Shown: positions 1-64,000 of the stretch, one piece after another | Numbering within the stretch: position 1 is the stretch's first letter | Layout: each line of letters starts with the position of its first letter | Virus genome (UHGV): UHGV-1351279 | Source: a virus | Reading direction: 5' to 3' (one strand) | DNA: 64,000 nt | Program-made: the position numbers and the translations under genes | Notes under the pieces: generated by a model | The model's input: the letters and a program-made list of their open reading frames with translations, nothing else | What the model was told of the DNA's origin: nothing | Database searches by the model: none

Positions 1-1677
1 GGTTCATTAAATGAGAATGGAACACTTTCTAATTGGTTAGATGCAATTAGGTCTTATGCTTATAGAAAAGAAGATACTTGGCATAAGATGAAAGCTGACC
101 CTTATGGATTAAAGAGTTATGGCTATGAGCTTCAATGGCAGAACAAGAAAAAAGAGATGGATTATAAGAATCAGCTTGAAACACCTATTATAGCTGTTAA
201 AAAATCCTCTGATGCTTTACATGGTACACCAGAACAGTATCAAGATAAGGTTAAAGGTACAATGACTAAAATAGCAGAGTATAATAAAATACTTGCTCAA
301 TATGGTGGTGATGAAAAGAAAATACCAAAAGAACTTTTAAGAAACTTAAAGCCAACAGAAGAAGATAGAGAAATAGAAAGAGTTTGGAATAAACAAGTTA
401 ATAAAAACATCTATGATGCAGTTGAGTCTGGAGCTATTTCTAAAAACTTCTTTGAGAAATACGGAGTAAATGTTGATAGAATTAAAGACCTCATGAACAA
501 GGATAATATTTCAGATAAAGAAATAAAAGAGCTTGAAAATAGCTTGAGTCACATGAGAAAAGTTTTCGAGACAAGCTATAAAGATGAACTAAAAGAAAAC
601 AAGTATAAAAATCAACAAAGTGTATTTTTTGTAGATGGTAAATATAGAAAAGTATTCCAAGACCAAGTCTTAGAAAAAGATTATACAGGTATAGGTGGTG
701 GATTTGTATATAAACCAGTAAAATATTATATAGATGAATCTGGTAAAAGAATTGATATAGATGATTCAAAATTGTATAGACCTGAAGATTTATCTAATAA
801 AATTTATTCATCTGCAAAGGAACAGATGGCTCAAAACTATAAAAACCAAAATAGAGCTATTACAACTTTTACAGTACCTATAGATTGGAAAGATAAAAAA
901 CTATCTGAACTTAAAAATGTTTTAGGTAGTAATACTAATGCTCTACAAGATTTTGTAGAAGGTAAAGTAAGACAACAAAATGGTAGAGATATTCTAAGTA
1001 GTGGAAAACAAGGTGAAATAGAAAGGTTTTGGTTTTGGGACACTAATTTTAATTCTTTTGTTGAAGCTGCTAAAGCTGTAATGAAAAATGGAGATGCTAA
1101 AGATATATTTGACCCTAACTTCTTTTCTTGGGAATATGTACCTGGTACAAATGGACAAGAATATCAAGTTACTATAGCAAGTAATGAAAGTGTAAAAGGC
1201 AATGTAGATAATGGTAGAACTTCTTTTAGAATCAGAGCTAAAGGTATATCTTCAAATATAGACCAAGAATACTCAAAACAATACTATAGAACTGATTTAC
1301 CTGAAGAGGATAAGCAAGCTTTACTGAAACAAAACCCTTTTAGACAAAACTTCTTAGCTAAAAGTATTGAAAATTTTGGAGAAACATCTGATATAGGATA
1401 TGGTAAATCTACTGTGGATTATTCAAATGTATTGCCAGGTTTTAAAGCTGATATAATTAAACAAAGAAGTAAAGATGAAGGTGGTGTATATCATGATTAT
1501 TATGTGATAAAACCTAATTTTTCTAATGAAAACCTAAACAATCAAGCAAGACAAGTTTTTGGTGATGGCTATGCTGTAACTAATCAACAAGAAGCAGAAG
1601 AAATATTTGGTCTTTTTTATGATGGTATAGTAAATAGAGACCAATCAAGTTTAAATGTTTTAATGAATAAAAAATAA
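1..1677 (+). CDS. virion/structural protein, 5' partial (reading frame open from nt 1; ORF track start at 88 is an internal Met)
   Basis: Frame of the 88..1677 ORF has no stop back to nt 1. Stop TAA lies 1 nt before the ATG of the giant ORF. No recognisable catalytic motif. Confidence 0.45.
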   Translation, partial: GSLNENGTLSNWLDAIRSYAYRKEDTWHKMKADPYGLKSYGYELQWQNKKKEMDYKNQLETPIIAVKKSSDALHGTPEQYQDKVKGTMTKIAEYNKILAQYGGDEKKIPKELLRNLKPTEEDREIERVWNKQVNKNIYDAVESGAISKNFFEKYGVNVDRIKDLMNKDNISDKEIKELENSLSHMRKVFETSYKDELKENKYKNQQSVFFVDGKYRKVFQDQVLEKDYTGIGGGFVYKPVKYYIDESGKRIDIDDSKLYRPEDLSNKIYSSAKEQMAQNYKNQNRAITTFTVPIDWKDKKLSELKNVLGSNTNALQDFVEGKVRQQNGRDILSSGKQGEIERFWFWDTNFNSFVEAAKAVMKNGDAKDIFDPNFFSWEYVPGTNGQEYQVTIASNESVKGNVDNGRTSFRIRAKGISSNIDQEYSKQYYRTDLPEEDKQALLKQNPFRQNFLAKSIENFGETSDIGYGKSTVDYSNVLPGFKADIIKQRSKDEGGVYHDYYVIKPNFSNENLNNQARQVFGDGYAVTNQQEAEEIFGLFYDGIVNRDQSSLNVLMNKK

Positions 1678-1678
1678 T

Positions 1679-4600
1679 ATGGAAAAACCAAGTAACAATG
1701 ATAAAAAAGTAGCTTTAAATTCTTTATTTAATGCTATTGATAGAACTGTACAAGAAGATAGTAGAAAAAGAGTTGGTGGTCATAAAACAGTTAGAGACCT
1801 TGAAAAAACTTTAGGTATAAAAGCTAACTCTATATCTACTTATAATGACCAAATGTCAGAAGTAAAAAGACTTGTTGGTGCTGATGCTTTTGTAGATACA
1901 GGAATAGACTATACACAAAATCTTGCAGCTAACCAATCAGACTCTGAAGCTTTTACAAGAGGTGCTGCAATGCTTGGTAAAGGATTTGTTTCTGGAGCTT
2001 TACAAAGCTTTGCTTCATGGGATTTTGGTTCTATAAGAGATATGGCTACAGGAGATACCTCAAAGGAATTTGGAAATGCTCTTACTGAATCTTCATTAGC
2101 TAAATGGGCTAAAGACATGACAGGTTTAGAAATATACCAAAATGGAGATGATTTTGGTTCTTCTAAATATTGGGCAAGATTTATAGGACAACAAGGATTT
2201 ACTCTTGGTATTATGGCTGAAATGGCTTTAGAACAAGGTTTATTAGCCTATGTTACAGGAGGTGCTGGTAATGTTGCTGGAGCTGCTTCTAAGTCAAGAT
2301 TGATATATAATTTACTTACAGGAGTTAATGGTCTTTATGGAGGTGTTAGGGAAGCTTGGATGAATGGTTTAGAAACACAAGAGAATACATATAATAAGTA
2401 TATACAATTAGGATTTGACCAAGAAACAGCTAAAAAAAGAGCTTCTGAAGCTGCTGCCATAGGTTTTAGAATGGAAGTAGGTCCTATAATGCTTCTTAAT
2501 GGTATACAATCAATGGCTACTTTTGGTAGATTTGCTTCTAAAGGTTTAAATAAGGCTTTAGAAGAAAGTATGGATTTTGGTGTGTCTAGTGCTGTAGGTA
2601 AGTTAGGAAGTATATTTGAAAAATCAAGTAATAAATTTGTAAGAAATGCGGGAATGCTTTTTACAGATTCAGTTTCAGAAGGTGTAGAAGAAGGTTATCA
2701 AACTTGGGCTGGTAATTATGCTCAAGATGAATTACAAAAAAGGCATCTTGGTTTTGGTACAGATGAACCTTTTTGGAATGAAGAAATGAGAGACTCTATT
2801 CTAATGGGTGCTTTATCTGGAGGTATGATGGCTGGGTTTGGTAAAGCTGTACAAAAATTTGGTGATTGGTATAGTGGAAGAAGTAAAGCTATTAATGAAG
2901 CTACAGAAGCTTTCATGAAAGATGTTACAAGTAATTCTGTAACAGCTATAAAAGAACTTAATGATGCTTCTTTAGCTTATCAAAAAGCCTTTGAAACTTA
3001 TAATAAAGATAAAACTAAAGATAACAGAAAAGCTATGAATGAAGCTAAGAAAAACCTTATCATAGCTCAAGAAAAACAAGGTACAGCTCAAGTGTTAGAA
3101 GCTATGGAGTTGGACCATTTAAAAGGTAATGAGAATAATGAAGTATTTAATGCTCATATAGAACAGATAGATAATGCTATAAAAGCTCTACAATCCAATG
3201 ACACTGATAAATTAAAAGGTCTTGGATTTATAGATGAAAATGGTCAATCTGTAACAGGTCTTACTAATGCTGAAATGATAAAAATGCTACAATCTGATAA
3301 GGATAAAGCATTAAAAACTAAGAAAAGATTTGAAGACCATTACCAACATACTACTACAGACTTAGGTACTATTAAAAAATTAGTAACTATTGAAACTAAG
3401 ATAGATACCTTTGAAGAAATGAAAAAAGAAGTTGAAGGTAAGATTGGTAACTACAGAAATGGTAATCAAGTTTACTCTCAACTCTCTGAAGATGGTAAAG
3501 AACTTTATGGCCTTTATTTGAGAAAGAATGCTCTTGAAGGTCTTAAAGAAAGGGGAGGTATATCTAAAAATCAAGAAGTAGAACTTGATACTATTAATCA
3601 TAAATTACAATCTATAGCAGATGCCAATGGTAAGAAAAATGTAAATGATTTATACTCTGTTCAAGATGCAAATATTTTGAGGAGAGACATGATAGGTATA
3701 CAAGCTCAACAAGAGAATTATATAGAACATTATGCTTATGAGACTGAAATAGATAAGTTATATGAAAGTCTTGAGCATAATAGCAAGCAAGATGTCATAA
3801 AACAAAATATAAAAGAAAGAAGAAAAGCTCAAAGAGAAGCTGCTAAAGCTGTAAGAGATTTTAATAAACTTGAGAGAGAGCAAGAAAAAGAAAGAAAAAG
3901 ATTAGAGAAAGAAAAAGCTAAAGCTAAGAATAAAGAAGAGAAAGAGAAAGCTCAGAAAGAAATAGATGAGTTAGCTAAGGAACAAAAAGAAACTCAAGAG
4001 AAAAAAGATAAAGCTCAAAAAATAGAGTCTATAGAGAATGAGACAGGTAATAAAGCTTCTGATACGGAGAAAGAAGAACTTATAAATAATGGAAACTTTA
4101 TATATGCAGAGGAAGATACTGCATATAAATTTGATTTTGAAGAAGGGATTGTACCAGAAGAACCTACTAAAGAACCTACTGAAACTACAGACAATGCAGT
4201 AGAAGAAGCTATGAGTTTAAAAGAACTTATAGCTAAAGGGTTAATAAAATTAGGAGTACCTACACCAGCTGATGTATCCCCTTTTGATGATGATGGTGTA
4301 GATATTGATGCTAATAATGAAGACTTTGCTTTTACTCCTATAGATGATTCTGAACCTGTAATATATACAGAACCTTTTGAAATTATAGATTTTGATGCTA
4401 ATGCTAATCTTGAAGGGGATTTTGAAAGTAGGAGAGAAACTGCTATAAAATTTGTTCAAGAGATATTAAAAGAATTAGGATTAGATGAACCAGATTTTGA
4501 AGACTATATAAAATACTTTATAGATAGAAAAGGTAAAAAAATTACTGATGATGTGTTTCCTGGTCTTGTAAAAATGTGGGAATTAGCAGGCTATAGTCTT

Positions 4601-7600
4601 GATAATGTAAATTCAGTATATGATAAATTCTTCAATACTGCTACTGCTGCATCAGATTTTGCTTTAGAACTTATGAATAATGGAACTCTTGTCAACAAAT
4701 TTAATGAGGGTTCAGAAGCTACTGCTATAGCAAGTCAAGCTCCTGTAATAGCTACTAAAGGTAATAAAGTAATTAGAGATGATAGAGGAACATTAGGAGC
4801 TGGATTAGAAGTTATAGAGGATACAGCTACAGAAAATCCTAATCCTAAAGCAGCTCACTTAGGAGTGAAGTATGAAACAGTAACTCTACCTAATGGTGTT
4901 AAAGCTAAAAGATATTCTGAAGTAGAGCTTAATAATGACCCTTTTATAGATAATCATCTTGTACTTGATAAAGACTTTTTAAGTCCAGGAAGAGTACTTG
5001 ATGTTAGAGTAGCTGAAGATGCTTTAGTTACTGTATGGGATAAAGACTCAAATGGTAATAAGATAAAGAAAACTGTAAAATTTAAAGACTTAGGATTACA
5101 ACCAGGTACTCCAGAATATAATGCTAAAGTTCCTATAGTAGCTTACTATGGGGATAAACCTGTATTCTTTTTACATGACCATGAGTGGTATAATAGAACT
5201 AATATCTCTAATAGACATGGTATGCAGGACCAAATTATTAAAGATGGTTCAAGAATGATTAATGAGGTAAGAAGACAAATATTAGAAGGAGGTAAAACTC
5301 AAATCAAGATTACTGACAACCTTTTTGGTAATATGCTAAATTTAAGTAATGCTGCAAGAGAAAAAGACCAGCAACCTATAACTTTAAATGAAGCATCTAA
5401 AGGTTCTCAAATAGTAATTGCTGAAAAAACTAATACTATAAAAGCTGGAGGTGAGTTAGTACCAACAACAGACTTAGTCAATGACTTTGAGAAAAACCCT
5501 TTAATTCCAGGTGCTGCCTATGAGATAAGAGAAATAGGTGATGGTAAAAAAATATTACTTTCTGTAGCTTCTAACAGAACAGGAGAACTTGACAGTATGC
5601 CTGATATAGGATATAATACAGTTAAGTTCGGGATTATTGCTGCCTTTTATTTACTAAATAAAAATGACAGTAGATTTGAAAGTACAACAGCAGGTATTAC
5701 TAAAAAGAATAATGTTGTACACCCTACTATTGAAATAAAAAATGCTGATGGTACAGTTGAAAAAAGGATAGTAACTGTAAAACAAAAGCTTGAAAGTATG
5801 GGTATGACTGAAGATAAGGCTAAAAAAATAGCTGATGCTATACATATTGCTTATGGTATAGATATCTTAGAAGATGCTCATCTTTTATTTGAACTTTTCA
5901 CTACTACAGCAACAGGAAAAACAAGTAAACAACAGTTTTTCCAAAATGCTACTAATCCTAATAATAAACAAAAAGTAATATTACTACCTAAGAAAAGTTC
6001 AGAAGGTAAAATATCAGTTAATTATCATGTAAAAGGGTATAGTACTGCACCTGTAACTCTTAGTGGTAAAAACCTAAATGCTATTGAAATGAAACTTAAT
6101 GTAAAGCCTGATGACCAGGAAGGTTTTATAAGTTTCTTTAATTTCATGAATGCTTTGTTTAGACCCTCTAAAGAAGACGCAGAAAAAGGTATTACTAAAG
6201 GTGCTTTTTCTTATAATAACTTTATGCCTAATGATAAACAATTAGGCTCAGAAAAAACTTTAGTAAATATAACCAACAATGGAGAAATTACATCATACCA
6301 ATCTACTAATGGAAACAGCACTTACTCAGATTTTGCTAAAGACACTTTAAAAACAAATATTAAATCTTTTGAAATAGAAGGAGCTGATGGTAATAAAAAA
6401 AGTATATTAGATATACAACCTATGATTTATTATGAAGTAGTAGATGGTGAAGTCACTGCACCTCAAGCTACTTCAGCACCTAATGTAACTCCTATTACTC
6501 CTACTATAACTCCTCCAAAACAAGAAGTTAATGTAGGTCAAGTAGTAACTGCTGCTAAAGAAGAGGGTGAGCAATCTGATTTTACTAAGAGAAAAGCTGA
6601 AGCATTAAAATCAGTTGAGGAAATGAAAAAACTTATAGGTACTGAAGTAGGAGGTAAAATTTTTACTGAAGAAATGTATAAAAATGCTTTAGATTTTGCA
6701 CTTTCTGAGTTTAATGAAGACCATGATGCTTCTGTATCTATAACAATGAATCAGTATCATCTGATTCAATCCACTAAGAATAATAGAATTGATGGTATCT
6801 CTATATTAGAAGAAAATGAATTACTAAATACTTTGTTTTATAGTACTCTTGAAAGAGTTAATTTAAATAAACATGAGGTAACTCTTAGCAGTATTCAAAG
6901 GTCTTTATACAATAGCTTAAAAATAATTGAAGAAAGTAAAGAGCAGTTTGAAATTATGGCTAAAATAAACCCTGTATTAGCTTCAAGAATGAGTGCAAGG
7001 GTTGAAAAACTAAAAGCTATACTTAATCAAAAAGAGAAACTTATAGGTAAAGATGGTTCTCTAATGATTATGCTTAATAGGTTTTTTGGTGAAGAGATTG
7101 AATTTAATGAAGAAGCTCTTGAAGATAGTGATGAAAGTATTATATCTATACAAGATGGAGATGGTACTGAAAAGAACTATTCTGAATCCTCTTTAGAAAA
7201 AAATGTAAAGATAACTTTTAGTAGTAGTCTTAAAATCCTTTTAGCTCGTGTAAAAGCTAAGAACAATCAAGGAACTAATAAACTTAACTCACTACAATTA
7301 CCTATGTTTGAAGACATAGACAATGTAGTTATGACTTTACAGGAAGTATTAGTTAAGGGTAATTCTGACTTTGATTTTGTATTACAAGAATTAAAAAATA
7401 GAGGTAAATCTACAAGACCTAATGCTCAAGTATATGCTGAGCTACATAGGTTATTTGCTGATGCTCCAAAGCACATACAAAATGAAATTTTGTATAAAAT
7501 GACAAGTGATGTTCTTAGTATGTATATGATTCTTATGCAAGAAGGAGCCTATAATAATTACACTAAACTTGCTTTACAGAATGCTAATAGTTCAGCTTCT

Positions 7601-10600
7601 GATATTAGACTTGTTAGAGAATGGAAAAACAACTTTTTAAACTCTGAGCTATTCTTTGAGAAAGATGGTGAAAAGTATTATAACATGGAAAGGGTTGATC
7701 TTTTGAATAAAGAGATTAATAGCCTAAGAAATGACTATAAAGAACTATTAGTTGATAACCCTGAACATGTACAGAAACTTAATAGTGTATTAAGGAAACT
7801 TGGAATAAACCTTTCTGAGAATACACTAAAAGAACTTCTATCTACAGAAGGTAATAATTTATTGAGTAATGTTGGTTCTTTAAGCCACATACAAAGAGTG
7901 TTATATGAAGTAAACAGTTTTTATCAAACACCAAGAAAAGACCCTAATACAGGTAAAGAAATACATATTAACCCTAAATATACAGATGAAGGTTTATCAC
8001 TTTATGATGTTGAAGCTACTAATATAAGAAATAATTATGCTAACTTAGAGATTGATTTAAATGGTTCTATAATAGAAAAATCTTATAGGGTAGCAGGAAA
8101 GACTATTCAAGGTACTATACAAAAAATGATGGCTTATGATGCAGTATTTGAACTTAAAGATAGTAGTAACCCTAAAGCAGAACAATTATTACAAGTACCA
8201 TATTCTTCAAGAAACTATATGCTTAGAATGATGGTTCCTGAAGATAGTAAAAAAGAAGATAGTGTTAGAAAAGCTGAAGAAATTAGAAATAGATTTGATA
8301 TAGGATTTGTATCTCTTGAAGCTATTAAAGAAAGACATAAGAAAACATTTGGAAGTAGGAAAATTACAGATATTCCAGATACTGATAATGTATTAGCTCA
8401 ACTTGGTTTCTTTCAAAATACAGTAAAGAAATTAACTCATAAGATACCTGGTTACAAGAGTTTATCTTTTAGATTAGCTAAAGTAATGAACCCAACTCTT
8501 TCTGATAAAAACCAAATGTTACTCTATGACATGGCTGTTGTAGATGTAACTAACTCTGTATTGTCTAATACTTTTGCTGATAAAGGTAATAAATATAATA
8601 TAGGAGAGGATTTATTAAACTTTCTTACAGACCAAATATTTGAATCAGAACTTGATAGAATCATTAGTTCCTTTAAGGAAAAGACTAATATAAAGAAGTA
8701 TGATAAAGCAGCTCAATTCTTTTTAGCTTTCCCTGGTTTCAATACATTAGAACTCACTATGGAAGATGGTACTAAAATGTCCCTTATAGAGTTCTTACAT
8801 ATAAATAAAGGATTAGCAAAAGGTGAAGAAAATATAGCCATAAAAAGACCAGCTATAAGAGAAGCAGCAAAACAGTACTTAGCAGACCTTGTAAAAGAGA
8901 AGGTTAAGGATAAAGTAAATTTTGACAATAACACAGGAGAATGGTTTGATAATAACTTTATTAGTTTTGATGAGAAAGGAGTAAATTTTGAGAATAATTT
9001 CCTTGATGATTCATACCTTGCATCTAAGGTAAAAGGTTCTCCTGAAAAAAGTGTTGAGGTAGCAGCTTATGATTTTGTCATAAACAACATGTTAGCTCAA
9101 AATAATGTCTATCAAATGATAGCTGGAGATACAGCTTTATATTCTGAAAACCCTTCAAAATTTGCAGATAAAAAAGAGCCTAAAAACATAAGTAAGATAG
9201 ACTTTGTAGGACTTGCTAAAAAAACTGCTGAAAATATAGATAAGCGTATGGCAATGTTAATAGCTCCAGGAAATAAATTAGCTAATAGTTTGCATGAGAA
9301 ATATCTTCAAATTATGGTTAATGACCCTGTAACTATTACAAGTACTTCAAGACAACTCATAAAACAATACTATGGTGAGGTTACAAAAGAAAATGAACAG
9401 GTTATAGCAGCTATTGAGGAGTTTGAAGAAAAAGCTGAAAAAGCAAGAGGAGTGTATCTTGATGAATTAAGAAATGAATATAATAACAAGTATGTAAAAA
9501 TCAATGATAAATTTGTATCAGTTGATAGTGATGGTGAAATACACTATTCAGACTCAATAGAAGCAGCAGAATCTTTAGGAAAAGTACTTAAAGGTGTTGA
9601 TGGCTATCAAACCTTTTTAAAGGAAAATAATAAGGAAATAGGAGACTATTTTGATATAGAGGGTACAGATGCACAGGAGCTTACTACATGGCAGGAACAC
9701 TTAGATATATTACTAAGACAAGGAAGACTTACTGAAGAAGAAAGAAATGATATAAAAGCAGTATATGATAAACTTTCTAAAGGTGAGACCTTAGATTCTA
9801 AGGAACTTAAAGTGGTAATGCAACCTATAAAACCTGTATATGCAGGAAGTACTATAGTTAGAAATGATAAGAATGAACCTATAGTAAACAGAGTTACCTA
9901 TATTAAGTCATCTTCTTTTCCATTATTACCACAGCTTACAGCAGGTCTAAAGATAGATGCTGTGAGAAAACACATGGAAAAATTACAAGAACACCATAAA
10001 GGTAATAGGAAAGTAAGGCTATCCTTCCAAACAGCAAATAAAGTAGGTTCTATTGATTCTACTCTATCTATACATGACCTTTATAATAAAACATTTGATG
10101 AGCTATTCAATAAAAGTACTTTACTTAATGATAATACTTTAGAGCTTGAAAGGAAACATTTTAAGATACAGCAGGATACTCCTTACAAGACAGATAAAAA
10201 TATGGCTAAAGGTAAAGATGATTCTATTATTATGGGTTCTCAGATGTGGAAGATAATCTTAGGAAATGGTATCAATAAAATAGAAGAAGCTATATTTCCT
10301 AATACTTTTGATGCTGCTATCATTAATGAATATAACTCTCAAGTATCTGAGAAAGATAGGGTAGTTATAAACAGTACTAAGAGTAATCTTACAGGTAAAG
10401 ACCTTGATAAAATAAAGAGTTATGTAGAGAATAAGTACATAAGGAATGAGAAAGATAAACTTTATAGACAATTAGGTTTAGACCCTGAGACTAATAGACC
10501 AAAAGATGAAGCAAAGTTCATGAAAACTTTGCAAGAACTTCTTATATCTGAAGCTAAGAGTAGAAATTATACTGATGGTCTTTTAGATGGCTTAGAAGTA

Positions 10601-13600
10601 TTTGAAGACTTAGAAAAGATAGATTTTAATATTCCTTTATGGTTATCATCAGGAAGTAATAAATTTGAAGCTTTACTTCAAGCTATCATATCTAACAGAT
10701 TGATTGTGTTGAAGTTACCTGGAAACTCTCACTATACTTCCTCTTCTGAAGGTTTTAGCTTTAGAAAAGAAGATATAGTATCTTTAGAATCTATCAATGA
10801 AAATAAGAAGTCTGGAATAGTATGGTTAGACCCTAATCATACAGGAGAGTTAAGAGCTACTACTAATGAGAATGGAACTCTAAAAGAAGCTGAAGTGCTA
10901 ATTCAAAGTAAGTTTAGAATTACTAAGGAAGATGGTACTACAGAGCTTATAGATTTAACTAAAACTCCTTATAGTGAAGAAGATAAAGCAACAGGTAAAA
11001 AGGTATTAAATAAAGAAATGATAGACCAGGCATTACTCTCTATGTTTTCTTTCCGTATACCTACTTCATCACATCAGTCAGGAGCTATACTTAAAGTAGT
11101 AGGTTTCTTACCTGAAGCAAGTGGAGACTTAATTGTAGTACCTAAAGAACATACTAAACAAATTGGGGAAGACTATGATATTGATAAGAGAAATATTTAT
11201 AAGTCTAATTATGTAGTAAGAGAAAATGGTAAGATAGAGAAACTTACTTCAGCTAATATTGAAGAAATAGTAAAAAAGAAGACTAAGAACTTACAGACAC
11301 AAATTGATGCTTTGTATGATGCTGTTGGTAAAGAGTTTGCTAATAATAATAAAGTAAATGAAGATTTATCTTATTTAAGTATAGATGAACTTAGAGATAT
11401 GGTTTATGACGTCTTTGGTATAGATTTAGATGAAGAAGGTATTATAGATGATAAAGAGGTAAGAAAAGTTGCTAAAGAAAACATACTTAAAAAGAATGCT
11501 GAAAAGATTAAGACATTACATGATAGCAAACATAAATTACAGTGGAATAAATACTTTGTAGAAAAAACAACAAGAGAGAGCTTAGAAAAGAAACTCCTTG
11601 AAAATGCTATGATTGATGTTTATAAGTCTGTATATCTAACTACTAATGATAAAGTACAAAAGAAGATAAATAAAGTTTTGTCTTTTGAAGTAGCTGGAGA
11701 AACTGCTAAACTTATAGATAAGAAACTAAACTCAATGGAAAGTACTAAGTACTTTACTATATATGATGATTCTTATCAAAGGAAACTTATGAGATTAGGT
11801 TCTACAGGTAAATTAGGTATCTCTGTACATAGTAACACTGTAACTTTCTTATCTCAAATACAGAGGTTAGATAAACCTATTATAGTTAAGAGAACTGTTT
11901 ATGATGAAAAAGGTAAACCCAGACTTGTAAACAGTGAAATGGAACTTGATGGTTTACCTTCTGATGGTACTTTAGGAGGATTTAATAATGAGTTCAAAAC
12001 CCTTGATGGTATGAGACTTATTTCAGATGTAGTTGGAGAGAACCAAAACTCTGCTACAGATAATGTGAAAGCTCAAATCATGGGTAAGAGAAATGAAAAT
12101 GCTTATACTATTAATGTACTTACAATGCTTAATCTTAGAGGTTATGACATGACTAAGAATCCTGTAACATTAGATAATGGTAAAAAGCAACATTTACAGC
12201 TTACTTCTTTATTCTTATCTCAACCTATTCTTAGAAGATATGTGGAGTTACAAGAGAAGTATAAGTCTCTTACTTCTGGATATGTAAAAGATAAAGAAAA
12301 TGAAATTATAAGACAACTTATAAGAGAGTTTGATATTATAATTCCTGATAGTACTTTAAATAAGTTCAATAATGAAGGTGTTATTTTTAATGAAGAAGAA
12401 CTCAGAATACATGAAAAACAGATAACAGGTCAAGGTTTATACAATGGTCTTATAGATAATAAGAACACTCAAAATACAACTATGCAACTTGCTGTATTAC
12501 AAACATTCTTAAATCTTAAAAGAGAATCTGAAGAAATAGGTGAATATCAGAAACTGATAAGTATGAACTCTACTAAACTTGGTATATCTTATTTCAACAC
12601 CTTAGATAGAATAGAGATTTTAAGAAAATTGAATAATGAACAAAAGTTTGAAAATATCCAAAGCCTTGTAGGTGATTTTGAAGTAGTAGATTTTGACCTT
12701 CCTAATGAAGTAATTAAAGAGAGAATAAGAGAACTTAAAGATGATGGTTATGTATTGTTTAATTACATTACTCCTATTGCTATAAAGCCAACAACACCAG
12801 AAGGAACTATGCTTATACACAGTTTGAAAACTTCTGAAAGTGTTTTTGATAAGTTGTATCCATATAAAAGTGCTACTGTAAAAGATATAATTGAAAAAAT
12901 AACTGAGATTGCTGGTAAGACAGACCTTAGAGGAGAGGCTTTAAATGATTTGAGATATACTATAATGCAGGAGTTTAAAGAGTTTATATACTCTTCTAAG
13001 AACAGTGGATTATTTGAAGATGCTACAGTAAGAGAAGAAAGGGAAAGATTATTCTTTGACAGAGCAGGTAATGAATCTTTGGCTTCTTTTATAAACAGAC
13101 TTCAAAAAATGGACAATAACTTCCTGAAGAATAATGAGTTTATAAGAAGTTTACAAGCTGATGTAAGTCTTACAGGAGGTGTATCTACTATAAAGAACCT
13201 TTTTGAAGAGATGGATAAGTTCTCTCAAAGTAATAGATATAATGATTACTTGAAGATGCTTCAAGACAATGACACTATCATAGGAGAATGGAATGGTTAT
13301 AAAGTAACTCCTTTCCAATTAGCTCAAGAATTAGCTACTTATGCTTACTTTGCTGACCAAGAAGGGGGTGCTACAGGGTTTAGAAATAACATCAATGCTA
13401 ATTATCTTAATGTTATAGGATTTTCTAAATATCTCAGAGATGTAAATAATGAAATATTTGGTACTATAGTTACTGATGCATTTTCTGATAAATTTGTGGA
13501 ACAATTCTTTCAACATAATCCTGACCAAGCTATAACCCTTAGTCAAGATAAGTTAAAGAAACTTATAGGTGCTAAGGACAAGTTTGAAAGCATACTTATA

Positions 13601-15205
13601 AATAAAGGTTCAGAAGAAGCTTATAATCTTTGGAGGAGTAAGCCTAATAAAAGCACTTATAATGATTTTATAAATAAACTTAAAAGGTTTGAATCCCCTA
13701 TTGATACAGATAATAATGAAAAGACAGCACTTAGTGATAAGTATATTTCTATAAGGTATAATAGAGCAAATGGTAAGGCTTATAAACTATTTAAATTAGT
13801 AGATACTGAAATTACAGGAAGTGGTAGAGTACTTGTATATGAAGAGATAGCTGTTTTAGGTGATAATGGTTATAATGAGTATGATATGGAAGCTATTTAT
13901 AATGATGGTTCTTTAAATCCTGTTGGAGATATAGAACCTGCTGAACCTATTATAAGTGCTAAACCTTTAGATTTATCTGAAATACAGGAAACTACTGTAG
14001 GAGAATTGTTAGGAGCTGTATTCCAGAAAGAAAGTAAGCTTAAAGACTTAATGAATGATTTATTACCTTTTATAGATAAAGATGTAAAAGTAATATTCTC
14101 TGATAACTATAATGGTAAGAATGTATCTATAGCTACTTACATGTCTCAAGAAAATGTAATAGTAATCAATCCTATGATGAAGAATGATAATTTTGTCAAG
14201 AGACAACAACAATTAGCTAAGTCTGAAAATTATATACAAGAGGTAGTTCTTGAAGAGATAATACACAGCATTACTGTTAGTGAATTAAGTAAATGGGGAG
14301 TAAGACAAACTACTGAAGGAGGAAATCCTAAAGAGTTTAATTATGTAGTAAGAGATGATGCTCCTTTATATATCAAAAAGCTCAATGATTTATATGAATT
14401 AGCTAAATCTAAGATACCTTATGACCCAACAAATCATGCTACTTATCCTATGATGAATATTGCAGAGTTTGTAGCTGGTGTATTTTCTAATGGTAACTTC
14501 AGAGAACTCCTTGATAGTACTAAAGATGGGGGAGAAACATTACTTGATAAGTTTAGAAAACTCTTTAAGAATTTGATTACTTACTTAACAGGTAAGAAAT
14601 ACTCTGATGAGGTGATGACTACTGTTATGGAATTACTCAAAGCTAAAGGTAGAAGTACAGAGTTTGTAACTACAGATAGAAGTACCAAGGAGTTTAAGAA
14701 AGCTGAAGCAGCTGATAAAGTGAAGACTATTCTAAGACAACTTAAAGCTGAAGATGTTAATTTCAAAGATGAGTTATCACCATACTCTCCTAAGCAACTT
14801 AGTCAATATGCTTACAGAAAAGCTTTCTCTGATAATATAATTAATGATTTGAAAGCTGGTAAGACAATATTTGTAAATGAGAAAAACAGTAGAAATAATG
14901 TTGAGAAAAAGTATATTCAAGATATTATAGACCTTATTTTAACTGTACCTGGAATGAATGAGGATAACAAAGGAGAAGCTATGGAATACAAAAAAGTAAG
15001 AAATGATTTGTATATGTTGAAAATAAAAGATACTTTTGCAGAGAAACTTGCTAAATTGGATTCTGTATCTCCAGAGAATTTTGATTACACAGGATTTAAT
15101 TTACAGCAAGCTATAAATCATATTATGAAAGAGAACCCTTCATTTACAACAAAGGATTTAAAGAATAAATTAAAAGAAATTGGTCTTATAAAAGAAGATT
15201 GCTAA
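1679..15205 (+). CDS. giant virion-packaged RNA polymerase-like protein (crAss-like gp66 type), 4508 aa
   Basis: Single 13.5 kb ORF. DYDID (DxDxD) at nt 11171-11185 resembles the double-psi beta-barrel metal-binding motif of the crAss-like virion RNAP. K/E-rich coiled-coil segment ~3780-4050, acidic segment ~4270-4440, PT-rich linker ~6460-6520. Confidence 0.55.
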   Translation: MEKPSNNDKKVALNSLFNAIDRTVQEDSRKRVGGHKTVRDLEKTLGIKANSISTYNDQMSEVKRLVGADAFVDTGIDYTQNLAANQSDSEAFTRGAAMLGKGFVSGALQSFASWDFGSIRDMATGDTSKEFGNALTESSLAKWAKDMTGLEIYQNGDDFGSSKYWARFIGQQGFTLGIMAEMALEQGLLAYVTGGAGNVAGAASKSRLIYNLLTGVNGLYGGVREAWMNGLETQENTYNKYIQLGFDQETAKKRASEAAAIGFRMEVGPIMLLNGIQSMATFGRFASKGLNKALEESMDFGVSSAVGKLGSIFEKSSNKFVRNAGMLFTDSVSEGVEEGYQTWAGNYAQDELQKRHLGFGTDEPFWNEEMRDSILMGALSGGMMAGFGKAVQKFGDWYSGRSKAINEATEAFMKDVTSNSVTAIKELNDASLAYQKAFETYNKDKTKDNRKAMNEAKKNLIIAQEKQGTAQVLEAMELDHLKGNENNEVFNAHIEQIDNAIKALQSNDTDKLKGLGFIDENGQSVTGLTNAEMIKMLQSDKDKALKTKKRFEDHYQHTTTDLGTIKKLVTIETKIDTFEEMKKEVEGKIGNYRNGNQVYSQLSEDGKELYGLYLRKNALEGLKERGGISKNQEVELDTINHKLQSIADANGKKNVNDLYSVQDANILRRDMIGIQAQQENYIEHYAYETEIDKLYESLEHNSKQDVIKQNIKERRKAQREAAKAVRDFNKLEREQEKERKRLEKEKAKAKNKEEKEKAQKEIDELAKEQKETQEKKDKAQKIESIENETGNKASDTEKEELINNGNFIYAEEDTAYKFDFEEGIVPEEPTKEPTETTDNAVEEAMSLKELIAKGLIKLGVPTPADVSPFDDDGVDIDANNEDFAFTPIDDSEPVIYTEPFEIIDFDANANLEGDFESRRETAIKFVQEILKELGLDEPDFEDYIKYFIDRKGKKITDDVFPGLVKMWELAGYSLDNVNSVYDKFFNTATAASDFALELMNNGTLVNKFNEGSEATAIASQAPVIATKGNKVIRDDRGTLGAGLEVIEDTATENPNPKAAHLGVKYETVTLPNGVKAKRYSEVELNNDPFIDNHLVLDKDFLSPGRVLDVRVAEDALVTVWDKDSNGNKIKKTVKFKDLGLQPGTPEYNAKVPIVAYYGDKPVFFLHDHEWYNRTNISNRHGMQDQIIKDGSRMINEVRRQILEGGKTQIKITDNLFGNMLNLSNAAREKDQQPITLNEASKGSQIVIAEKTNTIKAGGELVPTTDLVNDFEKNPLIPGAAYEIREIGDGKKILLSVASNRTGELDSMPDIGYNTVKFGIIAAFYLLNKNDSRFESTTAGITKKNNVVHPTIEIKNADGTVEKRIVTVKQKLESMGMTEDKAKKIADAIHIAYGIDILEDAHLLFELFTTTATGKTSKQQFFQNATNPNNKQKVILLPKKSSEGKISVNYHVKGYSTAPVTLSGKNLNAIEMKLNVKPDDQEGFISFFNFMNALFRPSKEDAEKGITKGAFSYNNFMPNDKQLGSEKTLVNITNNGEITSYQSTNGNSTYSDFAKDTLKTNIKSFEIEGADGNKKSILDIQPMIYYEVVDGEVTAPQATSAPNVTPITPTITPPKQEVNVGQVVTAAKEEGEQSDFTKRKAEALKSVEEMKKLIGTEVGGKIFTEEMYKNALDFALSEFNEDHDASVSITMNQYHLIQSTKNNRIDGISILEENELLNTLFYSTLERVNLNKHEVTLSSIQRSLYNSLKIIEESKEQFEIMAKINPVLASRMSARVEKLKAILNQKEKLIGKDGSLMIMLNRFFGEEIEFNEEALEDSDESIISIQDGDGTEKNYSESSLEKNVKITFSSSLKILLARVKAKNNQGTNKLNSLQLPMFEDIDNVVMTLQEVLVKGNSDFDFVLQELKNRGKSTRPNAQVYAELHRLFADAPKHIQNEILYKMTSDVLSMYMILMQEGAYNNYTKLALQNANSSASDIRLVREWKNNFLNSELFFEKDGEKYYNMERVDLLNKEINSLRNDYKELLVDNPEHVQKLNSVLRKLGINLSENTLKELLSTEGNNLLSNVGSLSHIQRVLYEVNSFYQTPRKDPNTGKEIHINPKYTDEGLSLYDVEATNIRNNYANLEIDLNGSIIEKSYRVAGKTIQGTIQKMMAYDAVFELKDSSNPKAEQLLQVPYSSRNYMLRMMVPEDSKKEDSVRKAEEIRNRFDIGFVSLEAIKERHKKTFGSRKITDIPDTDNVLAQLGFFQNTVKKLTHKIPGYKSLSFRLAKVMNPTLSDKNQMLLYDMAVVDVTNSVLSNTFADKGNKYNIGEDLLNFLTDQIFESELDRIISSFKEKTNIKKYDKAAQFFLAFPGFNTLELTMEDGTKMSLIEFLHINKGLAKGEENIAIKRPAIREAAKQYLADLVKEKVKDKVNFDNNTGEWFDNNFISFDEKGVNFENNFLDDSYLASKVKGSPEKSVEVAAYDFVINNMLAQNNVYQMIAGDTALYSENPSKFADKKEPKNISKIDFVGLAKKTAENIDKRMAMLIAPGNKLANSLHEKYLQIMVNDPVTITSTSRQLIKQYYGEVTKENEQVIAAIEEFEEKAEKARGVYLDELRNEYNNKYVKINDKFVSVDSDGEIHYSDSIEAAESLGKVLKGVDGYQTFLKENNKEIGDYFDIEGTDAQELTTWQEHLDILLRQGRLTEEERNDIKAVYDKLSKGETLDSKELKVVMQPIKPVYAGSTIVRNDKNEPIVNRVTYIKSSSFPLLPQLTAGLKIDAVRKHMEKLQEHHKGNRKVRLSFQTANKVGSIDSTLSIHDLYNKTFDELFNKSTLLNDNTLELERKHFKIQQDTPYKTDKNMAKGKDDSIIMGSQMWKIILGNGINKIEEAIFPNTFDAAIINEYNSQVSEKDRVVINSTKSNLTGKDLDKIKSYVENKYIRNEKDKLYRQLGLDPETNRPKDEAKFMKTLQELLISEAKSRNYTDGLLDGLEVFEDLEKIDFNIPLWLSSGSNKFEALLQAIISNRLIVLKLPGNSHYTSSSEGFSFRKEDIVSLESINENKKSGIVWLDPNHTGELRATTNENGTLKEAEVLIQSKFRITKEDGTTELIDLTKTPYSEEDKATGKKVLNKEMIDQALLSMFSFRIPTSSHQSGAILKVVGFLPEASGDLIVVPKEHTKQIGEDYDIDKRNIYKSNYVVRENGKIEKLTSANIEEIVKKKTKNLQTQIDALYDAVGKEFANNNKVNEDLSYLSIDELRDMVYDVFGIDLDEEGIIDDKEVRKVAKENILKKNAEKIKTLHDSKHKLQWNKYFVEKTTRESLEKKLLENAMIDVYKSVYLTTNDKVQKKINKVLSFEVAGETAKLIDKKLNSMESTKYFTIYDDSYQRKLMRLGSTGKLGISVHSNTVTFLSQIQRLDKPIIVKRTVYDEKGKPRLVNSEMELDGLPSDGTLGGFNNEFKTLDGMRLISDVVGENQNSATDNVKAQIMGKRNENAYTINVLTMLNLRGYDMTKNPVTLDNGKKQHLQLTSLFLSQPILRRYVELQEKYKSLTSGYVKDKENEIIRQLIREFDIIIPDSTLNKFNNEGVIFNEEELRIHEKQITGQGLYNGLIDNKNTQNTTMQLAVLQTFLNLKRESEEIGEYQKLISMNSTKLGISYFNTLDRIEILRKLNNEQKFENIQSLVGDFEVVDFDLPNEVIKERIRELKDDGYVLFNYITPIAIKPTTPEGTMLIHSLKTSESVFDKLYPYKSATVKDIIEKITEIAGKTDLRGEALNDLRYTIMQEFKEFIYSSKNSGLFEDATVREERERLFFDRAGNESLASFINRLQKMDNNFLKNNEFIRSLQADVSLTGGVSTIKNLFEEMDKFSQSNRYNDYLKMLQDNDTIIGEWNGYKVTPFQLAQELATYAYFADQEGGATGFRNNINANYLNVIGFSKYLRDVNNEIFGTIVTDAFSDKFVEQFFQHNPDQAITLSQDKLKKLIGAKDKFESILINKGSEEAYNLWRSKPNKSTYNDFINKLKRFESPIDTDNNEKTALSDKYISIRYNRANGKAYKLFKLVDTEITGSGRVLVYEEIAVLGDNGYNEYDMEAIYNDGSLNPVGDIEPAEPIISAKPLDLSEIQETTVGELLGAVFQKESKLKDLMNDLLPFIDKDVKVIFSDNYNGKNVSIATYMSQENVIVINPMMKNDNFVKRQQQLAKSENYIQEVVLEEIIHSITVSELSKWGVRQTTEGGNPKEFNYVVRDDAPLYIKKLNDLYELAKSKIPYDPTNHATYPMMNIAEFVAGVFSNGNFRELLDSTKDGGETLLDKFRKLFKNLITYLTGKKYSDEVMTTVMELLKAKGRSTEFVTTDRSTKEFKKAEAADKVKTILRQLKAEDVNFKDELSPYSPKQLSQYAYRKAFSDNIINDLKAGKTIFVNEKNSRNNVEKKYIQDIIDLILTVPGMNEDNKGEAMEYKKVRNDLYMLKIKDTFAEKLAKLDSVSPENFDYTGFNLQQAINHIMKENPSFTTKDLKNKLKEIGLIKEDC

Positions 15206-18200
15206 TGAGTACTTGTAAAGTAGAATTTAAAGGTTTTAATATTGATTCAAGTAGTTTAGATAACTACTTGAATCAATTTACCATTGATGGTAAACAAAAG
15301 ATAGATGGGGCTAAAAACACCATAAGCTATTTATTAAGTAATGCAAAAGACAATAAGTTAGGAGTACTTAAACTTGCTCTTAACTCTAATAAAGCATACA
15401 TTAAAGATTTAGCTAATATGATGCTTAATACTAATAGAAAATTCTATGCTGAGGTAGAGATAAACAACAACCTTAAAGGGTTTTCTAAGTATAATGCTAA
15501 TGACAATAAAATCTATATCAATGTAGATGCTATATCACAGAGGTTTTCTGAAAGTGCAGAGGAATATTTGTATGAAAGAATAGTTCATGACTTTATACAA
15601 GGATTTGCAAATAGAGAGCTAAAAAAAGCATATGAAGATGCTAATAGAGACTCTCCTTATATGAAGAATATAATCAACTTGTTTAAAGAATATTCAAAGA
15701 GTGTAGACCTTAAGGAATATAATGTATTCAAGGATAGTGTAAATAAAGAACCTTTGTTGGACCCAAGAAGTGAAAGAAGTCTTATAAGAGAGGGTTATGC
15801 TGAAGAGACTTACAGAGCTATTACTAATCCTGCTGAGTTCTTATCTTATGGTTTGTCTAATAGTGAGTTTAGAAATACACTGAGAAAGCAAAACTTATGG
15901 CAAAAGTTTGTTTCTTTGTTAAAAGACCTTTTAGGTATATCTCAAGATAATAATGACTTAGAGTACCTTTATAAAAACTTAGATAGTTATTTAAAACAAG
16001 ATGACCCTTATACATTACATAGTGGAGGTGCAATTGGAGCTGATACTGTTTGGGGCCAGATAGGTAAACAATTTGGTATATCAGAAGAAAATCAAAGACA
16101 TTATAAAACTGCTGATATGCCTAATGGTAATACTCAAATAACTGAGCAAGATTATAGAGAAGGTAGAAAAGAAGCAGCTAAAGCAGCTAATAGAATGTTT
16201 GGTTATGACAAAACTGAAGTAAACATGGGTTTGCTTATAAGAAATTGGTCTCAAGTAAAATATTCTGAAGCTGTATATGCTGTTGGAAGATTAGTTCCAG
16301 CTGGAGAGAATGCTTTTCCTGATAATAAAAAAGAAGATACAAGAATTGCAAAAAACCCTACTGTAACAGGAGGTACAGGTTATGCTGTAAATATGGCTAT
16401 TCTTAATAATAAACCTGTGTATGTATATAATCAGTATGACAATCCAACTTACCCAAAAGGTTGGTATAAATATGATTCTAATATAAATGATTATGTACCT
16501 ACAGAGACACCTACACTTACAAGACACTTTGCTGGTATAGGTACAAGAAATATCAATGAAGATGGTGAAAAAGCTATTCAAGATACTTATGAAAAAACTT
16601 TCAATAAAAAACAACAAACAGGTTCTCAGAGTAGTACAGATAGTAATATAAAAGTAGAACAACAAAATAGATATTCTGTACAAGATGTGAGAAATAATCC
16701 TGACAAAATATTTGTATTTGGTGATAACTCCATAAGACAAGGTACAGGAGGTCAAGCTCAAATAAGAAATGAGCCTAATGCAGTTGGTATAATGACTAAA
16801 AAGTTTCCAAGAAATACACCTGATGCCTTTTTATATGATAGTGAATATGCAGAAAATATTAAGAGAATAAATGAAGATATAGAGAACTTAAAGCAAAAAG
16901 TAAAAGGTAAAACTGTAGTTTTTCCTACAGATGGTATTGGTACTAATTTAGCTGATATAGCTCATACAGCACCAAGAACTATGGAGTATCTTATAAATAG
17001 ATTAAGAGAAGAGTTTGGACTAAAAGATTCAGACCCTTTTATAAAATCTATGCTTAATAAACTAAATGAAGCAAGAAATGGTTTTGGACAAAAAATGCTT
17101 ATAGATGGAGAAATTTATTCATATAATGTAGATAAATTAAAAGCTTATAAACACACATTTGTTGGTTCAGGTATAAATGCTAAACAAAATGCTACTGAAG
17201 TTACTGACCCTAATTTAATAAAAAAAATATCTGATAAGTATTTTGAAACAGATAATAATAATAATAATGAAAGTAATACATCCGATAAAGTAGATGATAT
17301 ATTAAATGAGTTTGAGTTTTTAAAAACAAATGACCCAGAGCAAAGTAAAGAAGTTGAGATATTAGAACCTTTTGGAGTGTTTCCAAAAAATACAGGTTTC
17401 CTAATTGTACATACTCCAAGCGCAAAAGGTAATACTGTTGTTAGAATAAAAACAAAAGATGGTAAATACTATCAGTATGAAATAGTTAAAGTTGGTGCTG
17501 GTGAATCAGTTTCTGTTTTTAAGTTTGACAAAGAGGGTGATAGATATGTAAAAAAATCTTTAGAATTAAATGAAAAAAACTCTTTCATTAAAAGCTTTGT
17601 AATAAAATTTGTTGGAATAAGTAATGAGCAAGCAAACAGAGAGGATATAAAAAGTATCTTTACAAAAGCTTTAGCATTTTTGACTAATAAATCTAAGAAT
17701 AAAGAAGGGTATAGAGAGCTACTCAATAATGAGTTTGTAAAGAGTGACTTGCTACACATACATAATGTAAATTTACAAGACACAATAGCACAAATTAATT
17801 CATTAAAAGCTGATGATAAAGTTGAAGTTGATAGGATTAATTATCTTTTAGATTATCTTACAAATGATTTAAATAACAACGATAAAATATGGTATTTTGG
17901 TAGGTATGCTGAAAATGATTTATTTGGTCTTTTAGTTAATGAAGAAAAACTTACAAAACTTTCATCAGAAGATGCACTCTTAAAGTATGAAGAACTTAAA
18001 CAGCTATTATCAAGAAAATTTAAAGAGCTTGTATATGATTACAATGGTGATGTAAAAAAATGGCTATTTTCTTTATTAGATGAAAAAGAATTAGATGGTG
18101 ATTTACTGAACAAGTTAAGAGAGTTGAGAGGTGATGAAGAAACAATAACTCCTACACAACCTACACCTCCTCCAGCACCAAAAGAACGTTATGGAGAAGA

Positions 18201-20601
18201 ATTTCAAGTAGACCAATTTGTATTTTCTTATAATCCTGAGACAGGTAAGTACTATCAGCATTTTAAATCTAAAAAAGGAGAAGTAAAAGAACTTACTAAT
18301 GAAAAGCAACAAAACAAAACTTTTTTAAAGTACATAGAAAAACACCCTGAGCATGCTGAAATAGTAACTTATGAAAATACAGGTAATAAATATGTTTATG
18401 ATAAGAAAAGAGATAAAGTAATATCTTTATCTACAGCAGACACCATAGTTCAACCTGATATTGTTGATAAAGTAAAAAACCATGAAAAATACGCAAGGGA
18501 AGAAAAGATAGAAGGTTTAAAGAAATACATAAAACAATATTTAAAAGATTTCAAGGATATGTCTTTTGCAAGACTTTATCAATTATTGATTAATCAAGGT
18601 ACTATAACTCATGAAGATGCACATGATTTTTCTGAAGCTTTTAATCAAGCTCAACAAGAAATAAATGAAGAAAAAAATACAAGAGTCTATAAATTAAAAA
18701 GCCAACTCCCCAGTGATGTATTAGAGTATTTAAAAAATACAATAAGTGAGTACTATGATAAAAATGATAGCAAAGATGTAAACACTATCTACAGAGATTT
18801 TATGAAATCCCGTGAAGGTAAGAATGGAGGTTTTATATTTGATGTACATGGTTTGGGTAGTTTTAATATACATAATGATATATTTACAGAGCTTTTTAAA
18901 GAAATAAAAAAAGAAAAAGAGCTTGAAAAAGAAGCTAAAAAACCCCCTCAATATGAACACTCATTTTCTTACAAAGGTATAACAATACCTACTAAATTTC
19001 AATTATCAGAAGAGCAAGAACAGGCTCTTATAACTCTTATAGAAAATATTACAAGTGGAGATACAGAACCTATAACTTTAAGTGGCTATGCTGGTACTGG
19101 CAAAACTTCTGTGATAGGATATTTGGAAGATTATTTAAAAAGGAAAAGAGGTTATAAATTTCTTTATGGCGCACCTACACATGCTGCTACACTATATTTA
19201 GGTTATAACACTAAGAAAATGCCTTTTACAATTGCTTCTTCTGTTGTAAAAAGAATAGATGATTTTGGTAATGTAACTTACACAACATCTTCAAAAGTTG
19301 ACCAAGCATTATCAGACTACGACCAGAATATCTTTGTAGTAGATGAAGTTTCTCTAATGGATTCAACCACTATGGATAATTTCCTTTCTGTAATGGATAG
19401 AAAAGGTGTAAAAGTTATATTCATGGGGGATAAAATGCAATTACCTGAAGTAGCATCTAAAGGAAAAATAAACCCTGAAACAAAAAATTCTATAAAAGAT
19501 GTTTCTAAGGCTTTTACTGATTTTAAATTAATACAATTATCTCAAGTACAAAGAACAAAAGATAACTCAATTTTGAGGGTTCTAACAGAGATTAGGAATA
19601 ATCCTGATGGTGTATTACCTGTTGTAGATAATACAGAGACTCTACAGTTTTTTAATAAAGATGATAACACTAAAGGTTTTTACAAAGGGTTTAGAACAGC
19701 TTATGAAGCAGACCCTGAAGAAGCTATTTATATTACTTATACCAATGAAGATGTAAAGAACTTCAATAAATCTTTTAGAAAAGCTTTTTATGGTGAAGAT
19801 GTAGATGGCTTAGTTGAAGGTGAATCTGTAATAGGATACTCTGGTTACAACAATAAAAAGATTAAGTCAAATGACTTAGCAAACAGTATAAAATACACTG
19901 TAGATGATATTAGTTATGATGGTTCTGAAGTAAAAATAACATTAAAATCTAATGCTATACAAAAATTAGCTGATTTGCATTCACCAAATAGAGAGAATGA
20001 TAAAACTGTACAAACTACTTATTTACAGATGTCCAGAACAGACTCTTTAGATATGAAAAATCTTACAGATAAAGATTTTTTAAAGAATAATAGTAAACTA
20101 TCTGAAATATTTAGAGATGTCTATGATTTGAAGAAGATGGCTTTAGGAACAAACAGATGGAAAGATTTTAGTGAGACACTTGCTAAGATTACAGGGGGAC
20201 TTGCTAAATTAGAGATTGGAGATGATTATTTCTACAATCCATATACAAATATGATGGAAAAAGAAAGCTCTGTAAATTGGTCTAATCCTCAAATGGCTAA
20301 TCTAAAAAAGAATTATAAAGAGCTTTTTATGAGTAAGAGTATTGACTATGGTTATGGTATAACTATACATAAAGCACAAGGAGCTACTTATAAGAATGTA
20401 TTCTTTAATTCTACATCAACGGAATTTGCTAAAACAGAAATCCATGAAAATGGAATGCAAATAAGTACAGAAGGTAACTCTCTTAACTATGTAGCTATGT
20501 CAAGAGCAAGTGAGAAACTTTTTGTTCTTCACTCTAATAATATAAAAAGATTAAACAATGATGACTCTATAGAGTTGTCAAAAAATTGCAGTGTATTCTA
20601 A
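15205..20601 (+). CDS. giant virion cargo protein with C-terminal Dda/RecD-like SF1 helicase domain (~18964-20601)
   Basis: ATG at 15205 overlaps the upstream TAA (TAATG coupling); the track start at 15199 is TTG. Walker A GYAGTGKTS at ~19085-19111. Motif-VI-like ITIHKAQGATY. Collinear ~50-65% aa identity with the standalone helicase at 28684..30255. Gly-rich Rossmann-like motifs HSGGAIGAD (~16021-16060) and FGDNSIRQGTGGQA (~16711-16760). Confidence 0.6.
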   Translation: MSTCKVEFKGFNIDSSSLDNYLNQFTIDGKQKIDGAKNTISYLLSNAKDNKLGVLKLALNSNKAYIKDLANMMLNTNRKFYAEVEINNNLKGFSKYNANDNKIYINVDAISQRFSESAEEYLYERIVHDFIQGFANRELKKAYEDANRDSPYMKNIINLFKEYSKSVDLKEYNVFKDSVNKEPLLDPRSERSLIREGYAEETYRAITNPAEFLSYGLSNSEFRNTLRKQNLWQKFVSLLKDLLGISQDNNDLEYLYKNLDSYLKQDDPYTLHSGGAIGADTVWGQIGKQFGISEENQRHYKTADMPNGNTQITEQDYREGRKEAAKAANRMFGYDKTEVNMGLLIRNWSQVKYSEAVYAVGRLVPAGENAFPDNKKEDTRIAKNPTVTGGTGYAVNMAILNNKPVYVYNQYDNPTYPKGWYKYDSNINDYVPTETPTLTRHFAGIGTRNINEDGEKAIQDTYEKTFNKKQQTGSQSSTDSNIKVEQQNRYSVQDVRNNPDKIFVFGDNSIRQGTGGQAQIRNEPNAVGIMTKKFPRNTPDAFLYDSEYAENIKRINEDIENLKQKVKGKTVVFPTDGIGTNLADIAHTAPRTMEYLINRLREEFGLKDSDPFIKSMLNKLNEARNGFGQKMLIDGEIYSYNVDKLKAYKHTFVGSGINAKQNATEVTDPNLIKKISDKYFETDNNNNNESNTSDKVDDILNEFEFLKTNDPEQSKEVEILEPFGVFPKNTGFLIVHTPSAKGNTVVRIKTKDGKYYQYEIVKVGAGESVSVFKFDKEGDRYVKKSLELNEKNSFIKSFVIKFVGISNEQANREDIKSIFTKALAFLTNKSKNKEGYRELLNNEFVKSDLLHIHNVNLQDTIAQINSLKADDKVEVDRINYLLDYLTNDLNNNDKIWYFGRYAENDLFGLLVNEEKLTKLSSEDALLKYEELKQLLSRKFKELVYDYNGDVKKWLFSLLDEKELDGDLLNKLRELRGDEETITPTQPTPPPAPKERYGEEFQVDQFVFSYNPETGKYYQHFKSKKGEVKELTNEKQQNKTFLKYIEKHPEHAEIVTYENTGNKYVYDKKRDKVISLSTADTIVQPDIVDKVKNHEKYAREEKIEGLKKYIKQYLKDFKDMSFARLYQLLINQGTITHEDAHDFSEAFNQAQQEINEEKNTRVYKLKSQLPSDVLEYLKNTISEYYDKNDSKDVNTIYRDFMKSREGKNGGFIFDVHGLGSFNIHNDIFTELFKEIKKEKELEKEAKKPPQYEHSFSYKGITIPTKFQLSEEQEQALITLIENITSGDTEPITLSGYAGTGKTSVIGYLEDYLKRKRGYKFLYGAPTHAATLYLGYNTKKMPFTIASSVVKRIDDFGNVTYTTSSKVDQALSDYDQNIFVVDEVSLMDSTTMDNFLSVMDRKGVKVIFMGDKMQLPEVASKGKINPETKNSIKDVSKAFTDFKLIQLSQVQRTKDNSILRVLTEIRNNPDGVLPVVDNTETLQFFNKDDNTKGFYKGFRTAYEADPEEAIYITYTNEDVKNFNKSFRKAFYGEDVDGLVEGESVIGYSGYNNKKIKSNDLANSIKYTVDDISYDGSEVKITLKSNAIQKLADLHSPNRENDKTVQTTYLQMSRTDSLDMKNLTDKDFLKNNSKLSEIFRDVYDLKKMALGTNRWKDFSETLAKITGGLAKLEIGDDYFYNPYTNMMEKESSVNWSNPQMANLKKNYKELFMSKSIDYGYGITIHKAQGATYKNVFFNSTSTEFAKTEIHENGMQISTEGNSLNYVAMSRASEKLFVLHSNNIKRLNNDDSIELSKNCSVF

Positions 20602-20612
20602 AATAAAATAAT

Positions 20613-23600
20613 ATGTCTTGTAAAAATACAGTCTTAAACAGTAATAGTAGAAATGTAGTGATGAAAGGTCTTTATGAAAAAGACCTTATCACTGCCTATA
20701 AGAATGTTGGTAATACAACAATAATACAAGTATCTAACATTAAGGATTTCAATAAAAGGAATCAACTTTTAATAGATAAAATACAGGAATTACAACCTCA
20801 ATTTTTATCTTCTTTTGGAAGTATGTATAACACCACTCCAACAGAATTATTCTTTGATAAAGTAAATGGTAGTCAAGAACAATTTGCTATAAAGAATTAT
20901 ATGTTTGAAAGGCTATCTAACTTTAAAATGGTAGATTTTAATAAGCTACAAGAAACTTTAGATAGCTTAGGTAAAATAGCTGTACAAGTATCAAATGGTA
21001 ATATAGAAATTAGAAACCATAAAATACACGGTTTTACTAAAGAAGAAGTAGATGCTATAGTAAAAAAGTATAATACACTTTCTTCTGAAAAACAACAATA
21101 CATAAAAGATGAAATTAGAAATAGTAGAAATATTGTAGATAAAGTAGCTTCAAAACTTTATGATGCTTATGAAGATAGACTTAACCTAATTACTGATATT
21201 GATTCAAATTCAATGAGAATAGGTAATAAAAACTCTAATAATATTATTAAAGTAAAATCTAAGGAAGTTGAATCTAATAGAGAGCTTCAAGAAATAAAAG
21301 ATGAAGTAGCTAATAATAAAGCTAAGGAACTTACAAGAAAAAACACTGAGGATAGCAATAAAAGGAGTAATGATTATAATACTGATGGTGATATATTGCC
21401 TTCAAATGATAATTGGGACTCAAACTCTGACCCTAATATTACACCTCCTGTAACAGATAATTATACAGAATATACAAATTACTTAGATGCACTACTAAAA
21501 AGTGTACAGAAAAAGAAAGGTGAGTTAATAAAAGAACTCAAAAATCCAAAAAACAAGAATAAAACTAAGACTATTGATGACCTAAATAAGCTAATAACTG
21601 AAGAGGGTAAATTACAAGAGTACTATAATAATGCTATATCTGGTGAAAATGAGAAAAATGTAGAGACATTATTTAATGAATTAGATGATTTGTCTCATAA
21701 ACTTGATGTAATAGATAGTGGTAGCATAAAGAATCTTGGAGATAGGGTTGATTTCCTTTTTGGATTTATTACAGGTACAAAATATGGAAGCAATGAAAAT
21801 GTTGATTATGCAATAAGTGAGAATCCTGAACTTAGGTCTAAGGTACTTTCTCTAATGCATAAATATAATAGTAAGCTCAATGAAATATCTAATAAAATCA
21901 TTGAAGAAGATGTTACTTATCAACATAATGTACTTAATAATATTGCATTTAAAAGAGCTGATGGTAAAATAGACAAAGATAAGGTAAATGATTTATTTAA
22001 AGTAAAAGATGATATAAACTTTTTTGAGAAAGCCCTTTTAGGGGTATCTCAAGCAAGTACTAAAGAATCTATTACTCCTCAAATATTAAAGTCATACCTT
22101 GAAAAAAATATGTCTCATAGGACATCTGAAGCTATTGCTTATAAGGATAGATTATTAGCTGCTATTGAGAAATTAGAAGCAAAAGGTATTACTGATTTTA
22201 GCTTTATATTTGAGAAATTTTTATCAGGAGCAAGAACAGGTAATATCATTAGTAAATATACTTCTGAGTATAGGAGAAAGCTTTATAAATACTTTAATAT
22301 GGAAGTTGAGGGTAATGACTATGCTTCTTATTATAGTAAGAAAATACAATGGCTAAAGGCTAATGCTGATGTTATAGACTTTAGAAAAATAAAGGCTTTT
22401 AAAGACCTTTATGGTAAGAACTATCCTAATGAATTTATCTTCTCTGACCAGGAAATGGAAGAATATGAAAATAATCTTAGAAAACAACTTGGTAAAGTGT
22501 ATGATAAAGAGATAGACAAAGTAAATAGTTGGATAGAAAATTATGAGCTTACTAAGCAAAATTATGAATCTAAATATGAAGCAGAGAGAAATAACCCTTT
22601 TGTATTTCTAAGGTCTTATTTTGGAGATTCTCCAACTACAGCAGCTGCATTTAATGGTACAGGAGGTATATCAAGTATATTTCCTAACCTTAATGATATT
22701 GTATTTGTACCAAGAAAAACCTTTACTGAGGGCTATGACTTTAATGGAGAAGAAATAACCTCTGATACAGGCTATTATAATAAAGACTTTGATAGAATTG
22801 AACAGTCTGATGAAATGTTTGAGTATTGGTCTGTATTAGAAGATATATATTCTCAATACATAAATCCTACCTATGACATATCAGGAATGAGCTTTGCTAA
22901 GATACAAAAGGAGTTTCTCGAAAAAGTAAGTGATGCAAAAGGTGCTTCTAAAGCAGGTACTCTAATATCTAAAGGTATACAAGCTTATAGAGAGTATTTC
23001 TATGAAGTAGGTGTAGGTAATAAGAAAGATAAAGGTATTGTAGAGAACTATTCTGATAAGACAAAACAAGAAATAAAGGCTCTATCATCAGCTCTAAAAG
23101 CTAAATCTGTTGATGAGCTTAAATCTATGGCAAAAGATTTAGGTCTTACTATACCTAATAACATAACACCAGAGCAATTAGTTCATGAGATTGCAAGTGA
23201 AATGACTTTAAGGAATTATTCTTCTGATATTAATAAGATAACAGGGGCTTTAATTGATATGGTAGCTTTACAAAAAGCCAGAGAAGATACTTTACCTATA
23301 GCTAATATCTTACTTGAGAAACATAAGAAAACTGTAGGAGAAAGTGAAAGGGAGAGAAAAAATAGTATTGAGAAATTAGAACACTATATCAATAAAGTAA
23401 TTAAGAATGAGCATGAGCATGCAAGAGGTACAGAACAACTAATAGGTAAAGAGATTAAAACACCTGGTTGGATAGAGATGTTACTTGATAAATTAGGTGT
23501 TATAGGTTGGCTTAAAAATAAAGTAGAAAAGAATAGGTTCTTTTACCTTTATAGTGATTCAGAAAGACAATTATTAAAAGAACTCCAGAGTGCAAGAGAA

Positions 23601-25625
23601 AGAGGTCATAACTCTAATATTAGTGATAGTTTCTATCAAGATGGTATGAGATATGAACTTATAGTGGATGAGCATGGGGGTACATATTTTGCAAGCTATA
23701 AAGATAAGCACACAGGAGAAGATAAAATAATTGATATAACTCCTGAGCAATATGAAGAAGCTTATCAAAAGAATATAGAAAGTAAGATACAAAGTTTGGG
23801 TCTTGACTTAAATAGTGCTGGTATTATTCAAGGAATACTAAAAACTATCATTTTTAAAGGATTAGGACTTAACCCTATTGGAGGTATCAGAAACAGGATG
23901 GAAGGTAAAAATACCAACCTTATAATGGATATGACAGGGTATTACTGGACTAAAGGTAATATTAGACATGCTCATAATTTCTTAGCCTTTGCTAATATGT
24001 TGCATATTTTACCTGATAGGATTTCTCCTGAACACATGGGTAAATACAAACAACTAAAAATCTTTAGGTCTTTAGTAGAGAAGATGAGGATTGTTCAAGA
24101 TAGAAAAAACCCTTTAGAGAGAAATATTGAGCAGTCTAAGTTCTCTATGGAGAAATATACTAATGTTTTTTCTTGGGCTGTAGATAACCCTGAGTTTAAG
24201 AACCAGGGTTCTGTGGTTCTTGCTATACTAATGGATACTAAGATAGAGAACAATAAAGGGGAATTAGTACCTATATTTGATGGTTCTAAATTTACTGTAT
24301 TTGAAGAAACTAAAGATGGTTCCTTAAGATTAAAAGAAGAGTTTAGGTCCGAAGAGAATATAAGGAATTGGGAAAATATGGAGGTAGGATTTAATGAAGA
24401 GGATAATAACCAATTCTTTCTAACAAGAAATAAAATGAAGACAGCCATATCAAGAACACAAGGTAACTATGATGATATGGATACTATTTGGGCTTCAAGA
24501 ACTATATGGGGTCAAGTTCTAATGATGTTTAAAAAATGGATGCCAGAACACTTTATGCAGAGATTTGCATCAGGACAGAATTTTGACTTATTTACAGGAA
24601 AGAAACAAATGATGGGTAGATACAGAGCTATGTGGAATAATAATCCTGCATTGGCTGTAACAGGACTTTCCTCTATATTAGTAGGATTAGGTTTAGGAGC
24701 TGGAGCTTTAACTGTAGGAGGTATTACAGGAGTTGTAGCTTTTAAGTTTATACATAATATGATGGGAGGAAATAAAGGTATCTTAGAAGAAGCTAATAAT
24801 ATAGGAGGATTAGTAGCTTTTACTAAGTCAATACTTATTAGTACTCTTAATTACCCTTTAGAGCTTATCAATCTAAAGACAGGTATTCCAACAAAATATG
24901 ATGGATATTCTAAATTAAATCTTACTGAAGAGGAAATAGGTACTTTAAGGTCTTTAGCTAAAGAAATAGCTGTAAAACTAACCTGGTTAAGTATAATGTT
25001 ACTTGCTAAATCTCTTACTTGGGATGATGATGATGATGATGACTCAGATAAAAGGAAGTTACATAATTTCTTAGATAATGAGCTTAATACAACTATTAAT
25101 ACATTACAATCCTGGTCAGACCCAGGTGCTTTATATGATGATGCATCAAGAAGCTCTTTTCTTTTATATTGTGATAATGTAACAAAACTATTAAAGAGTA
25201 TTATGTTACTCAATGGAGGGGATGCTTCAAAATATGCTTTAAAGGTATCTCCTGTACCATCTTTCTTTACACACATGGTATCTAAAGATGGTGATTTACT
25301 AATGCCTTGGCAAAATGATTATGAATATGATAAAGGTAAAACTTATTGGGATGGATTTATAAAAGAAATAAAAGGTAGAGGACATGAAAAATGGTCTAAG
25401 AAAGAATACAATAAAATAAGAAAAGAGAAAAAAGCTGAAATGTTAGAACAAGGTATGAGTGAAAAAGAGATTAAAGAAGCTCTTGGTACTAAACCAAAAG
25501 GAATGTCCTATGTAGATGCTTTAGATTATATGGAAAATGGAGGATTACCTCCACAAGAACCTAAGAAAAAAGGTAGACCTAAAGGTAGTAAAAACAAGAA
25601 AAAAGAGGATTCAGCTCAAAAGTAA
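20613..25625 (+). CDS. giant virion cargo protein, 1670 aa, with TM helices, poly-Asp run and C-terminal AT-hook
   Basis: Hydrophobic Gly-rich helices ALAVTGLSSILVGLGLGAGALTVGGITGVVAF (~24650-24760). DDDDDDD at 25023-25043. C-terminal KKGRPKGSKNKKK (GRP core AT-hook) ~25566-25604. Confidence 0.5.
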   Translation: MSCKNTVLNSNSRNVVMKGLYEKDLITAYKNVGNTTIIQVSNIKDFNKRNQLLIDKIQELQPQFLSSFGSMYNTTPTELFFDKVNGSQEQFAIKNYMFERLSNFKMVDFNKLQETLDSLGKIAVQVSNGNIEIRNHKIHGFTKEEVDAIVKKYNTLSSEKQQYIKDEIRNSRNIVDKVASKLYDAYEDRLNLITDIDSNSMRIGNKNSNNIIKVKSKEVESNRELQEIKDEVANNKAKELTRKNTEDSNKRSNDYNTDGDILPSNDNWDSNSDPNITPPVTDNYTEYTNYLDALLKSVQKKKGELIKELKNPKNKNKTKTIDDLNKLITEEGKLQEYYNNAISGENEKNVETLFNELDDLSHKLDVIDSGSIKNLGDRVDFLFGFITGTKYGSNENVDYAISENPELRSKVLSLMHKYNSKLNEISNKIIEEDVTYQHNVLNNIAFKRADGKIDKDKVNDLFKVKDDINFFEKALLGVSQASTKESITPQILKSYLEKNMSHRTSEAIAYKDRLLAAIEKLEAKGITDFSFIFEKFLSGARTGNIISKYTSEYRRKLYKYFNMEVEGNDYASYYSKKIQWLKANADVIDFRKIKAFKDLYGKNYPNEFIFSDQEMEEYENNLRKQLGKVYDKEIDKVNSWIENYELTKQNYESKYEAERNNPFVFLRSYFGDSPTTAAAFNGTGGISSIFPNLNDIVFVPRKTFTEGYDFNGEEITSDTGYYNKDFDRIEQSDEMFEYWSVLEDIYSQYINPTYDISGMSFAKIQKEFLEKVSDAKGASKAGTLISKGIQAYREYFYEVGVGNKKDKGIVENYSDKTKQEIKALSSALKAKSVDELKSMAKDLGLTIPNNITPEQLVHEIASEMTLRNYSSDINKITGALIDMVALQKAREDTLPIANILLEKHKKTVGESERERKNSIEKLEHYINKVIKNEHEHARGTEQLIGKEIKTPGWIEMLLDKLGVIGWLKNKVEKNRFFYLYSDSERQLLKELQSARERGHNSNISDSFYQDGMRYELIVDEHGGTYFASYKDKHTGEDKIIDITPEQYEEAYQKNIESKIQSLGLDLNSAGIIQGILKTIIFKGLGLNPIGGIRNRMEGKNTNLIMDMTGYYWTKGNIRHAHNFLAFANMLHILPDRISPEHMGKYKQLKIFRSLVEKMRIVQDRKNPLERNIEQSKFSMEKYTNVFSWAVDNPEFKNQGSVVLAILMDTKIENNKGELVPIFDGSKFTVFEETKDGSLRLKEEFRSEENIRNWENMEVGFNEEDNNQFFLTRNKMKTAISRTQGNYDDMDTIWASRTIWGQVLMMFKKWMPEHFMQRFASGQNFDLFTGKKQMMGRYRAMWNNNPALAVTGLSSILVGLGLGAGALTVGGITGVVAFKFIHNMMGGNKGILEEANNIGGLVAFTKSILISTLNYPLELINLKTGIPTKYDGYSKLNLTEEEIGTLRSLAKEIAVKLTWLSIMLLAKSLTWDDDDDDDSDKRKLHNFLDNELNTTINTLQSWSDPGALYDDASRSSFLLYCDNVTKLLKSIMLLNGGDASKYALKVSPVPSFFTHMVSKDGDLLMPWQNDYEYDKGKTYWDGFIKEIKGRGHEKWSKKEYNKIRKEKKAEMLEQGMSEKEIKEALGTKPKGMSYVDALDYMENGGLPPQEPKKKGRPKGSKNKKKEDSAQK

Positions 25626-25632
25626 AAAAAAT

Positions 25633-25662
25633 AAAGAAGATGGATAAAAAACCATCTTCTTT
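25633..25662. terminator. bidirectional rho-independent terminator (11-bp stem AAAGAAGATGG/CCATCTTCTTT)
   Basis: Perfect inverted repeat with 8-nt loop, 8 nt after the stop of the 1670-aa gene. A-run on the left and T-run (ttatttgtgt) on the right, so a U-tract follows the hairpin in either orientation. Confidence 0.6.
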
Positions 25663-25734
25663 ATTTGTGTATTAATTTTAATTTTCTTACTTTTGCACAA
25701 GGAATTTTTCTTATTTTTCGTTTTGCCACTTGTA

Positions 25735-25770
25735 AGAGTGTTAGAGGTATCTAACACTCTTTTTCTTTAT
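25735..25770 (+). terminator. second plus-strand hairpin terminator (AGAGTGTTAG-6 nt-CTAACACTCT plus TTTTCTTT)
   Basis: 10-bp perfect stem followed by a T-tract. Overlaps the 3' end of the minus-strand kinase gene, so it would stop read-through from the plus block. Confidence 0.4.
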
Positions 25771-26325
25771 ATCTTTTACAATTCCTAATACTCTAAGAAA
25801 CAAATCTCTTATAGTGCCACTGTTATCTATAACATAGTCAAAAGCATCATCTGAGAGATATAAAAGGTCAGTTTCTGAGTAATGAGTAGTATCTAATTTT
25901 ACTCTATCACTTTTTACTCTAATGAATATAGGTTTAAGCTCCTTTAATAGATTGTACTCATGTCTAAATCTCATGTCAGTAATGACATTAAACTCAAAAC
26001 TTGACTCTTCTATTTGTTTTAGTATGATTTTAGCAAACACTTCTTTTCCAAAGTTCTTACAAAACATATCACCTATCATTGTATAATAGTTTCTTGGAGT
26101 CATTGCCTTAGATATATTAGTAAGTCCAATATCATGTACAGACCTATCCTTATAATCATCAAGTGTTTCAACAGGAACACCTAATACAATAGAAGTTATC
26201 TCCTTTATAGGTTTTGCAAAAGCAAAGGTTTTACAAGTAGTATAATGAAACATATCTTGCATGAAGTTTGCTACAGTGTCTTTCCCTACACCTTTATTTC
26301 CTGATATTACTATTAATGTACTCAT
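25741..26325 (-). CDS. deoxynucleoside monophosphate kinase (T4 gp1-like P-loop kinase)
   Basis: N-terminus MSTLIVISGNKGVGKDTVANFM closely parallels T4 gp1 MKLIFLSGVKRSGKDT (P-loop GxxGKD). Confidence 0.55.
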   Translation of the reverse strand: MSTLIVISGNKGVGKDTVANFMQDMFHYTTCKTFAFAKPIKEITSIVLGVPVETLDDYKDRSVHDIGLTNISKAMTPRNYYTMIGDMFCKNFGKEVFAKIILKQIEESSFEFNVITDMRFRHEYNLLKELKPIFIRVKSDRVKLDTTHYSETDLLYLSDDAFDYVIDNSGTIRDLFLRVLGIVKDIKKKSVRYL

Positions 26326-26780
26326 TCTTTACCACTTTTATAAATGTTTTTATCTGTATTATACACAGTTTTTTCACCTCTCATTTCATTATTTATAGTA
26401 CATAGATGTACAAATATAATATCTTCAAAGTCTGTAACATATTGCTCAAAAGCTGTTACAAGGTCAGGTTTGTCAAGGTAAACTTTTTTAAATTCTTCTT
26501 TCAGTTCATTAGCTAAGTTCTTAGCTTTGTTAAGTCTGTTTTTCATTAGAAACTTAACTAAATCACTGTCTTTGAGATATTCTACAAGTTTATCTATAGC
26601 TCCTATATAAGCCATTACAAGTACAAAATAATGAAAATGCTTTTCTTTTTTAAGCACAGGAGTAGCTCTTTCATAGCTTCTCTGTCTTACAGCAAGTTCC
26701 ATGAGTTTATTTACTTCACTTTTTGTAAGTTGAAGACCTCTTGCTTTTAACTCTAATTCAAATTCTTTTCTTGCATCCAT
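26322..26780 (-). CDS. hypothetical protein
   Basis: ORF tiled with 4-nt overlap to its neighbour; no motif recognised. Confidence 0.4.
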   Translation of the reverse strand: MDARKEFELELKARGLQLTKSEVNKLMELAVRQRSYERATPVLKKEKHFHYFVLVMAYIGAIDKLVEYLKDSDLVKFLMKNRLNKAKNLANELKEEFKKVYLDKPDLVTAFEQYVTDFEDIIFVHLCTINNEMRGEKTVYNTDKNIYKSGKE

Positions 26781-26781
26781 A

Positions 26782-27552
26782 TTAATCTTCTTGTTCCATT
26801 AAAGGTAATATACCATTATCTTTTAGTTTATTGTACAGAAATAACCTACCCTTTTGAGTCCATTTTGTATTAAGTACATAGGTTGTAGAAGAATCATCAG
26901 AAAGTACTGTTTCACTTTTAGTATAACCACTCCTTGCATAAGGAGCATAAGGAAGCCAAGTATTGCCTTGTTTATACTGAATACCTATTTCATTGAGCTT
27001 TTTATTAAGCTCTTGAGCAGTCATTCCATAATCTTTAGCAATCTCTCTTACAGTGAGACAATTCTTTGTTCTAAGTATCTCATCACAGTAATCTGCTTTA
27101 GGCTGTAGCTCTTCAATGAGAAGTGTTTGTTGCCTTGTTTTCTCTTCAAGAAGATAGTTCTTTTCAACTTCAGCTGCATAAGCTCTAAGAGCTTCAGGGA
27201 GTGTTTTAGGTACTAAGTTATAATAGCCTTCTTTTCTAATGGTTGGCAATACTTCCTCAACAACCCAATCTTGAAACTTCAAAGCACTATCTAATTGTGA
27301 CCTCATTATAAGTCTATAAAGGTTGGCTTCATTGATAAAATTTAGTTCATTACTACCAATTCCATCAGAATTTGTGACTCTCTGTTTCACCGTACCGTCT
27401 GATTTACAATGAGTTGTAACAGCTTCACCTGGTCTTTTATAGCCTAAAGCTCTGGCTACATCTACACCAGCAAAATAAGGATTATTATTGTCATCAACAA
27501 TAACTCTTACCTGACCAAAGTCAGGATTTTGGAAAATTTCAATTTTGTTCAT
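26782..27552 (-). CDS. Bro-N domain protein (phage antirepressor-like)
   Basis: MNKIEIFQNPDFGQVRVIVDDNNNPYFAGVDVARALGY is a typical Bro-N N-terminus. The track's longer ORF (to 27606) would begin at GTG inside the upstream terminator hairpin; the ATG at 27550-27552 is preferred. Confidence 0.55.
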   Translation of the reverse strand: MNKIEIFQNPDFGQVRVIVDDNNNPYFAGVDVARALGYKRPGEAVTTHCKSDGTVKQRVTNSDGIGSNELNFINEANLYRLIMRSQLDSALKFQDWVVEEVLPTIRKEGYYNLVPKTLPEALRAYAAEVEKNYLLEEKTRQQTLLIEELQPKADYCDEILRTKNCLTVREIAKDYGMTAQELNKKLNEIGIQYKQGNTWLPYAPYARSGYTKSETVLSDDSSTTYVLNTKWTQKGRLFLYNKLKDNGILPLMEQED

Positions 27553-27583
27553 ATAAATATTAATTAAGTTTATAAATAAAAAA

Positions 27584-27612
27584 CCTTGTGTGGTTAGGAA
27601 GTCCACACAAGG
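27584..27612 (-). terminator. rho-independent terminator (CCTTGTGTGG-9 nt-CCACACAAGG) for the minus-strand transcript
   Basis: 10-bp perfect stem. On the minus strand it is followed by TTTTTTATTT. Lies between the 27715..27909 gene and the Bro-N gene. Confidence 0.6.
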
Positions 27613-27714
27613 TAATTCAAATTAAATAAATTATGATGATAAATAGGGCGCGTAAACACAAAGTTTTTTGAGTTACAAAAGTACAATAAAATATTGTAAG
27701 TATATAATTTTTAA

Positions 27715-27909
27715 CTAACTTTGATTTACCTCTTTCATCAGAAGACATTTATAGTTCTTGAAATAAGGGTCTGAGTTAAAGAAATTGTTATATTTTTCAA
27801 TAATTTCTTGAGGATTTTGTTCTTCTGTAAATACAAGTTCTCCTCTATAAATACTCATAATTTGACCTTTATCATTGAGTTCCTCTTCTATAATTATAAT
27901 CTTTATCAT
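27715..27909 (-). CDS. hypothetical small protein
   Basis: 64-aa ORF overlapping its neighbour by 4 nt. Confidence 0.35.
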   Translation of the reverse strand: MIKIIIIEEELNDKGQIMSIYRGELVFTEEQNPQEIIEKYNNFFNSDPYFKNYKCLLMKEVNQS

Positions 27910-28451
27910 ATAAAATCTTCATTATCTTTGTAAGTACTTGTTTCAAGTGTTCTACCATTAGTATCTTTTGGTAACCTTTCTATGTAATCCAAAATTTTAG
28001 AAACATTGTTTTTTGAAATGAAATATTGACTCTCCATAATAAACTTAGGGTCTGTTTCATTAAGGTAAATTTTAGTTGCTTCTAAGATGTCTCTGGAACC
28101 TATAGAAGGATTATTTAAGAGCAGCTTCTTTATCTTAGGAAGTACAGTGTTCAAACTGTTCCTTCTTAAAGAGTTTCTCTTAGCAAACATTTCTATGTAT
28201 TCTTTAACCCATTCAAAACCTTCTACGGATTCACCAAAGAGGTCAATTTTCCATGTTATTTTGTTTTTGGTATAATCAATAGTGTAAAATCCTAAAGAGG
28301 AGATTTTGTTCTCTAAAGCCTCTGGAAAGTATGATGGTTTCAAGTTTAGGTATTTACAAAGTAAAAATACTTTACCATCATCTACAGGCACATTGTTTTT
28401 AGTTAGAATCTCAGAAACCTCTGGATTAAAATCAAGCTTTATTTTTGTCAT
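27906..28451 (-). CDS. hypothetical protein
   Basis: 181-aa ORF in the tiled array. Confidence 0.4.
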   Translation of the reverse strand: MTKIKLDFNPEVSEILTKNNVPVDDGKVFLLCKYLNLKPSYFPEALENKISSLGFYTIDYTKNKITWKIDLFGESVEGFEWVKEYIEMFAKRNSLRRNSLNTVLPKIKKLLLNNPSIGSRDILEATKIYLNETDPKFIMESQYFISKNNVSKILDYIERLPKDTNGRTLETSTYKDNEDFI

Positions 28452-28678
28452 CTTTTTCTAAAAAACTGTGTTACTATTAGACAAGTTAGAAATACCAAAA
28501 ATATGATATTTACAATAGGTGCTACACTAAGTAAAGCAAATATGTAAATACTTGTTTTATAAGAACAAGTATCACAAAAAAGGTTACTTAATGTGTATGG
28601 AGTATACATACTTATTATATAATAAAATAAGTAGCATAAACCAATAGGTAATAAATAAAAAAATAAAAAGTCTATCAT
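28448..28678 (-). CDS. small membrane protein (2 predicted TM helices)
   Basis: 76 aa, strongly hydrophobic FFYLLPIGLCYLFYYII and ALLSVAPIVNIIFLVFLTCLIV. Confidence 0.4.
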   Translation of the reverse strand: MIDFLFFYLLPIGLCYLFYYIISMYTPYTLSNLFCDTCSYKTSIYIFALLSVAPIVNIIFLVFLTCLIVTQFFRKR

Positions 28679-28683
28679 AATAA

Positions 28684-30255
28684 TTAATTTAAGTGTTTTA
28701 CTTTACTTCCATATAGTACAAAGAGTTTCTTAGAAGCTCTACTCATACCTACGTAATTTAAAGAGTTACCCTCTGTACCTACTTGTATATTTCTTTCCAT
28801 TAAAGGGTTTGTATTAACTTCTGTAGAAAGAGAGTTGAAGAATATATTACTATAAGTGGCACCTTGAGATTTATGAATAGTAATACCATACCCATAATCT
28901 ATACCTTTCTCAATAATAAGTTCTGGAAATTCTTTTCTAACCCTTTCATGTGTAGGATTGTGAGAAGAATATAATTCCATTCTATCATTGGCTGGTACAT
29001 AAATATAAGTGTTACCTAAGTCTATACTTTTAAAAGCACTTGTTAGGTCATCTATACGAGAATAATAGTTCTTCCAATTATTAGTTGCTATAGCATTTAC
29101 TTTAGCATTGTATATCTTCTTGAAAAGATTGCTAATAATTCTATTATTATTTTCATACATCTCCTTTGTAATCTCTTTAAATACAATACTATCTTTTTCA
29201 GATAAAGGGTAATAAGTAGTACTCATGTTAGAAAGTTCTTCATTAATCATACTTAGTACCTTTGAATACCCTGCTATAAATACAAAAGAGTCTTTAAATC
29301 TAACATCAGTTACTTGAAACTTTACAGAGTTAGCAAGGTTACCATTTACAATATTCTTATTATTATAACCTCCATAACCTATAATACTTTCTCCAACATG
29401 TAATCCATAAATATCTTCATAGAGTACTTCTTTTACCTTTTTATTGAATGCTTGTATGGATTGATTAGTGTAACTTACAAACACAGTATTTTCAGGTTCT
29501 TCTTTATATAATTCTATGAATTTTTCAAAGAACTCTGCTTTTTGTCCTGCATTATAATAAGTAACAGTTTCTGTATTATCTATGATAGGGAGTACACCTG
29601 TTGGATTACTCCTTATCTCTGTAAGTATTTTAAGTATACTTGCATCTTCTGTCCTCTTTACCTCTGTTAATTGTACAAGTTTGAACTTAGTAAATACATC
29701 AGATACATACTTATTTTTATCCTTTGTAATCTCAGGTATCTGAGCTTTATCTCCCATGAAAACAATATTTACTTTCTTAGCAGTCATAAGCCTTACTAAA
29801 TCTTCAACATCTTTTCTTGATAACATAGAACTCTCATCTACAATAAGAACATTATTTTTATAAGGGTCTAAAGCACTTGTAAATTTAGAACTAAGCTTTT
29901 TTTCAAAAGTTCTTGTTTTTCCATTGTACATATTAACCATAATACTTTGTATAGTATAAGGAAGAAAACCTAAATTTAGCCCTAAATATACAGTTGCTGC
30001 ATGTGTTGGAGCAGCATATATAAAGTTAAATCCAGAGAACATGTCTCTATTAAACTTCTTTTTCATGTATTTTTGTAAATACCTTATTACTGAAGTCTTA
30101 CCAGTACCTGCATACCCTGATAAAGTGATAGGGGTAGTCTCATTTATTACATGGTCTATAATTTCTTTAAGGGCATTGTCTTGCTCCTGAGTTAATTTGA
30201 ATTTTGTAGGTATAGAAATACCTTTATATTCAAAAAAGTTACCTTCTCTTGTCAT
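28684..30255 (-). CDS. Dda/RecD-like SF1 DNA helicase
   Basis: Walker A SGYAGTGKTS (~30094-30120), APTHAAT, Walker B LIVDESSM, motif-VI-like ITIHKSQGATY. Paralog of the C-terminal domain of the 1800-aa plus-strand protein. Confidence 0.65.
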   Translation of the reverse strand: MTREGNFFEYKGISIPTKFKLTQEQDNALKEIIDHVINETTPITLSGYAGTGKTSVIRYLQKYMKKKFNRDMFSGFNFIYAAPTHAATVYLGLNLGFLPYTIQSIMVNMYNGKTRTFEKKLSSKFTSALDPYKNNVLIVDESSMLSRKDVEDLVRLMTAKKVNIVFMGDKAQIPEITKDKNKYVSDVFTKFKLVQLTEVKRTEDASILKILTEIRSNPTGVLPIIDNTETVTYYNAGQKAEFFEKFIELYKEEPENTVFVSYTNQSIQAFNKKVKEVLYEDIYGLHVGESIIGYGGYNNKNIVNGNLANSVKFQVTDVRFKDSFVFIAGYSKVLSMINEELSNMSTTYYPLSEKDSIVFKEITKEMYENNNRIISNLFKKIYNAKVNAIATNNWKNYYSRIDDLTSAFKSIDLGNTYIYVPANDRMELYSSHNPTHERVRKEFPELIIEKGIDYGYGITIHKSQGATYSNIFFNSLSTEVNTNPLMERNIQVGTEGNSLNYVGMSRASKKLFVLYGSKVKHLN

Positions 30256-30439
30256 CTAAATACTTTTTAATCTTTACAATATATTTATCTCTTGTTTCTG
30301 TGTCAAGAGATTCAAATCTTAATAATAAATCACCTCCTGTCCAATGAGTAACATATCTTATTGCTTTCTTTATATCTACTTCATCAGCTTCAACAGTGAT
30401 TTTATCTATACCATTTCCCCAATCTTGACTAATTTTCAT
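30239..30439 (-). CDS. hypothetical small protein
   Basis: 66-aa ORF overlapping the helicase start by 17 nt. Confidence 0.35.
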   Translation of the reverse strand: MKISQDWGNGIDKITVEADEVDIKKAIRYVTHWTGGDLLLRFESLDTETRDKYIVKIKKYLDDKRR

Positions 30440-30458
30440 GTTAAAATTTTTTAGTAAA

Positions 30459-30482
30459 ATGGGGTGCTTTTACACACCCCAT
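30459..30482 (-). terminator. hairpin ATGGGGTG-8 nt-CACCCCAT (weak terminator candidate downstream of the lipoprotein gene)
   Basis: 8-bp GC-rich stem in a 77-nt intergenic gap. Flanking sequence is only partly U-rich on the minus strand. Confidence 0.3.
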
Positions 30483-30516
30483 CTTGAATAAATAATAAAA
30501 TTATATGACACCAAAA

Positions 30517-31299
30517 TTAATTTCCTAAAATAACAGGAGTTTTACCATCTGTAATTATTACTTTATTACTTGTTGTTCTAAGCATTTCAATATATTGTTG
30601 CATTAGAATTTCCTTTGTAAGGCCTAAAGATTGAACTTTATTGGTTTCAGCATCAATCTTGGCTTTCTCAAGTAACATTTTAGAAGTTTCTAATTCATTC
30701 TTAACTCTATTGGCTTCTTGAATTGCTTTATTTCTGTTTTCAATAGCTACAAGCATTGAGGAAGGAGGTCTTAGTCCTGAAGTAAGAGTAGTTAATTTAA
30801 AATATTTATTCTCAAACTCTTCTTTAAGTCTTTTATTTACAGATTCTTCAAAAGAAGCCATATTATTCATAAGACTATCAGTTGTATATCTTCTGGCTTC
30901 CTCTCTATAAGCATCTGTAACCCTTTTATTGAGAATATTTTTCTCAACTAAGTCAAAGAATGAATCAGGATTAGAAATGTCATAATTCTTGTAAGAGAAT
31001 ACAATCTCAGGGCCTTTACCTCTAATAGGAACATAAGTATATACAGGGTCTACTGTAAATACACCTGCATCTTTTGCAGTGATTTCTACTTTATCAGGGT
31101 CTCCTGATTGTTCCCACATAGGAACTTGATACAATTCTGAGCCTGGTCCTAAGATACCTTGCGCACCTGTTACTACTTTGAAGGAATTAATCCCATTCCT
31201 TCCATACTCTGTCATTAGAACCCCTTCATAATTAGGTTCTGGTCTGTTACAAGAAACTAAAGCTGTAACGAGACTTACAATTAAAAACACTTTTCTCAT
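30517..31299 (-). CDS. lipoprotein (signal peptide with lipobox LVSC)
   Basis: MRKVFLIVSLVTALVSCNRPE. The track start (31326) is TTG; the ATG at 31297-31299 gives a canonical signal peptide. Confidence 0.5.
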   Translation of the reverse strand: MRKVFLIVSLVTALVSCNRPEPNYEGVLMTEYGRNGINSFKVVTGAQGILGPGSELYQVPMWEQSGDPDKVEITAKDAGVFTVDPVYTYVPIRGKGPEIVFSYKNYDISNPDSFFDLVEKNILNKRVTDAYREEARRYTTDSLMNNMASFEESVNKRLKEEFENKYFKLTTLTSGLRPPSSMLVAIENRNKAIQEANRVKNELETSKMLLEKAKIDAETNKVQSLGLTKEILMQQYIEMLRTTSNKVIITDGKTPVILGN

Positions 31300-31300
31300 A

Positions 31301-31474
31301 TTATTTTGATTTGAAAAATTTCTCAAAAGGGAAAAATATTATAAATACTATACTTACGATAAGCCCTATAAACCACAAATAAGGAGTATCACTCCTAAAC
31401 AAATACATTATAGTTATTATTAGAAATACTATAATTAAAATGAATAAGATAATTTTTAGTATTAATTTTCTCAT
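31301..31474 (-). CDS. small membrane protein (57 aa, below the ORF-track cutoff)
   Basis: Hand-translated as MRKLILKIILFILIIVFLIITIMYLFRSDTPYLWFIGLIVSIVFIIFFPFEKFFKSK. Fills the gap exactly between the MazG stop and the lipoprotein start. Confidence 0.4.
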   Translation of the reverse strand: MRKLILKIILFILIIVFLIITIMYLFRSDTPYLWFIGLIVSIVFIIFFPFEKFFKSK

Positions 31475-31475
31475 A

Positions 31476-32003
31476 TTACTTATCTTTTACAAATTGCCCA
31501 TTGCTATCCATGTGTCCTGTTCTTTTAGAAATTGTATTGTAAGCAATTTCTAAACATTCTAAAGAATCTATATTCTCCAAATAACAGTACATGTTTATAT
31601 TGATAAGAAATGCTGTTAGTGCTAAGCCATAGTATTTTCTTTCAAATAGCATGTCTATAAGTATGTTACTAAGAATTGCTAAGATTTCATTTGAGTCAGT
31701 CTCACTATTCTCTTCAACAAGTTTCTTAATATCATCTTTTTGATAAGCAAATTTAAATACAATACTAAAGTCAGCATTCTCTACTTCTTGTTTCTCAAAC
31801 CAAGTAGCATTAATTAATGTTACTAAAATATCACCTACTGAATCCTTTTTTAGTTCAGTATCTTTATTAATGTGAGCTGATATAAGCTCACCTAACTCCT
31901 CATGTGTTTTAAGAAGTTGTGCTTTTTTGTTACCTTTTTCATGGATACCTTTTTCTTTAGCCCAATCATTTACAAGGCTTACTAATTCATCTATTGTTTT
32001 CAT
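31476..32003 (-). CDS. MazG-like nucleotide pyrophosphohydrolase
   Basis: THEELGELISAHINKD...DSVGDILVTL matches the MazG EExxE...D metal-binding helix pattern. Confidence 0.5.
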   Translation of the reverse strand: MKTIDELVSLVNDWAKEKGIHEKGNKKAQLLKTHEELGELISAHINKDTELKKDSVGDILVTLINATWFEKQEVENADFSIVFKFAYQKDDIKKLVEENSETDSNEILAILSNILIDMLFERKYYGLALTAFLININMYCYLENIDSLECLEIAYNTISKRTGHMDSNGQFVKDK

Positions 32004-32024
32004 GTTTGAAATAATTTATTTTTC

Positions 32025-32366
32025 TTATTTTAAATATTTTTCATTAAAGCCATCAAAAGTGACTTCTCCTTGAGTACCATATTTCATACCATTCATAAAG
32101 AAGTACCTAAAAAACAGTTTATCCCATGTATGAATAGTGATTTGAAATATAAAGTTAGTATGTATATTACTTATTCTTTCTAACTCATCAATAACATCTT
32201 CATAATATACTTGTTTTATCTCATTTTCACCTCTTTCTAATAGTTCATAAAGAGGGAAAAGTTTTGTGAGTTTCCTATATGGTTTACAATCTATAGGTAT
32301 ATACTTTTTTGTAAAGCATTTTATCTCATAAAAATTTGTTTTCTGATAATCTTTTGCATTCATCAT
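32025..32366 (-). CDS. hypothetical protein
   Basis: 113-aa ORF. Confidence 0.4.
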   Translation of the reverse strand: MMNAKDYQKTNFYEIKCFTKKYIPIDCKPYRKLTKLFPLYELLERGENEIKQVYYEDVIDELERISNIHTNFIFQITIHTWDKLFFRYFFMNGMKYGTQGEVTFDGFNEKYLK

Positions 32367-32737
32367 CTTAGCCAGTTTAAGTATTCAAATAGTGGTGTGA
32401 AATGTTCATCTATTACATCATAACCTATACCTTGTATGATTAAAAAATAATATTCTCTATAGTATATTGGTACAAACCCTAATTCATATAATTTATCTAC
32501 ATTGCAATATTCTGAATCAATATAGAAATCATCACACATATAGATTACATTTTGCCAAACTTCATTTGTAGGTTGTATCTCTAATTTCTTAAAAAGGTCT
32601 TCATCATTAGGTAATACAAGTTCTGCATTTTTCTTCCAATCTTTTTCATCTAATATTTGAAAAGGTATAGCTGCAAACTCTTTTTGCATGAGCTGTATAA
32701 CTTTTCTTTTCCTGTCTGTGTATTCAATTGCATTCAT
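32363..32737 (-). CDS. hypothetical protein
   Basis: 124-aa ORF with 4-nt overlap. Confidence 0.4.
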   Translation of the reverse strand: MNAIEYTDRKRKVIQLMQKEFAAIPFQILDEKDWKKNAELVLPNDEDLFKKLEIQPTNEVWQNVIYMCDDFYIDSEYCNVDKLYELGFVPIYYREYYFLIIQGIGYDVIDEHFTPLFEYLNWLR

Positions 32738-32739
32738 TA

Positions 32740-33411
32740 TTAAAAACTAATTAGAGTTCTACCTATACTTATACCTATGTAAGGTTTTAATCCTTCTGGA
32801 GTTATACCATATCCAGCACTAACATTTAAACCCCATTTTTTAGGTTTAGGAAGTTTATAAACACTTCTTACCTCTTGAGTAGTTGAAAAGGGATTATGAT
32901 TAATCACATCTATATAAGTACCATCTTTTTCCTTAGAGAGTCTAATATCATATTGGTCTCTTGTGAATATTCTCAATGCTGTTGTATCTTTATTTATTGC
33001 TACAGTACCCCAAATCCAACCTTGTATATCAAAATCAGTCTCATAAGTTACATTTACTGTATCTTTTATCTTTGTTGTTTTAAATACAGTGTCAACTTTA
33101 GTTTCTGTTTTGATTATAGAAGCAGCCAAAGTACCTTTTTTTACAAGTTTCTGAAGGTCTTGTATAGTTTTATCTTTCACTTGTAATTGTTTAAAAAAAG
33201 ACATGTTATCTACTTCTATGGAGCTAATTCTTGAAATCATTTTACCTTCTTTATCTCTATAAGAACGTAATGAATCATTGAGTTGAGCTATGAGCCTTTT
33301 AGAGCTTATCTCTCTATCTCTATCAGAACATTCTCTAAACATTAGAGATATTAAAAGGAATAATCCAATAGTTAATAGCATTGGAGCTAAAAATCTAAAC
33401 ACTTTTACCAT
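32740..33411 (-). CDS. membrane-anchored protein (N-terminal TM/signal; C-terminus ends GRTLISF)
   Basis: MVKVFRFLAPMLLTIGLFLLISLMF is a hydrophobic N-terminus. A C-terminal aromatic residue after alternating hydrophobics is reminiscent of OMP beta-barrel termini; this is weak. Confidence 0.4.
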   Translation of the reverse strand: MVKVFRFLAPMLLTIGLFLLISLMFRECSDRDREISSKRLIAQLNDSLRSYRDKEGKMISRISSIEVDNMSFFKQLQVKDKTIQDLQKLVKKGTLAASIIKTETKVDTVFKTTKIKDTVNVTYETDFDIQGWIWGTVAINKDTTALRIFTRDQYDIRLSKEKDGTYIDVINHNPFSTTQEVRSVYKLPKPKKWGLNVSAGYGITPEGLKPYIGISIGRTLISF

Positions 33412-33779
33412 AATTTATTTTCTTCAAATTTTACTTCTCCTGTGCAAACTTGTTCATTACCATTATAGTAATAATTCTTTTCTATGTCTAATCTATCCTC
33501 TCCACTTCTTTCTACTACTATTTTTAGATAGGGAAATTGTTTAGATAATCTAAGAAAATCATCTGAAAAATCATACCATTTTTTATAGTATATATCTACT
33601 TGTTCAGGAAGAAGTTTATCTGCATAATAGGCAGAATCTTTATTTCTATCTTCTCTAATAACATCTGTTATGACACCTAAAGAATTATCATTTTCTAAGA
33701 AATCAAGTATTTCAACCTGCTGTTTTATTGTGAGGTCTTTCTTATTGAATGTAATCTTAAAATCACTGTTATATCCCAT
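33405..33779 (-). CDS. hypothetical protein
   Basis: 124-aa ORF. Confidence 0.4.
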   Translation of the reverse strand: MGYNSDFKITFNKKDLTIKQQVEILDFLENDNSLGVITDVIREDRNKDSAYYADKLLPEQVDIYYKKWYDFSDDFLRLSKQFPYLKIVVERSGEDRLDIEKNYYYNGNEQVCTGEVKFEENKLW

Positions 33780-33792
33780 AATTTTAAATTTA

Positions 33793-33812
33793 GGGGAGAG
33801 TTGCCCCTCCCC
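33793..33812 (-). terminator. GC-rich hairpin GGGGAG-8 nt-CTCCCC (terminator candidate)
   Basis: Only GC-rich element in a 51-nt AT-rich gap downstream of the ATPase gene. Confidence 0.3.
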
Positions 33813-33830
33813 AGATATTAATACTTAATC

Positions 33831-34574
33831 CTATACAAATATTTTGTCCCAATAAGTCTCTAATGTACCATCTTCAAGTTTCTTAGAGATTACAAACTCT
33901 TTATTGGATAAATGAGGGATGCGAGTTCCTCCAATTAATCCAATAGAAGGATTAAAAGATATAGTATTCTCATTAGGAGAACTCCTATATAATAATCCCA
34001 TAGCATCAGTCTTTAAAGCTAAAATATCTTTTAATTTACCCTCTAAAGCTAAGTCTTTTACATTACCTTCCATATCTTTATCCGTTTTTAAAGACTTGTC
34101 AGCTACATGCCCTAAAAGAATTAAACACTTACAGTAAGGTTTAAAGAAGTTAATAATTTGCTGAAAAGCATTTCTTTTGTAACCATAACCAGCACCATAA
34201 GCAAGATTTGTAATATCATATTTTAAATCTTTGATTTGGTTTTTAGCATTCATAGGGTCAGCATTATAATTTTTGATAGCTAATGTATTTGTTATAGTAT
34301 CATATAACATAGTAATAGTATCTAAAACTATAAAGTCAAATTGTGGTTTCTTTTCTCCAAATTCTTTACTGAGTTGAGAGAAAGTAGTATAGTCATTTAC
34401 TTTAATGTAATTACCACTATAGTAAGCCATACCATCATCAAAATCTAAAATAAGATAGTTACCTGGAAGGTGTGTCATAAGTTCAGTCTTTCCAATTTTT
34501 GGATAACTGAAAATAATCATTTCTCTTGCATTTTGAGAAACCTTTTCTTTCTTGATGTTTTCTAATAAACTCAT
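33831..34574 (-). CDS. AAA_24-like RecA-fold ATPase (phage recombination/replication accessory ATPase)
   Basis: N-terminal P-loop IIFSYPKIGKTEL followed by hydrophobic strand LILDFDDG. ~250 aa size and phage replication context fit AAA_24/Sak4-like ATPases. Confidence 0.4.
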   Translation of the reverse strand: MSLLENIKKEKVSQNAREMIIFSYPKIGKTELMTHLPGNYLILDFDDGMAYYSGNYIKVNDYTTFSQLSKEFGEKKPQFDFIVLDTITMLYDTITNTLAIKNYNADPMNAKNQIKDLKYDITNLAYGAGYGYKRNAFQQIINFFKPYCKCLILLGHVADKSLKTDKDMEGNVKDLALEGKLKDILALKTDAMGLLYRSSPNENTISFNPSIGLIGGTRIPHLSNKEFVISKKLEDGTLETYWDKIFV

Positions 34575-34589
34575 ACTAAATTAAAAATT

Positions 34590-34621
34590 AAGCCTGTCAA
34601 ACACTAAGACTTAACAGGCTT
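34590..34621 (-). terminator. rho-independent terminator (AAGCCTGT-16 nt-ACAGGCTT)
   Basis: 8-bp stem. On the minus strand it is followed by AATTTTTAATTT. Downstream of the 34697..34963 gene. Confidence 0.45.
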
Positions 34622-34696
34622 GATAAAAAATAAATAAAACTATAAAATAGGAATTGATAGGCACTGCAAAGATACAAATTATATTTGAACTAAAAA

Positions 34697-34963
34697 CTAA
34701 AATTCAATATAATCTATATCAAGTTCTTTACATTTCTTCTTAAACTGAACAAAATCAGTTACTAAAGATGGGTCTAAGTCAGACTCCCTAATAATCTTTT
34801 CAGATACATTCAAGTTATAGTGTCTAACCACATTCTCTGGTATAGAAATATCATCATCTTCAAAATAATGAGTTCTAATGTATTCTTTAATATGCTCATT
34901 TAATTTAGGTAAGAAAAGCACTTTGTAAACAATAGAACCTAACTCTCTAATTTGTTCTTCCAT
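34697..34963 (-). CDS. hypothetical protein
   Basis: 88-aa ORF. Confidence 0.4.
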   Translation of the reverse strand: MEEQIRELGSIVYKVLFLPKLNEHIKEYIRTHYFEDDDISIPENVVRHYNLNVSEKIIRESDLDPSLVTDFVQFKKKCKELDIDYIEF

Positions 34964-35291
34964 TTTTTATTTTTGATTTTAGTTCAACTATCTTTTTATT
35001 TAAACCCTTACAATTTTCTTTGTAAGTTTCAAATTTCTTCTTATAGTGTTCAAGCTCTGCTGAAATAAGTATTTTTTCTTCTTCTAAGCTTCTTACTTTA
35101 TCTTTCAATAAAGCTATATCCATTACAAGATTTCTTATATCTGCTTGATAGGCAGATTTTTTGCTTACTCTATAACCTACATTATAAAATATAGATATTA
35201 TTAGAGCAATTGCTAAAAATGTTTCTACAATTGTCATATTTTTAATTCCATAAATCACCTTTTGGAGGTGAATATCCAAAAATCTCCTCAC
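34947..35291 (-). CDS. membrane-anchored coiled-coil protein
   Basis: N-terminal TM (IVETFLAIALIISIFY) followed by a heptad-like K/E-rich segment. Confidence 0.4.
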   Translation of the reverse strand: MRRFLDIHLQKVIYGIKNMTIVETFLAIALIISIFYNVGYRVSKKSAYQADIRNLVMDIALLKDKVRSLEEEKILISAELEHYKKKFETYKENCKGLNKKIVELKSKIKNGRTN

Positions 35292-35904
35292 TAAATCTTG
35301 GAGGATAGTCTAATTCAAAATCATTATTAAACATCTCCTCCTTGATATTAGTGTCAAAATCTAAATTCACTCTTTTTATAAAAGCCTTTTTTCTTTTTTC
35401 ATCTTTAAGAAATACATCTCTTGTATTTTTCAGTATCTTATTTACTTCTCTTTCTAATGTTTTGTTTTCAAATTTCCTAAAACCAAAGTATTTCTTTACT
35501 TGTTCTTCACTATACATTAAGCTGTATTTACCTTTTATGAAATTGTACATAGCATTCTTAAATACATAAGGTATTTTCAGAACAACCATGTGTCCTGTAT
35601 TGAACTTACCATATTTGTATTCATAATCAGAAGTATAATAATGTTGTATCCTTACAAAATGTAGGAATTGTTGAAACTTTTCTCTGTACTTTTGAAGATT
35701 GATTTGCATGTGGTTTCTTAGTTCAACATCAAAAAGAATAAATAAATTATCTTCTTCAAAAGCTACATTTGTATCTCCAATTCCAATATTAAGTTTTATA
35801 AAAGAGGTAATATAATTGTCTAAATCTGGTCCATAATATTTTAATGTTGGGTATAGATACCTCCATGTTTTGTTCTTAAATAACTTTCCACTGTGTATTT
35901 CCAT
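35242..35904 (-). CDS. hypothetical protein
   Basis: 220-aa ORF. Confidence 0.4.
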   Translation of the reverse strand: MEIHSGKLFKNKTWRYLYPTLKYYGPDLDNYITSFIKLNIGIGDTNVAFEEDNLFILFDVELRNHMQINLQKYREKFQQFLHFVRIQHYYTSDYEYKYGKFNTGHMVVLKIPYVFKNAMYNFIKGKYSLMYSEEQVKKYFGFRKFENKTLEREVNKILKNTRDVFLKDEKRKKAFIKRVNLDFDTNIKEEMFNNDFELDYPPRFSEEIFGYSPPKGDLWN

Positions 35905-35916
35905 AACAAAATCAAA

Positions 35917-37011
35917 TTATTTAAGAGGTATAATACCTGCCCAATCTAACTTCAAATTATCTCCACTTTCTCTAAAAAGCCTATCTTCAGTAAAGTCATT
36001 CTCAACATAAAACAGGTAATCATCTATAAGGTCCATATAACCTTTTACATTATTTAATCTGTTATATACTGTATCTGTAGAATTACTTGCTTGTTCACCT
36101 CTTAGGTATAGGTAATCTCTACCATATTTACCCATAAACTCAAGGCTTTTATCACAAGTAAATATTACAGGCTCTTCATCTTCTTCAGTAGTACTCACTA
36201 CAATAAACTTAAAGTCTAATATTTTATAGTTTTTAAACTCATTATCTTCTTTCCACTGATAAAGTGCTTCTACATACCATGAAAGTTGAATGTCATACCT
36301 CCTTTTCCTTAAAGATTCAGGGAAATTCTTTACAGAATCACCAATAGTTTTAAGATCAATTGGAGTTATAGTTTTCTCTATATGGTTAATATAAACTATA
36401 TCTAAAAGAGCTTTACACTCTACTTCACTTATCTCAAACTCTATTGGTAACTGTTTTAGAATGGTAATATTTTCATCACTATCTCTAAAATACCTTGAAG
36501 TATACTGATTTGCATATACCTTTCTTACAATATTAGACACTATTTCTGCTTCTTCTTGAGTTAGAATAGTTTTATCTCCAGAACTTACAATCTCTTCCCA
36601 ATACTCATGATATTCTATGATTTTATTTATTCTTGTTTCAAGTTTCAAGTTCTTATAATAACCATGAGATTCACAGCTATCAATAATTTCTTGCTTTAGA
36701 AATTCCAAATTCTTATAAGAATCATCTTCAGCAATCTTATCTTTAGCATTAGAATAAACCTCGTATAATATGCTTTTTACCACATCTGATGGTTTATCAG
36801 CTAAATGAGAAATATAGTACTTCTCATTAAAATCTACCACACTGGTAAGATAAGTATCTACAGCACTACCTATTACAAAATGTTTCTTCTCTTCAAAGAA
36901 AAGCTCTGGTTCTTCTGTTTCAAGAAAAGCTTTTGGACTATATAAAAGAGTCTTTAACTTACTCTGTGATAGTCTTGGACTATCATAATAATTTTCTTTT
37001 GTTAATCCCAT
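35917..37011 (-). CDS. possible PD-(D/E)xK-fold nuclease
   Basis: LLDIVYINHIEKTITPIDLKT gives a D...E.K / D.K pattern. Adjacent to the Hjc-like resolvase. Weak call. Confidence 0.3.
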   Translation of the reverse strand: MGLTKENYYDSPRLSQSKLKTLLYSPKAFLETEEPELFFEEKKHFVIGSAVDTYLTSVVDFNEKYYISHLADKPSDVVKSILYEVYSNAKDKIAEDDSYKNLEFLKQEIIDSCESHGYYKNLKLETRINKIIEYHEYWEEIVSSGDKTILTQEEAEIVSNIVRKVYANQYTSRYFRDSDENITILKQLPIEFEISEVECKALLDIVYINHIEKTITPIDLKTIGDSVKNFPESLRKRRYDIQLSWYVEALYQWKEDNEFKNYKILDFKFIVVSTTEEDEEPVIFTCDKSLEFMGKYGRDYLYLRGEQASNSTDTVYNRLNNVKGYMDLIDDYLFYVENDFTEDRLFRESGDNLKLDWAGIIPLK

Positions 37012-37397
37012 TTTTCTATTTTACTAATTAATAATTTAAAGTCTTCAAAGGTCATACTTACAATTGTATCAAATTGTGTTCTTCTTTTACCTTGTCCAAC
37101 CTCCTTTTTGTGTATAAGGATATTAGGTAAAAAGTATTCTCTTGAGCCTTCAGGAAATATTTCCCTGACTCTATCATATACATATCTAATCTCCTTAGAA
37201 GCATTTAAGCCTTTCTGCTTACCTGCTTTTATCTGAATATTCATAGGTACAAAGAGAAGGTCAATACCTGCACCATCATGCATTTTTGAACCTTCTCTTG
37301 ATGTTTTACAATGTGTAAATCCTAATTCTCTGAATGCTGAAGCAAACTCTCTTTCAGCATTACTACCTTTTCTTTTATTTGTTGCTCCTTTTGTCAT
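37002..37397 (-). CDS. Hjc-like Holliday junction resolvase (PD-(D/E)xK)
   Basis: KGSNAEREFASAFRELGF...GAGIDLLFV matches the archaeal Hjc pattern KGSxxEREL...G...DLIA. Confidence 0.5.
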   Translation of the reverse strand: MTKGATNKRKGSNAEREFASAFRELGFTHCKTSREGSKMHDGAGIDLLFVPMNIQIKAGKQKGLNASKEIRYVYDRVREIFPEGSREYFLPNILIHKKEVGQGKRRTQFDTIVSMTFEDFKLLISKIEKWD

Positions 37398-38134
37398 AAT
37401 GTACTAAAAATATCTTCTACAAGTTTATCTTCAATATAGCTAAAATATTTTTCAACTTCTTCTAAGCTATTCATTTCAGGCAATAATTTTACAGTCTTAA
37501 ATATTTTAGAGCCTAAATTAGTTGTTTCTATAATATCTATATTAAACACTCTAACAAAGTGTAAATAATAAGTGTCAAATTTCTTTCTCCATGTATTGTA
37601 TTTATCATCTGTAAGAAACTTTCTATCTATATAAAGAGTTAGATTATTCTCTAAGTTCTTATCTACAAAATCTAATTTCTCCTCTGAAGATTTCAAACTA
37701 CAAAAAGCTATAAAGAAATGATTAGGAATACATAGAGATACTAAAAGTTCATTTGTATCTAAATCCCAAAGAGACCCTTGTGCATTGAATAAATTTACTA
37801 CATTATCACCAGATTTACTTCTCATAAATGAAAAGCTTAATCTTTGTTTTTTCATGTCTGTAAAAAAGTTATTATAAGACTTTTCAAATTGATGGTCATT
37901 TATATAGCTTTTATTCATCTTGTAAGAATAATAGATACTCTTTTCAGGACTTGACACACCTTCTATAAAGTTATCATATAGAAATAAACTGTTGGCAGGT
38001 ACAATCTTATTTTCTATAAATAAACAAATATCTTTCTCTATGTAAGAACTATTACTTATATCCTTTTTTAGATAAATTGAATTTGAAAGACCACTAAAAT
38101 ATTGGAACAACAAATTGTTTAATTCTCTATTCAT
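37394..38134 (-). CDS. hypothetical protein (co-operonic with E1-like gene; 8-nt overlap)
   Basis: 246 aa. Contains CIPNHFF, loosely reminiscent of the E2 HPN motif; not convincing. Confidence 0.4.
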   Translation of the reverse strand: MNRELNNLLFQYFSGLSNSIYLKKDISNSSYIEKDICLFIENKIVPANSLFLYDNFIEGVSSPEKSIYYSYKMNKSYINDHQFEKSYNNFFTDMKKQRLSFSFMRSKSGDNVVNLFNAQGSLWDLDTNELLVSLCIPNHFFIAFCSLKSSEEKLDFVDKNLENNLTLYIDRKFLTDDKYNTWRKKFDTYYLHFVRVFNIDIIETTNLGSKIFKTVKLLPEMNSLEEVEKYFSYIEDKLVEDIFSTL

Positions 38135-38822
38135 TTATCACAGTATTCATTGGTAATATATAATCCCATCTAAAAGGAACTTCTCTATCATCTTCACCTG
38201 TTACACAATTGGATAGGTGATTAGTAAAGAATCCTACAGCATGAGAAGAAGCCATACATGAAATATGTGTTGTTGATTTTAAAGTACATACTTCATCAGG
38301 TATCTTATCATCACTAAAAAGACTCTTTTTATAATCTTCTATCTTATCTGGTGTAACACAAAAGATTTGCATGTTCTCAAAATTAAGCCTTGTATCTATA
38401 AAGATTGGTACTTTATGTTTGTCTTTTTCATTGTAGTTATTTTCAACATATTTGCACCAATTATTAAAGAATATCTCTCTTGCTTTCATATTATCAAAGC
38501 AAGAAAACATAAATTTATCAGCATAACTATTTTGGTCATAGGGGTCTTTAGATACATTTATACTTACTAATGCAAAATCTTGTATTCTTCTTCTTAAAGC
38601 ATCCACTTTATAGCTACCTACATCATTATAACCAAAAAATTGTCCAGCTAAATTATGTTCTTCAATTTTGTCAAAATCATAAACAAAAGGCTTAAAGTTC
38701 ATTCTTGCTAATAGCAAAGAGGTGAAGGAACCTAAAGAACCTGCACCACCTACTATAACATTTCTAACTTCAGAGCTGAACCATACAGCCCCTTTAAATC
38801 TACTTGTTGTTATTTCGTTCAT
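38127..38822 (-). CDS. E1-like (ThiF/MoeB-family) adenylyltransferase
   Basis: Rossmann motif VIVGGAGSLGSFTSLLLAR (~38705-38760), as in ThiF/MoeB VxVxGxGGxGS. Downstream IPDEVCTLKSTTHISCMASSHAVG resembles the PxCT active-site Cys region of E1-like enzymes. Confidence 0.5.
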   Translation of the reverse strand: MNEITTSRFKGAVWFSSEVRNVIVGGAGSLGSFTSLLLARMNFKPFVYDFDKIEEHNLAGQFFGYNDVGSYKVDALRRRIQDFALVSINVSKDPYDQNSYADKFMFSCFDNMKAREIFFNNWCKYVENNYNEKDKHKVPIFIDTRLNFENMQIFCVTPDKIEDYKKSLFSDDKIPDEVCTLKSTTHISCMASSHAVGFFTNHLSNCVTGEDDREVPFRWDYILPMNTVINE

Positions 38823-38823
38823 A

Positions 38824-39963
38824 CTAAATTTTATTAATCATTTTCTGTATTGCTTCTACAAGTACTTCAATATACTTATTATACTTGCTTGGTTTTACAG
38901 TAAGGAAATCTTCATACTCTTCAAGTAAAGCTTCAAGAACTGCTTTAAAGCCTTCATCACTTTTGATATTAGGAAAATATTCATCATAAGTAGCTTCAAA
39001 ATTGTCATAGAATGTATCTTGTAATATCTTTGGAGCTATCTCATAATCAATATAATACTCTAATACATCCATAAAGTCTTTAAAAGTAGCTCTTTCAGAA
39101 AAACTTATAAGCACATTTACTGAAAACTCAGGAATAGTATTAGTAATAAAATAATCTTTCTCAACGCTTCTTTTTAGGTCTTTTTTTTTAGAGTAGATGG
39201 TACTTGGAATTACAGGAACAAATTTTCCTGTGCTTGGAGTAACACCATAACTTTTAGAATAACTACTTACAGTACCATTACTATTATAACCAACACCATA
39301 AGTATTGTTATTATAATTATTACCATAGGTAAAGTTACTCCCATAATTATACACAGGTACTTTCATAATGTCTTCTACAGCTTGAATGAAATCTTCTCTT
39401 AGATAAGGTCTTTCAATCTCAATATCACAGTCATAAATAACTAAGTACTGTTGGTTTTCATTATCTACACTGACACTATATTCTTGACCAAACTCATCAA
39501 GAGCTTTTGCTACTGTTTGAGAAGAGTTTGTATTGGCCACAAAACAAAGCTTAGCTACCATTTGTTCTCTGTTATTTACAATAAGAGATAAATAAATGTT
39601 ATTCTTAGGAGCATTAATCTCCAAATCTCTTATATCTGTACCAGAAAAGAATGAGTCCATGTTGTTATGGCTGTGAGTTGCTCCATATAAACAATCTTCA
39701 AACTGTTCATTTTTATTAATGAAATTCACATACCTTTCATCTACTTCATATTCTGTATAAGTAGCATTACCTTTATCTAAAGGAAGAATAGCTCTTGTAA
39801 TAATTCTCAAGTTCTCAGGATTTTTTATAGAACCTTCTAAATCATAGAAAAGTAATCCCGACCATTCTACACTATTTATTCTTTTACAGAGATATGTTAT
39901 CTCGCTGTAAACCTCTTTTGTAATTGTTAATTTTACTTTTGTAGATTGATTCAAATGCTTCAT
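38824..39963 (-). CDS. JAB/MPN (JAMM) metalloprotease-domain protein with N/Y/G-rich linker and C-terminal domain
   Basis: E33 (VEWSG) and HSHNNMDSFFSGTD (~39634-39675) give E...HxHx7Sx2D, the JAMM signature. Low-complexity YNYGSNFTYGNNYNNNTYGVGYNSNG ~39240-39370. Confidence 0.55.
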   Translation of the reverse strand: MKHLNQSTKVKLTITKEVYSEITYLCKRINSVEWSGLLFYDLEGSIKNPENLRIITRAILPLDKGNATYTEYEVDERYVNFINKNEQFEDCLYGATHSHNNMDSFFSGTDIRDLEINAPKNNIYLSLIVNNREQMVAKLCFVANTNSSQTVAKALDEFGQEYSVSVDNENQQYLVIYDCDIEIERPYLREDFIQAVEDIMKVPVYNYGSNFTYGNNYNNNTYGVGYNSNGTVSSYSKSYGVTPSTGKFVPVIPSTIYSKKKDLKRSVEKDYFITNTIPEFSVNVLISFSERATFKDFMDVLEYYIDYEIAPKILQDTFYDNFEATYDEYFPNIKSDEGFKAVLEALLEEYEDFLTVKPSKYNKYIEVLVEAIQKMINKI

Positions 39964-41131
39964 TTTTTTGTATTTTTTCTAATCTTCTTGTTAAACATCT
40001 TTTTATATATTCTCTTGTCTCTTTCATCAATACCAATTTTGGTGTTATAGTATCCTTTTCATCAGGAATCTCTGTAAGAACTAATGGATACTCTTTCTGT
40101 TTATAAACTAATGGTATAATATTAAGAGAACTATCAGGTAAATAGTTTTTAAATGATACATTAAAGGTATTGTTTAAATGTAATTCGTAAACATTACCTT
40201 CTAATCTATAACATAAATAATACTTTTTGTAATTACCTAAATGCTTATTTAAAGTTTCAACTGCATATTTTTCAAATTCTTCATCAAAATCTATTTCTAA
40301 TTTACTATTAGATAGAGATATATTCACATGTGCATTACTTTTCTTATAATCTTTAAATAAAGTTTTTAGGAAATCATTATCTGATACAGCATAGTTAAAA
40401 CTTGCTCTACTATAATTACTATTTGTAGCAGGTAATCTTATATTAGAGAACTTATGATAAGGCATACCAGATAAAGATTCATAATAAACAATAGTAAACA
40501 TTTGGACAAAGAAGTTTGTCCAAAAATTCTCATTGTTATTTTCAGGTTCTACTGACTCTAATATAATTGTTGACAAATTACTTGTACCTAAACAGAATTT
40601 ACTGAAGAATATAGATGGTAAAGCCCTATTTTGTCTTTCACAGTAATTATGATAGGGTAAGTTTTCATAATGACTATGTCCATAAGAATAGTATTCTGCA
40701 AATGTCATTGTAGTTCTACCCCCTAAAATAGTAGTACAATAAGGTATCTCATTAGTATTTGACATTTCATATAAAACAAACAAGTCTTTTATACCATCAT
40801 ACTTCTCACCATTACTATTCTCTATAGTTACTTGAGGAAATCTTGTAATAAATCCTCTAAAGTATACTCTTATCTTATTACCATTTACTAACTTATAGAA
40901 AAATAAAAAATCCCAATTATCACCATAAATCTCATTTAGAGACTTTATTATTGGTTCTAATTTCTCTAAATAACCAATAGATATGTTTCTTTCAGGCCTA
41001 TCACCATAAAACAGCTTATTTTTTTTAGATTTATCTTTTAAGTATTCATAAGGATTTTCTATTTTAAGCCTAAAATAATTAGTAAGAGATGTATCAAACA
41101 AGTCACTTTTATTTCTTTTTTCTCTGTACAT
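39884..41131 (-). CDS. hypothetical protein (415 aa; 3' end overlaps JAB gene by 80 nt)
   Basis: Long ORF. C-terminal 27 codons overlap the JAB gene in a different frame. Confidence 0.4.
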   Translation of the reverse strand: MYREKRNKSDLFDTSLTNYFRLKIENPYEYLKDKSKKNKLFYGDRPERNISIGYLEKLEPIIKSLNEIYGDNWDFLFFYKLVNGNKIRVYFRGFITRFPQVTIENSNGEKYDGIKDLFVLYEMSNTNEIPYCTTILGGRTTMTFAEYYSYGHSHYENLPYHNYCERQNRALPSIFFSKFCLGTSNLSTIILESVEPENNNENFWTNFFVQMFTIVYYESLSGMPYHKFSNIRLPATNSNYSRASFNYAVSDNDFLKTLFKDYKKSNAHVNISLSNSKLEIDFDEEFEKYAVETLNKHLGNYKKYYLCYRLEGNVYELHLNNTFNVSFKNYLPDSSLNIIPLVYKQKEYPLVLTEIPDEKDTITPKLVLMKETREYIKRCLTRRLEKIQKNEAFESIYKSKINNYKRGLQRDNISL

Positions 41132-41137
41132 AACTTA

Positions 41138-41176
41138 AAATAAAAAAGAAAGAAAGTGAGGTTTCCCCCACTTTCT
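41138..41176 (-). terminator. rho-independent terminator (AGAAAGTG-10 nt-CACTTTCT plus U-tract)
   Basis: 8-bp stem. On the minus strand it is followed by TTCTTTTTTATTTT. Sits in the 74-nt gap after the 41206..41742 gene. Confidence 0.55.
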
Positions 41177-41205
41177 AAGCTTAATATAAAACAACTTTTA
41201 TGAGT

Positions 41206-41742
41206 TTACAATTTCTTCAAAAGCTCCAAATCATCTAAATCTTCTTTAGAAAGTCCATTAGAAACATTTACAGGCTGAGCCACTTTTATTTCTAATGATG
41301 CAGCATCTTTTGAAGGAATACCTCTTAGAAGAGTAATGATAGTGTTTAGTTTACCATTAAGGGTACTAAGAGTTTCTTCTACATCTGAAAATCTGTTGTG
41401 AAGAGATTCAAATTCTTCATCAAAGTCAATACCTTGCTTACCATCTTTCTGGGTAATGAAAAGCTTGAAATCTCCAGAAGGAATTTCAGCATTTGGAGAA
41501 GTTACTACTACACCTTCTCCCAAAAGAACACGCATTTCATCAAATACTTGCTCCATGCTTGAACCTACATTGGCATCTCTTACAAGTGCAGATAACTCAG
41601 AGAACTTGTTATCTTTTAATTGATAAATAACTTCATCACCTTCTATACGAGTTGATGATGTTGCATTAGGGTTTACTTCAATTTTGTACTTCCCTCTGAT
41701 ACCTCTACCTGCGAGGATTTTTACTGTTTGTACTGTTGTCAT
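41206..41742 (-). CDS. hypothetical protein
   Basis: 178-aa ORF followed by a terminator. Confidence 0.45.
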   Translation of the reverse strand: MTTVQTVKILAGRGIRGKYKIEVNPNATSSTRIEGDEVIYQLKDNKFSELSALVRDANVGSSMEQVFDEMRVLLGEGVVVTSPNAEIPSGDFKLFITQKDGKQGIDFDEEFESLHNRFSDVEETLSTLNGKLNTIITLLRGIPSKDAASLEIKVAQPVNVSNGLSKEDLDDLELLKKL

Positions 41743-41770
41743 GTTTTTCTTGTTTTTAAAATGTTATTAA

Positions 41771-42070
41771 TTAAATTGTTGCATCGGAAAATCTTTCCTT
41801 AATTACTTTTTCAATGAAATTCAATTTCTTGTTTAGAACTTCAAGCTCTGTTGCAGCTATGAGTTCTTTTAGGTAATCATAGGGAATTTGCTTTTGGAAG
41901 TGTTTAATATCAGCTTCCTTTTCTGCAATTTGACCTTTTATAGAAAGCTTTTCTTCATTTAGTCTCAAATGTGCTCTCTGTGCAATTAGCTTCAAGTTTT
42001 CTACTTTAGCTTCTTTTTCATCTTTAGAAATCAATTCTAAATAGGTTTCTTGTTTGTTTACTTGTTCCAT
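41771..42070 (-). CDS. coiled-coil protein
   Basis: 99 aa, K/E-rich heptad-like sequence. Confidence 0.4.
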   Translation of the reverse strand: MEQVNKQETYLELISKDEKEAKVENLKLIAQRAHLRLNEEKLSIKGQIAEKEADIKHFQKQIPYDYLKELIAATELEVLNKKLNFIEKVIKERFSDATI

Positions 42071-43062
42071 TTTGAAATGTTTTTTTTAATAAATGTTTCT
42101 AATTCTTGTTTACCTTTTTTCTTTAATAAATCAGAAGGGTCTTTGATACCTTCATTCAAAAGATTTGGGTCCAGTACAACACTACAAGCAAGGTTAGGCT
42201 TTATGTCATTTATAATATCTTTTACTAAGTTGCTTGCTCCAATACCTGTAGCATCATTATCAAACCAGACTATTACTTTGTATTTTTGTTCTATGAGTTT
42301 TTCTAATATGAGTCTGTTTGGTACTTGACCCTCATTTTGAAACCAACATACATTCAATCCTTGATTTTTAAGCACTCTATAATCTTTATATGACTTGGTG
42401 ATAATTAACATACCTTTATTTTTAAATCTTCCGCCAATATCATTTTGATTACAGTTAGTAAACCATTTGTGTTCCTTGTCATAAGGTGAATAGATTTTCT
42501 TTTTGTTGTCTTTAAAATCTGTATATGCGTAGGATTGTTTAGTATTTACTGTAAATGGCTCTAAAGTATCTCTCTTAAAGCTCGAATAAGCATAGATAGG
42601 ATAAACTTTGTCTTCTTTTAGTTGTTCTCTATTTATTTGGTAAGAAGACCAAAATTTAGCATCTAACTTATTCCAATCTCTTATACTTATGAAAATGTCT
42701 CTACTTGCTTTTTGAGTATTTGGGTTTTTGTATTTAACGATTGGATTATTACTAATTAATTTATTATCTAATATAAAATACTCAATGTAGCTTAAAGCTT
42801 CTTCAAAAGATAAATTGAGACATACTTTTATAAACTCTATACAGTTTATACCTGATTTGAATGTAGCCCAATCATGAAAATATAAAATACCATTGTTATC
42901 ATATAAGAAATAGCAACCAGGTGTCTTATCTTCTCTATAAGGAGCTATATACTTATCATGTATATTGATGTCCTCTTTTATAAAGATACCAAAGATATCC
43001 TTCTGATAATTAAAGATATAGTCAAAATCTAAGGTACTATAACCATGTTTATAACCAAACAT
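42058..43062 (-). CDS. DnaG-like primase (Toprim domain)
   Basis: KVIVWFDNDATGIGAS is a DxD Toprim acidic motif. Upstream acidic E (NQGLNVCWFQNEG). Sits in the replication module. Confidence 0.45.
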   Translation of the reverse strand: MFGYKHGYSTLDFDYIFNYQKDIFGIFIKEDINIHDKYIAPYREDKTPGCYFLYDNNGILYFHDWATFKSGINCIEFIKVCLNLSFEEALSYIEYFILDNKLISNNPIVKYKNPNTQKASRDIFISIRDWNKLDAKFWSSYQINREQLKEDKVYPIYAYSSFKRDTLEPFTVNTKQSYAYTDFKDNKKKIYSPYDKEHKWFTNCNQNDIGGRFKNKGMLIITKSYKDYRVLKNQGLNVCWFQNEGQVPNRLILEKLIEQKYKVIVWFDNDATGIGASNLVKDIINDIKPNLACSVVLDPNLLNEGIKDPSDLLKKKGKQELETFIKKNISKWNK

Positions 43063-43093
43063 AATTTTTTGGCTACAAAGTTAGTAATTTATT

Positions 43094-43828
43094 TTAGAAT
43101 GGAAAATCTCCATCTAAATTTTCTCCTGTACTTTCTTCAATTGCTTCAGGAGCAGCACTTTGCTCTACTTCATCATCAGAGAGAACTAATTGATTAAATA
43201 AAGAAGTATTGAATAGATACTTACCATTGCTTTCAGACCTTCTGATAGGGTGCTTTTTGCCATCTTCAGTAACATACTCAAGTACATACTTTTCCTTGTC
43301 AAAGTGTTCTTTAAAATCACCCTCTACGTGAGGTACAAAAGTTTTACCCCAATAAGCTGTACCAAATATTGGAACTTCAAGGAAAGCTTGTTTATATCCT
43401 TGAGGTACTTTCTTTTGATATTGCATAAAAAGGTCTACCTTTACATTACCTACTTTACCTGTTTTATTGATAGCATTAGCTATAACAGTAATATAGCTTT
43501 TCCAGGAGTTAATAGGTTGTTTAAGAAGTTCTTTTAGGGTTTCTCTATCCATAAAACATTCTGCAAGTTCACAAATTTGCATTTGAGTTACTTCAGCTTG
43601 TTTCTGGTACATTTCTTTACTGTTCTCAAAACTTGTGTTTTCTTTAGGTTCAAAGAAAGTAAAGAAACCATCTTTTTCTGCACCATCTAATCTATAGTTT
43701 ACAGATAGTACATCAAGACCATTTTTTGTTTGTGTTACTTCTACTTTAGTAAAAGTAGCATTTTGGTTGAGACCAAATTTACCAAAGCTTCCTGAGAACT
43801 CTTTGGCTTCTTGAAATCCAAAATTCAT
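43094..43828 (-). CDS. SSB-like single-stranded DNA-binding protein (acidic C-terminal tail ...DGDFPF)
   Basis: C-terminus EESTGENLDGDFPF resembles the SSB acidic tail (E. coli DDDIPF). Lies between primase and helicase genes. Confidence 0.4.
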   Translation of the reverse strand: MNFGFQEAKEFSGSFGKFGLNQNATFTKVEVTQTKNGLDVLSVNYRLDGAEKDGFFTFFEPKENTSFENSKEMYQKQAEVTQMQICELAECFMDRETLKELLKQPINSWKSYITVIANAINKTGKVGNVKVDLFMQYQKKVPQGYKQAFLEVPIFGTAYWGKTFVPHVEGDFKEHFDKEKYVLEYVTEDGKKHPIRRSESNGKYLFNTSLFNQLVLSDDEVEQSAAPEAIEESTGENLDGDFPF

Positions 43829-43850
43829 ATATGAATAATTTATAAATTAA

Positions 43851-44162
43851 TTACGCAAATCTTGTAGGACCTCCATATACAAAAGTATTAGAAGGTACTT
43901 CTTCTACACTTTGTTGAGCTAAAGCTTCTACTTCAGCTTGAGGTTCTGGAATGTCTTGTTCTCCTTCAGGATTAATAACTTCAGGTTCTTCTTCAATAAC
44001 CCAAAGAGGTTTCCTGAATTTCCTAATCTCAAGACCTAAAGTCTTTAGGACATTTTTCATCTGAGCTACAGGCAATCCATAATGCTCTGCAAGCTCTTTC
44101 ATTTTCATGCCATTGTCAATTTGTTCTTTAAGAACACTTGGCTTGATTTTAACTTGTTCCAT
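43851..44162 (-). CDS. small HTH-type DNA-binding protein
   Basis: MKELAEHYGLPVAQMKNVLKTLGL is a helix-turn-helix-like segment followed by an acidic C-terminus. Confidence 0.35.
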   Translation of the reverse strand: MEQVKIKPSVLKEQIDNGMKMKELAEHYGLPVAQMKNVLKTLGLEIRKFRKPLWVIEEEPEVINPEGEQDIPEPQAEVEALAQQSVEEVPSNTFVYGGPTRFA

Positions 44163-45295
44163 TACTTTAAAGTATTAATATAATTATATATTCTGTTTAA
44201 TTCATTTACTTCAGTAGGTTTAGGTAATTCTGAGAAGTAGTCTACAGCTCCTAAGAAGAATAAAGGTACTTGTACTCCAGCTTCACCATCTCTTGATTTA
44301 AGTATCTGCATAGCTCTGTAATGATTCTTTAGTTTTGTAATGTCATATCCTCCATGATTTGTTATTTTATATCTATAAGGAGCAAATAATGTCAATACAT
44401 AAGAAGCATCTCTTGTACAGGTTTTAGAGTCACCAAAGCTTGAAATTGAGGGAGTTAGCTTTTCTTCAATAGATTTTCCAGCTACATTATATTGTACTGT
44501 CTCAGCATCTAAAGCAAGCTGTTGTACTCCAACTACAGTAAATCCAAACTTATCTCTAAGCCTTAGAGCATACTTAGAAGAGAATAAATCAATAGCACTC
44601 TTTAAACTTTCTCCTTTTTCACCACTTAAAAGATTATAATTATCTACAATAACTATAACATAATGATTTGGGTGATAAGTTTTATAGTACTTTACTTTAG
44701 AGAAAGCTGTTCCAACACCTTTTCTTATGTTCTCAACCTCTTCTTTTGTAAGAGGTTTATCATTTTTATCATAATAAGTACCTATGCTTAGAGCAAAGTC
44801 CCTACATTTCTTGAATATACCTGTAGGATTAGTAATATGAGTTATGATATGTACTTTTTCTAAGAATTTATTTATATGTTCCTTAGCTTCTTCTACATAC
44901 TTTATAATCTCATTAGATACAGTATTCAATCTTCCAATAGATTGTAAGTCTTTTACACTTACTATTTTCTTGTACTTATGAAATATGTATCTTGAAATCT
45001 CACTCATAATTACTTTTTCTTCACTCTCCTCTAAAGAGAAATCAAGAATATCAACTTTTATGTCCTCTTGAGTACTCTCTATATAAGATAGGACGTTATG
45101 AATAAAGAAGTACCTTACAAACTTAGATTTACCTATAGAAGTTCCTGCACCTACTAAATAATAAGAAGCTTTCTCAACACCTGGAAGATAACTTTCTAAT
45201 CTCTCAAATCCTGCAAAAGGAATACAGTTATAATTTCCTTTATCATGGTTTTGTTTGTTAGTTTTTATCTTCTCTAATACTGTTTCAAAATTCAT
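44162..45295 (-). CDS. DnaB-family (SF4) replicative helicase, RecA-like C-terminal domain
   Basis: IPFAGFERLESYLPGVEKASYYLVGAGTSIGKSKF matches the DnaB C-domain signature (GFxxLD...GxxxxxLxxxAxxxxxGKS/T). Walker B IVIVDNYNLL. Confidence 0.55.
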   Translation of the reverse strand: MNFETVLEKIKTNKQNHDKGNYNCIPFAGFERLESYLPGVEKASYYLVGAGTSIGKSKFVRYFFIHNVLSYIESTQEDIKVDILDFSLEESEEKVIMSEISRYIFHKYKKIVSVKDLQSIGRLNTVSNEIIKYVEEAKEHINKFLEKVHIITHITNPTGIFKKCRDFALSIGTYYDKNDKPLTKEEVENIRKGVGTAFSKVKYYKTYHPNHYVIVIVDNYNLLSGEKGESLKSAIDLFSSKYALRLRDKFGFTVVGVQQLALDAETVQYNVAGKSIEEKLTPSISSFGDSKTCTRDASYVLTLFAPYRYKITNHGGYDITKLKNHYRAMQILKSRDGEAGVQVPLFFLGAVDYFSELPKPTEVNELNRIYNYINTLK

Positions 45296-46392
45296 TATTC
45301 TACAATTTTATTTACATCTACATCTTCTAAAAACTTCTTTGTCCATAACTCATCTACAGTATCTTTGAGATAAAGGATATAAACATTAAGTATTTTACCT
45401 TGCCTTTTAAGTAATCCTCTACTAAGTTTTTGATAAGAATACCCTTGATTGTTACTATCACATTGAATAATTACTACATTGTCAATATCCTTATAAGTAA
45501 CACCAACAGTACCTGTCTTAACCAAAGAAAGTTGGTTTATTTTACCTTCTTGAAAGGCTTTTAAATCTTTGTCAGAAGTCTTACTATTATAAGAAGGATA
45601 ACCTAATAGTTTAGCTTGTTCTGTATTGGAACAAAATATTAGAGTTCTTTCTTCCTTTTTTAGAGATTGTAGTAAAGATAAAGCAGCAAAAAGCTTAGTA
45701 GGAGCATTGTAAATCAAATGCATTCTTGAGGTGTATAAGAACTTATTTATAGGCAAATGAACCTTTTTTTTGTACTCAATTACACTGGTAAGGTAACAAT
45801 ACTTCTCAAACTCTGTTTGCATAAATTTCCTACCTTTTAAGCCTGATTCAATGAGTTTATCTTTACTGTTGAGTTCTAAAGGAATAAGTTTTATCTGATA
45901 ATCACTAATAATGTCTGTATTAATAGCGTCATTAATAGACATTTCTACTAAAGTTGAGAATTTGAGTTTCTCTAAAAGCTCTCTTTTATCTTTATGTTTG
46001 CTTGGGGTTCCTGTAAGTCCTAATATTGTTTCTACTTTTAAATCCCCTGTGAATAAACCTACAGAATTATTAGGTGAGAATGATTGTATCTCATCTAAAA
46101 CCATAAAGTCATAAGCTCCTCTTTCTTTGTGTAGTGAGTTATAGCAAATAAATTTAGTTACCTTTAAAAGCTCTTCTGCACTCCATTTTTTAAACTCTTC
46201 AGGTGTTCCTTTATCTCTAAGCTCTTTATTAGGAGTAACCCATAAAATAGACTTGAAATTATGTTTTTTCATTATCTCTATGGCAAGTTTAGTTTTACCT
46301 ACCCTCATACCAACAAGAATGAGTTGATTTTTTCCAATCTCAAATTTATTTAGGGCTTCTTCTAATATTAATTGTCTTGGGTCTCTATCCAT
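45295..46392 (-). CDS. SF2 helicase (SNF2/DEAD-like)
   Basis: Walker A MRVGKTKLA, DExQ box MVLDEIQSF, motif III LGLTGTP. Confidence 0.55.
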   Translation of the reverse strand: MDRDPRQLILEEALNKFEIGKNQLILVGMRVGKTKLAIEIMKKHNFKSILWVTPNKELRDKGTPEEFKKWSAEELLKVTKFICYNSLHKERGAYDFMVLDEIQSFSPNNSVGLFTGDLKVETILGLTGTPSKHKDKRELLEKLKFSTLVEMSINDAINTDIISDYQIKLIPLELNSKDKLIESGLKGRKFMQTEFEKYCYLTSVIEYKKKVHLPINKFLYTSRMHLIYNAPTKLFAALSLLQSLKKEERTLIFCSNTEQAKLLGYPSYNSKTSDKDLKAFQEGKINQLSLVKTGTVGVTYKDIDNVVIIQCDSNNQGYSYQKLSRGLLKRQGKILNVYILYLKDTVDELWTKKFLEDVDVNKIVE

Positions 46393-46850
46393 TCGTAATA
46401 ATCATCTAAAGGTTTCTTAGTCTCATCTTTAATCAAAGATACAATATCAAAATTATCTGTGAAAAATTCATCACCAGAATATTTACCATAAGCAGTAAAC
46501 CTTATGAAATTATAACTATAAAGCTCATACTTATATAGTTCTAATCTTGCCTCTGGTATTGACAGTTTCTCTAATTGTTCTTCAGATAAATCTATAATGT
46601 AAGGTTTTTCAAGATTGGTTTCATCTTCTGTAATTACTTCTTCATCAAAGCAATAAAAGTCTACAATAGAAGTATAAAAGCACATTTTACAAAAGCTATT
46701 CATAATACCTCTTGAATCTTTCATCATATTACCAATAGCTTTTTGTTGTTCTTGTATTCTACCTATTGTGTTACCATCTATTTTGATGAGAGCATAATCA
46801 CAGGTGTCCCAATCACTATCTGTAAAAGCTTTTACTATTATGTATTTCAT
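46368..46850 (-). CDS. hypothetical protein
   Basis: 160-aa ORF. Confidence 0.4.
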   Translation of the reverse strand: MKYIIVKAFTDSDWDTCDYALIKIDGNTIGRIQEQQKAIGNMMKDSRGIMNSFCKMCFYTSIVDFYCFDEEVITEDETNLEKPYIIDLSEEQLEKLSIPEARLELYKYELYSYNFIRFTAYGKYSGDEFFTDNFDIVSLIKDETKKPLDDYYEWIETQDN

Positions 46851-47479
46851 GGTATGTACAGATTAGTTAAACAATCCTTTTTTACTTCAACATCTTTTAA
46901 TGATTCACCTTTTATCTTTTCGTATGTTTGTATGTTGAATGGGGTTGCAAATATATGAAAACCATTTTTACTTTTCAAGAGACCTTTTATTTTATTTTTA
47001 CACATCTCAAGAGGTTCACAACGGTTTATAACATATTGTACTTTACCTAAAATATCAGTGTCTTTTGTATCAATATCTATAATCCAGTATTTTTCAATAC
47101 CTAAAGATTTATCTATTGATGTAGCAGCAGTACAGCTGGTAAAAAGTTTAGATATTACTCCTTCATAAAAGTCCTCTTCTATATATCCTGATAATTTTCT
47201 AAGCATAGCATGAGTTACTCTCTTTAAACTTTTCGGGTTTAAGTCAATCATAGCTCTTGCATTTAGAGTATTACATATAGGTATAATTTCATTTTCTAAC
47301 TTATATTCTAAGTAATCTAAACTTTTTACCACATAGGATTTTACAACATTAGAGTTTTTATTAATATTACTAACCTCTTTTTTTCTTTGCATTATCTCTA
47401 CATGAAAGAATAAATCAGGATTATCAATATTAAAAACCTCTATTAATCTAAACTTTAGATTTTCAAGATTGTTTATCAT
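46847..47479 (-). CDS. hypothetical protein
   Basis: 210-aa ORF. Confidence 0.4.
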   Translation of the reverse strand: MINNLENLKFRLIEVFNIDNPDLFFHVEIMQRKKEVSNINKNSNVVKSYVVKSLDYLEYKLENEIIPICNTLNARAMIDLNPKSLKRVTHAMLRKLSGYIEEDFYEGVISKLFTSCTAATSIDKSLGIEKYWIIDIDTKDTDILGKVQYVINRCEPLEMCKNKIKGLLKSKNGFHIFATPFNIQTYEKIKGESLKDVEVKKDCLTNLYIP

Positions 47480-47693
47480 CTTCTTTATCTAATGCTATAA
47501 GTCTCATAATATTAAACAACAAGGCTTGTGTTGTTGATGAATGTGCATTAATTGTTATGAAAATCTTCTCAAAAAAAGCTTTTTCTGAGAAATCTTCATA
47601 ATCTGTATGAATAGCTTTTGCAAGCATTTCTGCTGATTCTTTCAATAATTGAGCAGAGCTGTTCAAGATTTGTAATTTTTCTTCTTTTTTCAT
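47463..47693 (-). CDS. hypothetical small protein
   Basis: 76-aa ORF. Confidence 0.35.
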   Translation of the reverse strand: MKKEEKLQILNSSAQLLKESAEMLAKAIHTDYEDFSEKAFFEKIFITINAHSSTTQALLFNIMRLIALDKEDDKQS

Positions 47694-47718
47694 ATTTTTT
47701 AATATTTAAAATTTATTT

Positions 47719-47847
47719 CTAATGTTTTATTATTTTAGTCATTCTTTCTAATACATCTTTTGAAGTATGACCATCAAATTCAAATAATGCTTTTTCTGTT
47801 TCTTCTAATAGGAATTTTCCTAATTCTTGTAAATTTAATTTTTTCAT
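47719..47847 (-). CDS. small protein (42 aa, below ORF-track cutoff)
   Basis: Hand-translated as MKKLNLQELGKFLLEETEKALFEFDGHTSKDVLERMTKIIKH. ATGA start/stop overlap with the upstream gene at 47844-47847. Confidence 0.3.
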   Translation of the reverse strand: MKKLNLQELGKFLLEETEKALFEFDGHTSKDVLERMTKIIKH

Positions 47848-48194
47848 TGTAAATTATTCATTAAATCACTTTTGATCATGTAAATTTCTTCTTCGTCGGT
47901 AAAGTAGTATGATACTCCTTTATTTTCACCTTCTATACAAGTAGCATTTATATCTTCTATAATGTATTTTCCATTTTCTCCTTTTCTTTTTAAACGAATA
48001 GAGTCTGCTTGAAACCTCATTATTTTATTCCATGCTATAGCATAAAAACTGTTTATTATATCTGCTTTACAAGACATGTTATCTAAAGTAAATTCTTTAT
48101 AATTGTTTATAATTACAGGTTTTTTCTTGTATTTCCATAAACCTACTATTACACAAATTAAAAGAATTATTATTAGGATAAATATATAATTCAT
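47844..48194 (-). CDS. membrane-anchored protein (N-terminal TM)
   Basis: MNYIFILIIILLICVIVGLW is a hydrophobic N-terminus. Confidence 0.4.
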   Translation of the reverse strand: MNYIFILIIILLICVIVGLWKYKKKPVIINNYKEFTLDNMSCKADIINSFYAIAWNKIMRFQADSIRLKRKGENGKYIIEDINATCIEGENKGVSYYFTDEEEIYMIKSDLMNNLQ

Positions 48195-48195
48195 A

Positions 48196-49290
48196 TTAAA
48201 TATCTTTTAATTCAACATTATCCTCTACATATTGTCTTAGACTTATAAAACCCCTTAATTGTTTATTGTATCCGTGTGTTTCTTTAGGAATTGCAACTAT
48301 ATAGTCTTCTCTTTCTATTTTACCTTTAATCCAGCTTCTATATTCATCATCAGTCATACACTTAGCTATATGTCCAAAGCAACTCCAATGTCCTGAGTTT
48401 TTAAGTTTCTCATACATTTCTTGAGCTTTTTCTGATGTAATAGAGTTTTCATCACCAATCTTAGTATAAGATATTTTTGCGGTAAGACAAACTGATTTCT
48501 TAATCATATCAGCAAAAAAACCAAATTCTTTTCCATTAAGAATTTCTTTAGCAAATGGTATATGCCAACAATCCTCTTTTAAAATATTAGGAGTAGACTC
48601 ATTAAGAGCATCATACATTTTCTCAGCTAAGTCCATAAAGTGGATTTCTGCTTGTCCTGAATTACACTGTAACCACTCCAAATCTGTCATATCTTTTAAG
48701 TGTGGAAATAATCCTATGGCATCTTTCTTTGAGGTGAATTTTAGGTTTTCTACATTGTAAATAGGACATCTTTGTTCAAACAAATGCTCAAAAGATTCTC
48801 TTGTACCTGTACAAAGTTGTGTGACCCACATCCAAGGTTCCAATAACCTATTACCATAGTTTTTAGATAATGAAGTATTAGGTACAAAACCTGTTGCATG
48901 TTTAATTTCAATATCAAGAATTTTTTCATCTATTGTATCTAAAACTTCACCTACAATTATTTTTGCAGATGTAACAGCTTTGTCCCTTGCTCTTAACCAT
49001 GTTTTATTTTTTATTTCTATGTGTTTAGGGTCTGTAAGATATTTATCACCTTGCATACCTTTGTGTTCCAACATCCAGGCAATAGGCACAAAAGGCTCTT
49101 TCTCTACTACTTCAACCATTTTCTCAAATGGTATAGCACGAGATGAGCTTGTATTCTTCTCTAACATCTTATAGGTATTAACTTCACTAAGAATAATACG
49201 AGGAAAAGTTAGTTTGTAGGTGATTATCTCATCACCTGTTCCAGCTCTTTTACTATGAGCTATAATTTCTGCTTTGATGTTATTCTTCAT
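48196..49290 (-). CDS. hypothetical protein (364 aa)
   Basis: Large ORF in a nucleotide-metabolism-like position. ThyX RHR / SxR motifs were looked for and not found. Confidence 0.4.
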   Translation of the reverse strand: MKNNIKAEIIAHSKRAGTGDEIITYKLTFPRIILSEVNTYKMLEKNTSSSRAIPFEKMVEVVEKEPFVPIAWMLEHKGMQGDKYLTDPKHIEIKNKTWLRARDKAVTSAKIIVGEVLDTIDEKILDIEIKHATGFVPNTSLSKNYGNRLLEPWMWVTQLCTGTRESFEHLFEQRCPIYNVENLKFTSKKDAIGLFPHLKDMTDLEWLQCNSGQAEIHFMDLAEKMYDALNESTPNILKEDCWHIPFAKEILNGKEFGFFADMIKKSVCLTAKISYTKIGDENSITSEKAQEMYEKLKNSGHWSCFGHIAKCMTDDEYRSWIKGKIEREDYIVAIPKETHGYNKQLRGFISLRQYVEDNVELKDI

Positions 49291-49471
49291 TGTAATATCC
49301 TTTAAGTTCTTCTAATTCTTTAATAAATTGGATGTAAACATTTTTACGAGTTATCCAATTAGTTTTTTCCTCAACACTTGTATTAGTATATTCAGCCAAT
49401 AACTCTTTGTATTCTTCTACGTATTCCTTATATCTTTCTATAAGTTCTGATATTTTATCTATTTTTGTCAT
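49280..49471 (-). CDS. hypothetical small protein
   Basis: 63 aa, acidic, coiled-coil-like. Confidence 0.35.
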   Translation of the reverse strand: MTKIDKISELIERYKEYVEEYKELLAEYTNTSVEEKTNWITRKNVYIQFIKELEELKGYYNEE

Positions 49472-49478
49472 AACTTAA

Positions 49479-49697
49479 TTATCTAAATAGTTTTAAAATC
49501 CAATAAATAACATATATTAATATTCTTGCACACAGAGGTACAACAATTAAGATTGAGAATATCTCAAAAGTTAAATGTAAGGTTGTCTTTGTATCATTGA
49601 TTATAGACTTTACTACATTTATAATTAGATAAATATCAAAAATAACTGCAACTATTACCATTATAATAGTTAATAATATAAATGTGAGTTGTTTCAT
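49479..49697 (-). CDS. small membrane protein
   Basis: 72 aa with two hydrophobic helices. Confidence 0.4.
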   Translation of the reverse strand: MKQLTFILLTIIMVIVAVIFDIYLIINVVKSIINDTKTTLHLTFEIFSILIVVPLCARILIYVIYWILKLFR

Positions 49698-49708
49698 TTT
49701 ATTTTATT

Positions 49709-49903
49709 TTATTCTGATTCATTTTCTATATCTTTATATAATTTTATAAAGAAATCTAAATTAAAAAAGGCTAAACATAATATGAATGCATTAATCAATA
49801 TAAATGCATCTTTGTTATGTATAATCTCTTTTAATACACATAAAACTGCTGCAAAACAAGAAAACAAGTTTGCATACATTAGTAATCTTGGAATAATTTT
49901 CAT
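49709..49903 (-). CDS. small membrane protein
   Basis: 64 aa, hydrophobic. Confidence 0.35.
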   Translation of the reverse strand: MKIIPRLLMYANLFSCFAAVLCVLKEIIHNKDAFILINAFILCLAFFNLDFFIKLYKDIENESE

Positions 49904-50169
49904 GATTTGATTTTTTTAATTCTTTTTAATCTCTTTTTAGCTTTCAATCTATTTAATCCATTACCTATTGCTTCTATAGCAAAGAAAACAGAGATAAAAG
50001 CGGATAATACATTTACCATAGGTGTAAAGCTTGCTAATACTATAATACCTAAAACCCACGGTTGGTCTAACTCTCTTATTTTCCTAAACCTTAAAATAAA
50101 GAATATTAGTCCACAAATTAAAGATATACAAAAAGCTGGTACATAAGTCATACTGAAAAATTCTTTCAT
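49900..50169 (-). CDS. small membrane protein with basic C-terminus
   Basis: 89 aa, two TM helices, C-terminal KAKKRLKRIKKIKS. Confidence 0.4.
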   Translation of the reverse strand: MKEFFSMTYVPAFCISLICGLIFFILRFRKIRELDQPWVLGIIVLASFTPMVNVLSAFISVFFAIEAIGNGLNRLKAKKRLKRIKKIKS

Positions 50170-51032
50170 TCTTTATTGTATTTTAATAGTTCTTTACTTG
50201 ATTCTAAACTATCATAAGTTTCAAAAAGACAAGGGTCTGAAAGGCCATAAGGATTTGTTTCTATTATGGAAATATCTAAGAATCTCTTATTAATTCCAAC
50301 TTTATAGTGAGTTCCTCCTGAAACATATAAATCAGCTACAAAATTGTCTACTTTAATATTTGGTATACAAATATTGTCCATAAAGTACGTAACACCCCTC
50401 TTAATTTCATTTAAATATTTTTTATTATAAGAGAAGGTTTCCTTATAAAATTGCTGGCTTATACCAATAACTTTTCTATCTTTTACAAACACCCTCCATT
50501 CACAATGCCTATCCAAATTAGCAAATGGTCTAATGTATAGAATAATTTCATCTTTTAATTTAGTTAGAAACACTAAGTCCTCAAAAGTTCTCATTGAACC
50601 TAATAGAGCATCTATAATTTCTCCTGCATTATGAAGAGATTTATAATCCTCTTTAGGCCAATTCTGAATATAATCCTTTGGGCTTCTGCTTTCTAACTTA
50701 ACAAATAGTTCTCTTATCCTATTAGCTCCAAAAAAGAATTGATTTTCTTTTTTATTGAGTTGTCTCTGTAAGTAATTTACAAGAATGTGTTCTGCTTTCT
50801 TATCATTGTCAAGGCATGGTCTAATCATTTCAGTAGGTATTTTTATCTCTTTTATTGGAGGAGAATATGAGAATAAGTCTTTACCCCAATCAGAGAATTT
50901 TACCCCATTTAAATTATTATACCAATCTTGCGCAACTTCTACAGGATTTCTTCTTGGTGAATCTTCTAATGCATTTTTTATTACTTCTATATTTGCATCT
51001 ATAAGTAATTCTGTTAATTCTGCTTTTGTCAT
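50166..51032 (-). CDS. hypothetical protein
   Basis: 288-aa ORF. Confidence 0.4.
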   Translation of the reverse strand: MTKAELTELLIDANIEVIKNALEDSPRRNPVEVAQDWYNNLNGVKFSDWGKDLFSYSPPIKEIKIPTEMIRPCLDNDKKAEHILVNYLQRQLNKKENQFFFGANRIRELFVKLESRSPKDYIQNWPKEDYKSLHNAGEIIDALLGSMRTFEDLVFLTKLKDEIILYIRPFANLDRHCEWRVFVKDRKVIGISQQFYKETFSYNKKYLNEIKRGVTYFMDNICIPNIKVDNFVADLYVSGGTHYKVGINKRFLDISIIETNPYGLSDPCLFETYDSLESSKELLKYNKE

Positions 51033-51034
51033 AA

Positions 51035-51367
51035 TTATTTTTTATTATCAAAATAATTTAATACTTCAATATCTGTTATCATAAGAGTAGTATATTTACA
51101 ATCAGGTTTATTATAATACAAAATTATTTGCCAATCTCCAAAACCATTTTCTCTGGATAGATAAATAATTTCTGGAGATACATTAATCTTTTTACTTATA
51201 TACTCTTTTACTTGTTCTTTTGTAGCAAATCTTGGTAGAGTTATTGGATAATCACCAAATGGATTCATATATTTTACAACTATATAACAAAATATACCCC
51301 ATGGAATTACTATAAAGACAGTATTAAATAAAAGAGTAAGTAAATCTTGTTTTATACTTTCACTCAT
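51035..51367 (-). CDS. membrane-anchored protein
   Basis: N-terminal TM LLTLLFNTVFIVIPWGIFCYIVV. Confidence 0.4.
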   Translation of the reverse strand: MSESIKQDLLTLLFNTVFIVIPWGIFCYIVVKYMNPFGDYPITLPRFATKEQVKEYISKKINVSPEIIYLSRENGFGDWQIILYYNKPDCKYTTLMITDIEVLNYFDNKK

Positions 51368-51936
51368 AGTAAAGGTTTTGCTTGTTCTAACAGCTCTCCA
51401 TGTTCCTCAAAAAACTTGTTTCTTACTTCTTCTGTTTTAAAAGATAATATTCTATTTGCAGAAAAAGAGTTTCCTTTCTCTATTTTATCTAACTCTGTGA
51501 ATATATTGTATTTCCTTATGGTATCATCTTTCCAATTAGGTTTCCAACCCTCATTGTAATAGTCTCTTAACCAAATAAGTTTAGCAAGAGCTTTAAAAGC
51601 TTCTGCTATTCTCTCATCAGGAAGCTCTATTTCATGTAATATAGAAATGTATCCGCCATTAATTAATGAATCCATTCTAACATTATCGTATGTTGGTGTG
51701 AATTTCTCTTGTTCAAACCCTTTTAACTCTACTTCATAGGGCTTTATTGATAAGGTTGGTATAGAGCATAATCCAAAAGAGCCGTCTATGTGATAAAAAT
51801 AATCATCTCCATTAAAAACAACTTTTATATACCAATAACCATCAACATCTCTTTCTATTTCAACTATTTTCCCTTTGGAATCTGGGAAATTTACTTGGTC
51901 ATATACTTCTTGACCTACTTTAAATATTGTTTTCAT
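51364..51936 (-). CDS. hypothetical protein, paralog family B (MKTIFKVGQEV... N-terminus)
   Basis: N-terminus MKTIFKVGQEVYD...KGKIV shared with 55135..55545 and 55545..55961. Confidence 0.4.
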   Translation of the reverse strand: MKTIFKVGQEVYDQVNFPDSKGKIVEIERDVDGYWYIKVVFNGDDYFYHIDGSFGLCSIPTLSIKPYEVELKGFEQEKFTPTYDNVRMDSLINGGYISILHEIELPDERIAEAFKALAKLIWLRDYYNEGWKPNWKDDTIRKYNIFTELDKIEKGNSFSANRILSFKTEEVRNKFFEEHGELLEQAKPLL

Positions 51937-52349
51937 AAGTTACCTATTTTACAAAGTGTTATTACAAGTATGTTTTTATAGATAAAAGCTTTTATAATTG
52001 GACTTTTACATATATCTAACTGTTTTATACAAAAAACCAACATATCTAATACTTTATTCTTAGATATTTCCTCATTGGAATAACTTTCTATTTTTGATTT
52101 CAAATTATATCTATTTTTAGTTTTGTAGATATAATCATATAAAAGGTTTCCACTTTTAATATGAAGCCCATTAGTTGTCAAAATAATAAGCTGTGTAAAA
52201 AGAAAATTGTTTAAATTACAATCATCTTTTTCTTTCAATCTTTCTAATATCTCTATTAACTCTTTATTAGACTTTAGTTTATGCCAACTAAACAAACAAT
52301 TATTAATAACAGGTATGAAAGAATCTTTAGTTATTTTCATATAATTCAA
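51933..52349 (-). CDS. hypothetical protein
   Basis: 138-aa ORF. Confidence 0.4.
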   Translation of the reverse strand: MNYMKITKDSFIPVINNCLFSWHKLKSNKELIEILERLKEKDDCNLNNFLFTQLIILTTNGLHIKSGNLLYDYIYKTKNRYNLKSKIESYSNEEISKNKVLDMLVFCIKQLDICKSPIIKAFIYKNILVITLCKIGNL

Positions 52350-52785
52350 TTAGTTTATTGACTAATGCTTCTCTTGCTTCCTCATATTTTTCAAAATTCT
52401 TATAGTTAGCAGAGTAAAATAGTACATCACCAGATATGTTTCTTATCATATATCCATAGTTGTAATGTGTCTCATCATGAAGACCAAAATCATCATACTC
52501 TATTGTTCCTATAAGTCCTCTATCTCTAAACCATTTAAAAGCTGTTTCATAATCAAAAATAGAAACTTTTTCTAAAGAATCATTGTAGTTTACAGACTCC
52601 ATATTTTTATGTGTTCCTTTATAATTATTTTCCATTTCATCTAATTCAAAATGAAAAATATCTGGATTTCTTTTATAAAAATATAGAAAACATCTTTCTT
52701 TGAAACCTATATTTTTCATCTTCTCAGCTAATTCAGTAATTATAAGGTTTTTTAGAAACATTTTATTATCTTCTTTTATATACAT
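52327..52785 (-). CDS. hypothetical protein, paralog family A (C-terminal YEEAREALVNKLIELYENN)
   Basis: C-terminus nearly identical to 52788..53093. Shares the W/FR..G...EY core with 54192..54635. Confidence 0.45.
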   Translation of the reverse strand: MYIKEDNKMFLKNLIITELAEKMKNIGFKERCFLYFYKRNPDIFHFELDEMENNYKGTHKNMESVNYNDSLEKVSIFDYETAFKWFRDRGLIGTIEYDDFGLHDETHYNYGYMIRNISGDVLFYSANYKNFEKYEEAREALVNKLIELYENN

Positions 52786-52787
52786 CT

Positions 52788-53093
52788 CTACTCTTTTTTA
52801 TAAACTTCAATTAATTTATTAACCAATGCTTCACGAGCTTCTTCATAGGTTTTAAAATAGCTTATTCTTGTTTGTAGTAATATACCAAATATACTTATTT
52901 TAAACATATCATTATCAGAAGTATATTCTATGTGGGAGTGGAAGCCTTTACTTCTGAACCATTCTAAGACTTGTTCCCAAGTTGGAATTGCAGTTCTCAA
53001 AACAAAATTCTTGTATATATCTAATTTATCTTCTAAATCTTTATTGCTTACAAGTTCTACATCTTCTAATAAAACAATAGCTTCAGAATACAT
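52788..53093 (-). CDS. hypothetical protein, paralog family A (short member)
   Basis: WEQVLEWFRSKGFHSHIEY...YEEAREALVNKLIEVYKKE. Confidence 0.45.
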   Translation of the reverse strand: MYSEAIVLLEDVELVSNKDLEDKLDIYKNFVLRTAIPTWEQVLEWFRSKGFHSHIEYTSDNDMFKISIFGILLQTRISYFKTYEEAREALVNKLIEVYKKE

Positions 53094-53170
53094 TTCTTCT
53101 TTAAAATTTATAAAATTATAGTCTTCTGAATGTGTTTCAACATTTTCTACTAAACAAGGTTCATTAAATC

Positions 53171-53536
53171 CTATTTCTTTAAGTTTTTTTTGCTATTTCT
53201 ATTGGCACAAGCCATGTTGGATAATTGTTCTTTTGCATGCTCTATTTGTTTTTTGTGAAGTTCATAATCTGTAATGATATTTTTGAAATTTGAGTTCTCA
53301 TCTATAATCATTTCACTATAAGAGGTTTTAAAAGTAGTTAAAAAGTGTTGTATTACATTGTTATATAATTCAACTTTGTATATTTCACCTACTTTATTTT
53401 TCATCTCTACTATATATAATTCGTTGTTATAGTTTACAACAGAGGTGATTTCCACACCTCTGTTTTTTAAATCTTTATAACCTCTTATATATTTATAAAG
53501 TATTGTTTCCCAAAGTTCTTTACTTTCTTCATTCAT
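53171..53536 (-). CDS. hypothetical protein ending at an A8 slippery run
   Basis: 121 aa. C-terminus NSKKNLKK* is encoded across the A8 run at 53184-53191 (plus-strand T8). Confidence 0.4.
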   Translation of the reverse strand: MNEESKELWETILYKYIRGYKDLKNRGVEITSVVNYNNELYIVEMKNKVGEIYKVELYNNVIQHFLTTFKTSYSEMIIDENSNFKNIITDYELHKKQIEHAKEQLSNMACANRNSKKNLKK

Positions 53537-53882
53537 GAATATTTCCTATTATTTGTACTTTAAAGTATTCTACATTTTCTTTAGTTACAGAATATGTATT
53601 ATAATCTACACTACCCTTATCATACCTAAAGCAAAAACAGCAATAATCTTCTTCAAAAGTTACAGAAGCTTGTTTATCTACAGTTTCAAGATATACTATG
53701 TCTCCTTCATAGATTTCTTTACCATTTATATCATATAGACCAGTGAATTGACCTACTGATTCTGGTATGACATGTTTCCCATTTATGAATAGTCCCTTCT
53801 CAGGAGATTCATACCATGAAAGATAGCCATATAACCACTTATTAGTGTTTGAGTCTAAACCTCTAAAATTTATTATTCTCAT
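53529..53882 (-). CDS. YopX-like phage protein
   Basis: MRIINFRGLD...NGKEIYEGDIVYLE matches the M.IKFRAW / GKEIYEGDIV hallmarks of the YopX family. Start placed at the Met giving the canonical N-terminus; the track start is 53915. Confidence 0.45.
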   Translation of the reverse strand: MRIINFRGLDSNTNKWLYGYLSWYESPEKGLFINGKHVIPESVGQFTGLYDINGKEIYEGDIVYLETVDKQASVTFEEDYCCFCFRYDKGSVDYNTYSVTKENVEYFKVQIIGNIHE

Positions 53883-53883
53883 G

Positions 53884-54132
53884 TTAATCAATAATTTCAA
53901 AATGTGAATCATCATCTATAATAGAAATTTCAAGTATCTTTCCTTCATTTACATTCTCAAAATCATCTTCTAAGATATAATTCTCTTTTAATTTAAGAAT
54001 CTGCTCATCTCTATTTCCTACTATTTCATAAGTAAGTTCTTTTACTACTTTGCAGGTAGAAACAGCTCTAATTTTTACTTTTTTCATTATTACTTTTATT
54101 ATTATCTTCAAAGAATGCTTTATGAAATACAC
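53884..54132 (-). CDS. hypothetical small protein (likely starts at internal ATG ~54086)
   Basis: Track start is GTG. MKKVKIRAV... from the ATG at 54084-54086 is more plausible. Confidence 0.35.
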   Translation of the reverse strand: MYFIKHSLKIIIKVIMKKVKIRAVSTCKVVKELTYEIVGNRDEQILKLKENYILEDDFENVNEGKILEISIIDDDSHFEIID

Positions 54133-54211
54133 CTCCTATACCAAAAATCACTATATATAAACCAACAAGAAATATAATTGCAGCTACTATATTAAGAATT
54201 AATTCTTTCAT
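54068..54211 (-). CDS. possible small membrane protein (47 aa, below cutoff)
   Basis: Hand-translated as MKELILNIVAAIIFLVGLYIVIFGIGGVFHKAFFEDNNKSNNEKSKN. Overlaps both neighbours by short out-of-frame segments. Confidence 0.25.
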   Translation of the reverse strand: MKELILNIVAAIIFLVGLYIVIFGIGGVFHKAFFEDNNKSNNEKSKN

Positions 54212-54635
54212 TCTGTTTTTCTTTATAAATTTTAATTAATTCTTTTAAACACTCTCCTCTTGCTATTTCATAAGAAATATAATAATTAATATATTTTTCC
54301 CAAGCAAAATCATGAATTATTTCATATAGATAACCTATTTTACACTTTAAATCAGGGTGAAATATATAGTCTATATTTGCTTTATAACCTTTATTTCTAA
54401 ACCAGGAAAAAGCTTGTTCAAAAGTAGGTAAATCAGTAAAAGGACTGTTTGGCATGTTTCCTCCAATTACAAAATCTGAAATTAAAGGTTCATTAGAGGA
54501 ACCATTCTTTAAACAAGCTGTAATTCCAATACCTTCTGAAAAAGAAAATATACAAGATTCATCAAAACCTAAGTCTTTCAATTCTTTGGCTAATTCTAAA
54601 GGAACTAACCAATCAGGGTATTCATTCTTTTTCAT
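54192..54635 (-). CDS. hypothetical protein, paralog family A (divergent member)
   Basis: LAKELKDLGFDESCIFSF / FEQAFSWFRNKGY / YEIARGECLKELIKIY align with 52327..52785. Confidence 0.4.
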   Translation of the reverse strand: MKKNEYPDWLVPLELAKELKDLGFDESCIFSFSEGIGITACLKNGSSNEPLISDFVIGGNMPNSPFTDLPTFEQAFSWFRNKGYKANIDYIFHPDLKCKIGYLYEIIHDFAWEKYINYYISYEIARGECLKELIKIYKEKQNERINS

Positions 54636-54915
54636 CTTTTATAGCTTTAGATGCTTTTTCAAAAGTTTTATAGATTTCATTAGTGTTTCTATACCAATGA
54701 CTTTTAGAGGTGTTTGGTTCTTTTGTTAAATCAAGCCAAACAGTTGTGTAAGACTTTTCTTTAATAGTTTCACCATCTAATTCATACCTCTTTTCCTCGT
54801 TAATTACAAATAATTTACCTTTTATTACTTTTTTATATGAAGCTTTACTATCTTTTTCAAAAAACTCTTCTATAGTGTAAAAATATTTACCTAAATCTCT
54901 CTTTGTTATTCTCAT
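54622..54915 (-). CDS. hypothetical protein
   Basis: 97-aa ORF. Confidence 0.4.
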   Translation of the reverse strand: MRITKRDLGKYFYTIEEFFEKDSKASYKKVIKGKLFVINEEKRYELDGETIKEKSYTTVWLDLTKEPNTSKSHWYRNTNEIYKTFEKASKAIKDEKE

Positions 54916-54916
54916 T

Positions 54917-55138
54917 TTACTCTATTGTTTTACAATTATTTTCAATACTTTCTTTTATAACTTTGGTTATTTCTTTTAAATCTATTACATTACTAATGTA
55001 ACATTTCTCTAATTTGAAGAGTTTTCCAAAAAATGGGTCATAAAGATAATTACAACCATTTATATTTATTGAAAAAGGCTCTTTAGAATGTTTTATCTTA
55101 CTAAATAAATCTTTTAAATCATCTTCAGTTGGTTTCAT
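54917..55138 (-). CDS. hypothetical small protein
   Basis: 73-aa ORF. Confidence 0.35.
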   Translation of the reverse strand: MKPTEDDLKDLFSKIKHSKEPFSININGCNYLYDPFFGKLFKLEKCYISNVIDLKEITKVIKESIENNCKTIE

Positions 55139-55545
55139 TCTAATCCAAGTATTTTAATCTGTTCGTCTGTTAGTGGTTCACAATAATCCCAATCATCACC
55201 TTCAGAATCATAAAAATTTCCTTTTTCATCTACACTACTAAGTATACACAAATAAAAATAATCTTTATCGTATTTATGTTTAAATCTACACCATTTACCT
55301 ATGTATTTAGTGTAATCTCTTGCATATATTTGATTAAAACCTTTCAATGTATACTCTGTAAAAGATAAGAGTTTTGAAGCTACTCCTTTTGAATAATGTA
55401 CTTCATCTCCATTTTTAAATTTGACATCACAAACTAATTTTGAATCTTCTTCTTTTTCCCAATCAAAAGAGTACATAAAAATTACTACTCCCCAACCAAA
55501 TCTTATGTCAAAGACTTTGTCACCTTTTTCAAATATTGTTTTCAT
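55135..55545 (-). CDS. hypothetical protein, paralog family B
   Basis: MKTIFEKGDKVFDIRFGWGVV...PLTDEQIKILGLE. Confidence 0.45.
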   Translation of the reverse strand: MKTIFEKGDKVFDIRFGWGVVIFMYSFDWEKEEDSKLVCDVKFKNGDEVHYSKGVASKLLSFTEYTLKGFNQIYARDYTKYIGKWCRFKHKYDKDYFYLCILSSVDEKGNFYDSEGDDWDYCEPLTDEQIKILGLE

Positions 55546-55961
55546 TATAAATTAAGTATTTTAATTTGTTCTTCAGTTAATGGTTTAAAATTCTTGTATG
55601 ATTCATCTTCACAACTTTTAAAAGGATATATACTATTATTTTCATAGTTATAGAGTTTGCCAATTCTATTTGTATTTTCAAAGTCTTCTATATCATCATA
55701 AAATACACCCCAAGTACCAAAGTATTCACTATAATCAATAATAGGTTCTTGAGTAAAACCTTCTAATGTATATTCTTTAGTTGCTAAAGTTGGTTTATCA
55801 GTAACTTGTTCACATATAGTTCCATTTAAATGATACCAAATTTCTTCTTTTGGTTTTTTATCAAATAGTACAGAAATATATTTTGTCTCTATCTTTTTTA
55901 TTGTTCCCCAACCAAAGAAGAAGTCAAATACTCTTTGGTTTACTTTAAATTTTGTTCTCAT
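55545..55961 (-). CDS. hypothetical protein, paralog family B
   Basis: MRTKFKVNQRVFDFFFGWGTI...PLTEEQIKILNL. Tandem to 55135..55545. Confidence 0.45.
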   Translation of the reverse strand: MRTKFKVNQRVFDFFFGWGTIKKIETKYISVLFDKKPKEEIWYHLNGTICEQVTDKPTLATKEYTLEGFTQEPIIDYSEYFGTWGVFYDDIEDFENTNRIGKLYNYENNSIYPFKSCEDESYKNFKPLTEEQIKILNL

Positions 55962-55964
55962 TTT

Positions 55965-56189
55965 TTACCCTTTTAGACTATCATAAATATTGTTTATTTC
56001 TTCACATATCTCAGAAATATCATACATTAGTTCTTGTGTAGATTTATCTGATGTAAGTTCTTTAAAATCTTTTCTTTTAAAGTGTTCTTTTCCCTTATCA
56101 TTAATAGTTTTAAACTCTTGTAAAGCTTCTTTTACTTTTATAGAAGCTTGTTTTAAGTCTTCTAAGTTTTTTATTATTTCTTCTTTCAT
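55965..56189 (-). CDS. hypothetical small protein
   Basis: 74-aa ORF. Confidence 0.35.
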   Translation of the reverse strand: MKEEIIKNLEDLKQASIKVKEALQEFKTINDKGKEHFKRKDFKELTSDKSTQELMYDISEICEEINNIYDSLKG

Positions 56190-56440
56190 ATACTATCAAT
56201 TATATTTTTTACTAATTTATCTGTGTTCTCTGAGAGTTTCTTGGATATTATCTTTAGTATATCTAATGACAAATCTTCATCTACACAAAGTGTAAAAGAC
56301 TCTCCTATTTCATTGAAGAAAGATACTTTACCTTCATACCTATCTTTTTGTTTTTCTTCTTCTTTTTCAAAAGAGTAACCTTTTTTAAATTCTAATGAAA
56401 ACTCTTTTATTCTAAAATTCTTATTCATAATTAATGACAT
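56186..56440 (-). CDS. hypothetical small protein
   Basis: 84-aa ORF overlapping the polymerase start. Confidence 0.35.
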   Translation of the reverse strand: MSLIMNKNFRIKEFSLEFKKGYSFEKEEEKQKDRYEGKVSFFNEIGESFTLCVDEDLSLDILKIISKKLSENTDKLVKNIIDSI

Positions 56441-59400
56441 TCTGCATAATTAACTCCAAAGTCTGCACTTATATCCATTGGTATTGAAAACTTTATTTTA
56501 TCATTTACTTTTGAAATACACTCTTTTAGATATTTTAATATACTATCTTTAGAGATATTATTATTAAAATAACATAAGTACTCATCATGTATCTGAAGCA
56601 TTACTGTATTTACTCTTTTTCTTACTTCTTGTAAGTAACAATCAAAAACAAATACAGCAGTACTTTGATTTAGTGATGAAAATATATCTTTAAAATACCT
56701 AAGTGAAATCCAAAAGTTACTTACAGGATTAAGTATATACATAGTATTTACAGTTTGTAAAAAACTGTTTTGTAATTTTTGACACCTTTTCTTTTCTTTC
56801 TTACTATTGTCTTTAGGTAAAAAATCTACTGTCTTATATACTTTTACTTCCCCTGTTTTGTGTATTACTTTCAATAAGAGGTCTTTCTCTACATCTAACA
56901 CAGATTTATTCATAGTCCAATAACCATCTAATATAGTCTCTGCTTCTTCTTTTGTACAATCTAAGTTTTTAGCTAATGTTGGAGCTCCAACTTTATATAC
57001 AGAAGAATTTCCTGTTATAACTACTAAATCATTTTGTTTTGCAATAAAAGTTTTATTTTTATTGTTTACACAAAACACATCTGTATACCTACTAAAATCT
57101 TTTTTTAGTTTTTGACCTGTTATGTTTCTCCTATTTCTTATAAAGACATCAACACAAACATTATTTTTATAAACTTTTCCTTTTGATAATTTGTAAAAGT
57201 ACCCATTTAAAGTTAAAGCTAAACAAAAAGCATCTAATATTTTACCCTTATTTTGAGTAAATATCTTTTGACCCTCTTTTTTATGACCATCTCCTTTTAA
57301 CATGTGTATTATGAACTCTTCTCTTATGTCATGTGGTATGTTTATTATAAGGTTAGTGTAATCTATGTCTTTTTTATTTCTTTCAGGTAAATTAAGTCTG
57401 TAAAACAAACTTCTTATTTCTGATGGTGATAGGTCATAGTAAGTAAGTCCATCTTTTCTTGTATAAGTTCTGTATTTATAATTATTCAATACTTTTTCTA
57501 AATCTTCTTTGTTACTTTTTTGACCTATTTTACATATAACATGTCTTTTTTTACCATTAGAATTAGATGTACCATTTAATTTATCAGACCATTCTACATA
57601 ACCTTCTGTTAGAATCCAAGCTAAAAGCCTTATATCTTCAACATTGTAATCTCTGTTTGTGTTTTTATAAGGTGCTGAAACAATTATTTTATCATTTTTG
57701 TTTATATCTTTTGTTTCAACAAAAACGTTTTTATAATATGTTTCCTTGTTTTTTGATGTTATTTTTTTAGAAGAAAACCATTTATGGTTTGGTGTACATT
57801 CAAAAGAAAAATGACTATTATGTAAGCTTATAACTTCTTGTTTTTCAAAATAGGGTATAGAGTCTATTTTTACAACTTCTAATTCATTTAATTCTGTATT
57901 ATAAGAAAAAATGCAATCATCTAATTTTAGTTGCTCATATTTTTTCCAACCCTCTGTTGTTAAAATTTCTGTTATATCAGTTGGCAAACAAAAATTTACT
58001 ATTTTAGCCTTATTTCTCATAGTTTTTAATTCTAAAAATTCTTTTTTTTCATCTTCATTTTTTTCTTCTTTTTTATCTAATTCTTTATATCTATTAGCTT
58101 GTTTTTCACTCATTAAACCTGAAAATTTTGCAATTTCAATATGTGCATCATATCCTGGAACTCTTTTTTTATTTACATAATCAGGGTCAAATTTGTACAT
58201 ATAATTATCTTGAGTTGTTGCTTCAGCTGCTGATAAGTCAGAACCACACAGTATAGTATTTTCTTTAGGAGAAAGAATTAAACCTCTAATCTCTTTACCA
58301 TAAAAGGTATTTGGTTTAGGTAAATTACTAATAGGTTTTCTGTGTAGAAATCTAAAGGTATTTGATAAACCTCCAGCAGTAGCATAAACACAATTATTCT
58401 TGTCCATACTTTCCATAAAAGACTTAAACACTCCTATCCTATGAGTTATTAAAGAAAGGTCATTAAACAGCTCTATTTCTGGTACTATTTCTATTAATTT
58501 TTTTACAGAATTACATATTTTACCATTATCATCATAAATCTGTTCTACCTCTTTTTTAGTACCTTTTTTCTTATCTTTTACTGTTTTATAAGTACAAGGT
58601 ATCCAACCTAATGAGTAAAACCATTTTTTTACCTGGTCTACACTTCCTGGATTAGGTTCTTCCTCTTCACATATTAAAGTAACTATTCCTTCATAATCTT
58701 CAGGTAATTCTTGTTCTTGTAAAATAGCTAACCACTTTTTACCTGCTTCACTCAAAGAACCATCTTTCTTAGTCATTTTATTGGGTTTAGTTACCTCTTT
58801 GTATTTATATACTTTAGGCATTATTCCTTTTAAAATTTCTACTTTTTCATTATAGATTGTTTCAAGCTCATCTAAAGATTTGTAAAGTAATTTCGTATCT
58901 ACTTTTATCTTTACTTCTTCTTGCTCTCTTAGACAATCCATTTTGAAGTTTAAATAGTTAATGATTCTTTCTTTATCCTCCTGTTTAGAATATAGTTTAT
59001 GAAGAAAAATTATTTGATTGTGAAATAATCTCTGATTAATCTCAACATCTTCACTGCACCTGTGAATATATTCCTCAATAGTTAGATTACTCCAATCAGA
59101 TATTTTAGGTTTAGGTACTCCAAATTCTTCTCCAAAGGATTCTAATCCATGAGATTTTCTCCCTATATATAAATACCATGATAATCCCATAGTATCTATA
59201 ATTTTAAGCTCCTTTGGCTTTTTCCAACCTAATAATTTTTTTAATACAGGTAAATCAAATCTTAGAATGTTATGCCCAATTAATGTTTCTTGTTTATCTA
59301 AAAAGGTGATAATATCATTAGGATTCACTAAAGCTCCCTTTTCTAATAAAATACCTTTTTCATAAATTTGATAACAAAAACAATGTAGTTTTGTTACCTC

Positions 59401-59445
59401 ATCTAATAAGCCATCACACTCCAAATCAAATATTGTGTAACTCAT
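56431..59445 (-). CDS. family-A DNA polymerase with 3'-5' proofreading exonuclease, interrupted by an intein
   Basis: Exo I IFDLECDGL, Exo II-like HNILRFDLPVL, motif A CGSDLSAAE (DxSxxE), motif B RNKAKIVNF//SVYKVGAPTLAKNL split by an insertion, motif C LQIHDEY. Confidence 0.65.
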   Translation of the reverse strand: MSYTIFDLECDGLLDEVTKLHCFCYQIYEKGILLEKGALVNPNDIITFLDKQETLIGHNILRFDLPVLKKLLGWKKPKELKIIDTMGLSWYLYIGRKSHGLESFGEEFGVPKPKISDWSNLTIEEYIHRCSEDVEINQRLFHNQIIFLHKLYSKQEDKERIINYLNFKMDCLREQEEVKIKVDTKLLYKSLDELETIYNEKVEILKGIMPKVYKYKEVTKPNKMTKKDGSLSEAGKKWLAILQEQELPEDYEGIVTLICEEEEPNPGSVDQVKKWFYSLGWIPCTYKTVKDKKKGTKKEVEQIYDDNGKICNSVKKLIEIVPEIELFNDLSLITHRIGVFKSFMESMDKNNCVYATAGGLSNTFRFLHRKPISNLPKPNTFYGKEIRGLILSPKENTILCGSDLSAAEATTQDNYMYKFDPDYVNKKRVPGYDAHIEIAKFSGLMSEKQANRYKELDKKEEKNEDEKKEFLELKTMRNKAKIVNFCLPTDITEILTTEGWKKYEQLKLDDCIFSYNTELNELEVVKIDSIPYFEKQEVISLHNSHFSFECTPNHKWFSSKKITSKNKETYYKNVFVETKDINKNDKIIVSAPYKNTNRDYNVEDIRLLAWILTEGYVEWSDKLNGTSNSNGKKRHVICKIGQKSNKEDLEKVLNNYKYRTYTRKDGLTYYDLSPSEIRSLFYRLNLPERNKKDIDYTNLIINIPHDIREEFIIHMLKGDGHKKEGQKIFTQNKGKILDAFCLALTLNGYFYKLSKGKVYKNNVCVDVFIRNRRNITGQKLKKDFSRYTDVFCVNNKNKTFIAKQNDLVVITGNSSVYKVGAPTLAKNLDCTKEEAETILDGYWTMNKSVLDVEKDLLLKVIHKTGEVKVYKTVDFLPKDNSKKEKKRCQKLQNSFLQTVNTMYILNPVSNFWISLRYFKDIFSSLNQSTAVFVFDCYLQEVRKRVNTVMLQIHDEYLCYFNNNISKDSILKYLKECISKVNDKIKFSIPMDISADFGVNYAECH
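57007..57990 (-). mobile_element. intein (328 aa) with LAGLIDADG-type homing endonuclease inserted in Pol A motif B
   Basis: Begins with Cys (CLPTDITEIL, block A). Has the block B TxxH (ECTPNHKWF). LAGLIDADG-like LLAWILTEGY and MLKGDGHK. Ends VVITGN followed by extein Ser. Flanking exteins reconstitute the KxxNF-GxxYG-like motif B. Confidence 0.55.
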
Positions 59446-59447
59446 TG

Positions 59448-60029
59448 CTATTCTTTTAAACCTTGTTCAATAATATTCTCCATCATATTTGAGTTTATAG
59501 TTCTTGTACCATCAGGGTTATATTTAATACACAATCTCAAATCTTTTAGTTTACTCCATTTACCTCTTGCAAATAAGTTTGGGTCTACTAAATAAACAGA
59601 TTTTGATATTGGTATTAATATATTCTCTTTCTTTAGCTTAGATATAGCAACATCAATTGTTTCTATTTTTAATCCTGTGTCCTTAGACATAAGAATTTTT
59701 GTGTCTTTTACTGCTATAAACTTATTATCATACCCCATTCTAAGAACTATTGAATATAGTACCAAAGAAACATTTTTCTCTAATGAGAATATTCTTTTTA
59801 TATCACTTAAATATAATTTTAGAAAGTCAGGCTCTGTTGATACAATTGCTGTTTTAAAGTTTTTTACTTTTAAAACTTCTCCTGTATCATTATTGATTTC
59901 AATGGTTTCTTCTTCATAAGTTACCTTTTTCACTTTTTCTTGCTTAGGTTTATTCAACCTATTTACTTTTGTTACTTTCATTTCTAATAGCTTTTCTAAT
60001 TCCCTGCAAAGGTATGTAATATTTTCCAC
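59448..60029 (-). CDS. hypothetical protein adjacent to dyad-repeat array (candidate DNA-binding/replication initiation factor)
   Basis: 193 aa. GTG start at 60027-60029 per track. Assignment is by position only. Confidence 0.35.
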   Translation of the reverse strand: MENITYLCRELEKLLEMKVTKVNRLNKPKQEKVKKVTYEEETIEINNDTGEVLKVKNFKTAIVSTEPDFLKLYLSDIKRIFSLEKNVSLVLYSIVLRMGYDNKFIAVKDTKILMSKDTGLKIETIDVAISKLKKENILIPISKSVYLVDPNLFARGKWSKLKDLRLCIKYNPDGTRTINSNMMENIIEQGLKE

Positions 60030-60140
60030 TTATGATATTTCTTTAGTACAGTTTAACAAATCTCTTCAAGCTTATGGTAGCCATAAGTGAGACTTATGGT
60101 AATCATAAGTTCAACTTATCATAACCATAAGTTAGACTTA
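60028..60140. promoter_or_regulatory. array of dyad-symmetric ACTTATGG / CCATAAGT half-sites (candidate replication origin or operator)
   Basis: CTTATGGtagCCATAAG (60071-60087), ACTTATGgtaatCATAAGT (60092-60110) and ACTTATcataaccATAAGT (60114-60132), plus a solo ACTTATG at 60028-60034. Lies inside a 363-nt non-coding gap. Confidence 0.5.
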
Positions 60141-60392
60141 GCTTCAAATGGAATACAAAAGCCTGATTATCATTGGGTTATAAGAGAGGTAAAGTGTAAA
60201 TTCCTTCTTTTATTATTTTATTGTATAGTGTAAAGTCCATATATTTTATACAAAAAATAAAAAGGAAAGTGAGGTAATTAAAGGGCAGAATTAACTACCC
60301 TTTAATATACCAATGTTATGGCAACTTAGAAACTCTACTCCAAAGATACATTCACACATATCAGTTTCTTTAAGTCATAACACAGTGGAATC

Positions 60393-60641
60393 TTATACTT
60401 GCTCATCATTAAGTGTCAAGTTATTGACTAAAGAGATAATCCTGAAATCCTTCTCTGAACTATTACAAATAAAGTAACTTTCAGAAAGTAATACATTATT
60501 CTCTCCTAAATCATAAATGACATATAACTTATGATAATCAAGTGAATCCTTACCCTTTCTTTTGATGAACTCTAATATTGCATCTCTCGTGGGTAACCCC
60601 TTAAATTCTAAGCCTTGCTTTATCTCTAAAATTGTCTTCAT
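60393..60641 (-). CDS. hypothetical small protein
   Basis: 82-aa ORF. Confidence 0.4.
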   Translation of the reverse strand: MKTILEIKQGLEFKGLPTRDAILEFIKRKGKDSLDYHKLYVIYDLGENNVLLSESYFICNSSEKDFRIISLVNNLTLNDEQV

Positions 60642-60647
60642 AATATT

Positions 60648-60809
60648 CTATTTTGAATGTGATGAAAATGATATATAAGCAAAAAATACAAAAAGTACTG
60701 TACTTATAACACCTGCTACTTCATTAGAAAATATACAAACAGAAGTAAAAGTTATTATTATCCAAATGATAAATAATATAAATTCTAAGTTTTTGTCACT
60801 ATCACTCAT
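60648..60809 (-). CDS. small membrane protein (53 aa, below cutoff)
   Basis: Hand-translated as MSDSDKNLEFILFIIWIIITFTSVCIFSNEVAGVISTVLFVFFAYISFSSHSK. Fills the gap between neighbouring genes with 1-6 nt spacers. Confidence 0.4.
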   Translation of the reverse strand: MSDSDKNLEFILFIIWIIITFTSVCIFSNEVAGVISTVLFVFFAYISFSSHSK

Positions 60810-60810
60810 A

Positions 60811-61008
60811 TTAAAACCATTTAAATAAAATAATTGAACCTGTTTGCTCTTCTATCTTTCTATTAATAGAAATAAAAGACTCTTCAGAGATGTTTTTTCT
60901 CTGCTCTTTTGCTTTGTTAGTGTAATATTCACTTCTTTCTTTATTACCTAACTTTCCCATTACTACTGCATTATTTAAATACATGTAGTATTTTGTTTCT
61001 TCTTTCAT
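60811..61008 (-). CDS. hypothetical small protein
   Basis: 65-aa ORF. Confidence 0.35.
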   Translation of the reverse strand: MKEETKYYMYLNNAVVMGKLGNKERSEYYTNKAKEQRKNISEESFISINRKIEEQTGSIILFKWF

Positions 61009-61338
61009 GGTATTTAGTATTTAAAAAATTGTTATTAAATAAAAAAGGCTTTTAGTACTGATATTTGCCTGTTGCAGTGTTTGTTCCACGATAGTATATA
61101 ATAAGTATTATCTTTATTAGAAACTCAATGTAACCATCCTGTGGATTTTATAACATGCTATTGTTAAAACTAAAGTTGTTTTATAATATTAAACTATTTT
61201 ATTACTACTATCTTCCCGTAACTTACGAGTACAAATTCTTGACTAAAAGCCTTATCCTTTAAGTAGTGTTGTATAAAAAAGTTTCAGGTACTCAGATATA
61301 GAGGCCTTTCCCCGAAACTAAAACATAAATACTACAAA

Positions 61339-61683
61339 CTACCAATATTCCTTAAACCTCTTTAATGTATTTATGAAATCTTCTTTTATATCCTCTAAAA
61401 GAAGTATTACATCTTCATTCTTTAGGTATTCATCTTTATCTAATGTCATTGGATTATTTATACTGTCAATATAAATAACCTCATGTAAATCACTTAAAAA
61501 AGAATATTTATTACTTCTATGCTTTTTTAAGTAATTCAACAAAATGTTGAAATAGCCATTCTCTCCTTTATATTTAGAATAGCTTAATAATTGTTGTAAT
61601 CTTATATACAACCTTTCTGCATGGTCTAAAAGACCTTTTCTGTAGAGTTCAAAATTTATCTCTACTAAATTATTTCCTTTCAT
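61339..61683 (-). CDS. hypothetical protein
   Basis: 114-aa ORF followed by a hairpin terminator. Confidence 0.4.
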   Translation of the reverse strand: MKGNNLVEINFELYRKGLLDHAERLYIRLQQLLSYSKYKGENGYFNILLNYLKKHRSNKYSFLSDLHEVIYIDSINNPMTLDKDEYLKNEDVILLLEDIKEDFINTLKRFKEYW

Positions 61684-61712
61684 AGTACTTATGTTTAAAA
61701 TTAAATAACTAA

Positions 61713-61737
61713 GTCTGGTTTTTGAATAGAACCAGAC
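61713..61737 (-). terminator. rho-independent terminator (GTCTGGTT-9 nt-AACCAGAC)
   Basis: 8-bp stem in the gap after gene 61747..62043. AT/U-rich tract follows on the minus strand. Confidence 0.5.
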
Positions 61738-61746
61738 AAAACTATT

Positions 61747-62043
61747 TTATTGATTTACTACTTGCCACTTAACATATTTTCTACTTAACGGTACTATTGC
61801 TATACCATAATCAGTCCATGCTAAATGAAACAAGTTATCATACCTGTCTATAAATATGTCACTACCTTCATCAGTTAATGAGTCATTTTCTATTAGTTGG
61901 CACCTAATATCAAAATCACCATTGATGGTTAATATGCCATCTTCATAAGGTAATTCATATACACAACCCCCTATCCAAAACTTCTCTGTCTTTGGAGGTA
62001 ATAAACTGAAAAGGCTTGCTAAAGCTAATATTATTGTATTCAT
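61747..62043 (-). CDS. secreted/periplasmic small protein (signal peptide)
   Basis: MNTIILALASLFSLLPPKTEKF is a hydrophobic N-terminus. Confidence 0.4.
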   Translation of the reverse strand: MNTIILALASLFSLLPPKTEKFWIGGCVYELPYEDGILTINGDFDIRCQLIENDSLTDEGSDIFIDRYDNLFHLAWTDYGIAIVPLSRKYVKWQVVNQ

Positions 62044-62067
62044 GTTATTTATATTTTAAATTTAAAA

Positions 62068-62089
62068 AGGAGTTTTTGTAGGAACTCCT
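62068..62089 (-). terminator. rho-independent terminator (AGGAGTT-8 nt-AACTCCT)
   Basis: 7-bp stem in the gap after gene 62097..62759. Shares a GTTTTT...AAC architecture with neighbouring terminators. Confidence 0.5.
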
Positions 62090-62096
62090 CAAAACC

Positions 62097-62759
62097 TTAG
62101 TAAAACCCACAATGAGACTTAGTGAAGGCTATTTTGTACTCATAAAGAGCTTCTCTTTCACCATATAAATGAAAGTATTCTATGTTACCCTTATCTAAGG
62201 TTTTAAGCTTAGTATTTAGCTCTTTTATTGCTAAATCTATCTCTTCCTCTGTAGAGAAATCATAGAAGCTATTCCTTACATAGTCCTCACAAAAAGATAA
62301 GTACTTAGGAAAATCAATAAGTAATTTTATTAACTTATCAATTGTATGTTCCATAGTCCTATATTTCTCTATTAAATTATAGCATTCTTCTTTGAACTCT
62401 TTAATTATAAAAGATTCACTATCTATGCTATTATAAGTTTCAAGAAATACATTTTTATTATACTTATATTCATCTTTAAGAGAAGTGAGTTTTTTAATTA
62501 ATACCTCTGTATCAAAAGTATTAACTAATTCTTCTAAGCTGTATTCAGAGAAATTCTCTAATGTAGCCTTGAAGTTTTTGAGACTCTCTCGAATATTATT
62601 CTCAGTCTCCTTTGATATGGTGCCAGTGTTTAGATAAATGTAAACAAAAGAAGGACTCACATTTAAAATGTCTTTATAATCCTCCTCATAGTCATTTTTA
62701 TCAAAATCACACCAGTTGCCCCAATCATCTACAAATGTTTGTAATTCTATAAAATTCAT
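62097..62759 (-). CDS. hypothetical protein
   Basis: 220-aa ORF. Confidence 0.4.
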   Translation of the reverse strand: MNFIELQTFVDDWGNWCDFDKNDYEEDYKDILNVSPSFVYIYLNTGTISKETENNIRESLKNFKATLENFSEYSLEELVNTFDTEVLIKKLTSLKDEYKYNKNVFLETYNSIDSESFIIKEFKEECYNLIEKYRTMEHTIDKLIKLLIDFPKYLSFCEDYVRNSFYDFSTEEEIDLAIKELNTKLKTLDKGNIEYFHLYGEREALYEYKIAFTKSHCGFY

Positions 62760-62784
62760 TGTATTTATGTTTTAAAATTAATAA

Positions 62785-62806
62785 GGCAGTTTTTATCAGA
62801 ACTGCC
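62785..62806 (-). terminator. rho-independent terminator (GGCAGTT-8 nt-AACTGCC)
   Basis: 7-bp stem in the gap after gene 62814..63149. U-rich tract follows on the minus strand. Confidence 0.5.
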
Positions 62807-62813
62807 AAAACTG

Positions 62814-63149
62814 TTACATGTAATTATAGTAGTTACTCTTTAAAGCATCTTGAAGACTTATTAAAGAATCCTTGATGTTGTAAGTGTAATTCTCCATATC
62901 TTCTTTTTGTATTGTAAACATTATTATACTCCCAATGTAATTATACAAAAAGTGAAAAATACTAATTGACATGTGATTACTATAATGCAAAGACTTAATC
63001 ATATCTAAGTAATCACGAATATTAAATAGATGTATGAAATCTTCTGCATATTGGAAAGATTTTAATTCCTCTTCAACAGAGAAAATAGCTTTACACAAAT
63101 CCTTTTCAGTAGCTGTGTAATTGTTCTTTTGTAAATTTGAATCCTTCAT
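62814..63149 (-). CDS. hypothetical protein
   Basis: 111-aa ORF. Confidence 0.4.
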   Translation of the reverse strand: MKDSNLQKNNYTATEKDLCKAIFSVEEELKSFQYAEDFIHLFNIRDYLDMIKSLHYSNHMSISIFHFLYNYIGSIIMFTIQKEDMENYTYNIKDSLISLQDALKSNYYNYM

Positions 63150-63315
63150 GGTATTTATGTTTTATCTGTTTTTTAGCTATAAAATAATGATATTTTGCCA
63201 TAAATAATTTATACCCTTTTGGGTATATACTATACTTAGGCAAAATAAAAGAAATCAAGTGAAAAAGAAAACTAAAGTGTTATCAAGCTATTAAGAATAA
63301 GAAAATAAGCAAAAA

Positions 63316-63352
63316 GAGAATAACCCACATTTGGAGTAATGGGGTTATTCTC
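63316..63352 (-). terminator. rho-independent terminator (GAGAATAACCC-15 nt-GGGTTATTCTC)
   Basis: 11-bp stem. On the minus strand it is followed by TTTTTGCTTATTTTCTTATT. Downstream of gene 63374..63877. Confidence 0.55.
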
Positions 63353-63373
63353 AACTACTTACATCATCTTTTC

Positions 63374-63877
63374 TTATGCAAACTGCTCAGCATCAATTGG
63401 TTCTGGCTCATTTGCATTAGCTTGGGAAGTGGCTTGGTGAGGAGTTTCACCTTCCCATGAGGTATCAGGCATAGAGCAGTTATAGTCCCATGTATACTTA
63501 GAGTAGTATTTTCTACCATTAAGCAGAGCAGGCTCTTTGGTATTGGGATTAATAACAGGCTCTTGGTCTTCTCTAAAAGGCTCGAAAGATAATACTCTTA
63601 CAAGTCTTCCAGATTTCACCTCAGCACCAGGCACTAATTTCTTTATATCCATAGTGCCTAATAGGATATAAGCCAAATATTCAGGTTTTTCAGCTTGAAC
63701 CCATGCCATTCTCTTTTGAGTTTGGATGAATCCTGTACCTGACTTTGAGTTATTTACAGTAATAGCTTCTTCAAACAATGCTATTGAGAAGAAAGCTTTA
63801 CCATTTTTATCAACACCTTCTTTTACAAGGGGGTTGATTTCCCCTTGTTTGTTCTTAGTTTGTACTAAAGTAATCAT
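63374..63877 (-). CDS. hypothetical protein
   Basis: 167-aa ORF with acidic C-terminal tail EPEPIDAEQFA. Confidence 0.4.
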   Translation of the reverse strand: MITLVQTKNKQGEINPLVKEGVDKNGKAFFSIALFEEAITVNNSKSGTGFIQTQKRMAWVQAEKPEYLAYILLGTMDIKKLVPGAEVKSGRLVRVLSFEPFREDQEPVINPNTKEPALLNGRKYYSKYTWDYNCSMPDTSWEGETPHQATSQANANEPEPIDAEQFA

Positions 63878-64000
63878 AGGATAAGTATTAGTATGATTAG
63901 TTAAAGATTTAATTGAGCAGAGGTATTTCTGTATTTTATACTTACTCGGAAATGAGTGTGGGTTCTTATGTAATTTACCTTGTATTTCCGACGAAGGAGG

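Follow-up and report, generated by a model that had tools for sequence, protein, structure and literature searches.

A candidate ubiquitin-like conjugation cassette in the replication module of a crAss-like phage

The window analyzed here, a stretch of 64,000 nucleotides from virus genome UHGV-1351279, is derived from a crAss-like phage, and its minus-strand genes between 41742 and 37394 form one cassette. The four open reading frames of the first-pass annotation, encoding proteins of 246, 231, 379, and 415 aa, were all present on the minus strand, and their coordinates bear out the tight coupling described there; a single nucleotide separates the stop of the 379-aa gene from the start of the 231-aa gene, which in turn overlaps the 246-aa gene by 8 nt, and the block adjoins Hjc-like and PD-(D/E)XK nuclease genes. 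Moreover, the 415-aa gene shares an overlap of 80 nt with the 379-aa gene. The cassette lies inside the DNA-replication genes of the phage.

The 231-aa protein (38127..38822, minus strand) is a minimal E1-like adenylating enzyme of the ThiF/MoeB/UBA5 type, in agreement with the earlier proposal. It matched Pfam ThiF above the curated cut-off (45.6 against 28.1 bits, E = 6.5e-12) and NCBIfam ThiF at 9.5e-14, with Cap2-like and PRTRC ThiF models scoring low, and a profile of its family retrieved only E1-like proteins from the PDB, headed by UBA5 (7e-12) and followed by MccB, ThiF, PaaA, TcdA, UBA3, MoeB, Cap2, and BubCD. A plain dehydrogenase, the alternative that had been considered, was not among these PDB matches, and in NCBIfam 3-hydroxyacyl-CoA dehydrogenase gave one sub-threshold match (16.7 against 312 bits). 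Residues R8, G26xG28, D49, K72, the motif F-D110-N-M-x-A-R115, D143, and C179 are invariant, covering the ATP-loop, Asp, and Arg motifs together with the cysteine, and neither a CxxC zinc site, a rhodanese domain nor a fused E2 was found in the protein. Two cysteines had been quoted, of which Cys179 is conserved, being the single invariant cysteine of the enzyme, and the other is not. Judged by spacing only, Cys179 is probably the equivalent of the crossover-loop catalytic cysteine, as the D-to-C distance is 69 residues, compared to 67 residues in UBA5; the HMM alignments end before this region.

The adjacent gene (38824..39963, minus strand) encodes a JAB/JAMM metallopeptidase of 379 aa, with the JAMM domain at about residues 1-140 (39544-39963, minus strand). 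Prok-JAB of Pfam remained sub-threshold (15.7 against 25 bits), and the PADLOC JAB model matched residues 4-124 at 5.5e-6. The JAMM signature reported previously, E33...H97-x-H99...S107-x-x-D110, is complete, and its residues do not vary among 17 diverse homologues or, in a set seeded independently, among any of the ungapped sequences. Past the JAMM domain come the N/Y/G-rich linker and the additional C-terminal region described before, the latter being variable and poorly conserved. An identical protein in IMG is annotated as 'proteasome lid subunit RPN8/RPN11'. As had been recognized, an E1-like enzyme paired with a JAMM peptidase is the kind of combination that defines prokaryotic ubiquitin-like protein (Ubl) conjugation and deconjugation systems. 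In relatives the JAB gene is split by group I introns, and in one such locus (L006) the insertion maps inside the HSH motif.

A possible E2 role had been placed with the 246-aa protein; the E2-type fold was instead found in the 415-aa protein, here termed X (39884..41131, minus strand). The predicted structure of X is confident, and its N-terminal half matched solely UBC/UEV/RWD (E2-type) folds, including those of kinetochore and Mediator proteins. A catalytic-looking N-terminal domain (about residues 40-230) is followed by a second alpha/beta domain (about 250-368) and a long C-terminal helix (370-411). The elements of the model run from helices through a four-strand meander (73-143), a His motif, and a Cys to further helices, an order that E2 enzymes show (HPN...Cys). 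Within the candidate active-site loop, Y150-x-H152-S-H154...F179-C180-x-G182 (40592..40678, minus strand), which is conserved and follows the meander, H154 and C180 do not vary among 114 sequences or in independent ones (67/67 and 66/66), and position 152 is His in 50/66 and Phe or Gln in 16/66. His154 and Cys180 are candidates for an E2 active site.

Downstream of E1 lies a variable fifth gene, Y (37394..38134, minus strand), encoding the 246-aa protein. The gene after E1 belongs to a Y-type family in 19 of 39 loci, and in other loci non-alignable genes of 190-310 aa fill the slot. The family has zero invariant residues, the 'CIPNH' segment singled out in the first-pass annotation is not conserved and aligns to V/I-K-x-E, no match was obtained in Pfam, PHROG-function, NCBIfam or PADLOC, and the AlphaFold model, with a pLDDT of 45, was too poor for use. 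We rejected Y as an E2, as none of its Cys or His residues is conserved and many relatives have a non-alignable protein in its slot. An adaptor or target role is conceivable for Y.

The absence of an obvious Ubl nearby, as noted earlier, did not hold, since a candidate of 178 aa, U (41206..41742, minus strand), is located directly upstream of X, just beyond the coordinates covered at that time. An HMM built without the window detected the U family in front of X in 32 loci, and this protein was its best match in the window (E = 0.0015). The N-terminal, Ubl-like domain comprises roughly 75 aa in the family (73-90 aa) and 104 aa in the clade of the window (41431..41742, minus strand), where it ends in Gly104 (codon 41431-41433; context ...DFKLFITQKDGKQG followed by IDFDEE) and precedes a helical-looking tail of 74 aa. 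Gly occupies the final position of the profile in 22/22 and in 70/70 independent sequences, and the distance to the stop codon is bimodal, with a stop 1-5 residues past the Gly in 11 of the 70 and a tail of more than 30 aa in 58. At the sequence level, a Gly end followed by a stop almost at once or by a long, variable tail is characteristic of ubiquitin-like pro-proteins, and Gly104 is predicted to be both the JAB processing site and the adenylated residue. Similarities of U were weak and sub-threshold and involved Ubl folds only, namely OTU1_UBXL and SAMP2 of Pfam and the DWNN domain of RBBP6 (E 0.11; hhalign P 7e-4, probability 26%). The domain may have a β-grasp fold.

A search of related phage loci for the cassette revealed that the same block recurs, with the order Ubl-like, E2-like, JAB, E1 being near-obligate and colinear across many lineages. 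X was directly upstream of JAB in 38/39 loci seeded with E1, and loci seeded with X contained JAB in 53/53, E1 in 42/43, and U in 62/62 cases. Among nine MAG loci with E1, X-JAB-E1 were colinear in all seven having enough upstream sequence, and the U profile identified a U gene upstream of X in five independent ones. The Ubl-like, E2-like, JAB, and E1 proteins correspond to gp79-gp76 of crAss001, where the block spans gp79-gp75, and the block is also present in Flavobacterium phage FpV4 and a bajarodcaudo virus. Its position within the replication module is fixed across highly diverse phages and hosts.

With a tag precursor, an E2-like carrier, a trimming protease, and an E1 activator, the cassette resembles a complete ubiquitin-type tagging kit. 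As it brings a tag, an E2-like protein, and an E1 of its own, it looks more like a full conjugating pathway than like a deconjugase acting alone. We consider it fairly probable that the phage encodes, within its replication module, an autonomous Ubl-conjugation pathway whose layout is nearest to type I Bub and Bil. In such a pathway, the JAMM peptidase would cut pro-Ubl U after Gly104, removing the tail, and E1, presumably as a homodimer, would adenylate the exposed Gly carboxylate with ATP. The tag would then probably be loaded onto the invariant Cys179 of E1 and handed to Cys180 of X with the assistance of His154, and X would ligate it to a lysine on a target protein, from either phage or host, in the replication phase of infection, perhaps using its C-terminal domains and possibly together with Y. 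The JAMM enzyme may reverse the mark as well. To our knowledge, such tagging machinery has hitherto been described as bacterial anti-phage defence and not in phages themselves, and our literature search found no paper on this cassette.

Type I Bub (6E.1/DUF6527) consists of BubAB, a Ubl-E2 fusion, BubCD, a JAB-E1 fusion, and BubE; its domain order (BubAB, then BubCD) equals the order Ubl, E2, JAB, E1 of the cassette, in which, however, these are four separate genes. The pro-Ubl of type I Bub is cleaved after a Gly by the JAB domain (PMC11601596). In contrast to Bub, which uses Tyr/Ser oxyesters and has lost these cysteines, E1 and the E2-like protein of the cassette each keep an invariant Cys; furthermore, no BubE/DUF6527 serine protease was found for the cassette, it has no family-level sequence membership in Bub, and it resides in the replication module of lytic-type phages, whereas Bub is located in bacterial defence islands. 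Bil likewise divides these four roles among separate proteins (BilA Ubl, BilB E2, BilC JAB, BilD E1), and its Ubl-to-lysine conjugation is described as proven without an E3, with the E2 thought to choose targets (PMC11601596). Yet the Bil E1 is large and multidomain (IAD-AAD-CYS) compared to the 231 aa of the phage enzyme, the E2-like protein of the cassette, at 415 aa, carries extra domains, no sequence match links the two systems, and the roles of host and virus are inverted. Type II CBASS, with Cap2 (E2-E1 fusion) and Cap3 (JAB), has E1, E2, and JAMM chemistry in common with the cassette, of which the best defence-library matches were the PADLOC E1-E2 and JAB models. On the other hand, the cassette contains no CD-NTase or effector, its E2 and E1 are unfused, the Cap2 similarity covers E1 residues ~5-104 only (mostly 18-90), and the C-terminus activated in CBASS is that of the cyclase itself, whereas the cassette has a separate tag candidate.

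The sulfur-carrier systems CysO/Mec+/MoeZ, QbsE/QbsD/QbsC, ThiS-ThiF, and MoaD-MoeB likewise combine a ThiF-like E1 of minimal size with a small Gly-ended carrier that a JAMM enzyme can unmask. Mec+ trims CysO and QbsD trims QbsE, exposing the Gly. U might be a sulfur carrier of the ThiS/MoaD/CysO type that is trimmed by JAB, adenylated by E1, and converted to a thiocarboxylate, with the sulfur going to a phage-specific metabolite or thio-modified nucleotide; X would then act as acceptor enzyme and not as an E2. ThiF and MoeB are indeed among the best NCBIfam and PDB matches of E1, which is as minimal as ThiF, the cassette is surrounded by nucleotide and DNA metabolism genes, and JAMM trimming of Gly-terminated carriers is known (PMC1779556). 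Nevertheless, we find this unlikely, since E1 has no rhodanese domain, the conserved block has no cysteine desulfurase, sulfurtransferase or ThiG/MoaE-like gene, and the predicted UBC-type fold of X with its His/Cys pair points to conjugation. According to Iyer et al., E1-like enzymes of conjugation-type operons have no rhodanese and JAB is always adjacent or fused (PMC1779556), a pattern that E1 of the cassette fits.

It is rather improbable that the cassette is an anti-immune module without targets of its own, in which the chief task of the JAMM enzyme would be to remove host conjugates of Bil, CBASS or Bub, along the lines of the Cap3-like JAB suggested in the first-pass annotation, or the E1/E2-like pair would divert or use up host Ubl or CD-NTase C-termini. 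Such a role would be consistent with the resemblance of JAB and E1 to the CBASS-type PADLOC models and with the capture and inversion of host defence parts, which is frequent in phages; the characterized bacterial relatives are also all anti-phage systems, or thought to be (PMC11601596). However, a Gly-terminated tag candidate and an E2-like protein, present in essentially every locus, would be needless for a deconjugase, the fixed position in the replication module argues for a core function and not an accessory anti-defence gene, and the Cap2 similarity is limited to the Rossmann part of E1. We regard it as very unlikely that E1 adenylates a peptide or nucleotide-linked carboxylate (cyclisation or N-P bond formation) like MccB, PaaA, and TcdA, which are among the best PDB matches of its profile, and that X is a metal-binding scaffold (His/Cys/Glu ligands) of UBC-like shape with no E2 activity. 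UBC/RWD folds are often non-catalytic, as exemplified by the kinetochore and Mediator matches of X, and the invariant H154, C180, and E218 could bind metal, but an HxH metal site is weakened by the lack of conservation of H152. Furthermore, a universal JAB and a Gly-terminated small domain are not known as a feature of MccB/PaaA/TcdA systems, and substrates of the MccB type end in Asn, not Gly.

The proposed conjugation cassette may also be compared with PRTRC of plasmids and ICEs, which is likewise borne by mobile elements and combines a member of the ThiF family with protein A, which is JAB-like, and the small protein C. Its NCBIfam models matched weakly and far below their cut-offs, PRTRC_ThiF at 6.3e-7 (29 bits against 144.75) and PRTRC_A at 0.16 (11.5 against 101.8 bits). 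The phage cassette lacks ParB and has other partner genes. The only phage pairing described before is that of TAPI and TAPK, a C-terminally extended, Gly-terminated Ubl-like domain and a JAB peptidase (PMC1779556). In contrast to the cassette, TAPI (Ubl) and TAPK (JAB+NlpC) of lambdoid and T1 phages are without E1 or E2, serve processing only, and belong to the tail morphogenesis module.

The first-pass annotation of this region had proposed, from an adjoining pair of E1-like and JAB genes, a ubiquitin-like (Ubl) conjugation or deconjugation system, and the four open reading frames, the overlaps and the motifs that it quoted were all found in the window sequence. While its reading of the E1 and JAB genes was upheld, its suggestion that the gene following E1 (Y) might be an E2 was not, and the cassette was extended to five minus-strand genes, 41742..37394 (U, X, JAB, E1 and Y). 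The 231-aa E1 protein (38127..38822) scored 45.6 bits against the Pfam ThiF model PF00899 (curated cut-off 28.1), and a profile of 19 homologues matched 56 sequences in the PDB, every one of them E1-like, with UBA5 ranked first (7e-12) and followed by MccB, ThiF, PaaA, TcdA, UBA3, MoeB, UBA1, SAE2, Cap2, Uba4 and BubCD. No ordinary dehydrogenase was present among the PDB matches, and a single one, far below threshold, appeared in NCBIfam. Residues R8, G26xG28..S32 of the GxGxxG loop, D49/D51, K72, F-D110-N-M-x-A-R115 and D143 were invariant in the family, and the F-D-N-M-x-A-R stretch corresponds to T-D-N-x-x-x-R in ThiF and MoeB, the motif that holds their catalytic Asp. The single invariant Cys, C179 (19 plus 44 sequences), lies 69 residues past the catalytic Asp, compared to 67 in UBA5, and by this spacing is a candidate for the thioester-forming Cys of the crossover loop; the HMM alignments end short of this region. 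A CxxC zinc site, a rhodanese domain and a fused E2 were all absent from the E1 family. The crAss001-type E1 (gp76, 5551-6702 of locus L001) is longer at the N-terminus by about 150 aa, an extension that the window E1 lacks, and within its 90% cluster the called extensions range from about 56 to 148 aa (proteins of 292-384 aa).

The gene immediately upstream of E1 (JAB, 38824..39963, 379 aa) encodes E33, H97, H99, S107 and D110 at the canonical JAMM spacing (E...H-x-H-x7-S-x2-D), and these residues were invariant in 17 homologues and in all ungapped sequences of an independent set. The PADLOC JAB model matched residues 4-124 (5.5e-6), Pfam Prok-JAB fell short of its cut-off (15.7 bits, with 25 required), and the sole match of the JAB profile in the PDB was JAMM1, at a weak E of 0.18. 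Since NCBI names E1 an 'E1 enzyme family protein' and IMG names a protein identical to JAB 'proteasome lid subunit RPN8/RPN11' (other records: 'metalloprotease domain'), each of the two was already recognisable in public records, where U and X are annotated as hypothetical only. Phage records (KT876724, MH675552 and others) widely label E1 'thiamine biosynthesis protein (ThiF)', which, given its fixed partner genes, is probably a functional mis-annotation.

The JAB gene shares 80 nt (39884-39963) with the X gene in a different frame, and some public gene calls place its start 51 codons later (328 aa), whereby the catalytic Glu33 would be lost. Group I self-splicing introns (Rfam RF00028, gathering score 50) were identified in the JAB genes of three related loci, L006 (4880-5106, 79 bits), L010 (3962-4198, 63.8 bits) and L013 (4815-5039, 59.5 bits); in L006 a 249-nt insert lies inside codon 98, between both zinc-binding His of the H-S-H motif. 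In the group of Fpv1, Fpv2, Fpv20 and FpV21 the JAB gene contains an insert of about 1 kb that includes an annotated endonuclease, and the JAB gene of the window (38824-39963) is uninterrupted by an intron.

No obvious Ubl had been seen nearby in the first-pass annotation, which overlooked both the 415-aa X protein and, directly upstream of it, a 178-aa protein with a Gly-terminated domain (U, 41206..41742). The gene in this position belongs to one family across 32 related loci, and a U-family HMM built without the window sequence returned the 178-aa protein as the top match in the window proteome. What is conserved in the family is its N-terminal domain, which measures 73-90 residues (104 in the window clade, through an insertion) and follows the pattern M-R-x-I-x-V-x-S...A-T-T-W-G-E-L-K...M-K-A-V-V-R-E-T-R-x-T-L...A-x-L-P-x-G-D-F-x-L-F-L-x-P-x-K-V-K-S-G, in which the final Gly (22/22 aligned) and one Leu are the only invariant residues. 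The shortest members (75-83 aa) stop 1-5 residues beyond the Gly, and the remaining ones have a long variable tail. The last profile position was likewise Gly in all 70 distinct proteins of an independently seeded set, 11 of which stop within five residues of it and 58 of which carry a tail of more than 30 residues. Precursor Ubls are classically recognised by a small domain with a C-terminal Gly and an extension, encoded beside genes for an E1 and a JAMM peptidase (PMC1779556; PMC11601596). The small domain, the invariant Gly, the dispensable extension and the constant JAMM and E1 neighbours therefore suggest that U is a Ubl made as a precursor and is the candidate tag of the system. Sub-threshold sequence matches of U were obtained to RBBP6 (DWNN domain, E 0.11; hhalign P 7e-4) and to Pfam OTU1_UBXL and SAMP2 (near 0.08), and all of them were to Ubl folds. 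Chou-Fasman propensities computed over the U alignment were too coarse to be informative, no fusion of U to X, JAB or E1 occurred among 261 collected proteins, and the precomputed Pfam annotation on a public contig with the window genes contained nothing for U, X or Y.

The X protein (39884..41131) belongs to a family of 620 representative clusters at 50% identity in a library of 1.84 billion proteins. Nothing in Pfam, NCBIfam or PADLOC matched it, and its PHROG matches were of unknown function only. In a 114-sequence alignment H154, C180, E218, S219, G222 and P224 were invariant, and an independently collected set confirmed H154 and C180 as invariant, but not H152, a pattern that speaks more for an active site of the His/Cys type than for an HxH metal site. 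The AlphaFold2 model obtained from the 114-sequence alignment is confident (pLDDT 87.5, pTM 0.79). In it, N-terminal helices lead into an antiparallel meander of four strands (residues 73-143), a Y-x-H-S-H loop, Cys180 and further helices; beyond these lie a second domain, of alpha/beta type (about 250-368), and a long C-terminal helix. The N-terminal domain is thus predicted to adopt a UBC-type fold (helix, meander, helices), albeit with modest structural scores, and in the model the order of helix, meander, His motif, Cys and helices is that of the elements of an E2. The spacing from H154 to C180 is 26 residues, however, compared to about 10 in canonical E2s, and the motif is HSH or HPH, not HPN. 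The X sequence profile gave zero matches in the PDB, hhalign against UBE2D2, UBE2I and UBE2N returned a probability of 0.2%, Foldseek of the model against the PDB found nothing, and in BFVD the model matched uncharacterised phage proteins only. A concatenated X+Y alignment used as a protein-search query recovered only 13 close X homologues, which were already known. Right after the helix following Cys180, an invariant W-E-S-L-E-G-x-P-Y motif (40460-40480, residues 218-224) could be structural, contribute to the active site or mark a point of processing. In the Xanthomonas jumbo phage PhiXhv-12 (L039, 2262-5636) an E1 homologue (1e-32 against the family profile) adjoins an 892-aa Cys-rich protein that carries 'IHPHM...LCLGS', with topoisomerase genes alongside. 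This protein was rejected as a relative of X, the similarity being statistically non-significant despite 'HPH...CLGS', and neither JAB nor U was detected at that locus.

The gene following E1 (Y, 37394..38134, 246 aa) is the variable member of the cassette. A recognisable Y family occupies this slot in 19 of 39 loci, with unrelated-looking genes elsewhere; hhalign joined one extra slot group to the family (65% probability) and did not link crAss001 gp75 or two other slot groups to it, so that a single family for all genes in the slot holds only in part. Y was rejected as the E2 of the system, since a conserved Cys or His is absent, the 'CIPNH' on which the earlier suggestion had drawn is not kept in the family, no family match was obtained and the AlphaFold model was unusable (pLDDT 45). 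The family alignment contains zero invariant residues. In six of 16 loci the C-terminus of Y combines an acidic stretch with LPF, LPW or VLW (37394-38134 and its homologues in L002, L012, L014, L017, L020 and L026), an ending that resembles the C-terminal tips of single-strand-binding proteins; a 244-aa protein of the window (43094-43828) ends in DGDFPF. Y may dock on replisome proteins, as judged from its sequence.

The association of the remaining four genes was followed in loci collected in two ways. In the set seeded with E1 (35 IMG/VR loci plus crAss001, FpV4 and a bajarodcaudo virus), JAB was immediately upstream of E1 wherever the sequence extends, and X was upstream of JAB in 38 of 39. 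Nine MAG contigs of a species-genome collection also carry E1, with X, JAB and E1 colinear in all seven that have enough upstream sequence, and the U profile detected a U gene in five MAG loci. A second set was seeded with the X motif WESLEGxPY, searched as a DNA pattern, and 75 of the 90 IMG/VR stretches obtained carry X; where the flank was sufficient, JAB was found in all 53, E1 in 42 of 43 and U in all 62. U, X, JAB and E1 are thus a near-obligate colinear four-gene set.

The cassette is located downstream of a primase gene, homologous to crAss001 gp80 and to the FpV4 toprim protein, and ahead of UDG, Hjc-like and PD-(D/E)XK genes. The minus-strand run of genes to which it belongs also encodes a DnaB-like helicase, a SNF2/ResIII-type helicase, an AAA_24 ATPase, an SF1 helicase and a family-A polymerase. 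Coding changes from one strand to the other at about 25.7 kb, and the plus strand carries three consecutive giant ORFs (1679-25625; 4508, 1798 and 1670 aa), an arrangement typical of the crAss-like block of virion RNA polymerase and cargo proteins; the base composition of the window is about 29% G+C. A megablast search of the cassette region against 50,697 phage records gave zero matches, relatives being detectable at the protein level only. The closest cultured ones are phages of the FpV4 group of Flavobacterium psychrophilum, with an E1 that is 47% identical, together with Crassvirales such as crAss001, DAC15/17 and the genomes cr106/111/112/128. The neighbouring replication genes and these protein-level relatives indicate that a crAss-like phage carries the cassette within its replication module.

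Among known systems, the parts list and gene order agree with type I Bub, where one protein joins Ubl to E2 and the next joins JAB to E1; in Bub, the pro-protein is cleaved behind a Gly by the JAB domain and then adenylated by an E1 that is minimal and homodimeric (PMC11601596). In contrast to Bub, the cassette genes are separate, and a conserved Cys is found in E1 and X, whereas the Bub E1 and E2 lack a catalytic Cys; no match to BubE (DUF6527) was found among the cassette and window proteins scanned against Pfam. The parts list also agrees with the four Bil proteins, although the Bil E1 is multidomain (IAD-AAD-CYS) and the 231-aa cassette E1 has a single adenylation domain. Type II CBASS differs in that the cassette has no cyclase, contains a separate tag candidate and encodes its E2-like protein and E1 unfused (fused as Cap2 in CBASS), and no CD-NTase or effector was matched among the four cassette proteins scanned with PADLOC. 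PRTRC systems are distinct as well, as PRTRC_ThiF reached 29 bits against a cut-off of 144.75 and PRTRC_A 11.5 against 101.8 (NCBIfam), and a ParB homologue was absent from the cassette block.

We consider it probable that the cassette is a working phage Ubl-conjugation pathway, the chemical steps of which are all inferred from the likeness to Bub and Bil. The data themselves show what E1 and JAB are, that X has a predicted fold of UBC type with an invariant His and Cys, that U has a domain ending in Gly, and that the genes are linked. JAB would unmask Gly104 of U, which E1 would adenylate and then take onto its Cys179; the tag would be transferred to Cys180 of X, and X would ligate it to a target via its own C-terminal domains, perhaps with Y. 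Because a Cys is kept in both E1 and X, unlike in Bub, ordinary thioester chemistry would be expected. The ThiF-like E1 and JAMM trimming would also fit a sulfur-carrier pathway, but a sulfur-transfer enzyme is missing and the UBC-fold protein would be left unexplained, making this alternative unlikely. More improbable still is a pure counter-defence deconjugase, as envisaged in the first-pass annotation with a Cap3-like reversal of host conjugates, since the tag, the E2-like protein and the E1 that the phage encodes at virtually all loci and at a constant place in the core would then have no explanation; counter-defence could nevertheless be the biological purpose of conjugation itself. The least credible alternative is a chemistry of the MccB/PaaA kind in which X would be a scaffold that binds metal; this is weakened by the non-conservation of H152 and by the Gly terminus of U.

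Ubiquitin-type conjugation in prokaryotes was recently established as an anti-phage weapon in CBASS (Cap2/Cap3), Bil and probably Bub. With roughly even chances, we propose that a large group of phages, including the FpV4 group of Flavobacterium and crAss-like phages of human-gut Bacteroides (crAss001 among them), builds its own Ubl machinery, fixed in the replication module and covalently tagging host or phage replisome or defence proteins in the course of infection. It would be the first from a virus of bacteria, mirroring Bil, Bub and CBASS, and might be their evolutionary source or a counter-weapon to them. If true, this would be a complete, conserved phage-side counterpart, and both parties would use ubiquitin-type chemistry. 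The tagging could serve replisome remodelling, host takeover or immune evasion, and the cultured phages crAss001, DAC15/17 and FpV4 offer a tractable handle on which proteins the phage tags and why. In the openly available full-text literature, we found no paper on the cassette or tying crAss-like phages to ThiF, JAB or E1, and no description of a phage-encoded Ubl-conjugation system; the available text of the Bil preprint and of the Bub paper (PMC11601596) does not mention phage-encoded versions. The chemistry and the roles are known, while the phage as carrier, the E2-like and tag families and the genomic setting appear to be new, and the cassette defines two large uncharacterised families, the E2-like X and the Gly-terminated tag U.

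The cassette was also present on two very large MAG contigs, assigned to Puia sp. (L040, 373 kb) and Bacilli (L045, 640 kb), which could be crAss-type elements, integrated or resembling plasmids, or else products of chimeric assembly.

Follow-up and report, generated by a model that had tools for sequence, protein, structure and literature searches.

An Interrupted Polymerase Gene

In the window analyzed here (64,000 nt of a viral genome), positions 57007-57990 encode 328 residues that split a conserved polymerase motif in two, and the question they raise is whether this insert is an intein, how it would splice and whether it can still move. The ORF list has a single long open reading frame (ORF) across the interval, of 1004 aa and on the minus strand (56431..59445); the plus-strand translation of the interval is full of stops, so the feature lies on the minus strand, as do all those described below. 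The host protein has the Pol A motifs A, B and C of a family A DNA polymerase, together with a 3'-5' exonuclease domain. Along the N-extein (aa 1-485; 57991..59445) come DLECDG, the exonuclease motif, GSDLSAAE (motif A) and, at 57991-58017, RNKAKIVNF, the first half of motif B. The C-extein (aa 814-1004 plus the stop; 56431..57006) starts with the putative +1 nucleophile, Ser814, and holds SSVYK at 56992-57006, which completes motif B, and motif C (QIHDEY; 56578-56595). These assignments come from the translation and from an alignment to Klenow, with which motifs B and C align. PF00476 is on record as a precomputed match for the orthologs and for P0003, a near-identical 1004-aa protein (Ala at residue 2, Ser here); scanned uninterrupted, the precursor gives 29.9 bits with this model, under the cut-off of 34.3. 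Annotated phage DNA polymerases match the spliced sequence along its full length, at 33-39% identity (E down to 1e-137). The source phage is AT-rich, about 97 kb in size and represented in metagenomes only, and its family A polymerase is called replicative.

The boundaries of the insert coincide exactly with 57990..57007, that is, with ORF residues 486-813 (CLPTDITEIL...VVITGN), which follow ...RNKAKIVNF and precede SSVYKVGAPTLAKNL. The sequence-only reading had placed the insert precisely in motif B and had proposed a comparison with intein-free Pol A orthologs as a check of clean boundaries, and both points are borne out. P0004 (676 aa, 93% identical) is without exactly aa 486-813, its site reading ...KAKTVNF|ASVYKVGAPTLAKNLDCTKEE..., and P0005 (677 aa, 84% identical) is without the same 328 residues and has the same site sequence, where the intein-bearing allele reads ...KAKIVNF[328 aa]SSVYKVGAPTLAKNLDCTKEE.... 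In the Klenow alignment the junction falls between the equivalents of F762 and G763 of E. coli Pol I, in the O-helix of motif B, and comparison with P0004 and P0005 shows that removal of the insert restores the R-x3-K-x3-F-x3-Y motif. Only five among the 120 polymerase relatives listed carry it. The segment is thus not a conserved polymerase subdomain, given that orthologs 93 and 84% identical do without it.

Splicing Residues

The intein (328 aa, Cys1 to Asn328; 57007..57990) is delimited by the empty-site orthologs, the family search, conservation, profile alignment and fold. The N-terminal part of its HINT splicing domain (intein aa 1-105; 57676..57990), recognized by the match of the family profile to the Spl DnaX, AceL NrdHF and gp41-1 inteins, begins with block A Cys1, which is Cys486 of the ORF, and contains block B, T66-P-N-H69-K-W71 (57778-57795). 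The C-terminal part (intein aa 293-328; 57007..57114), assigned by profile alignment and conservation, includes Cys307 of block F (position F:4; codon 57070-57072), which stands in the alignment where the TliVMA intein has the block F Asp (VYD), and the end of block G, T326-G327-N328 (57007-57015), followed by Ser814 as the +1 residue. All the motifs quoted in the sequence-only reading are present (ECTPNHKWF, LLAWILTEGY, IIHMLKGDG and a terminal GN before Ser). In a MAFFT alignment of 138 full-length relatives, Cys1, H69 and C307 are found in all 138, T66, W71 and G327 in 136, N328 in 134 (the other four have Gln) and T326 in 126. At the +1 position (n = 137), Cys occurs in 55 members, Ser in 47 and Thr in 35. 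The block F and G residues are therefore recovered on alignment, Cys307 and T326-G327-N328 being conserved.

A penultimate His (G:6) is usual in inteins, although not obligatory. Here it is missing and replaced by Gly327, and position F:13 is occupied by Ile, not His. The GN end had been singled out as a less common C-terminus; it is indeed present, but it is not peculiar to this copy, since Thr-Gly-Asn is near-invariant across the family. In standard inteins the block F Asp, whose position is taken here by Cys307, coordinates both splice junctions. Of the features that define a class 1 intein, the insert has the in-frame insertion, Cys at position 1, the block B Thr-x-x-His, the C-terminal Asn followed by Ser and the HINT fold, and it lacks the penultimate His. 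The defining feature of class 3 inteins is a non-nucleophilic residue 1 (Tori et al., 2010), in contrast to Cys1 here; their Trp-Cys-Thr triplet, at positions B:12, F:4 and G:5, is nevertheless present as W71, C307 and T326. This triplet, which went unmentioned in the sequence-only reading, is near-invariant in the family. By its residues, then, the insert combines a class 1 set with the Trp-Cys-Thr triplet of class 3 inteins.

Fold and Endonuclease Domain

In an AlphaFold (AF2) model (pLDDT 94.9, pTM 0.92; β-strands between residues 7 and 103) the insert is predicted to have a HINT fold. The best Foldseek matches are the TliVMA intein (E 7e-16), PI-SceI, PhoVMA, PI-PfuI and PI-PkoII, next I-DmoI. 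PI-SceI/VMA, PI-PfuI and PI-PkoII (E 7e-16 to 6e-9, query-normalized TM 0.54-0.68) show the same two-domain layout, a HINT domain with a nested LAGLIDADG endonuclease, at only 9-14% sequence identity. They differ in having Asp at F:4 and His-Asn termini, in their archaeal or yeast hosts, and in their larger size (360-540 aa), with extra DNA-recognition regions. Searched against the PDB, the family profile finds the Spl DnaX mini-intein (1.4e-6), the VMA intein (1.4e-5, in an alignment that spans the endonuclease domain), AceL NrdHF (2.7e-5) and I-DmoI (7.7e-3); PI-PkoII is also matched.

Standard intein HMMs, which had been suggested as a check, are falsely negative here: neither the insert nor the whole ORF matches an intein model in Pfam or NCBIfam scans, and LAGLIDADG_3 is reached at E 0.2 only; matches to NDNF and RbfA in the same scans are spurious. 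A single-sequence phmmer search of the PDB with the intein yields just one chance match, to a capsid protein. Because the curated models miss the element, annotation pipelines can be expected to report an oversized "DNA polymerase", where the gene of this phage lineage consists of a 676-aa enzyme plus a 328-aa mobile element.

The claim that the insert contains a LAGLIDADG homing endonuclease is upheld by two motif helices, by Foldseek matches to PI-SceI, VMA, PI-PfuI and I-DmoI, and by Pfam LAGLIDADG_3, which matches 11 of 29 family members. The domain occupies intein aa 106-292 (57115..57675), as delimited by the Foldseek match to I-DmoI and the profile matches to I-DmoI and PI-PkoII. The former (E 5e-6, target TM 0.62-0.66) shows the pseudo-dimeric α-β-β-α-β-β-α fold expected of such enzymes. 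Motif 1 (RLLAWILTEG; 57601-57630) provides the acid E129 and motif 2 (FIIHMLKGDG; 57286-57315) the acid D234, both assigned from model helices and conservation. E129-G130 and D234-G235 close the model helices 117-129 and 220-234, respectively, and Asp or Glu is found in 136 of 138 members at position 129 and likewise at position 234.

A Phage Intein Family

An exhaustive HMMER search with the 328 residues finds 1898 representatives (counted after clustering at 50%) at E<=1e-3 and 552 at E<=1e-10, most of the matches covering intein residues 1-328 end to end inside larger proteins; a word-indexed homolog search, by comparison, had returned only two proteins. A family of this size puts the pattern of the quoted motifs far beyond chance. 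The hosts are PolA, DnaB, a PD-(D/E)XK nuclease, a metallophosphoesterase and a portal protein annotated 'contains intein', together with a methylase-like protein assigned by its flanking sequence only. Such a spread across several host genes characterizes a mobile element. Motif B of Pol A had been described as an insertion hot spot, and the family is in fact concentrated in five adjacent registers of this one PolA helix (108 of 137 relatives). In the literature searched, no description of PolA motif B inteins as a family was found, and a search for a second copy within the 64,000-nt window found none.

The inteins of the Phapecoctavirus group (Escherichia phage nepoznato and relatives), of Pseudomonas phages KIL1-5 and of Gordonia phage Woes are full-length homologs (25-33% identical, E 1e-14 to 2e-44), and all have Cys at the start and Thr-Gly-Asn|Cys/Ser at the end. 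Those of Phapecoctavirus and KIL1-5 also lie in PolA motif B, with Cys at +1 where this copy has Ser, and their registers differ: insertion is after residue 763 in nepoznato and 759 in KIL1, against 762 here. The Woes intein is hosted by a portal protein.

One relative has been studied experimentally, the intein of gp51 (RDF/metallophosphoesterase) of mycobacteriophage Bethlehem. Its penultimate residue is Gly, its splicing goes to completion and is slowed by the G316H substitution, and it shows endonuclease-related toxicity (Kelley et al., 2016, mBio, PMC5050341). The family HMM covers this intein from end to end (92 bits, model positions 4-332), whereas a single-sequence phmmer comparison of the two inteins, which are too diverged, finds nothing. 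Cys1, the block B T-x-x-H, VWC in block F (with Cys at F:4), Thr-Gly-Asn followed by Ser, and a double LAGLIDADG endonuclease are common to both; the gp51 intein differs in its metallophosphoesterase host, not PolA, and in having Val, not Trp, at B:12. A DnaB intein, sought as a class 3 comparator, was not found in the Bethlehem RefSeq stretch examined. The element is an addition to a large phage intein family and an ordinary member of it, with nothing unexpected enough to count as a discovery in its own right. The size of the family, its registers within one PolA helix and its combination of Cys1, Trp-Cys-Thr and penultimate Gly make it a convenient natural set for two questions, the role of Cys F:4 in class 1 inteins and the origin of class 3.

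Splicing Pathway

It is highly probable that the insert is a genuine intein with two functions, probably active, in which a double-motif LAGLIDADG endonuclease is nested within a HINT domain. Its boundaries, the empty-site orthologs, the fold, the residue conservation, the family membership and the divergent flank described below are direct observations. Were the 328 residues instead a lineage-specific polymerase subdomain, or a non-splicing insertion kept in the mature enzyme, the failure of curated intein HMMs to recognize them would be accounted for, but not their exact absence from close orthologs, the end-to-end homologs in unrelated proteins or the fold shared with intein endonucleases; a retained insert would also interrupt the O-helix between F762 and Y766. 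This reading is effectively refuted already, and its probability is negligible.

From the residues present we infer splicing, and the order of its chemical steps, by a class 1 route. After folding of the 1004-aa precursor, the Phe485-Cys486 bond would be converted to a thioester by Cys1 (Cys486), aided by Thr66 and His69 of block B. Attack on this thioester by the +1 residue (Ser814) would give a branched ester, cyclization of Asn328 would free the intein, and an O-to-N acyl shift would leave RNKAKIVNF-SSVYKVG, with an intact dNTP-binding helix. Maturation of the polymerase is thus predicted to depend on splicing.

In a class 3 or hybrid pathway, Cys307 (F:4) would attack the N-terminal junction and form a branched thioester at block F, replacing or relaying Cys1, before transfer to Ser+1. 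Class 3 inteins (MP-Be DnaB, Msm/Mch DnaB1, AceL NrdHF) share with this one Trp B:12, Cys F:4, Thr G:5 and Ser+1, and are likewise phage-associated and located in nucleotide-binding motifs of replication proteins. The triplet is near-invariant (136, 138 and 126 of 138, respectively), its B:12 assignment having been checked against the published numbering of class 3 AceL NrdHF and its F:4 assignment against VYD of the VMA intein, and Ser at +1 agrees with the class 3 preference for Ser or Thr (Tori et al., 2010). Moreover, 3 of 37 WCT inteins retain Ser1 or Cys1, and their mechanism was left open (Tori et al., 2010). This copy nevertheless departs from class 3 in having Cys1, Thr at B:7 and Gly, not His, at G:6. 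Across the family Cys1 (138/138) and Thr B:7 (136/138) stand against the non-nucleophilic residue 1 of class 3 and its general lack of Thr B:7, and Cys at +1, almost unknown in class 3, is found in 55 of 137 members. Nor is the family profile specifically drawn to solved DnaB inteins of class 3: as a crude proxy for clade, it scores E 1.9 against class 3 Msm DnaB1 (6bs8), 2.7e-5 against class 3 AceL NrdHF and 1.4e-6 against the class 1 mini-intein Spl DnaX. In addition, Cys at F:4 is known from a recognized, polyphyletic group of class 1 inteins (PMC3196547), and the related Bethlehem gp51 intein was handled as class 1 (Kelley et al., 2016, PMC5050341). A class 3 or hybrid pathway is therefore quite unlikely, and the class 1 route is preferred. 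The co-occurrence under strong purifying selection of the class 1 set (Cys1, Thr B:7, His B:10) with the class 3 triplet nonetheless suggests an evolutionary variant, which we regard as speculative and improbable: the family may be the surviving form of a phage-borne progenitor with two competent initiating nucleophiles, used either redundantly or as a relay (Cys1 to Cys F:4 to +1), from which class 3 arose by loss of Cys1. Class 3 has been argued not to be directly derivable from class 1 (Beyer et al., 2020, PMC7664689); the progenitor reading, if true, would bear on this argument, as a natural intermediate would make the transition testable.

Homing and Mobility

The N-extein DNA that borders the insertion on its 5' side diverges from the intein-free alleles over about 270 nt (57991..58260), a probable co-conversion tract. 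Compared with the gene of P0004, the tract has 63 mismatches in 271 positions (23%) and the rest of the gene 81 in 1760 (4.6%; Fisher p 4.5e-21). Its proximal ~170 nt are different from both intein-free alleles (P0004 and P0005), and the part from about -254 to -194 also occurs in the P0005 allele. Such a pattern probably reflects homing with co-conversion, although some of the tract could stem from general mosaic recombination instead. Identity of the intein itself to those of P0016, P0031, P0036 and P0087 is 61-74%, while that of the exteins is only 37-59%; as the last 80 N-extein residues of these four are just 48-50% identical to those here, none of them is the donor of the tract. With a GC content of ~25%, equal to that of its surroundings, the intein bears no compositional sign of recent import. 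Being polymorphic among near-identical phages and bordered by a recombination scar, it should be of use in tracing co-infection and gene flow within this uncultured phage group.

The splicing domain could work while the endonuclease is inactive; the intein would then be a passenger passed on vertically, or a conditional switch that controls maturation of the polymerase. Endonuclease decay does occur in the lineage, P0001 having a 246-aa version in which both LAGLIDADG motifs are deleted and the splicing blocks are intact. In this copy the LAGLIDADG_3 score is weak (E 0.2), and the motifs depart from the family consensus, for example with E for D at 129 and K-G-D for L-A-E at 232-234. Against inactivity, the metal-binding acids and the glycines following them are kept, as are Q157, R193, Q246, N247 and G249 (86-99% conserved in the family), and the domain is modeled with pLDDT >90 except for one loop. 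Between phage lineages, furthermore, the intein is more conserved than the exteins, a divergent tract adjoins the insertion, and presence or absence is polymorphic among polymerases 84-93% identical. Loss of endonuclease activity is thus fairly unlikely, and an active homing endonuclease remains the preferred reading. The homing that we infer would start during co-infection, with the freed intein cutting, by means of E129 and D234, polymerase alleles that lack an intein at ...GCTAAAACAGTAAATTTT|GCTTCTGTATATAAGG..., and the intein-bearing genome would serve as template for repair, so that the intein and flanking DNA are copied in. In the intein-free allele, as taken from L006, the predicted cleavage target reads ...ATAAGAGGTAAAGCTAAAACAGTAAATTTT|GCTTCTGTATATAAGGTTGGAGCTCCAACA....

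Precursor and Insertion Site

The element is a phage intein of class 1 type that bears a LAGLIDADG endonuclease; it belongs to the Bethlehem gp51-like Cys1/Cys F:4/Thr-Gly-Asn family and is inserted in the O-helix hot spot of a family-A DNA polymerase (PolA). In all substantive points the sequence-only reading was right. Inteins of this kind are already known, and the window copy is an additional member.

A single minus-strand ORF of 1004 aa (56431..59445) spans the interval, whereas the plus-strand translation of 57007-57990 contains many stops. All strings quoted in the sequence-only reading are found in the translation of this ORF, in which the 328-aa insert (57990..57007, minus strand) maps exactly to residues 486-813; after ...RNKAKIVNF it reads CLPTDITEIL...VVITGN, and then comes SSVYKVGAPTLAKNL. 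A near-identical 1004-aa protein (P0003, with Ala for Ser at residue 2) is present on a 97-kb ENA contig. Searches with the 676-aa remainder left after removal of the 328 aa retrieve two colinear orthologs that lack the insert, P0004 (676 aa, 93% identical) and P0005 (677 aa, 84% identical). Both read ...GKAKTVNF|ASVYKVGA... at the site, against ...NKAKIVNF[328 aa]SSVYKVGA... in the window protein; excision is therefore clean to a single residue, and the boundaries first proposed are exact. The sole difference at the junction after excision is the change of +1 Ala to Ser, which supplies the nucleophile. Among the 120 relatives listed, the extra ~320 aa occur only in P0003, P0016, P0031, P0036 and P0087, a sporadic distribution. 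A conserved polymerase subdomain, named at the outset as the reading that would overturn an intein, is excluded by this distribution and by the colinear insert-free orthologs.

Against annotated phage DNA polymerases, the spliced protein aligns along its entire length, with 33-39% identity and E values as low as 1e-137. P0003 and the orthologs have PF00476 records; on the window precursor this model scores 29.9 bits, under the Pfam cut-off of 34.3. HMMER aligns MRNKAKIVNFSSVYKVGAPTLAKNL to a 25-letter Klenow segment, and also aligns motif C (QIHDE vs. QVHDE). In standard Pol I numbering (R754, K758, F762, Y766), the aligned junction falls between F762 and G763, which places the intein in mid O-helix. 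The Klenow alignment bears out motif B as the insertion site.

Intein and Endonuclease Identity

Curated intein HMMs, proposed as a check, did not deliver one: Pfam matched no intein model to the insert (LAGLIDADG_3 at E 0.2), an NCBIfam scan gave no match, and single-sequence phmmer against the PDB found no genuine match. Other evidence nevertheless supports an intein with a LAGLIDADG endonuclease. Full-length homologs are found by tblastn in deposited phages, inside PolA of Phapecoctavirus phages (33% identity, E 2e-44), of Pseudomonas phages KIL1-5 and of Vibrio phages; a further one lies in the Gordonia phage Woes portal protein, which is recorded with the words "contains intein". Exhaustive HMMER searching yields 1898 representatives at E<=1e-3, the majority aligned across the whole of residues 1-328. 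Run against PDB structures, a 29-sequence family profile retrieves the Spl DnaX mini-intein (E 1.4e-6), the TliVMA intein (E 1.4e-5, with the alignment running through the endonuclease domain), the AceL NrdHF (E 2.7e-5) and NrdJ-1 (E 2.4e-3) inteins, I-DmoI (E 7.7e-3) and the gp41-1 intein (E 8.4e-3); LAGLIDADG_3 matches 11 of its 29 members.

The AlphaFold2 model built from the profile alignment (pLDDT 94.9, pTM 0.92) has TliVMA as its best Foldseek match in the PDB (7e-16), followed by PI-SceI, PhoVMA, PI-PfuI and PI-PkoII, with I-DmoI ranking below these inteins (about 5e-6, target TM ~0.65). The LAGLIDADG helices of the model span residues 117-129 and 220-234, ending in E129-G130 and D234-G235. 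Asp or Glu is found at 129 and at 234 in 136/138 relatives each, and Q157, R193, Q246, N247 and G249 are conserved at 86-99% in the family. On these residues, the endonuclease domain looks intact.

Splicing Residues and Intein Class

Conservation was counted in an alignment of 138 full-length family members, with the B:12 register verified through the published numbering of AceL NrdHF (S65 = B:7, M70 = B:12) and the F:4 register through VYD of the VMA intein. Cys at position 1, His B:10 and Cys F:4 are present in all 138, and Thr B:7 and Trp B:12 in 136 each. At the C-terminus, G:5 is Thr in 126 (Ser in 10), G:6 is Gly in 136 and G:7 is Asn in 134 (Gln in 4), so that terminal Thr-Gly-Asn is the family norm. 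The Gly-Asn end is present as described and is no defect, and the block F and G residues are in place. The +1 residue in the 137 database members is Cys (55), Ser (47) or Thr (35).

The family has an experimentally studied member, the Bethlehem gp51 intein, whose protein sequence (...NHD|CSWTN...TITANHRV...GEVWCLRV...KIHLTGN|SRAR) is matched end to end by the family HMM (92 bits). Among mycobacteriophage inteins, conservation of the penultimate His is low, and the Bethlehem intein, with penultimate Gly, splices completely and does so more slowly with G316H; its endonuclease is toxic (Kelley et al., 2016, PMC5050341).

Class 3 inteins are defined by a WCT triplet (Trp B:12, Cys F:4, Thr G:5) with a non-nucleophilic residue 1, and Cys F:4 is their initiating nucleophile (Tori et al., 2010). 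The window intein family carries this triplet together with invariant Cys1 and Thr B:7, and a hybrid splicing route or a class 3-progenitor status is conceivable as a minority possibility. Ser1 or Cys1 is kept in 3/37 WCT inteins (Tori et al., 2010). However, class 3 inteins lack Cys1 and generally Thr B:7 (Tori et al., 2010, and other literature), +1 Cys, frequent here (55/137), is nearly unknown among them, and a later paper of the Tori et al. group recognizes a polyphyletic set of class 1 inteins in which F:4 is Cys (PMC3196547). The family profile also shows no special affinity for the class 3 Msm DnaB1 intein (E 1.9). For these reasons the element is filed under class 1-type inteins whose F:4 residue is Cys. 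Signatures of class 1 and class 3 occur together across the family, the one feature that might merit experiments.

Spread and Probable Homing

Family members reside in unrelated host proteins, namely PolA, DnaB, a PD-(D/E)XK nuclease, a metallophosphoesterase, a portal protein and a methylase-like protein (P0002, assigned by flanking sequence alone). By a simple motif regex, 108/137 lie in the PolA O-helix, in agreement with the hot spot originally suggested. Their insertion points fall in five neighboring registers, which follow Pol I residues 759 (2 members), 760 (17), 762 (18, the window intein among them), 763 (65/137, the commonest, with Cys+1 at 763|764) and 764 (6). Between the window intein and its counterparts in P0016, P0031, P0036 and P0087, identity is 61-74%; between the corresponding exteins it is only 37-59%. 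A 477-aa ENA metagenome fragment (P0001) contains a 246-aa intein (aa 76-321, 54% identical to the window intein) that has lost both LAGLIDADG motifs through deletions of 75 and 7 aa, while every splicing block is retained. Its insertion point lies one codon further on (VNFS|C...GN|SVYG vs. VNF|C...GN|SSVYK), with equal motif spacing after splicing (NFSSVY). Among related polymerases some sites are empty, some hold a full intein and some an endonuclease-dead one, as the homing-cycle model predicts.

At the DNA level, the spliced window gene is 95-100% identical to the intein-free P0004 gene except over the ~270 nt that adjoin the insertion on its 5' side, where mismatches number 63/271 against 81/1760 elsewhere (Fisher p 4.5e-21); directly 3', identity is back at 98-100%. 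Asymmetric co-conversion during homing would leave just such a pattern. In a three-way comparison with P0004 and P0005, the proximal ~170 nt are unlike both intein-free alleles, while nt -254 to -194 (within 58160-58260) are 95-98% identical to the P0005 gene and ~80% to P0004. Since this stretch is shared with an intein-free allele, ordinary mosaic recombination contributes too, and 58160-58260 of the polymerase gene is mosaic irrespective of intein presence.

Two phage records have unusual annotations. In Vibrio phage VnaP (ON212104, 2474-3544) the intein homolog is a separate ORF and the annotation divides the polymerase into at least five ORFs; the homolog lacks Cys1 (it begins MNDFGFGKETEILT) and ends ...SIT|C without Gly-Asn. 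It could be a derivative that has decayed or become free-standing, or the product of an assembly problem. In Pseudomonas phage KIL1 (NC_030934, 737-3844) the record gives the PolA CDS as a join of two pieces despite an in-frame intein homolog; the neighboring primase/helicase CDS is also a join, and an HNH endonuclease gene lies between the two.

Genomic Surroundings

GC content is 25-28% across the window, and the intein is no different. Three consecutive giant ORFs lie on the plus strand (1679-15205, 4508 aa; 15199-20601, 1800 aa; 20613-25625, 1670 aa), the last with only a weak partial match (25% identity) to hypothetical proteins of Flavobacterium psychrophilum phages (Fpv1-like, ~89 kb). 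No close relative was found among 50,697 deposited phage genomes, and the relatives are metagenome contigs 92-101 kb long. In its size and giant ORFs the genome is reminiscent of crAss-like phages, a group with documented inteins, although no affiliation is claimed.

The minus strand carries a replication module with a Dda-like helicase, exonuclease, primase, DnaB-like helicase and thymidylate synthase. Two abutting minus-strand ORFs (44162-45295 and 45295-46392; 377 and 365 aa) both match helicase PHROGs (DnaB-like replicative helicase; DNA helicase) and could represent a split or two-part helicase gene. In the 364-aa ORF at 48196-49290 (minus strand), the thymidylate synthase match is limited to aa 213-359, the 212-aa N-terminal part lying outside it.

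What the first reader, a model, noticed from the sequence alone, without database searches (positions are those of the whole stretch)
60028..60140. Cluster of three imperfect 17-19 bp palindromes built from ACTTATGG/CCATAAGT half-sites in the largest intergenic gap next to the polymerase operon
Within the 363-nt non-coding stretch, the sequence cttatggtagccataagtgagacttatggtaatcataagttcaacttatcataaccataagttagactta contains six alternating half-sites forming three consecutive dyads, plus a solo half-site at 60028-60034. This architecture is typical of an operator or origin bound by a dimeric protein (iteron-like). It lies immediately upstream, on the minus strand, of gene 59448..60029 and Pol A, so it is a good candidate for the replication origin or an early/middle switch operator. 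An unrelated hairpin TTAAAGGG-(12)-CCCTTTAA sits at ~60281-60308.
Basis: seen in the sequence. Interest (0 to 1): 0.65.

Follow-up and report, generated by a model that had tools for sequence, protein, structure and literature searches.

The report
Iteron-type replication origin beside phage repL
The three repeated palindromes are real and are most likely the binding sites (iterons) of a plasmid-type replication origin belonging to the adjacent RepL initiator gene of an uncultivated Bacteroidota phage, an arrangement already known from small plasmids.

Summary
Three 22-bp tandem units at 60070-60140 each carry a 19-bp dyad (ACTTAT-N7-ATAAGT). This is the strongest tandem repeat in the 64-kb window and lies in its largest non-coding gap.

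Its true start is probably the ATG at 59981, giving 177 aa.

Almost every RepL lineage I examined has a 22-bp-period array of 2-4.4 units, 55-240 nt upstream of repL:
- related phages;
- circular 2.9-3.5-kb plasmids from metagenomes;
- a Chryseobacterium contig;
- annotated Aeromonas, Klebsiella, Pseudomonas, E. coli and Bacillus plasmids.

The repeat sequence changes with the initiator. A purine-rich box (ATAAAAGAAGRRA, window 60201-60213) usually lies 35-110 nt further upstream.

This layout matches the experimentally defined origin of pHW126/pIGRK/pIGMS31 plasmids: a conserved region plus four 20+2-bp iterons, bound by a RepL-related dimeric Rep.

In sister phages the gene, promoter, repeats and box are exchanged together as one cassette.

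Best reading: a RepL-dependent origin with a likely autoregulatory role (confidence about 0.65). It is a new member of a known kind. GC skew neither supports nor refutes this. RepL binding and origin activity remain untested.

The parts
60114..60132 (-). Iteron unit 1, furthest from repL. Minus strand reads ACTTATGGTTATGATAAGT: a 19-bp imperfect dyad with a strong left half-site and a degenerate right half.
   Evidence: It sits at -151 from the repL ATG in the window and in relatives L001, L002, L004 and L005.
60092..60110 (-). Iteron unit 2. Minus strand reads ACTTATGATTACCATAAGT.
   Evidence: It sits at -129 from the ATG, 22 bp from unit 1.
60070..60088 (-). Iteron unit 3, nearest the promoter. 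Minus strand reads ACTTATGGCTACCATAAGC. It is the most palindromic unit, like the last unit of the plasmid arrays.
   Evidence: Plasmid arrays end in an inverted half-site followed by AACGAC.
60046..60064 (.). Conserved spacer element GTACAGTTTAACAAATCTC between the array and the solo half-site. Function unknown.
   Evidence: Nearly invariant in close relatives. Present in inverted orientation in L055.
60028..60035 (-). Solo half-site (minus strand TCATAAGT), lying in the spacer of the predicted repL promoter. Candidate autoregulatory site (inference).
   Evidence: Conserved in L001-L005 but not in L006.
60007..60014 (-). Predicted Bacteroidota-type -7 promoter box TACCTTTG (consensus TAnnTTTG) for repL and PolA.
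   Evidence: The same box precedes repL in L006 and L055 (TACCTTTG), L012 (TATATTTG), L020 (TACTTTTG), L185 (TACATTTG) and L180 (TATCTTTG). That this motif is the Bacteroides consensus is from my own knowledge.
59448..59981 (-). repL: a 177-aa RepL-family replication initiator with a winged-helix core. The ORF as listed extends to a GTG at 60029 (193 aa), but the ATG at 59981 is the likelier start.
   Evidence: Pfam PF05732, E 2e-11, 44.1 bits against a cutoff of 20.3. Plasmid homologues and most database gene calls start at the aligned Met. In the AF2 model the wHTH core, residues 58-132, has pLDDT around 90. It is the only RepL in the window.
60201..60213 (-). Purine-rich conserved box ATAAAAGAAGGAA, about 60 nt upstream of the first iteron. 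Candidate equivalent of the 'conserved region' (CR) of pHW126-type origins.
   Evidence: The only exact match to ATAAAAGAAGRRA in 64 kb. Present with 1 mismatch or fewer in 7 of 9 Bacteroidota RepL lineages at -161 to -276 from the ATG. It is among the four 10-mers tied for top rank in a de novo count: 9 of 13 lineages, against a null maximum of 5-7.
60201..60260 (.). The most AT-rich stretch of the locus (17% GC). A weak candidate for a DNA-unwinding region. It partly overlaps the terminator T-run.
   Evidence: Below the 1st percentile of 60-bp windows in the 64 kb. This stretch varies among relatives, which carry a roughly 110-bp insertion here.
60252..60306 (-). Terminator-like hairpin (arms 60277-60288 and 60295-60306) followed on the minus strand by a T-run (60252-60264). 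It ends the upstream transcription unit and marks the right edge of the exchangeable cassette.
   Evidence: I17. L005 has a different GC-rich hairpin plus T-run at the same position. The cassette boundary lies at 60253. The strict terminator scan did not call it.
56431..59445 (-). Family A DNA polymerase (1004 aa), immediately downstream of repL and probably co-transcribed with it. Context gene.
   Evidence: phrog_17, E 1e-79. Weak Pfam DNA_pol_A hit.

Best explanation
The array is the iteron part of a RepL-type replication origin. The proposed steps below are inferred, not shown.

1. RepL is made from the promoter about 56 bp downstream of the array. It binds through its winged-helix domain, probably as a dimer, to each 19-bp dyad.
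2. The units repeat every 22 bp, about two helical turns. The three bound complexes therefore sit on one face of the DNA and can bind cooperatively.
3. Together with the purine-rich box about 60 nt upstream (60201-60213) and the adjacent AT-rich DNA, this complex starts replication. It would do so either by local melting and helicase loading (theta type) or by a RepL nick that starts rolling-circle synthesis. Both kinds of intermediate were seen for the related plasmid pIGMS31.
4. The solo half-site inside the promoter spacer would let RepL repress its own synthesis.

What is shown here:
- the repeat itself;
- the RepL identity of the neighbouring gene;
- the recurrence of box + 22-bp repeats + promoter + rep across the family;
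- the change of repeat sequence with the initiator;
- the exchange of all these parts together as one cassette.

What is inferred: RepL binding, dimer stoichiometry, origin firing and autoregulation.
For: 1. The neighbouring gene is RepL (PF05732, 44 bits against a cutoff of 20.3). It has a confident winged-helix core and no nuclease-like fold.

2. A 22-bp-period array lies upstream of repL in independent lineages:
- phages L001-L005 and L006 (64% aa identity; same dyads at the same positions);
- circular 2.9-kb Mob_Pre plasmids L011-L014, with 3 x AAYRTTGTTACTCGTGGGTGTG;
- the 3.5-kb circular plasmid L186 and its relative L185, with 2.5 units plus an inverted half-site;
- Chryseobacterium contig L020, 3.1 units;
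- L180, and L184, a second PolA/DnaB phage-like contig with dyad units;
- annotated Aeromonas, Klebsiella, Pseudomonas, E. coli and Bacillus plasmids with 2.9-4.4 units. The Aeromonas/Klebsiella and Bacillus units are themselves 19-bp dyads (7-5-7).

3. Control: only 14 period 21-23 TRF hits in 1.03 Mb of unrelated viral DNA, which is 0.006 per 450 nt.

4. In the small circular plasmids RepL is the only Rep and the array is the only tandem repeat.

5. Repeat class tracks the predicted recognition helix. In rep'-type sister phages the repeats differ between 97% and 74% rep' alleles.

6. Window 59440-60252 (gene, promoter, iterons, box) is replaced as a block in L055, between flanks that are 93-97% identical.

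7. The purine box is conserved across the family.

8. Experimental precedent:
- The pIGRK origin is a conserved region plus four 20-bp repeats with 2-nt spacers. It is bound by homodimeric RepR, which also autoregulates (PMC6854812).
- pIGMS31 RepM binds the iterons, nicks upstream of the conserved region, and shows both rolling-circle and theta intermediates. These Reps are distantly related to RepL (bioRxiv 10.1101/2022.12.05.519187).

9. Changes within the dyads are never compensatory, and the left half-site is far better conserved than the right. This is the behaviour of a protein-binding site, not of a hairpin.
Against: - No binding or replication data exist for this phage or for any Bacteroidota RepL.
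- The cumulative GC-skew minimum is 3-4 kb upstream of the array, near a 1.09-kb divergent non-coding region outside the window. That region is an alternative origin candidate.
- No DnaA box lies nearby.
- The AT-rich stretch is 60 nt from the array, overlaps a terminator T-run and varies among relatives.
- Three sister phages that carry a very different rep' allele still keep one perfect ACTTATGG dyad. It could be a recent relic, or it could mean that another protein reads the dyad.
- The co-variation of repeats with the recognition helix is confounded by shared ancestry.
- The purine-box motif was defined after looking at the sequences, and it is A-rich in AT-rich DNA.
- In phage P1, the classical RepL phage, the origin lies inside repL rather than upstream (as cited in PMC10983915).
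Confidence: 0.65

Rival explanations
1. The array is only a transcriptional operator. RepL, or another regulator, binds the dyads to control the repL-polA promoter (autoregulation or a temporal switch), and replication starts elsewhere, for example in the 1.09-kb divergent intergenic region upstream of the window.
For: - Three phased 17-19-bp dyads is also the architecture of lambda-type tripartite operators (my own knowledge).
- Reps of the pHW126 family do autoregulate through repeats related to their iterons (PMC6854812; bioRxiv 10.1101/2022.12.05.519187).
- A solo half-site sits inside the predicted promoter spacer.
- The GC-skew minimum and a large divergent gap lie 3-6 kb upstream.
Against: - The array ends about 56 bp upstream of the -7 box and does not overlap the core promoter.
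- The 2.9-3.5-kb circular plasmids must have an origin somewhere, and the homologous array is their only repeat.
- The divergent gap has no tandem repeats and no dyad motif.
- No repressor-like gene is adjacent.
- The conserved purine box further upstream has no obvious role in a simple operator.
Confidence: 0.2
2. The dyads are read by a protein other than RepL, such as a host factor or another phage DNA-binding protein. Their position next to repL would then be circumstantial.
For: - One perfect dyad persists in three sister phages whose rep gene has been replaced by an allele only 22% identical (A4 alignment), with a different recognition helix.
- The spacer element GTACAGYTWAACAAATCTC travels with that dyad.
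Against: - The junction in L195/L196 is colinear with the window: unit 1, then a deletion, then the promoter-proximal segment. This fits a leftover of the old origin.
- The flanks are equally invariant, so the dyad's conservation carries no special weight.
- Phased 22-bp repeats upstream of repL occur in plasmids that share no protein with the phage except RepL.
- The half-site TTATGGTA recurs in the iterons of plasmid L185, whose only shared gene is repL.
Confidence: 0.08
3. The palindromes act as RNA or DNA hairpins, for example a 5'-leader structure, an attenuator or a cruciform, rather than as duplex protein-binding sites.
For: The minus-strand RNA folds better than shuffled versions (-26.1 kcal/mol, z = -4.3). 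This is expected for any set of inverted repeats.
Against: - Among 13 distinct units from 8 genomes, the inner stem positions change on one side only (G:C to G:G, G:T, G:A, A:C), with no compensatory pair.
- The array lies upstream of the predicted promoter, after a terminator, so it is probably poorly transcribed.
- Homologous arrays in many plasmids are direct repeats with no hairpin potential.
- No Rfam family matches.
Confidence: 0.04

Closest known systems
Origins of the pHW126 plasmid family (pHW126, pIGRK, pIGMS31; Gammaproteobacteria)
   Same: - Small winged-helix Rep, distantly related to RepL.
- The origin lies directly upstream of rep. It consists of a short conserved region followed by tandem 20-bp repeats with 2-nt spacers, which is a 22-bp period.
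- The Rep forms homodimers, binds the repeats and autoregulates (PMC6854812; bioRxiv 10.1101/2022.12.05.519187; PMC2831885).
- The phage locus has the same order: conserved box, 22-bp repeats, promoter, rep.
   Different: - Three units instead of four.
- Each phage unit is itself a 19-bp dyad.
- The box lies about 60 nt from the repeats rather than next to them, and I did not compare its sequence with the pHW126 conserved region.
- The host is Bacteroidota.
- The replicon is a roughly 97-kb phage, not a 2-3-kb plasmid.
- No ssi-like palindrome was identified.
- I could not test direct homology of phage RepL to RepR/RepM, because pIGRK is not in the collections.
Small RepL (PF05732) plasmids with MobV/Mob_Pre relaxases found here (metagenomic Bacteroidota plasmids; Aeromonas, Klebsiella, Pseudomonas, E. 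coli and Bacillus plasmids in PLSDB)
   Same: - Homologous initiator, 29-50% identity.
- 22-bp-period arrays of 2.5-4.4 units, 70-240 nt upstream of repL.
- The Aeromonas/Klebsiella and Bacillus units are 19-bp dyads like the phage's.
- A purine box lies upstream.
   Different: - The repeat sequences are unrelated, apart from a shared TTATGGTA half-site with L185.
- Most Bacteroidota plasmid units are direct repeats, and only the last one is palindromic.
- To my knowledge these plasmid origins are themselves uncharacterised.
Bacteriophage lambda origin (ori-lambda with O protein)
   Same: This is a functional analogy only. It is a tandem array of roughly 19-bp sites, each with internal dyad symmetry and each bound by an initiator dimer, next to AT-rich DNA, in a phage (my own knowledge).
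   Different: - Lambda has four sites, and they lie inside the O gene.
- The O protein belongs to a different family; Pfam gives only RepL here.
Phage P1 lytic replicon (RepL/oriL) and the proposed crAssphage RepL origins
   Same: - A phage that uses a RepL-named initiator.
- For crAssphage, an origin directly upstream of a repL gene was predicted with Ori-Finder and coverage data (PMC10983915).
   Different: - The P1 origin lies within repL, and no iterons are described for it.
- The crAssphage study reports no iterons (0 occurrences).
- Its repL genes sit at the ends of the replication gene block, whereas here repL lies about 5 kb into the block.
- I could not examine crAssphage, because its accessions are not in the collection.
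Classical iteron theta plasmids (Rep_3 family: pSC101, F, R6K, P1 oriR)
   Same: Phased 17-22-bp repeats upstream of rep. The Rep acts both as initiator and as autorepressor (reviewed in PMC4980987).
   Different: - The initiator here is a single-winged-helix RepL, not a two-domain Rep_3 protein.
- No DnaA boxes are present.

Membership tests
RepL-type iteron origin (pHW126/pIGRK-like architecture) | Initiator is a small winged-helix protein of the RepL superfamily, encoded immediately downstream of the origin | tested here: met
   PF05732, 44.1 bits against a cutoff of 20.3. AF2 gives a confident wHTH core. The gene starts 89 nt after the array.
RepL-type iteron origin (pHW126/pIGRK-like architecture) | Three or more tandem repeats of about 20 bp with about 2-bp spacers (22-bp period) upstream of rep | tested here: met
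   Three units at exactly 22-bp spacing. TRF gives period 22, 3.2 copies, score 91. The same period occurs in 12 further lineages.
RepL-type iteron origin (pHW126/pIGRK-like architecture) | Short conserved region (CR) upstream of the repeats, shared by family members | tested here: inconclusive
   A purine box ATAAAAGAAGRRA is shared by most lineages. However, it was defined post hoc, it lies 35-110 nt from the repeats, and it was not compared with the published pHW126 CR sequence.
RepL-type iteron origin (pHW126/pIGRK-like architecture) | Rep binds the repeats, and the fragment supports Rep-dependent replication in cis | not testable with these tools
   Needs EMSA or footprinting and a two-plasmid origin assay.
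RepL-type iteron origin (pHW126/pIGRK-like architecture) | Repeat sequence is specific to its Rep (cognate pairs, incompatibility) | tested here: met
   Repeat class follows the predicted recognition helix. The repeats differ between rep' alleles of 97% and 74% identity. The whole module is exchanged as one cassette. This evidence is correlative only.
Classical iteron theta replicon (Rep_3) | Rep_3-family initiator with two winged-helix domains | tested here: not met
   Only RepL is found by Pfam. The model shows a single wHTH core.
Classical iteron theta replicon (Rep_3) | DnaA box or boxes and an AT-rich unwinding element adjacent to the iterons | tested here: not met
   No TTATCCACA within 1 mismatch between 59000 and 60757. 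The AT-rich stretch at 60201-60260 is 60 nt away and overlaps a terminator T-run.
Lambda-type tripartite operator | Three dyads overlapping the regulated promoter or promoters, with an adjacent repressor gene | tested here: not met
   The predicted -7 box at 60007-60014 is 56 bp from the array. The neighbours are RepL and small ORFs with no HTH hits.
Phage P1 lytic replicon | Origin located inside the repL coding sequence | tested here: inconclusive
   No tandem or phased repeats inside repL. An origin without repeats inside the gene cannot be excluded.
pSN2-type rolling-circle plasmids | Double-strand origin with a nick site, a single-strand origin, and ssDNA intermediates | not tested
   No nick-site consensus was available to me, and there is no HUH motif or nuclease fold in the model. 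Nicking by RepL-like RepM has been reported (bioRxiv 10.1101/2022.12.05.519187), but testing it here needs experiments.

The most novel reading that the evidence does not exclude
The RepL-iteron cassette is a plasmid-derived, freely exchangeable replicon. It would let this crAss-like Bacteroidota phage replicate like a plasmid (a phage-plasmid or carrier state, as proposed for crAssphage). Alternatively, it would start rolling-circle concatemer synthesis through a RepL nick at the purine box.

More broadly, 'purine box + 22-bp phased iterons + rep' would be a universal origin grammar of the RepL superfamily. It has not been stated formally before, and it would span plasmids and phages of Bacteroidota, Proteobacteria and Firmicutes.
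Probability: 0.2. Interest if true: 0.7.

Novelty: new member of a known kind. Interest (0 to 1): 0.45.

Why it matters
- **A testable origin.** To my knowledge, replication origins of crAss-like and other Bacteroidota phages have not been mapped experimentally. The only proposal I found, for crAssphage, rests on Ori-Finder and coverage data and mentions no binding sites (PMC10983915). This locus gives a concrete 200-bp candidate: defined protein-binding sites, a defined initiator and clear mutational targets.
- **A shared module.** A plasmid-type replicon module is shared and swapped between small Bacteroidota plasmids and large phages. This bears on the phage-plasmid hypothesis for gut crAss-like phages.
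- **A practical rule.** '22-bp-period repeats 55-240 nt upstream of a PF05732 gene, preceded by a purine box' could be used to annotate origins in thousands of small cryptic plasmids, and to build Bacteroidota vectors.
- **Limits.** The architecture itself is already known from pHW126-type plasmids, so this extends known biology rather than overturning it.

Tried and rejected
- **Single-dyad scan of IMG/VR.** It returned more than 120 isolated chance hits and was uninformative.
- **Two-unit scan.** It recovered only the known relatives. Three further two-dyad hits (L146, L169, L178) lack RepL, so I set them aside as unrelated.
- **blastn against cultured phages.** No match.
- **GC skew.** It follows gene strand. 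The minimum is 3-4 kb away, so I judged it non-discriminating.
- **DnaA boxes.** None nearby.
- **Rfam.** Only a meaningless sub-threshold miRNA hit on the terminator hairpin.
- **RNA folding.** The z-score is significant, but that is trivial for inverted repeats.
- **Structure comparisons.** The PDB sequence search and the Foldseek search gave only generic winged-helix regulators (E > 0.01). They say nothing specific about mechanism.
- **NCBIfam.** No hit.
- **Unavailable records.** crAssphage (NC_024711, JQ995537) and pIGRK (AY543071) are not in the local collections, so I could not make direct comparisons.
- **Second repL copy.** I searched the window for one, as crAssphage has two. None was found.
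- **Second-largest gap, 61009-61338.** No repeats.
- **Divergent 1.09-kb gap outside the window.** No tandem repeats and no dyads.
- **The GTG start at 60029 (193 aa).** I consider it unlikely. The extension contains the conserved promoter box, and the plasmid homologues start at the aligned ATG.
Full report
**1.

The + strand between 60070 and 60140 contains three head-to-tail 22-bp units (D1: 60071, 60093, 60115). Each carries a 19-bp dyad of the form ACTTAT-N7-ATAAGT.
- The first unit has a perfect CTTATGG-TAG-CCATAAG core. The other two have one or two inner mismatches.
- The phased dyad pattern is far beyond chance: 8 hits against 0.69 expected, with 0 of 100 shuffles reaching 8.
- It is the best tandem repeat in the whole window (TRF score 91).
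- The 8-mer alone is not enriched across the window.
- The array lies in the largest non-coding gap of the window, 60030-60392.
- The solo half-site (60028-60034) and the hairpin (60277-60306) are also as described.

**2. Context.**

All genes from about 25.7 kb to the end of the window are on the minus strand.

The gene directly downstream of the array, 59448-60029, matches Pfam RepL (PF05732) at E 2e-11, 44 bits against a cutoff of 20.3. A 1004-aa family A DNA polymerase follows it.

The true repL start is probably the ATG at 59981 (177 aa), for three reasons:
- Most database gene calls use it.
- Plasmid homologues begin at the aligned Met.
- The 16-codon extension contains TACCTTTG at 60007-60014. 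This matches the Bacteroides -7 promoter consensus TAnnTTTG (the consensus is from my own knowledge). The same box precedes repL in every Bacteroidota lineage I looked at.

The hairpin at 60277-60306, with its following T-run on the minus strand, behaves as the terminator of the upstream genes. Relative L005 has a different GC-rich hairpin plus T-run at the same spot.

The phage itself is uncultivated:
- Relatives are 91-97-kb contigs.
- GC content is about 29%.
- The polymerase is only 26-40% identical to those of cultured phages.
- The 4508-aa ORF resembles a virion protein of FpV4-like Flavobacterium phages and Cellulophaga phages at 28% identity.

So this is a Bacteroidota phage of the wider crAss-like assemblage. 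I did not confirm a formal placement in Crassvirales.

**3. Comparative evidence.**

*Close and moderately distant phage relatives.*
- Close relatives (RepL 79-88% identical) keep the array at the same positions (-151, -129 and -107 from the ATG). One of them has lost a unit.
- A more distant phage (L006/L007, RepL 64% identical, about 102 kb) has three dyads of the same type at the same spacing.
- Across 13 distinct units, the left half ACTTATGGT is almost invariant. The right half varies on one side only, and no change is compensatory. This is the pattern of a protein site with a strong and a weak half, not of a hairpin.

*Other RepL lineages.* RepL homologues are abundant on 2-4-kb contigs (216 proteins). 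Several of these contigs are demonstrably circular, with terminal overlaps of 30 or 127 nt. They carry only a Mob_Pre relaxase, RepL and a small ORF. TRF finds a period-22 array of 2.2-4.4 units, 55-240 nt upstream of repL, in:
- these plasmids (L011-L014, L185/L186);
- a Chryseobacterium 4.1-kb contig (L020);
- L180;
- a second PolA/DnaB phage-like contig (L184);
- five of five annotated RepL plasmids I fetched from PLSDB (Aeromonas, Klebsiella, Pseudomonas, E. coli, Bacillus).

Three further lineages (L008, L182 and the rep' phages) have weaker repeats in 22-bp phase.

*Control.* Period 21-23 hits of this strength occur 0.006 times per 450 nt in 1.03 Mb of unrelated viral DNA.

*Unit structure.* The Aeromonas/Klebsiella unit (TGTCACT-GTGAG-AGTGACA) and the Bacillus unit (ATTACAT-GAGGG-ATGTAAT) are 19-bp dyads inside 22-bp units, exactly like the phage's. 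In the Bacteroidota plasmids the units are direct repeats, and only the last, promoter-proximal one becomes a palindrome. In the phage, too, the promoter-proximal unit is the most palindromic.

**4. The repeats go with the initiator.**

- Lineages with the same predicted recognition helix have the same repeat class, and different helices go with different repeats. This is consistent with recognition by RepL, though it is confounded by shared ancestry.
- A natural swap gives a sharper test. In L055 the polymerase (93.5% identical) and the upstream genes plus terminator (96.7%) are conserved. Window 59440-60252, which holds repL, promoter, iterons and box, is replaced by an unrelated 874-bp cassette.
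- That cassette encodes a very distant RepL-like protein, rep' (hhalign E 2.6e-4). It has its own purine box, its own 22-bp-phased repeats and the same type of promoter.
- Two more rep' phages show that these repeats change with rep'. The 97% allele has GACAACACTTCATTGTCTAA x2, and the 74% allele has AAAYACCTAATGGTCTA x2.

**5. A second conserved element.**

A purine-rich box, ATAAAAGAAGRRA, lies 35-110 nt upstream of the first repeat in most lineages.
- It matches with 1 mismatch or fewer in 7 of 9 Bacteroidota lineages.
- The window copy at 60201-60213 is the only exact match in 64 kb.
- An unbiased 10-mer count places ATAAAAGAAG among four 10-mers tied for top rank: 9 of 13 lineages, against a null maximum of 5-7 in 30 shuffles.
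- Related boxes occur in the proteobacterial, Bacillus and rep' modules (ATAAGAGA...).
- The motif was noticed before it was tested, and it is A-rich, so I rate it as supported but not secure.

**6. Comparison with what is known.**

*pHW126 family.* The layout matches the experimentally dissected origins of this family.
- pIGRK has a conserved region of about 20 bp plus four 20-bp repeats separated by 2-nt spacers, upstream of repR. These two elements are the origin. RepR forms homodimers, binds them and represses its own promoter (PMC6854812).
- pIGMS31 RepM also binds the iterons, nicks just upstream of the conserved region, and shows both rolling-circle and theta intermediates. These Reps are distantly related to pSN2 RepL and have a winged helix (bioRxiv 10.1101/2022.12.05.519187; PMC2831885).

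*Other systems.*
- Staphylococcal RepL plasmids are classed as rolling-circle replicons (PMC5703833).
- A Campylobacter RepL plasmid lacks iterons (PMC11389370), so the trait is not universal.
- For crAssphage, an origin upstream of a repL gene was predicted by Ori-Finder and coverage, without mention of binding sites (PMC10983915).
- I found no paper linking Crassvirales with iterons.

*Structure.* The AF2 model of the phage RepL has a confident winged-helix core and poorly predicted termini. Foldseek finds only generic dimeric winged-helix regulators.

**7. Mechanism.**

- Shown: the anatomy, the homology of the initiator, the family-wide module and its exchange as one cassette.
- Inferred: RepL dimers occupy the three in-phase dyads and, together with the purine box and AT-rich DNA (60201-60260, 17% GC), start replication by melting or nicking. 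The solo half-site within the promoter spacer mediates autorepression.
- I give this reading 0.65.

**8. Caveats and rivals.**

- **Skew.** The cumulative GC-skew minimum lies about 3-4 kb upstream. A 1.09-kb divergent gap, outside the window at the equivalent of 65.2-66.3 kb, is another origin candidate. It has no repeats or dyads, and skew here simply follows gene strand.
- **Operator-only reading (0.2).** This cannot be excluded without experiments. Against it, the array does not overlap the promoter, and the homologous arrays are the only repeats in plasmids that must contain an origin.
- **Another binder (0.08).** One perfect dyad survives in all three rep' phages. The junction is colinear with the window, which fits a recent relic, but another binding protein remains possible.
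- **Hairpin function (0.04).** This is disfavoured by the lack of compensatory change and by the direct-repeat homologues.

**9. Verdict.**

This is a real, non-random feature. It is most likely the iteron core of a RepL-type origin: a new member of a known kind in an uncultivated Bacteroidota phage. Its value is as a precise, testable origin candidate and as evidence that plasmids and phages of this phylum share an exchangeable replicon module.

Noticed in passing
L055:2033-2906 against window 59440-60252; also L195 and L196: Sister phages have exchanged the whole repL-plus-control-region cassette for a very distant RepL-like allele (rep', 180 aa, no Pfam hit). The new cassette has its own purine box and its own 22-bp-phased repeats. 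One perfect old-type dyad remains at the junction, and in L055 the adjacent spacer element is inverted.
   Followed up: yes
L143:3700-4786 (window-equivalent about 65196-66282, outside the window): A 1.09-kb non-coding region where the two gene blocks diverge. The first 2 kb or so of genes after it have near-zero GC skew. It has no tandem repeats or dyads. It is an alternative origin or early-promoter region.
   Followed up: partly
L141:10537-13817 and L142:10537-12534, against window 56431-59445: The polymerase gene, intact in the window (1004 aa), is broken up in close relatives. L141 has a 368-aa piece, a SegE-type GIY-YIG homing endonuclease and a 261-aa DNA_pol_A piece. L142 has a 665-aa version. 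L196 has a DUF723 gene inserted between the pieces.
   Followed up: no
L142:16409-18043: A 544-aa protein with a weak intein-splicing domain hit, in the replication block of a close relative.
   Followed up: no
Alignment A1 columns 190-300 (L002-L005, against window about 60250): Four relatives carry an insertion of about 110 bp between the terminator T-run and the purine box. L196 has a different insertion of about 170 bp at the same place. This junction appears to be a hotspot for insertions.
   Followed up: no
window 1679-25625 (+): Three giant ORFs of 4508, 1800 and 1670 aa. The first is 28% identical to a virion structural protein of FpV4-like Flavobacterium phages and Cellulophaga phages. 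The 1800-aa ORF combines DprA-like and Dda-like helicase regions.
   Followed up: partly
L182:3768-6522: A contig that carries both a Rep_3-type replicon and a RepL gene with degenerate 22-bp repeats, next to bacterial two-component genes. It may be a two-replicon plasmid or an integrated element.
   Followed up: no
L185/L186:1954-2247: The circular 3.5-kb RepL plasmid encodes a small protein with a weak Cas2 hit and a protein of about 546 aa with no family assignment.
   Followed up: no
L197:1-3603: A rep'-like gene (39% identical) with a purine box and GGCACT repeats 21 bp apart sits near a tyrosine integrase. This suggests that modules of this kind also occur on integrative elements.
   Followed up: no
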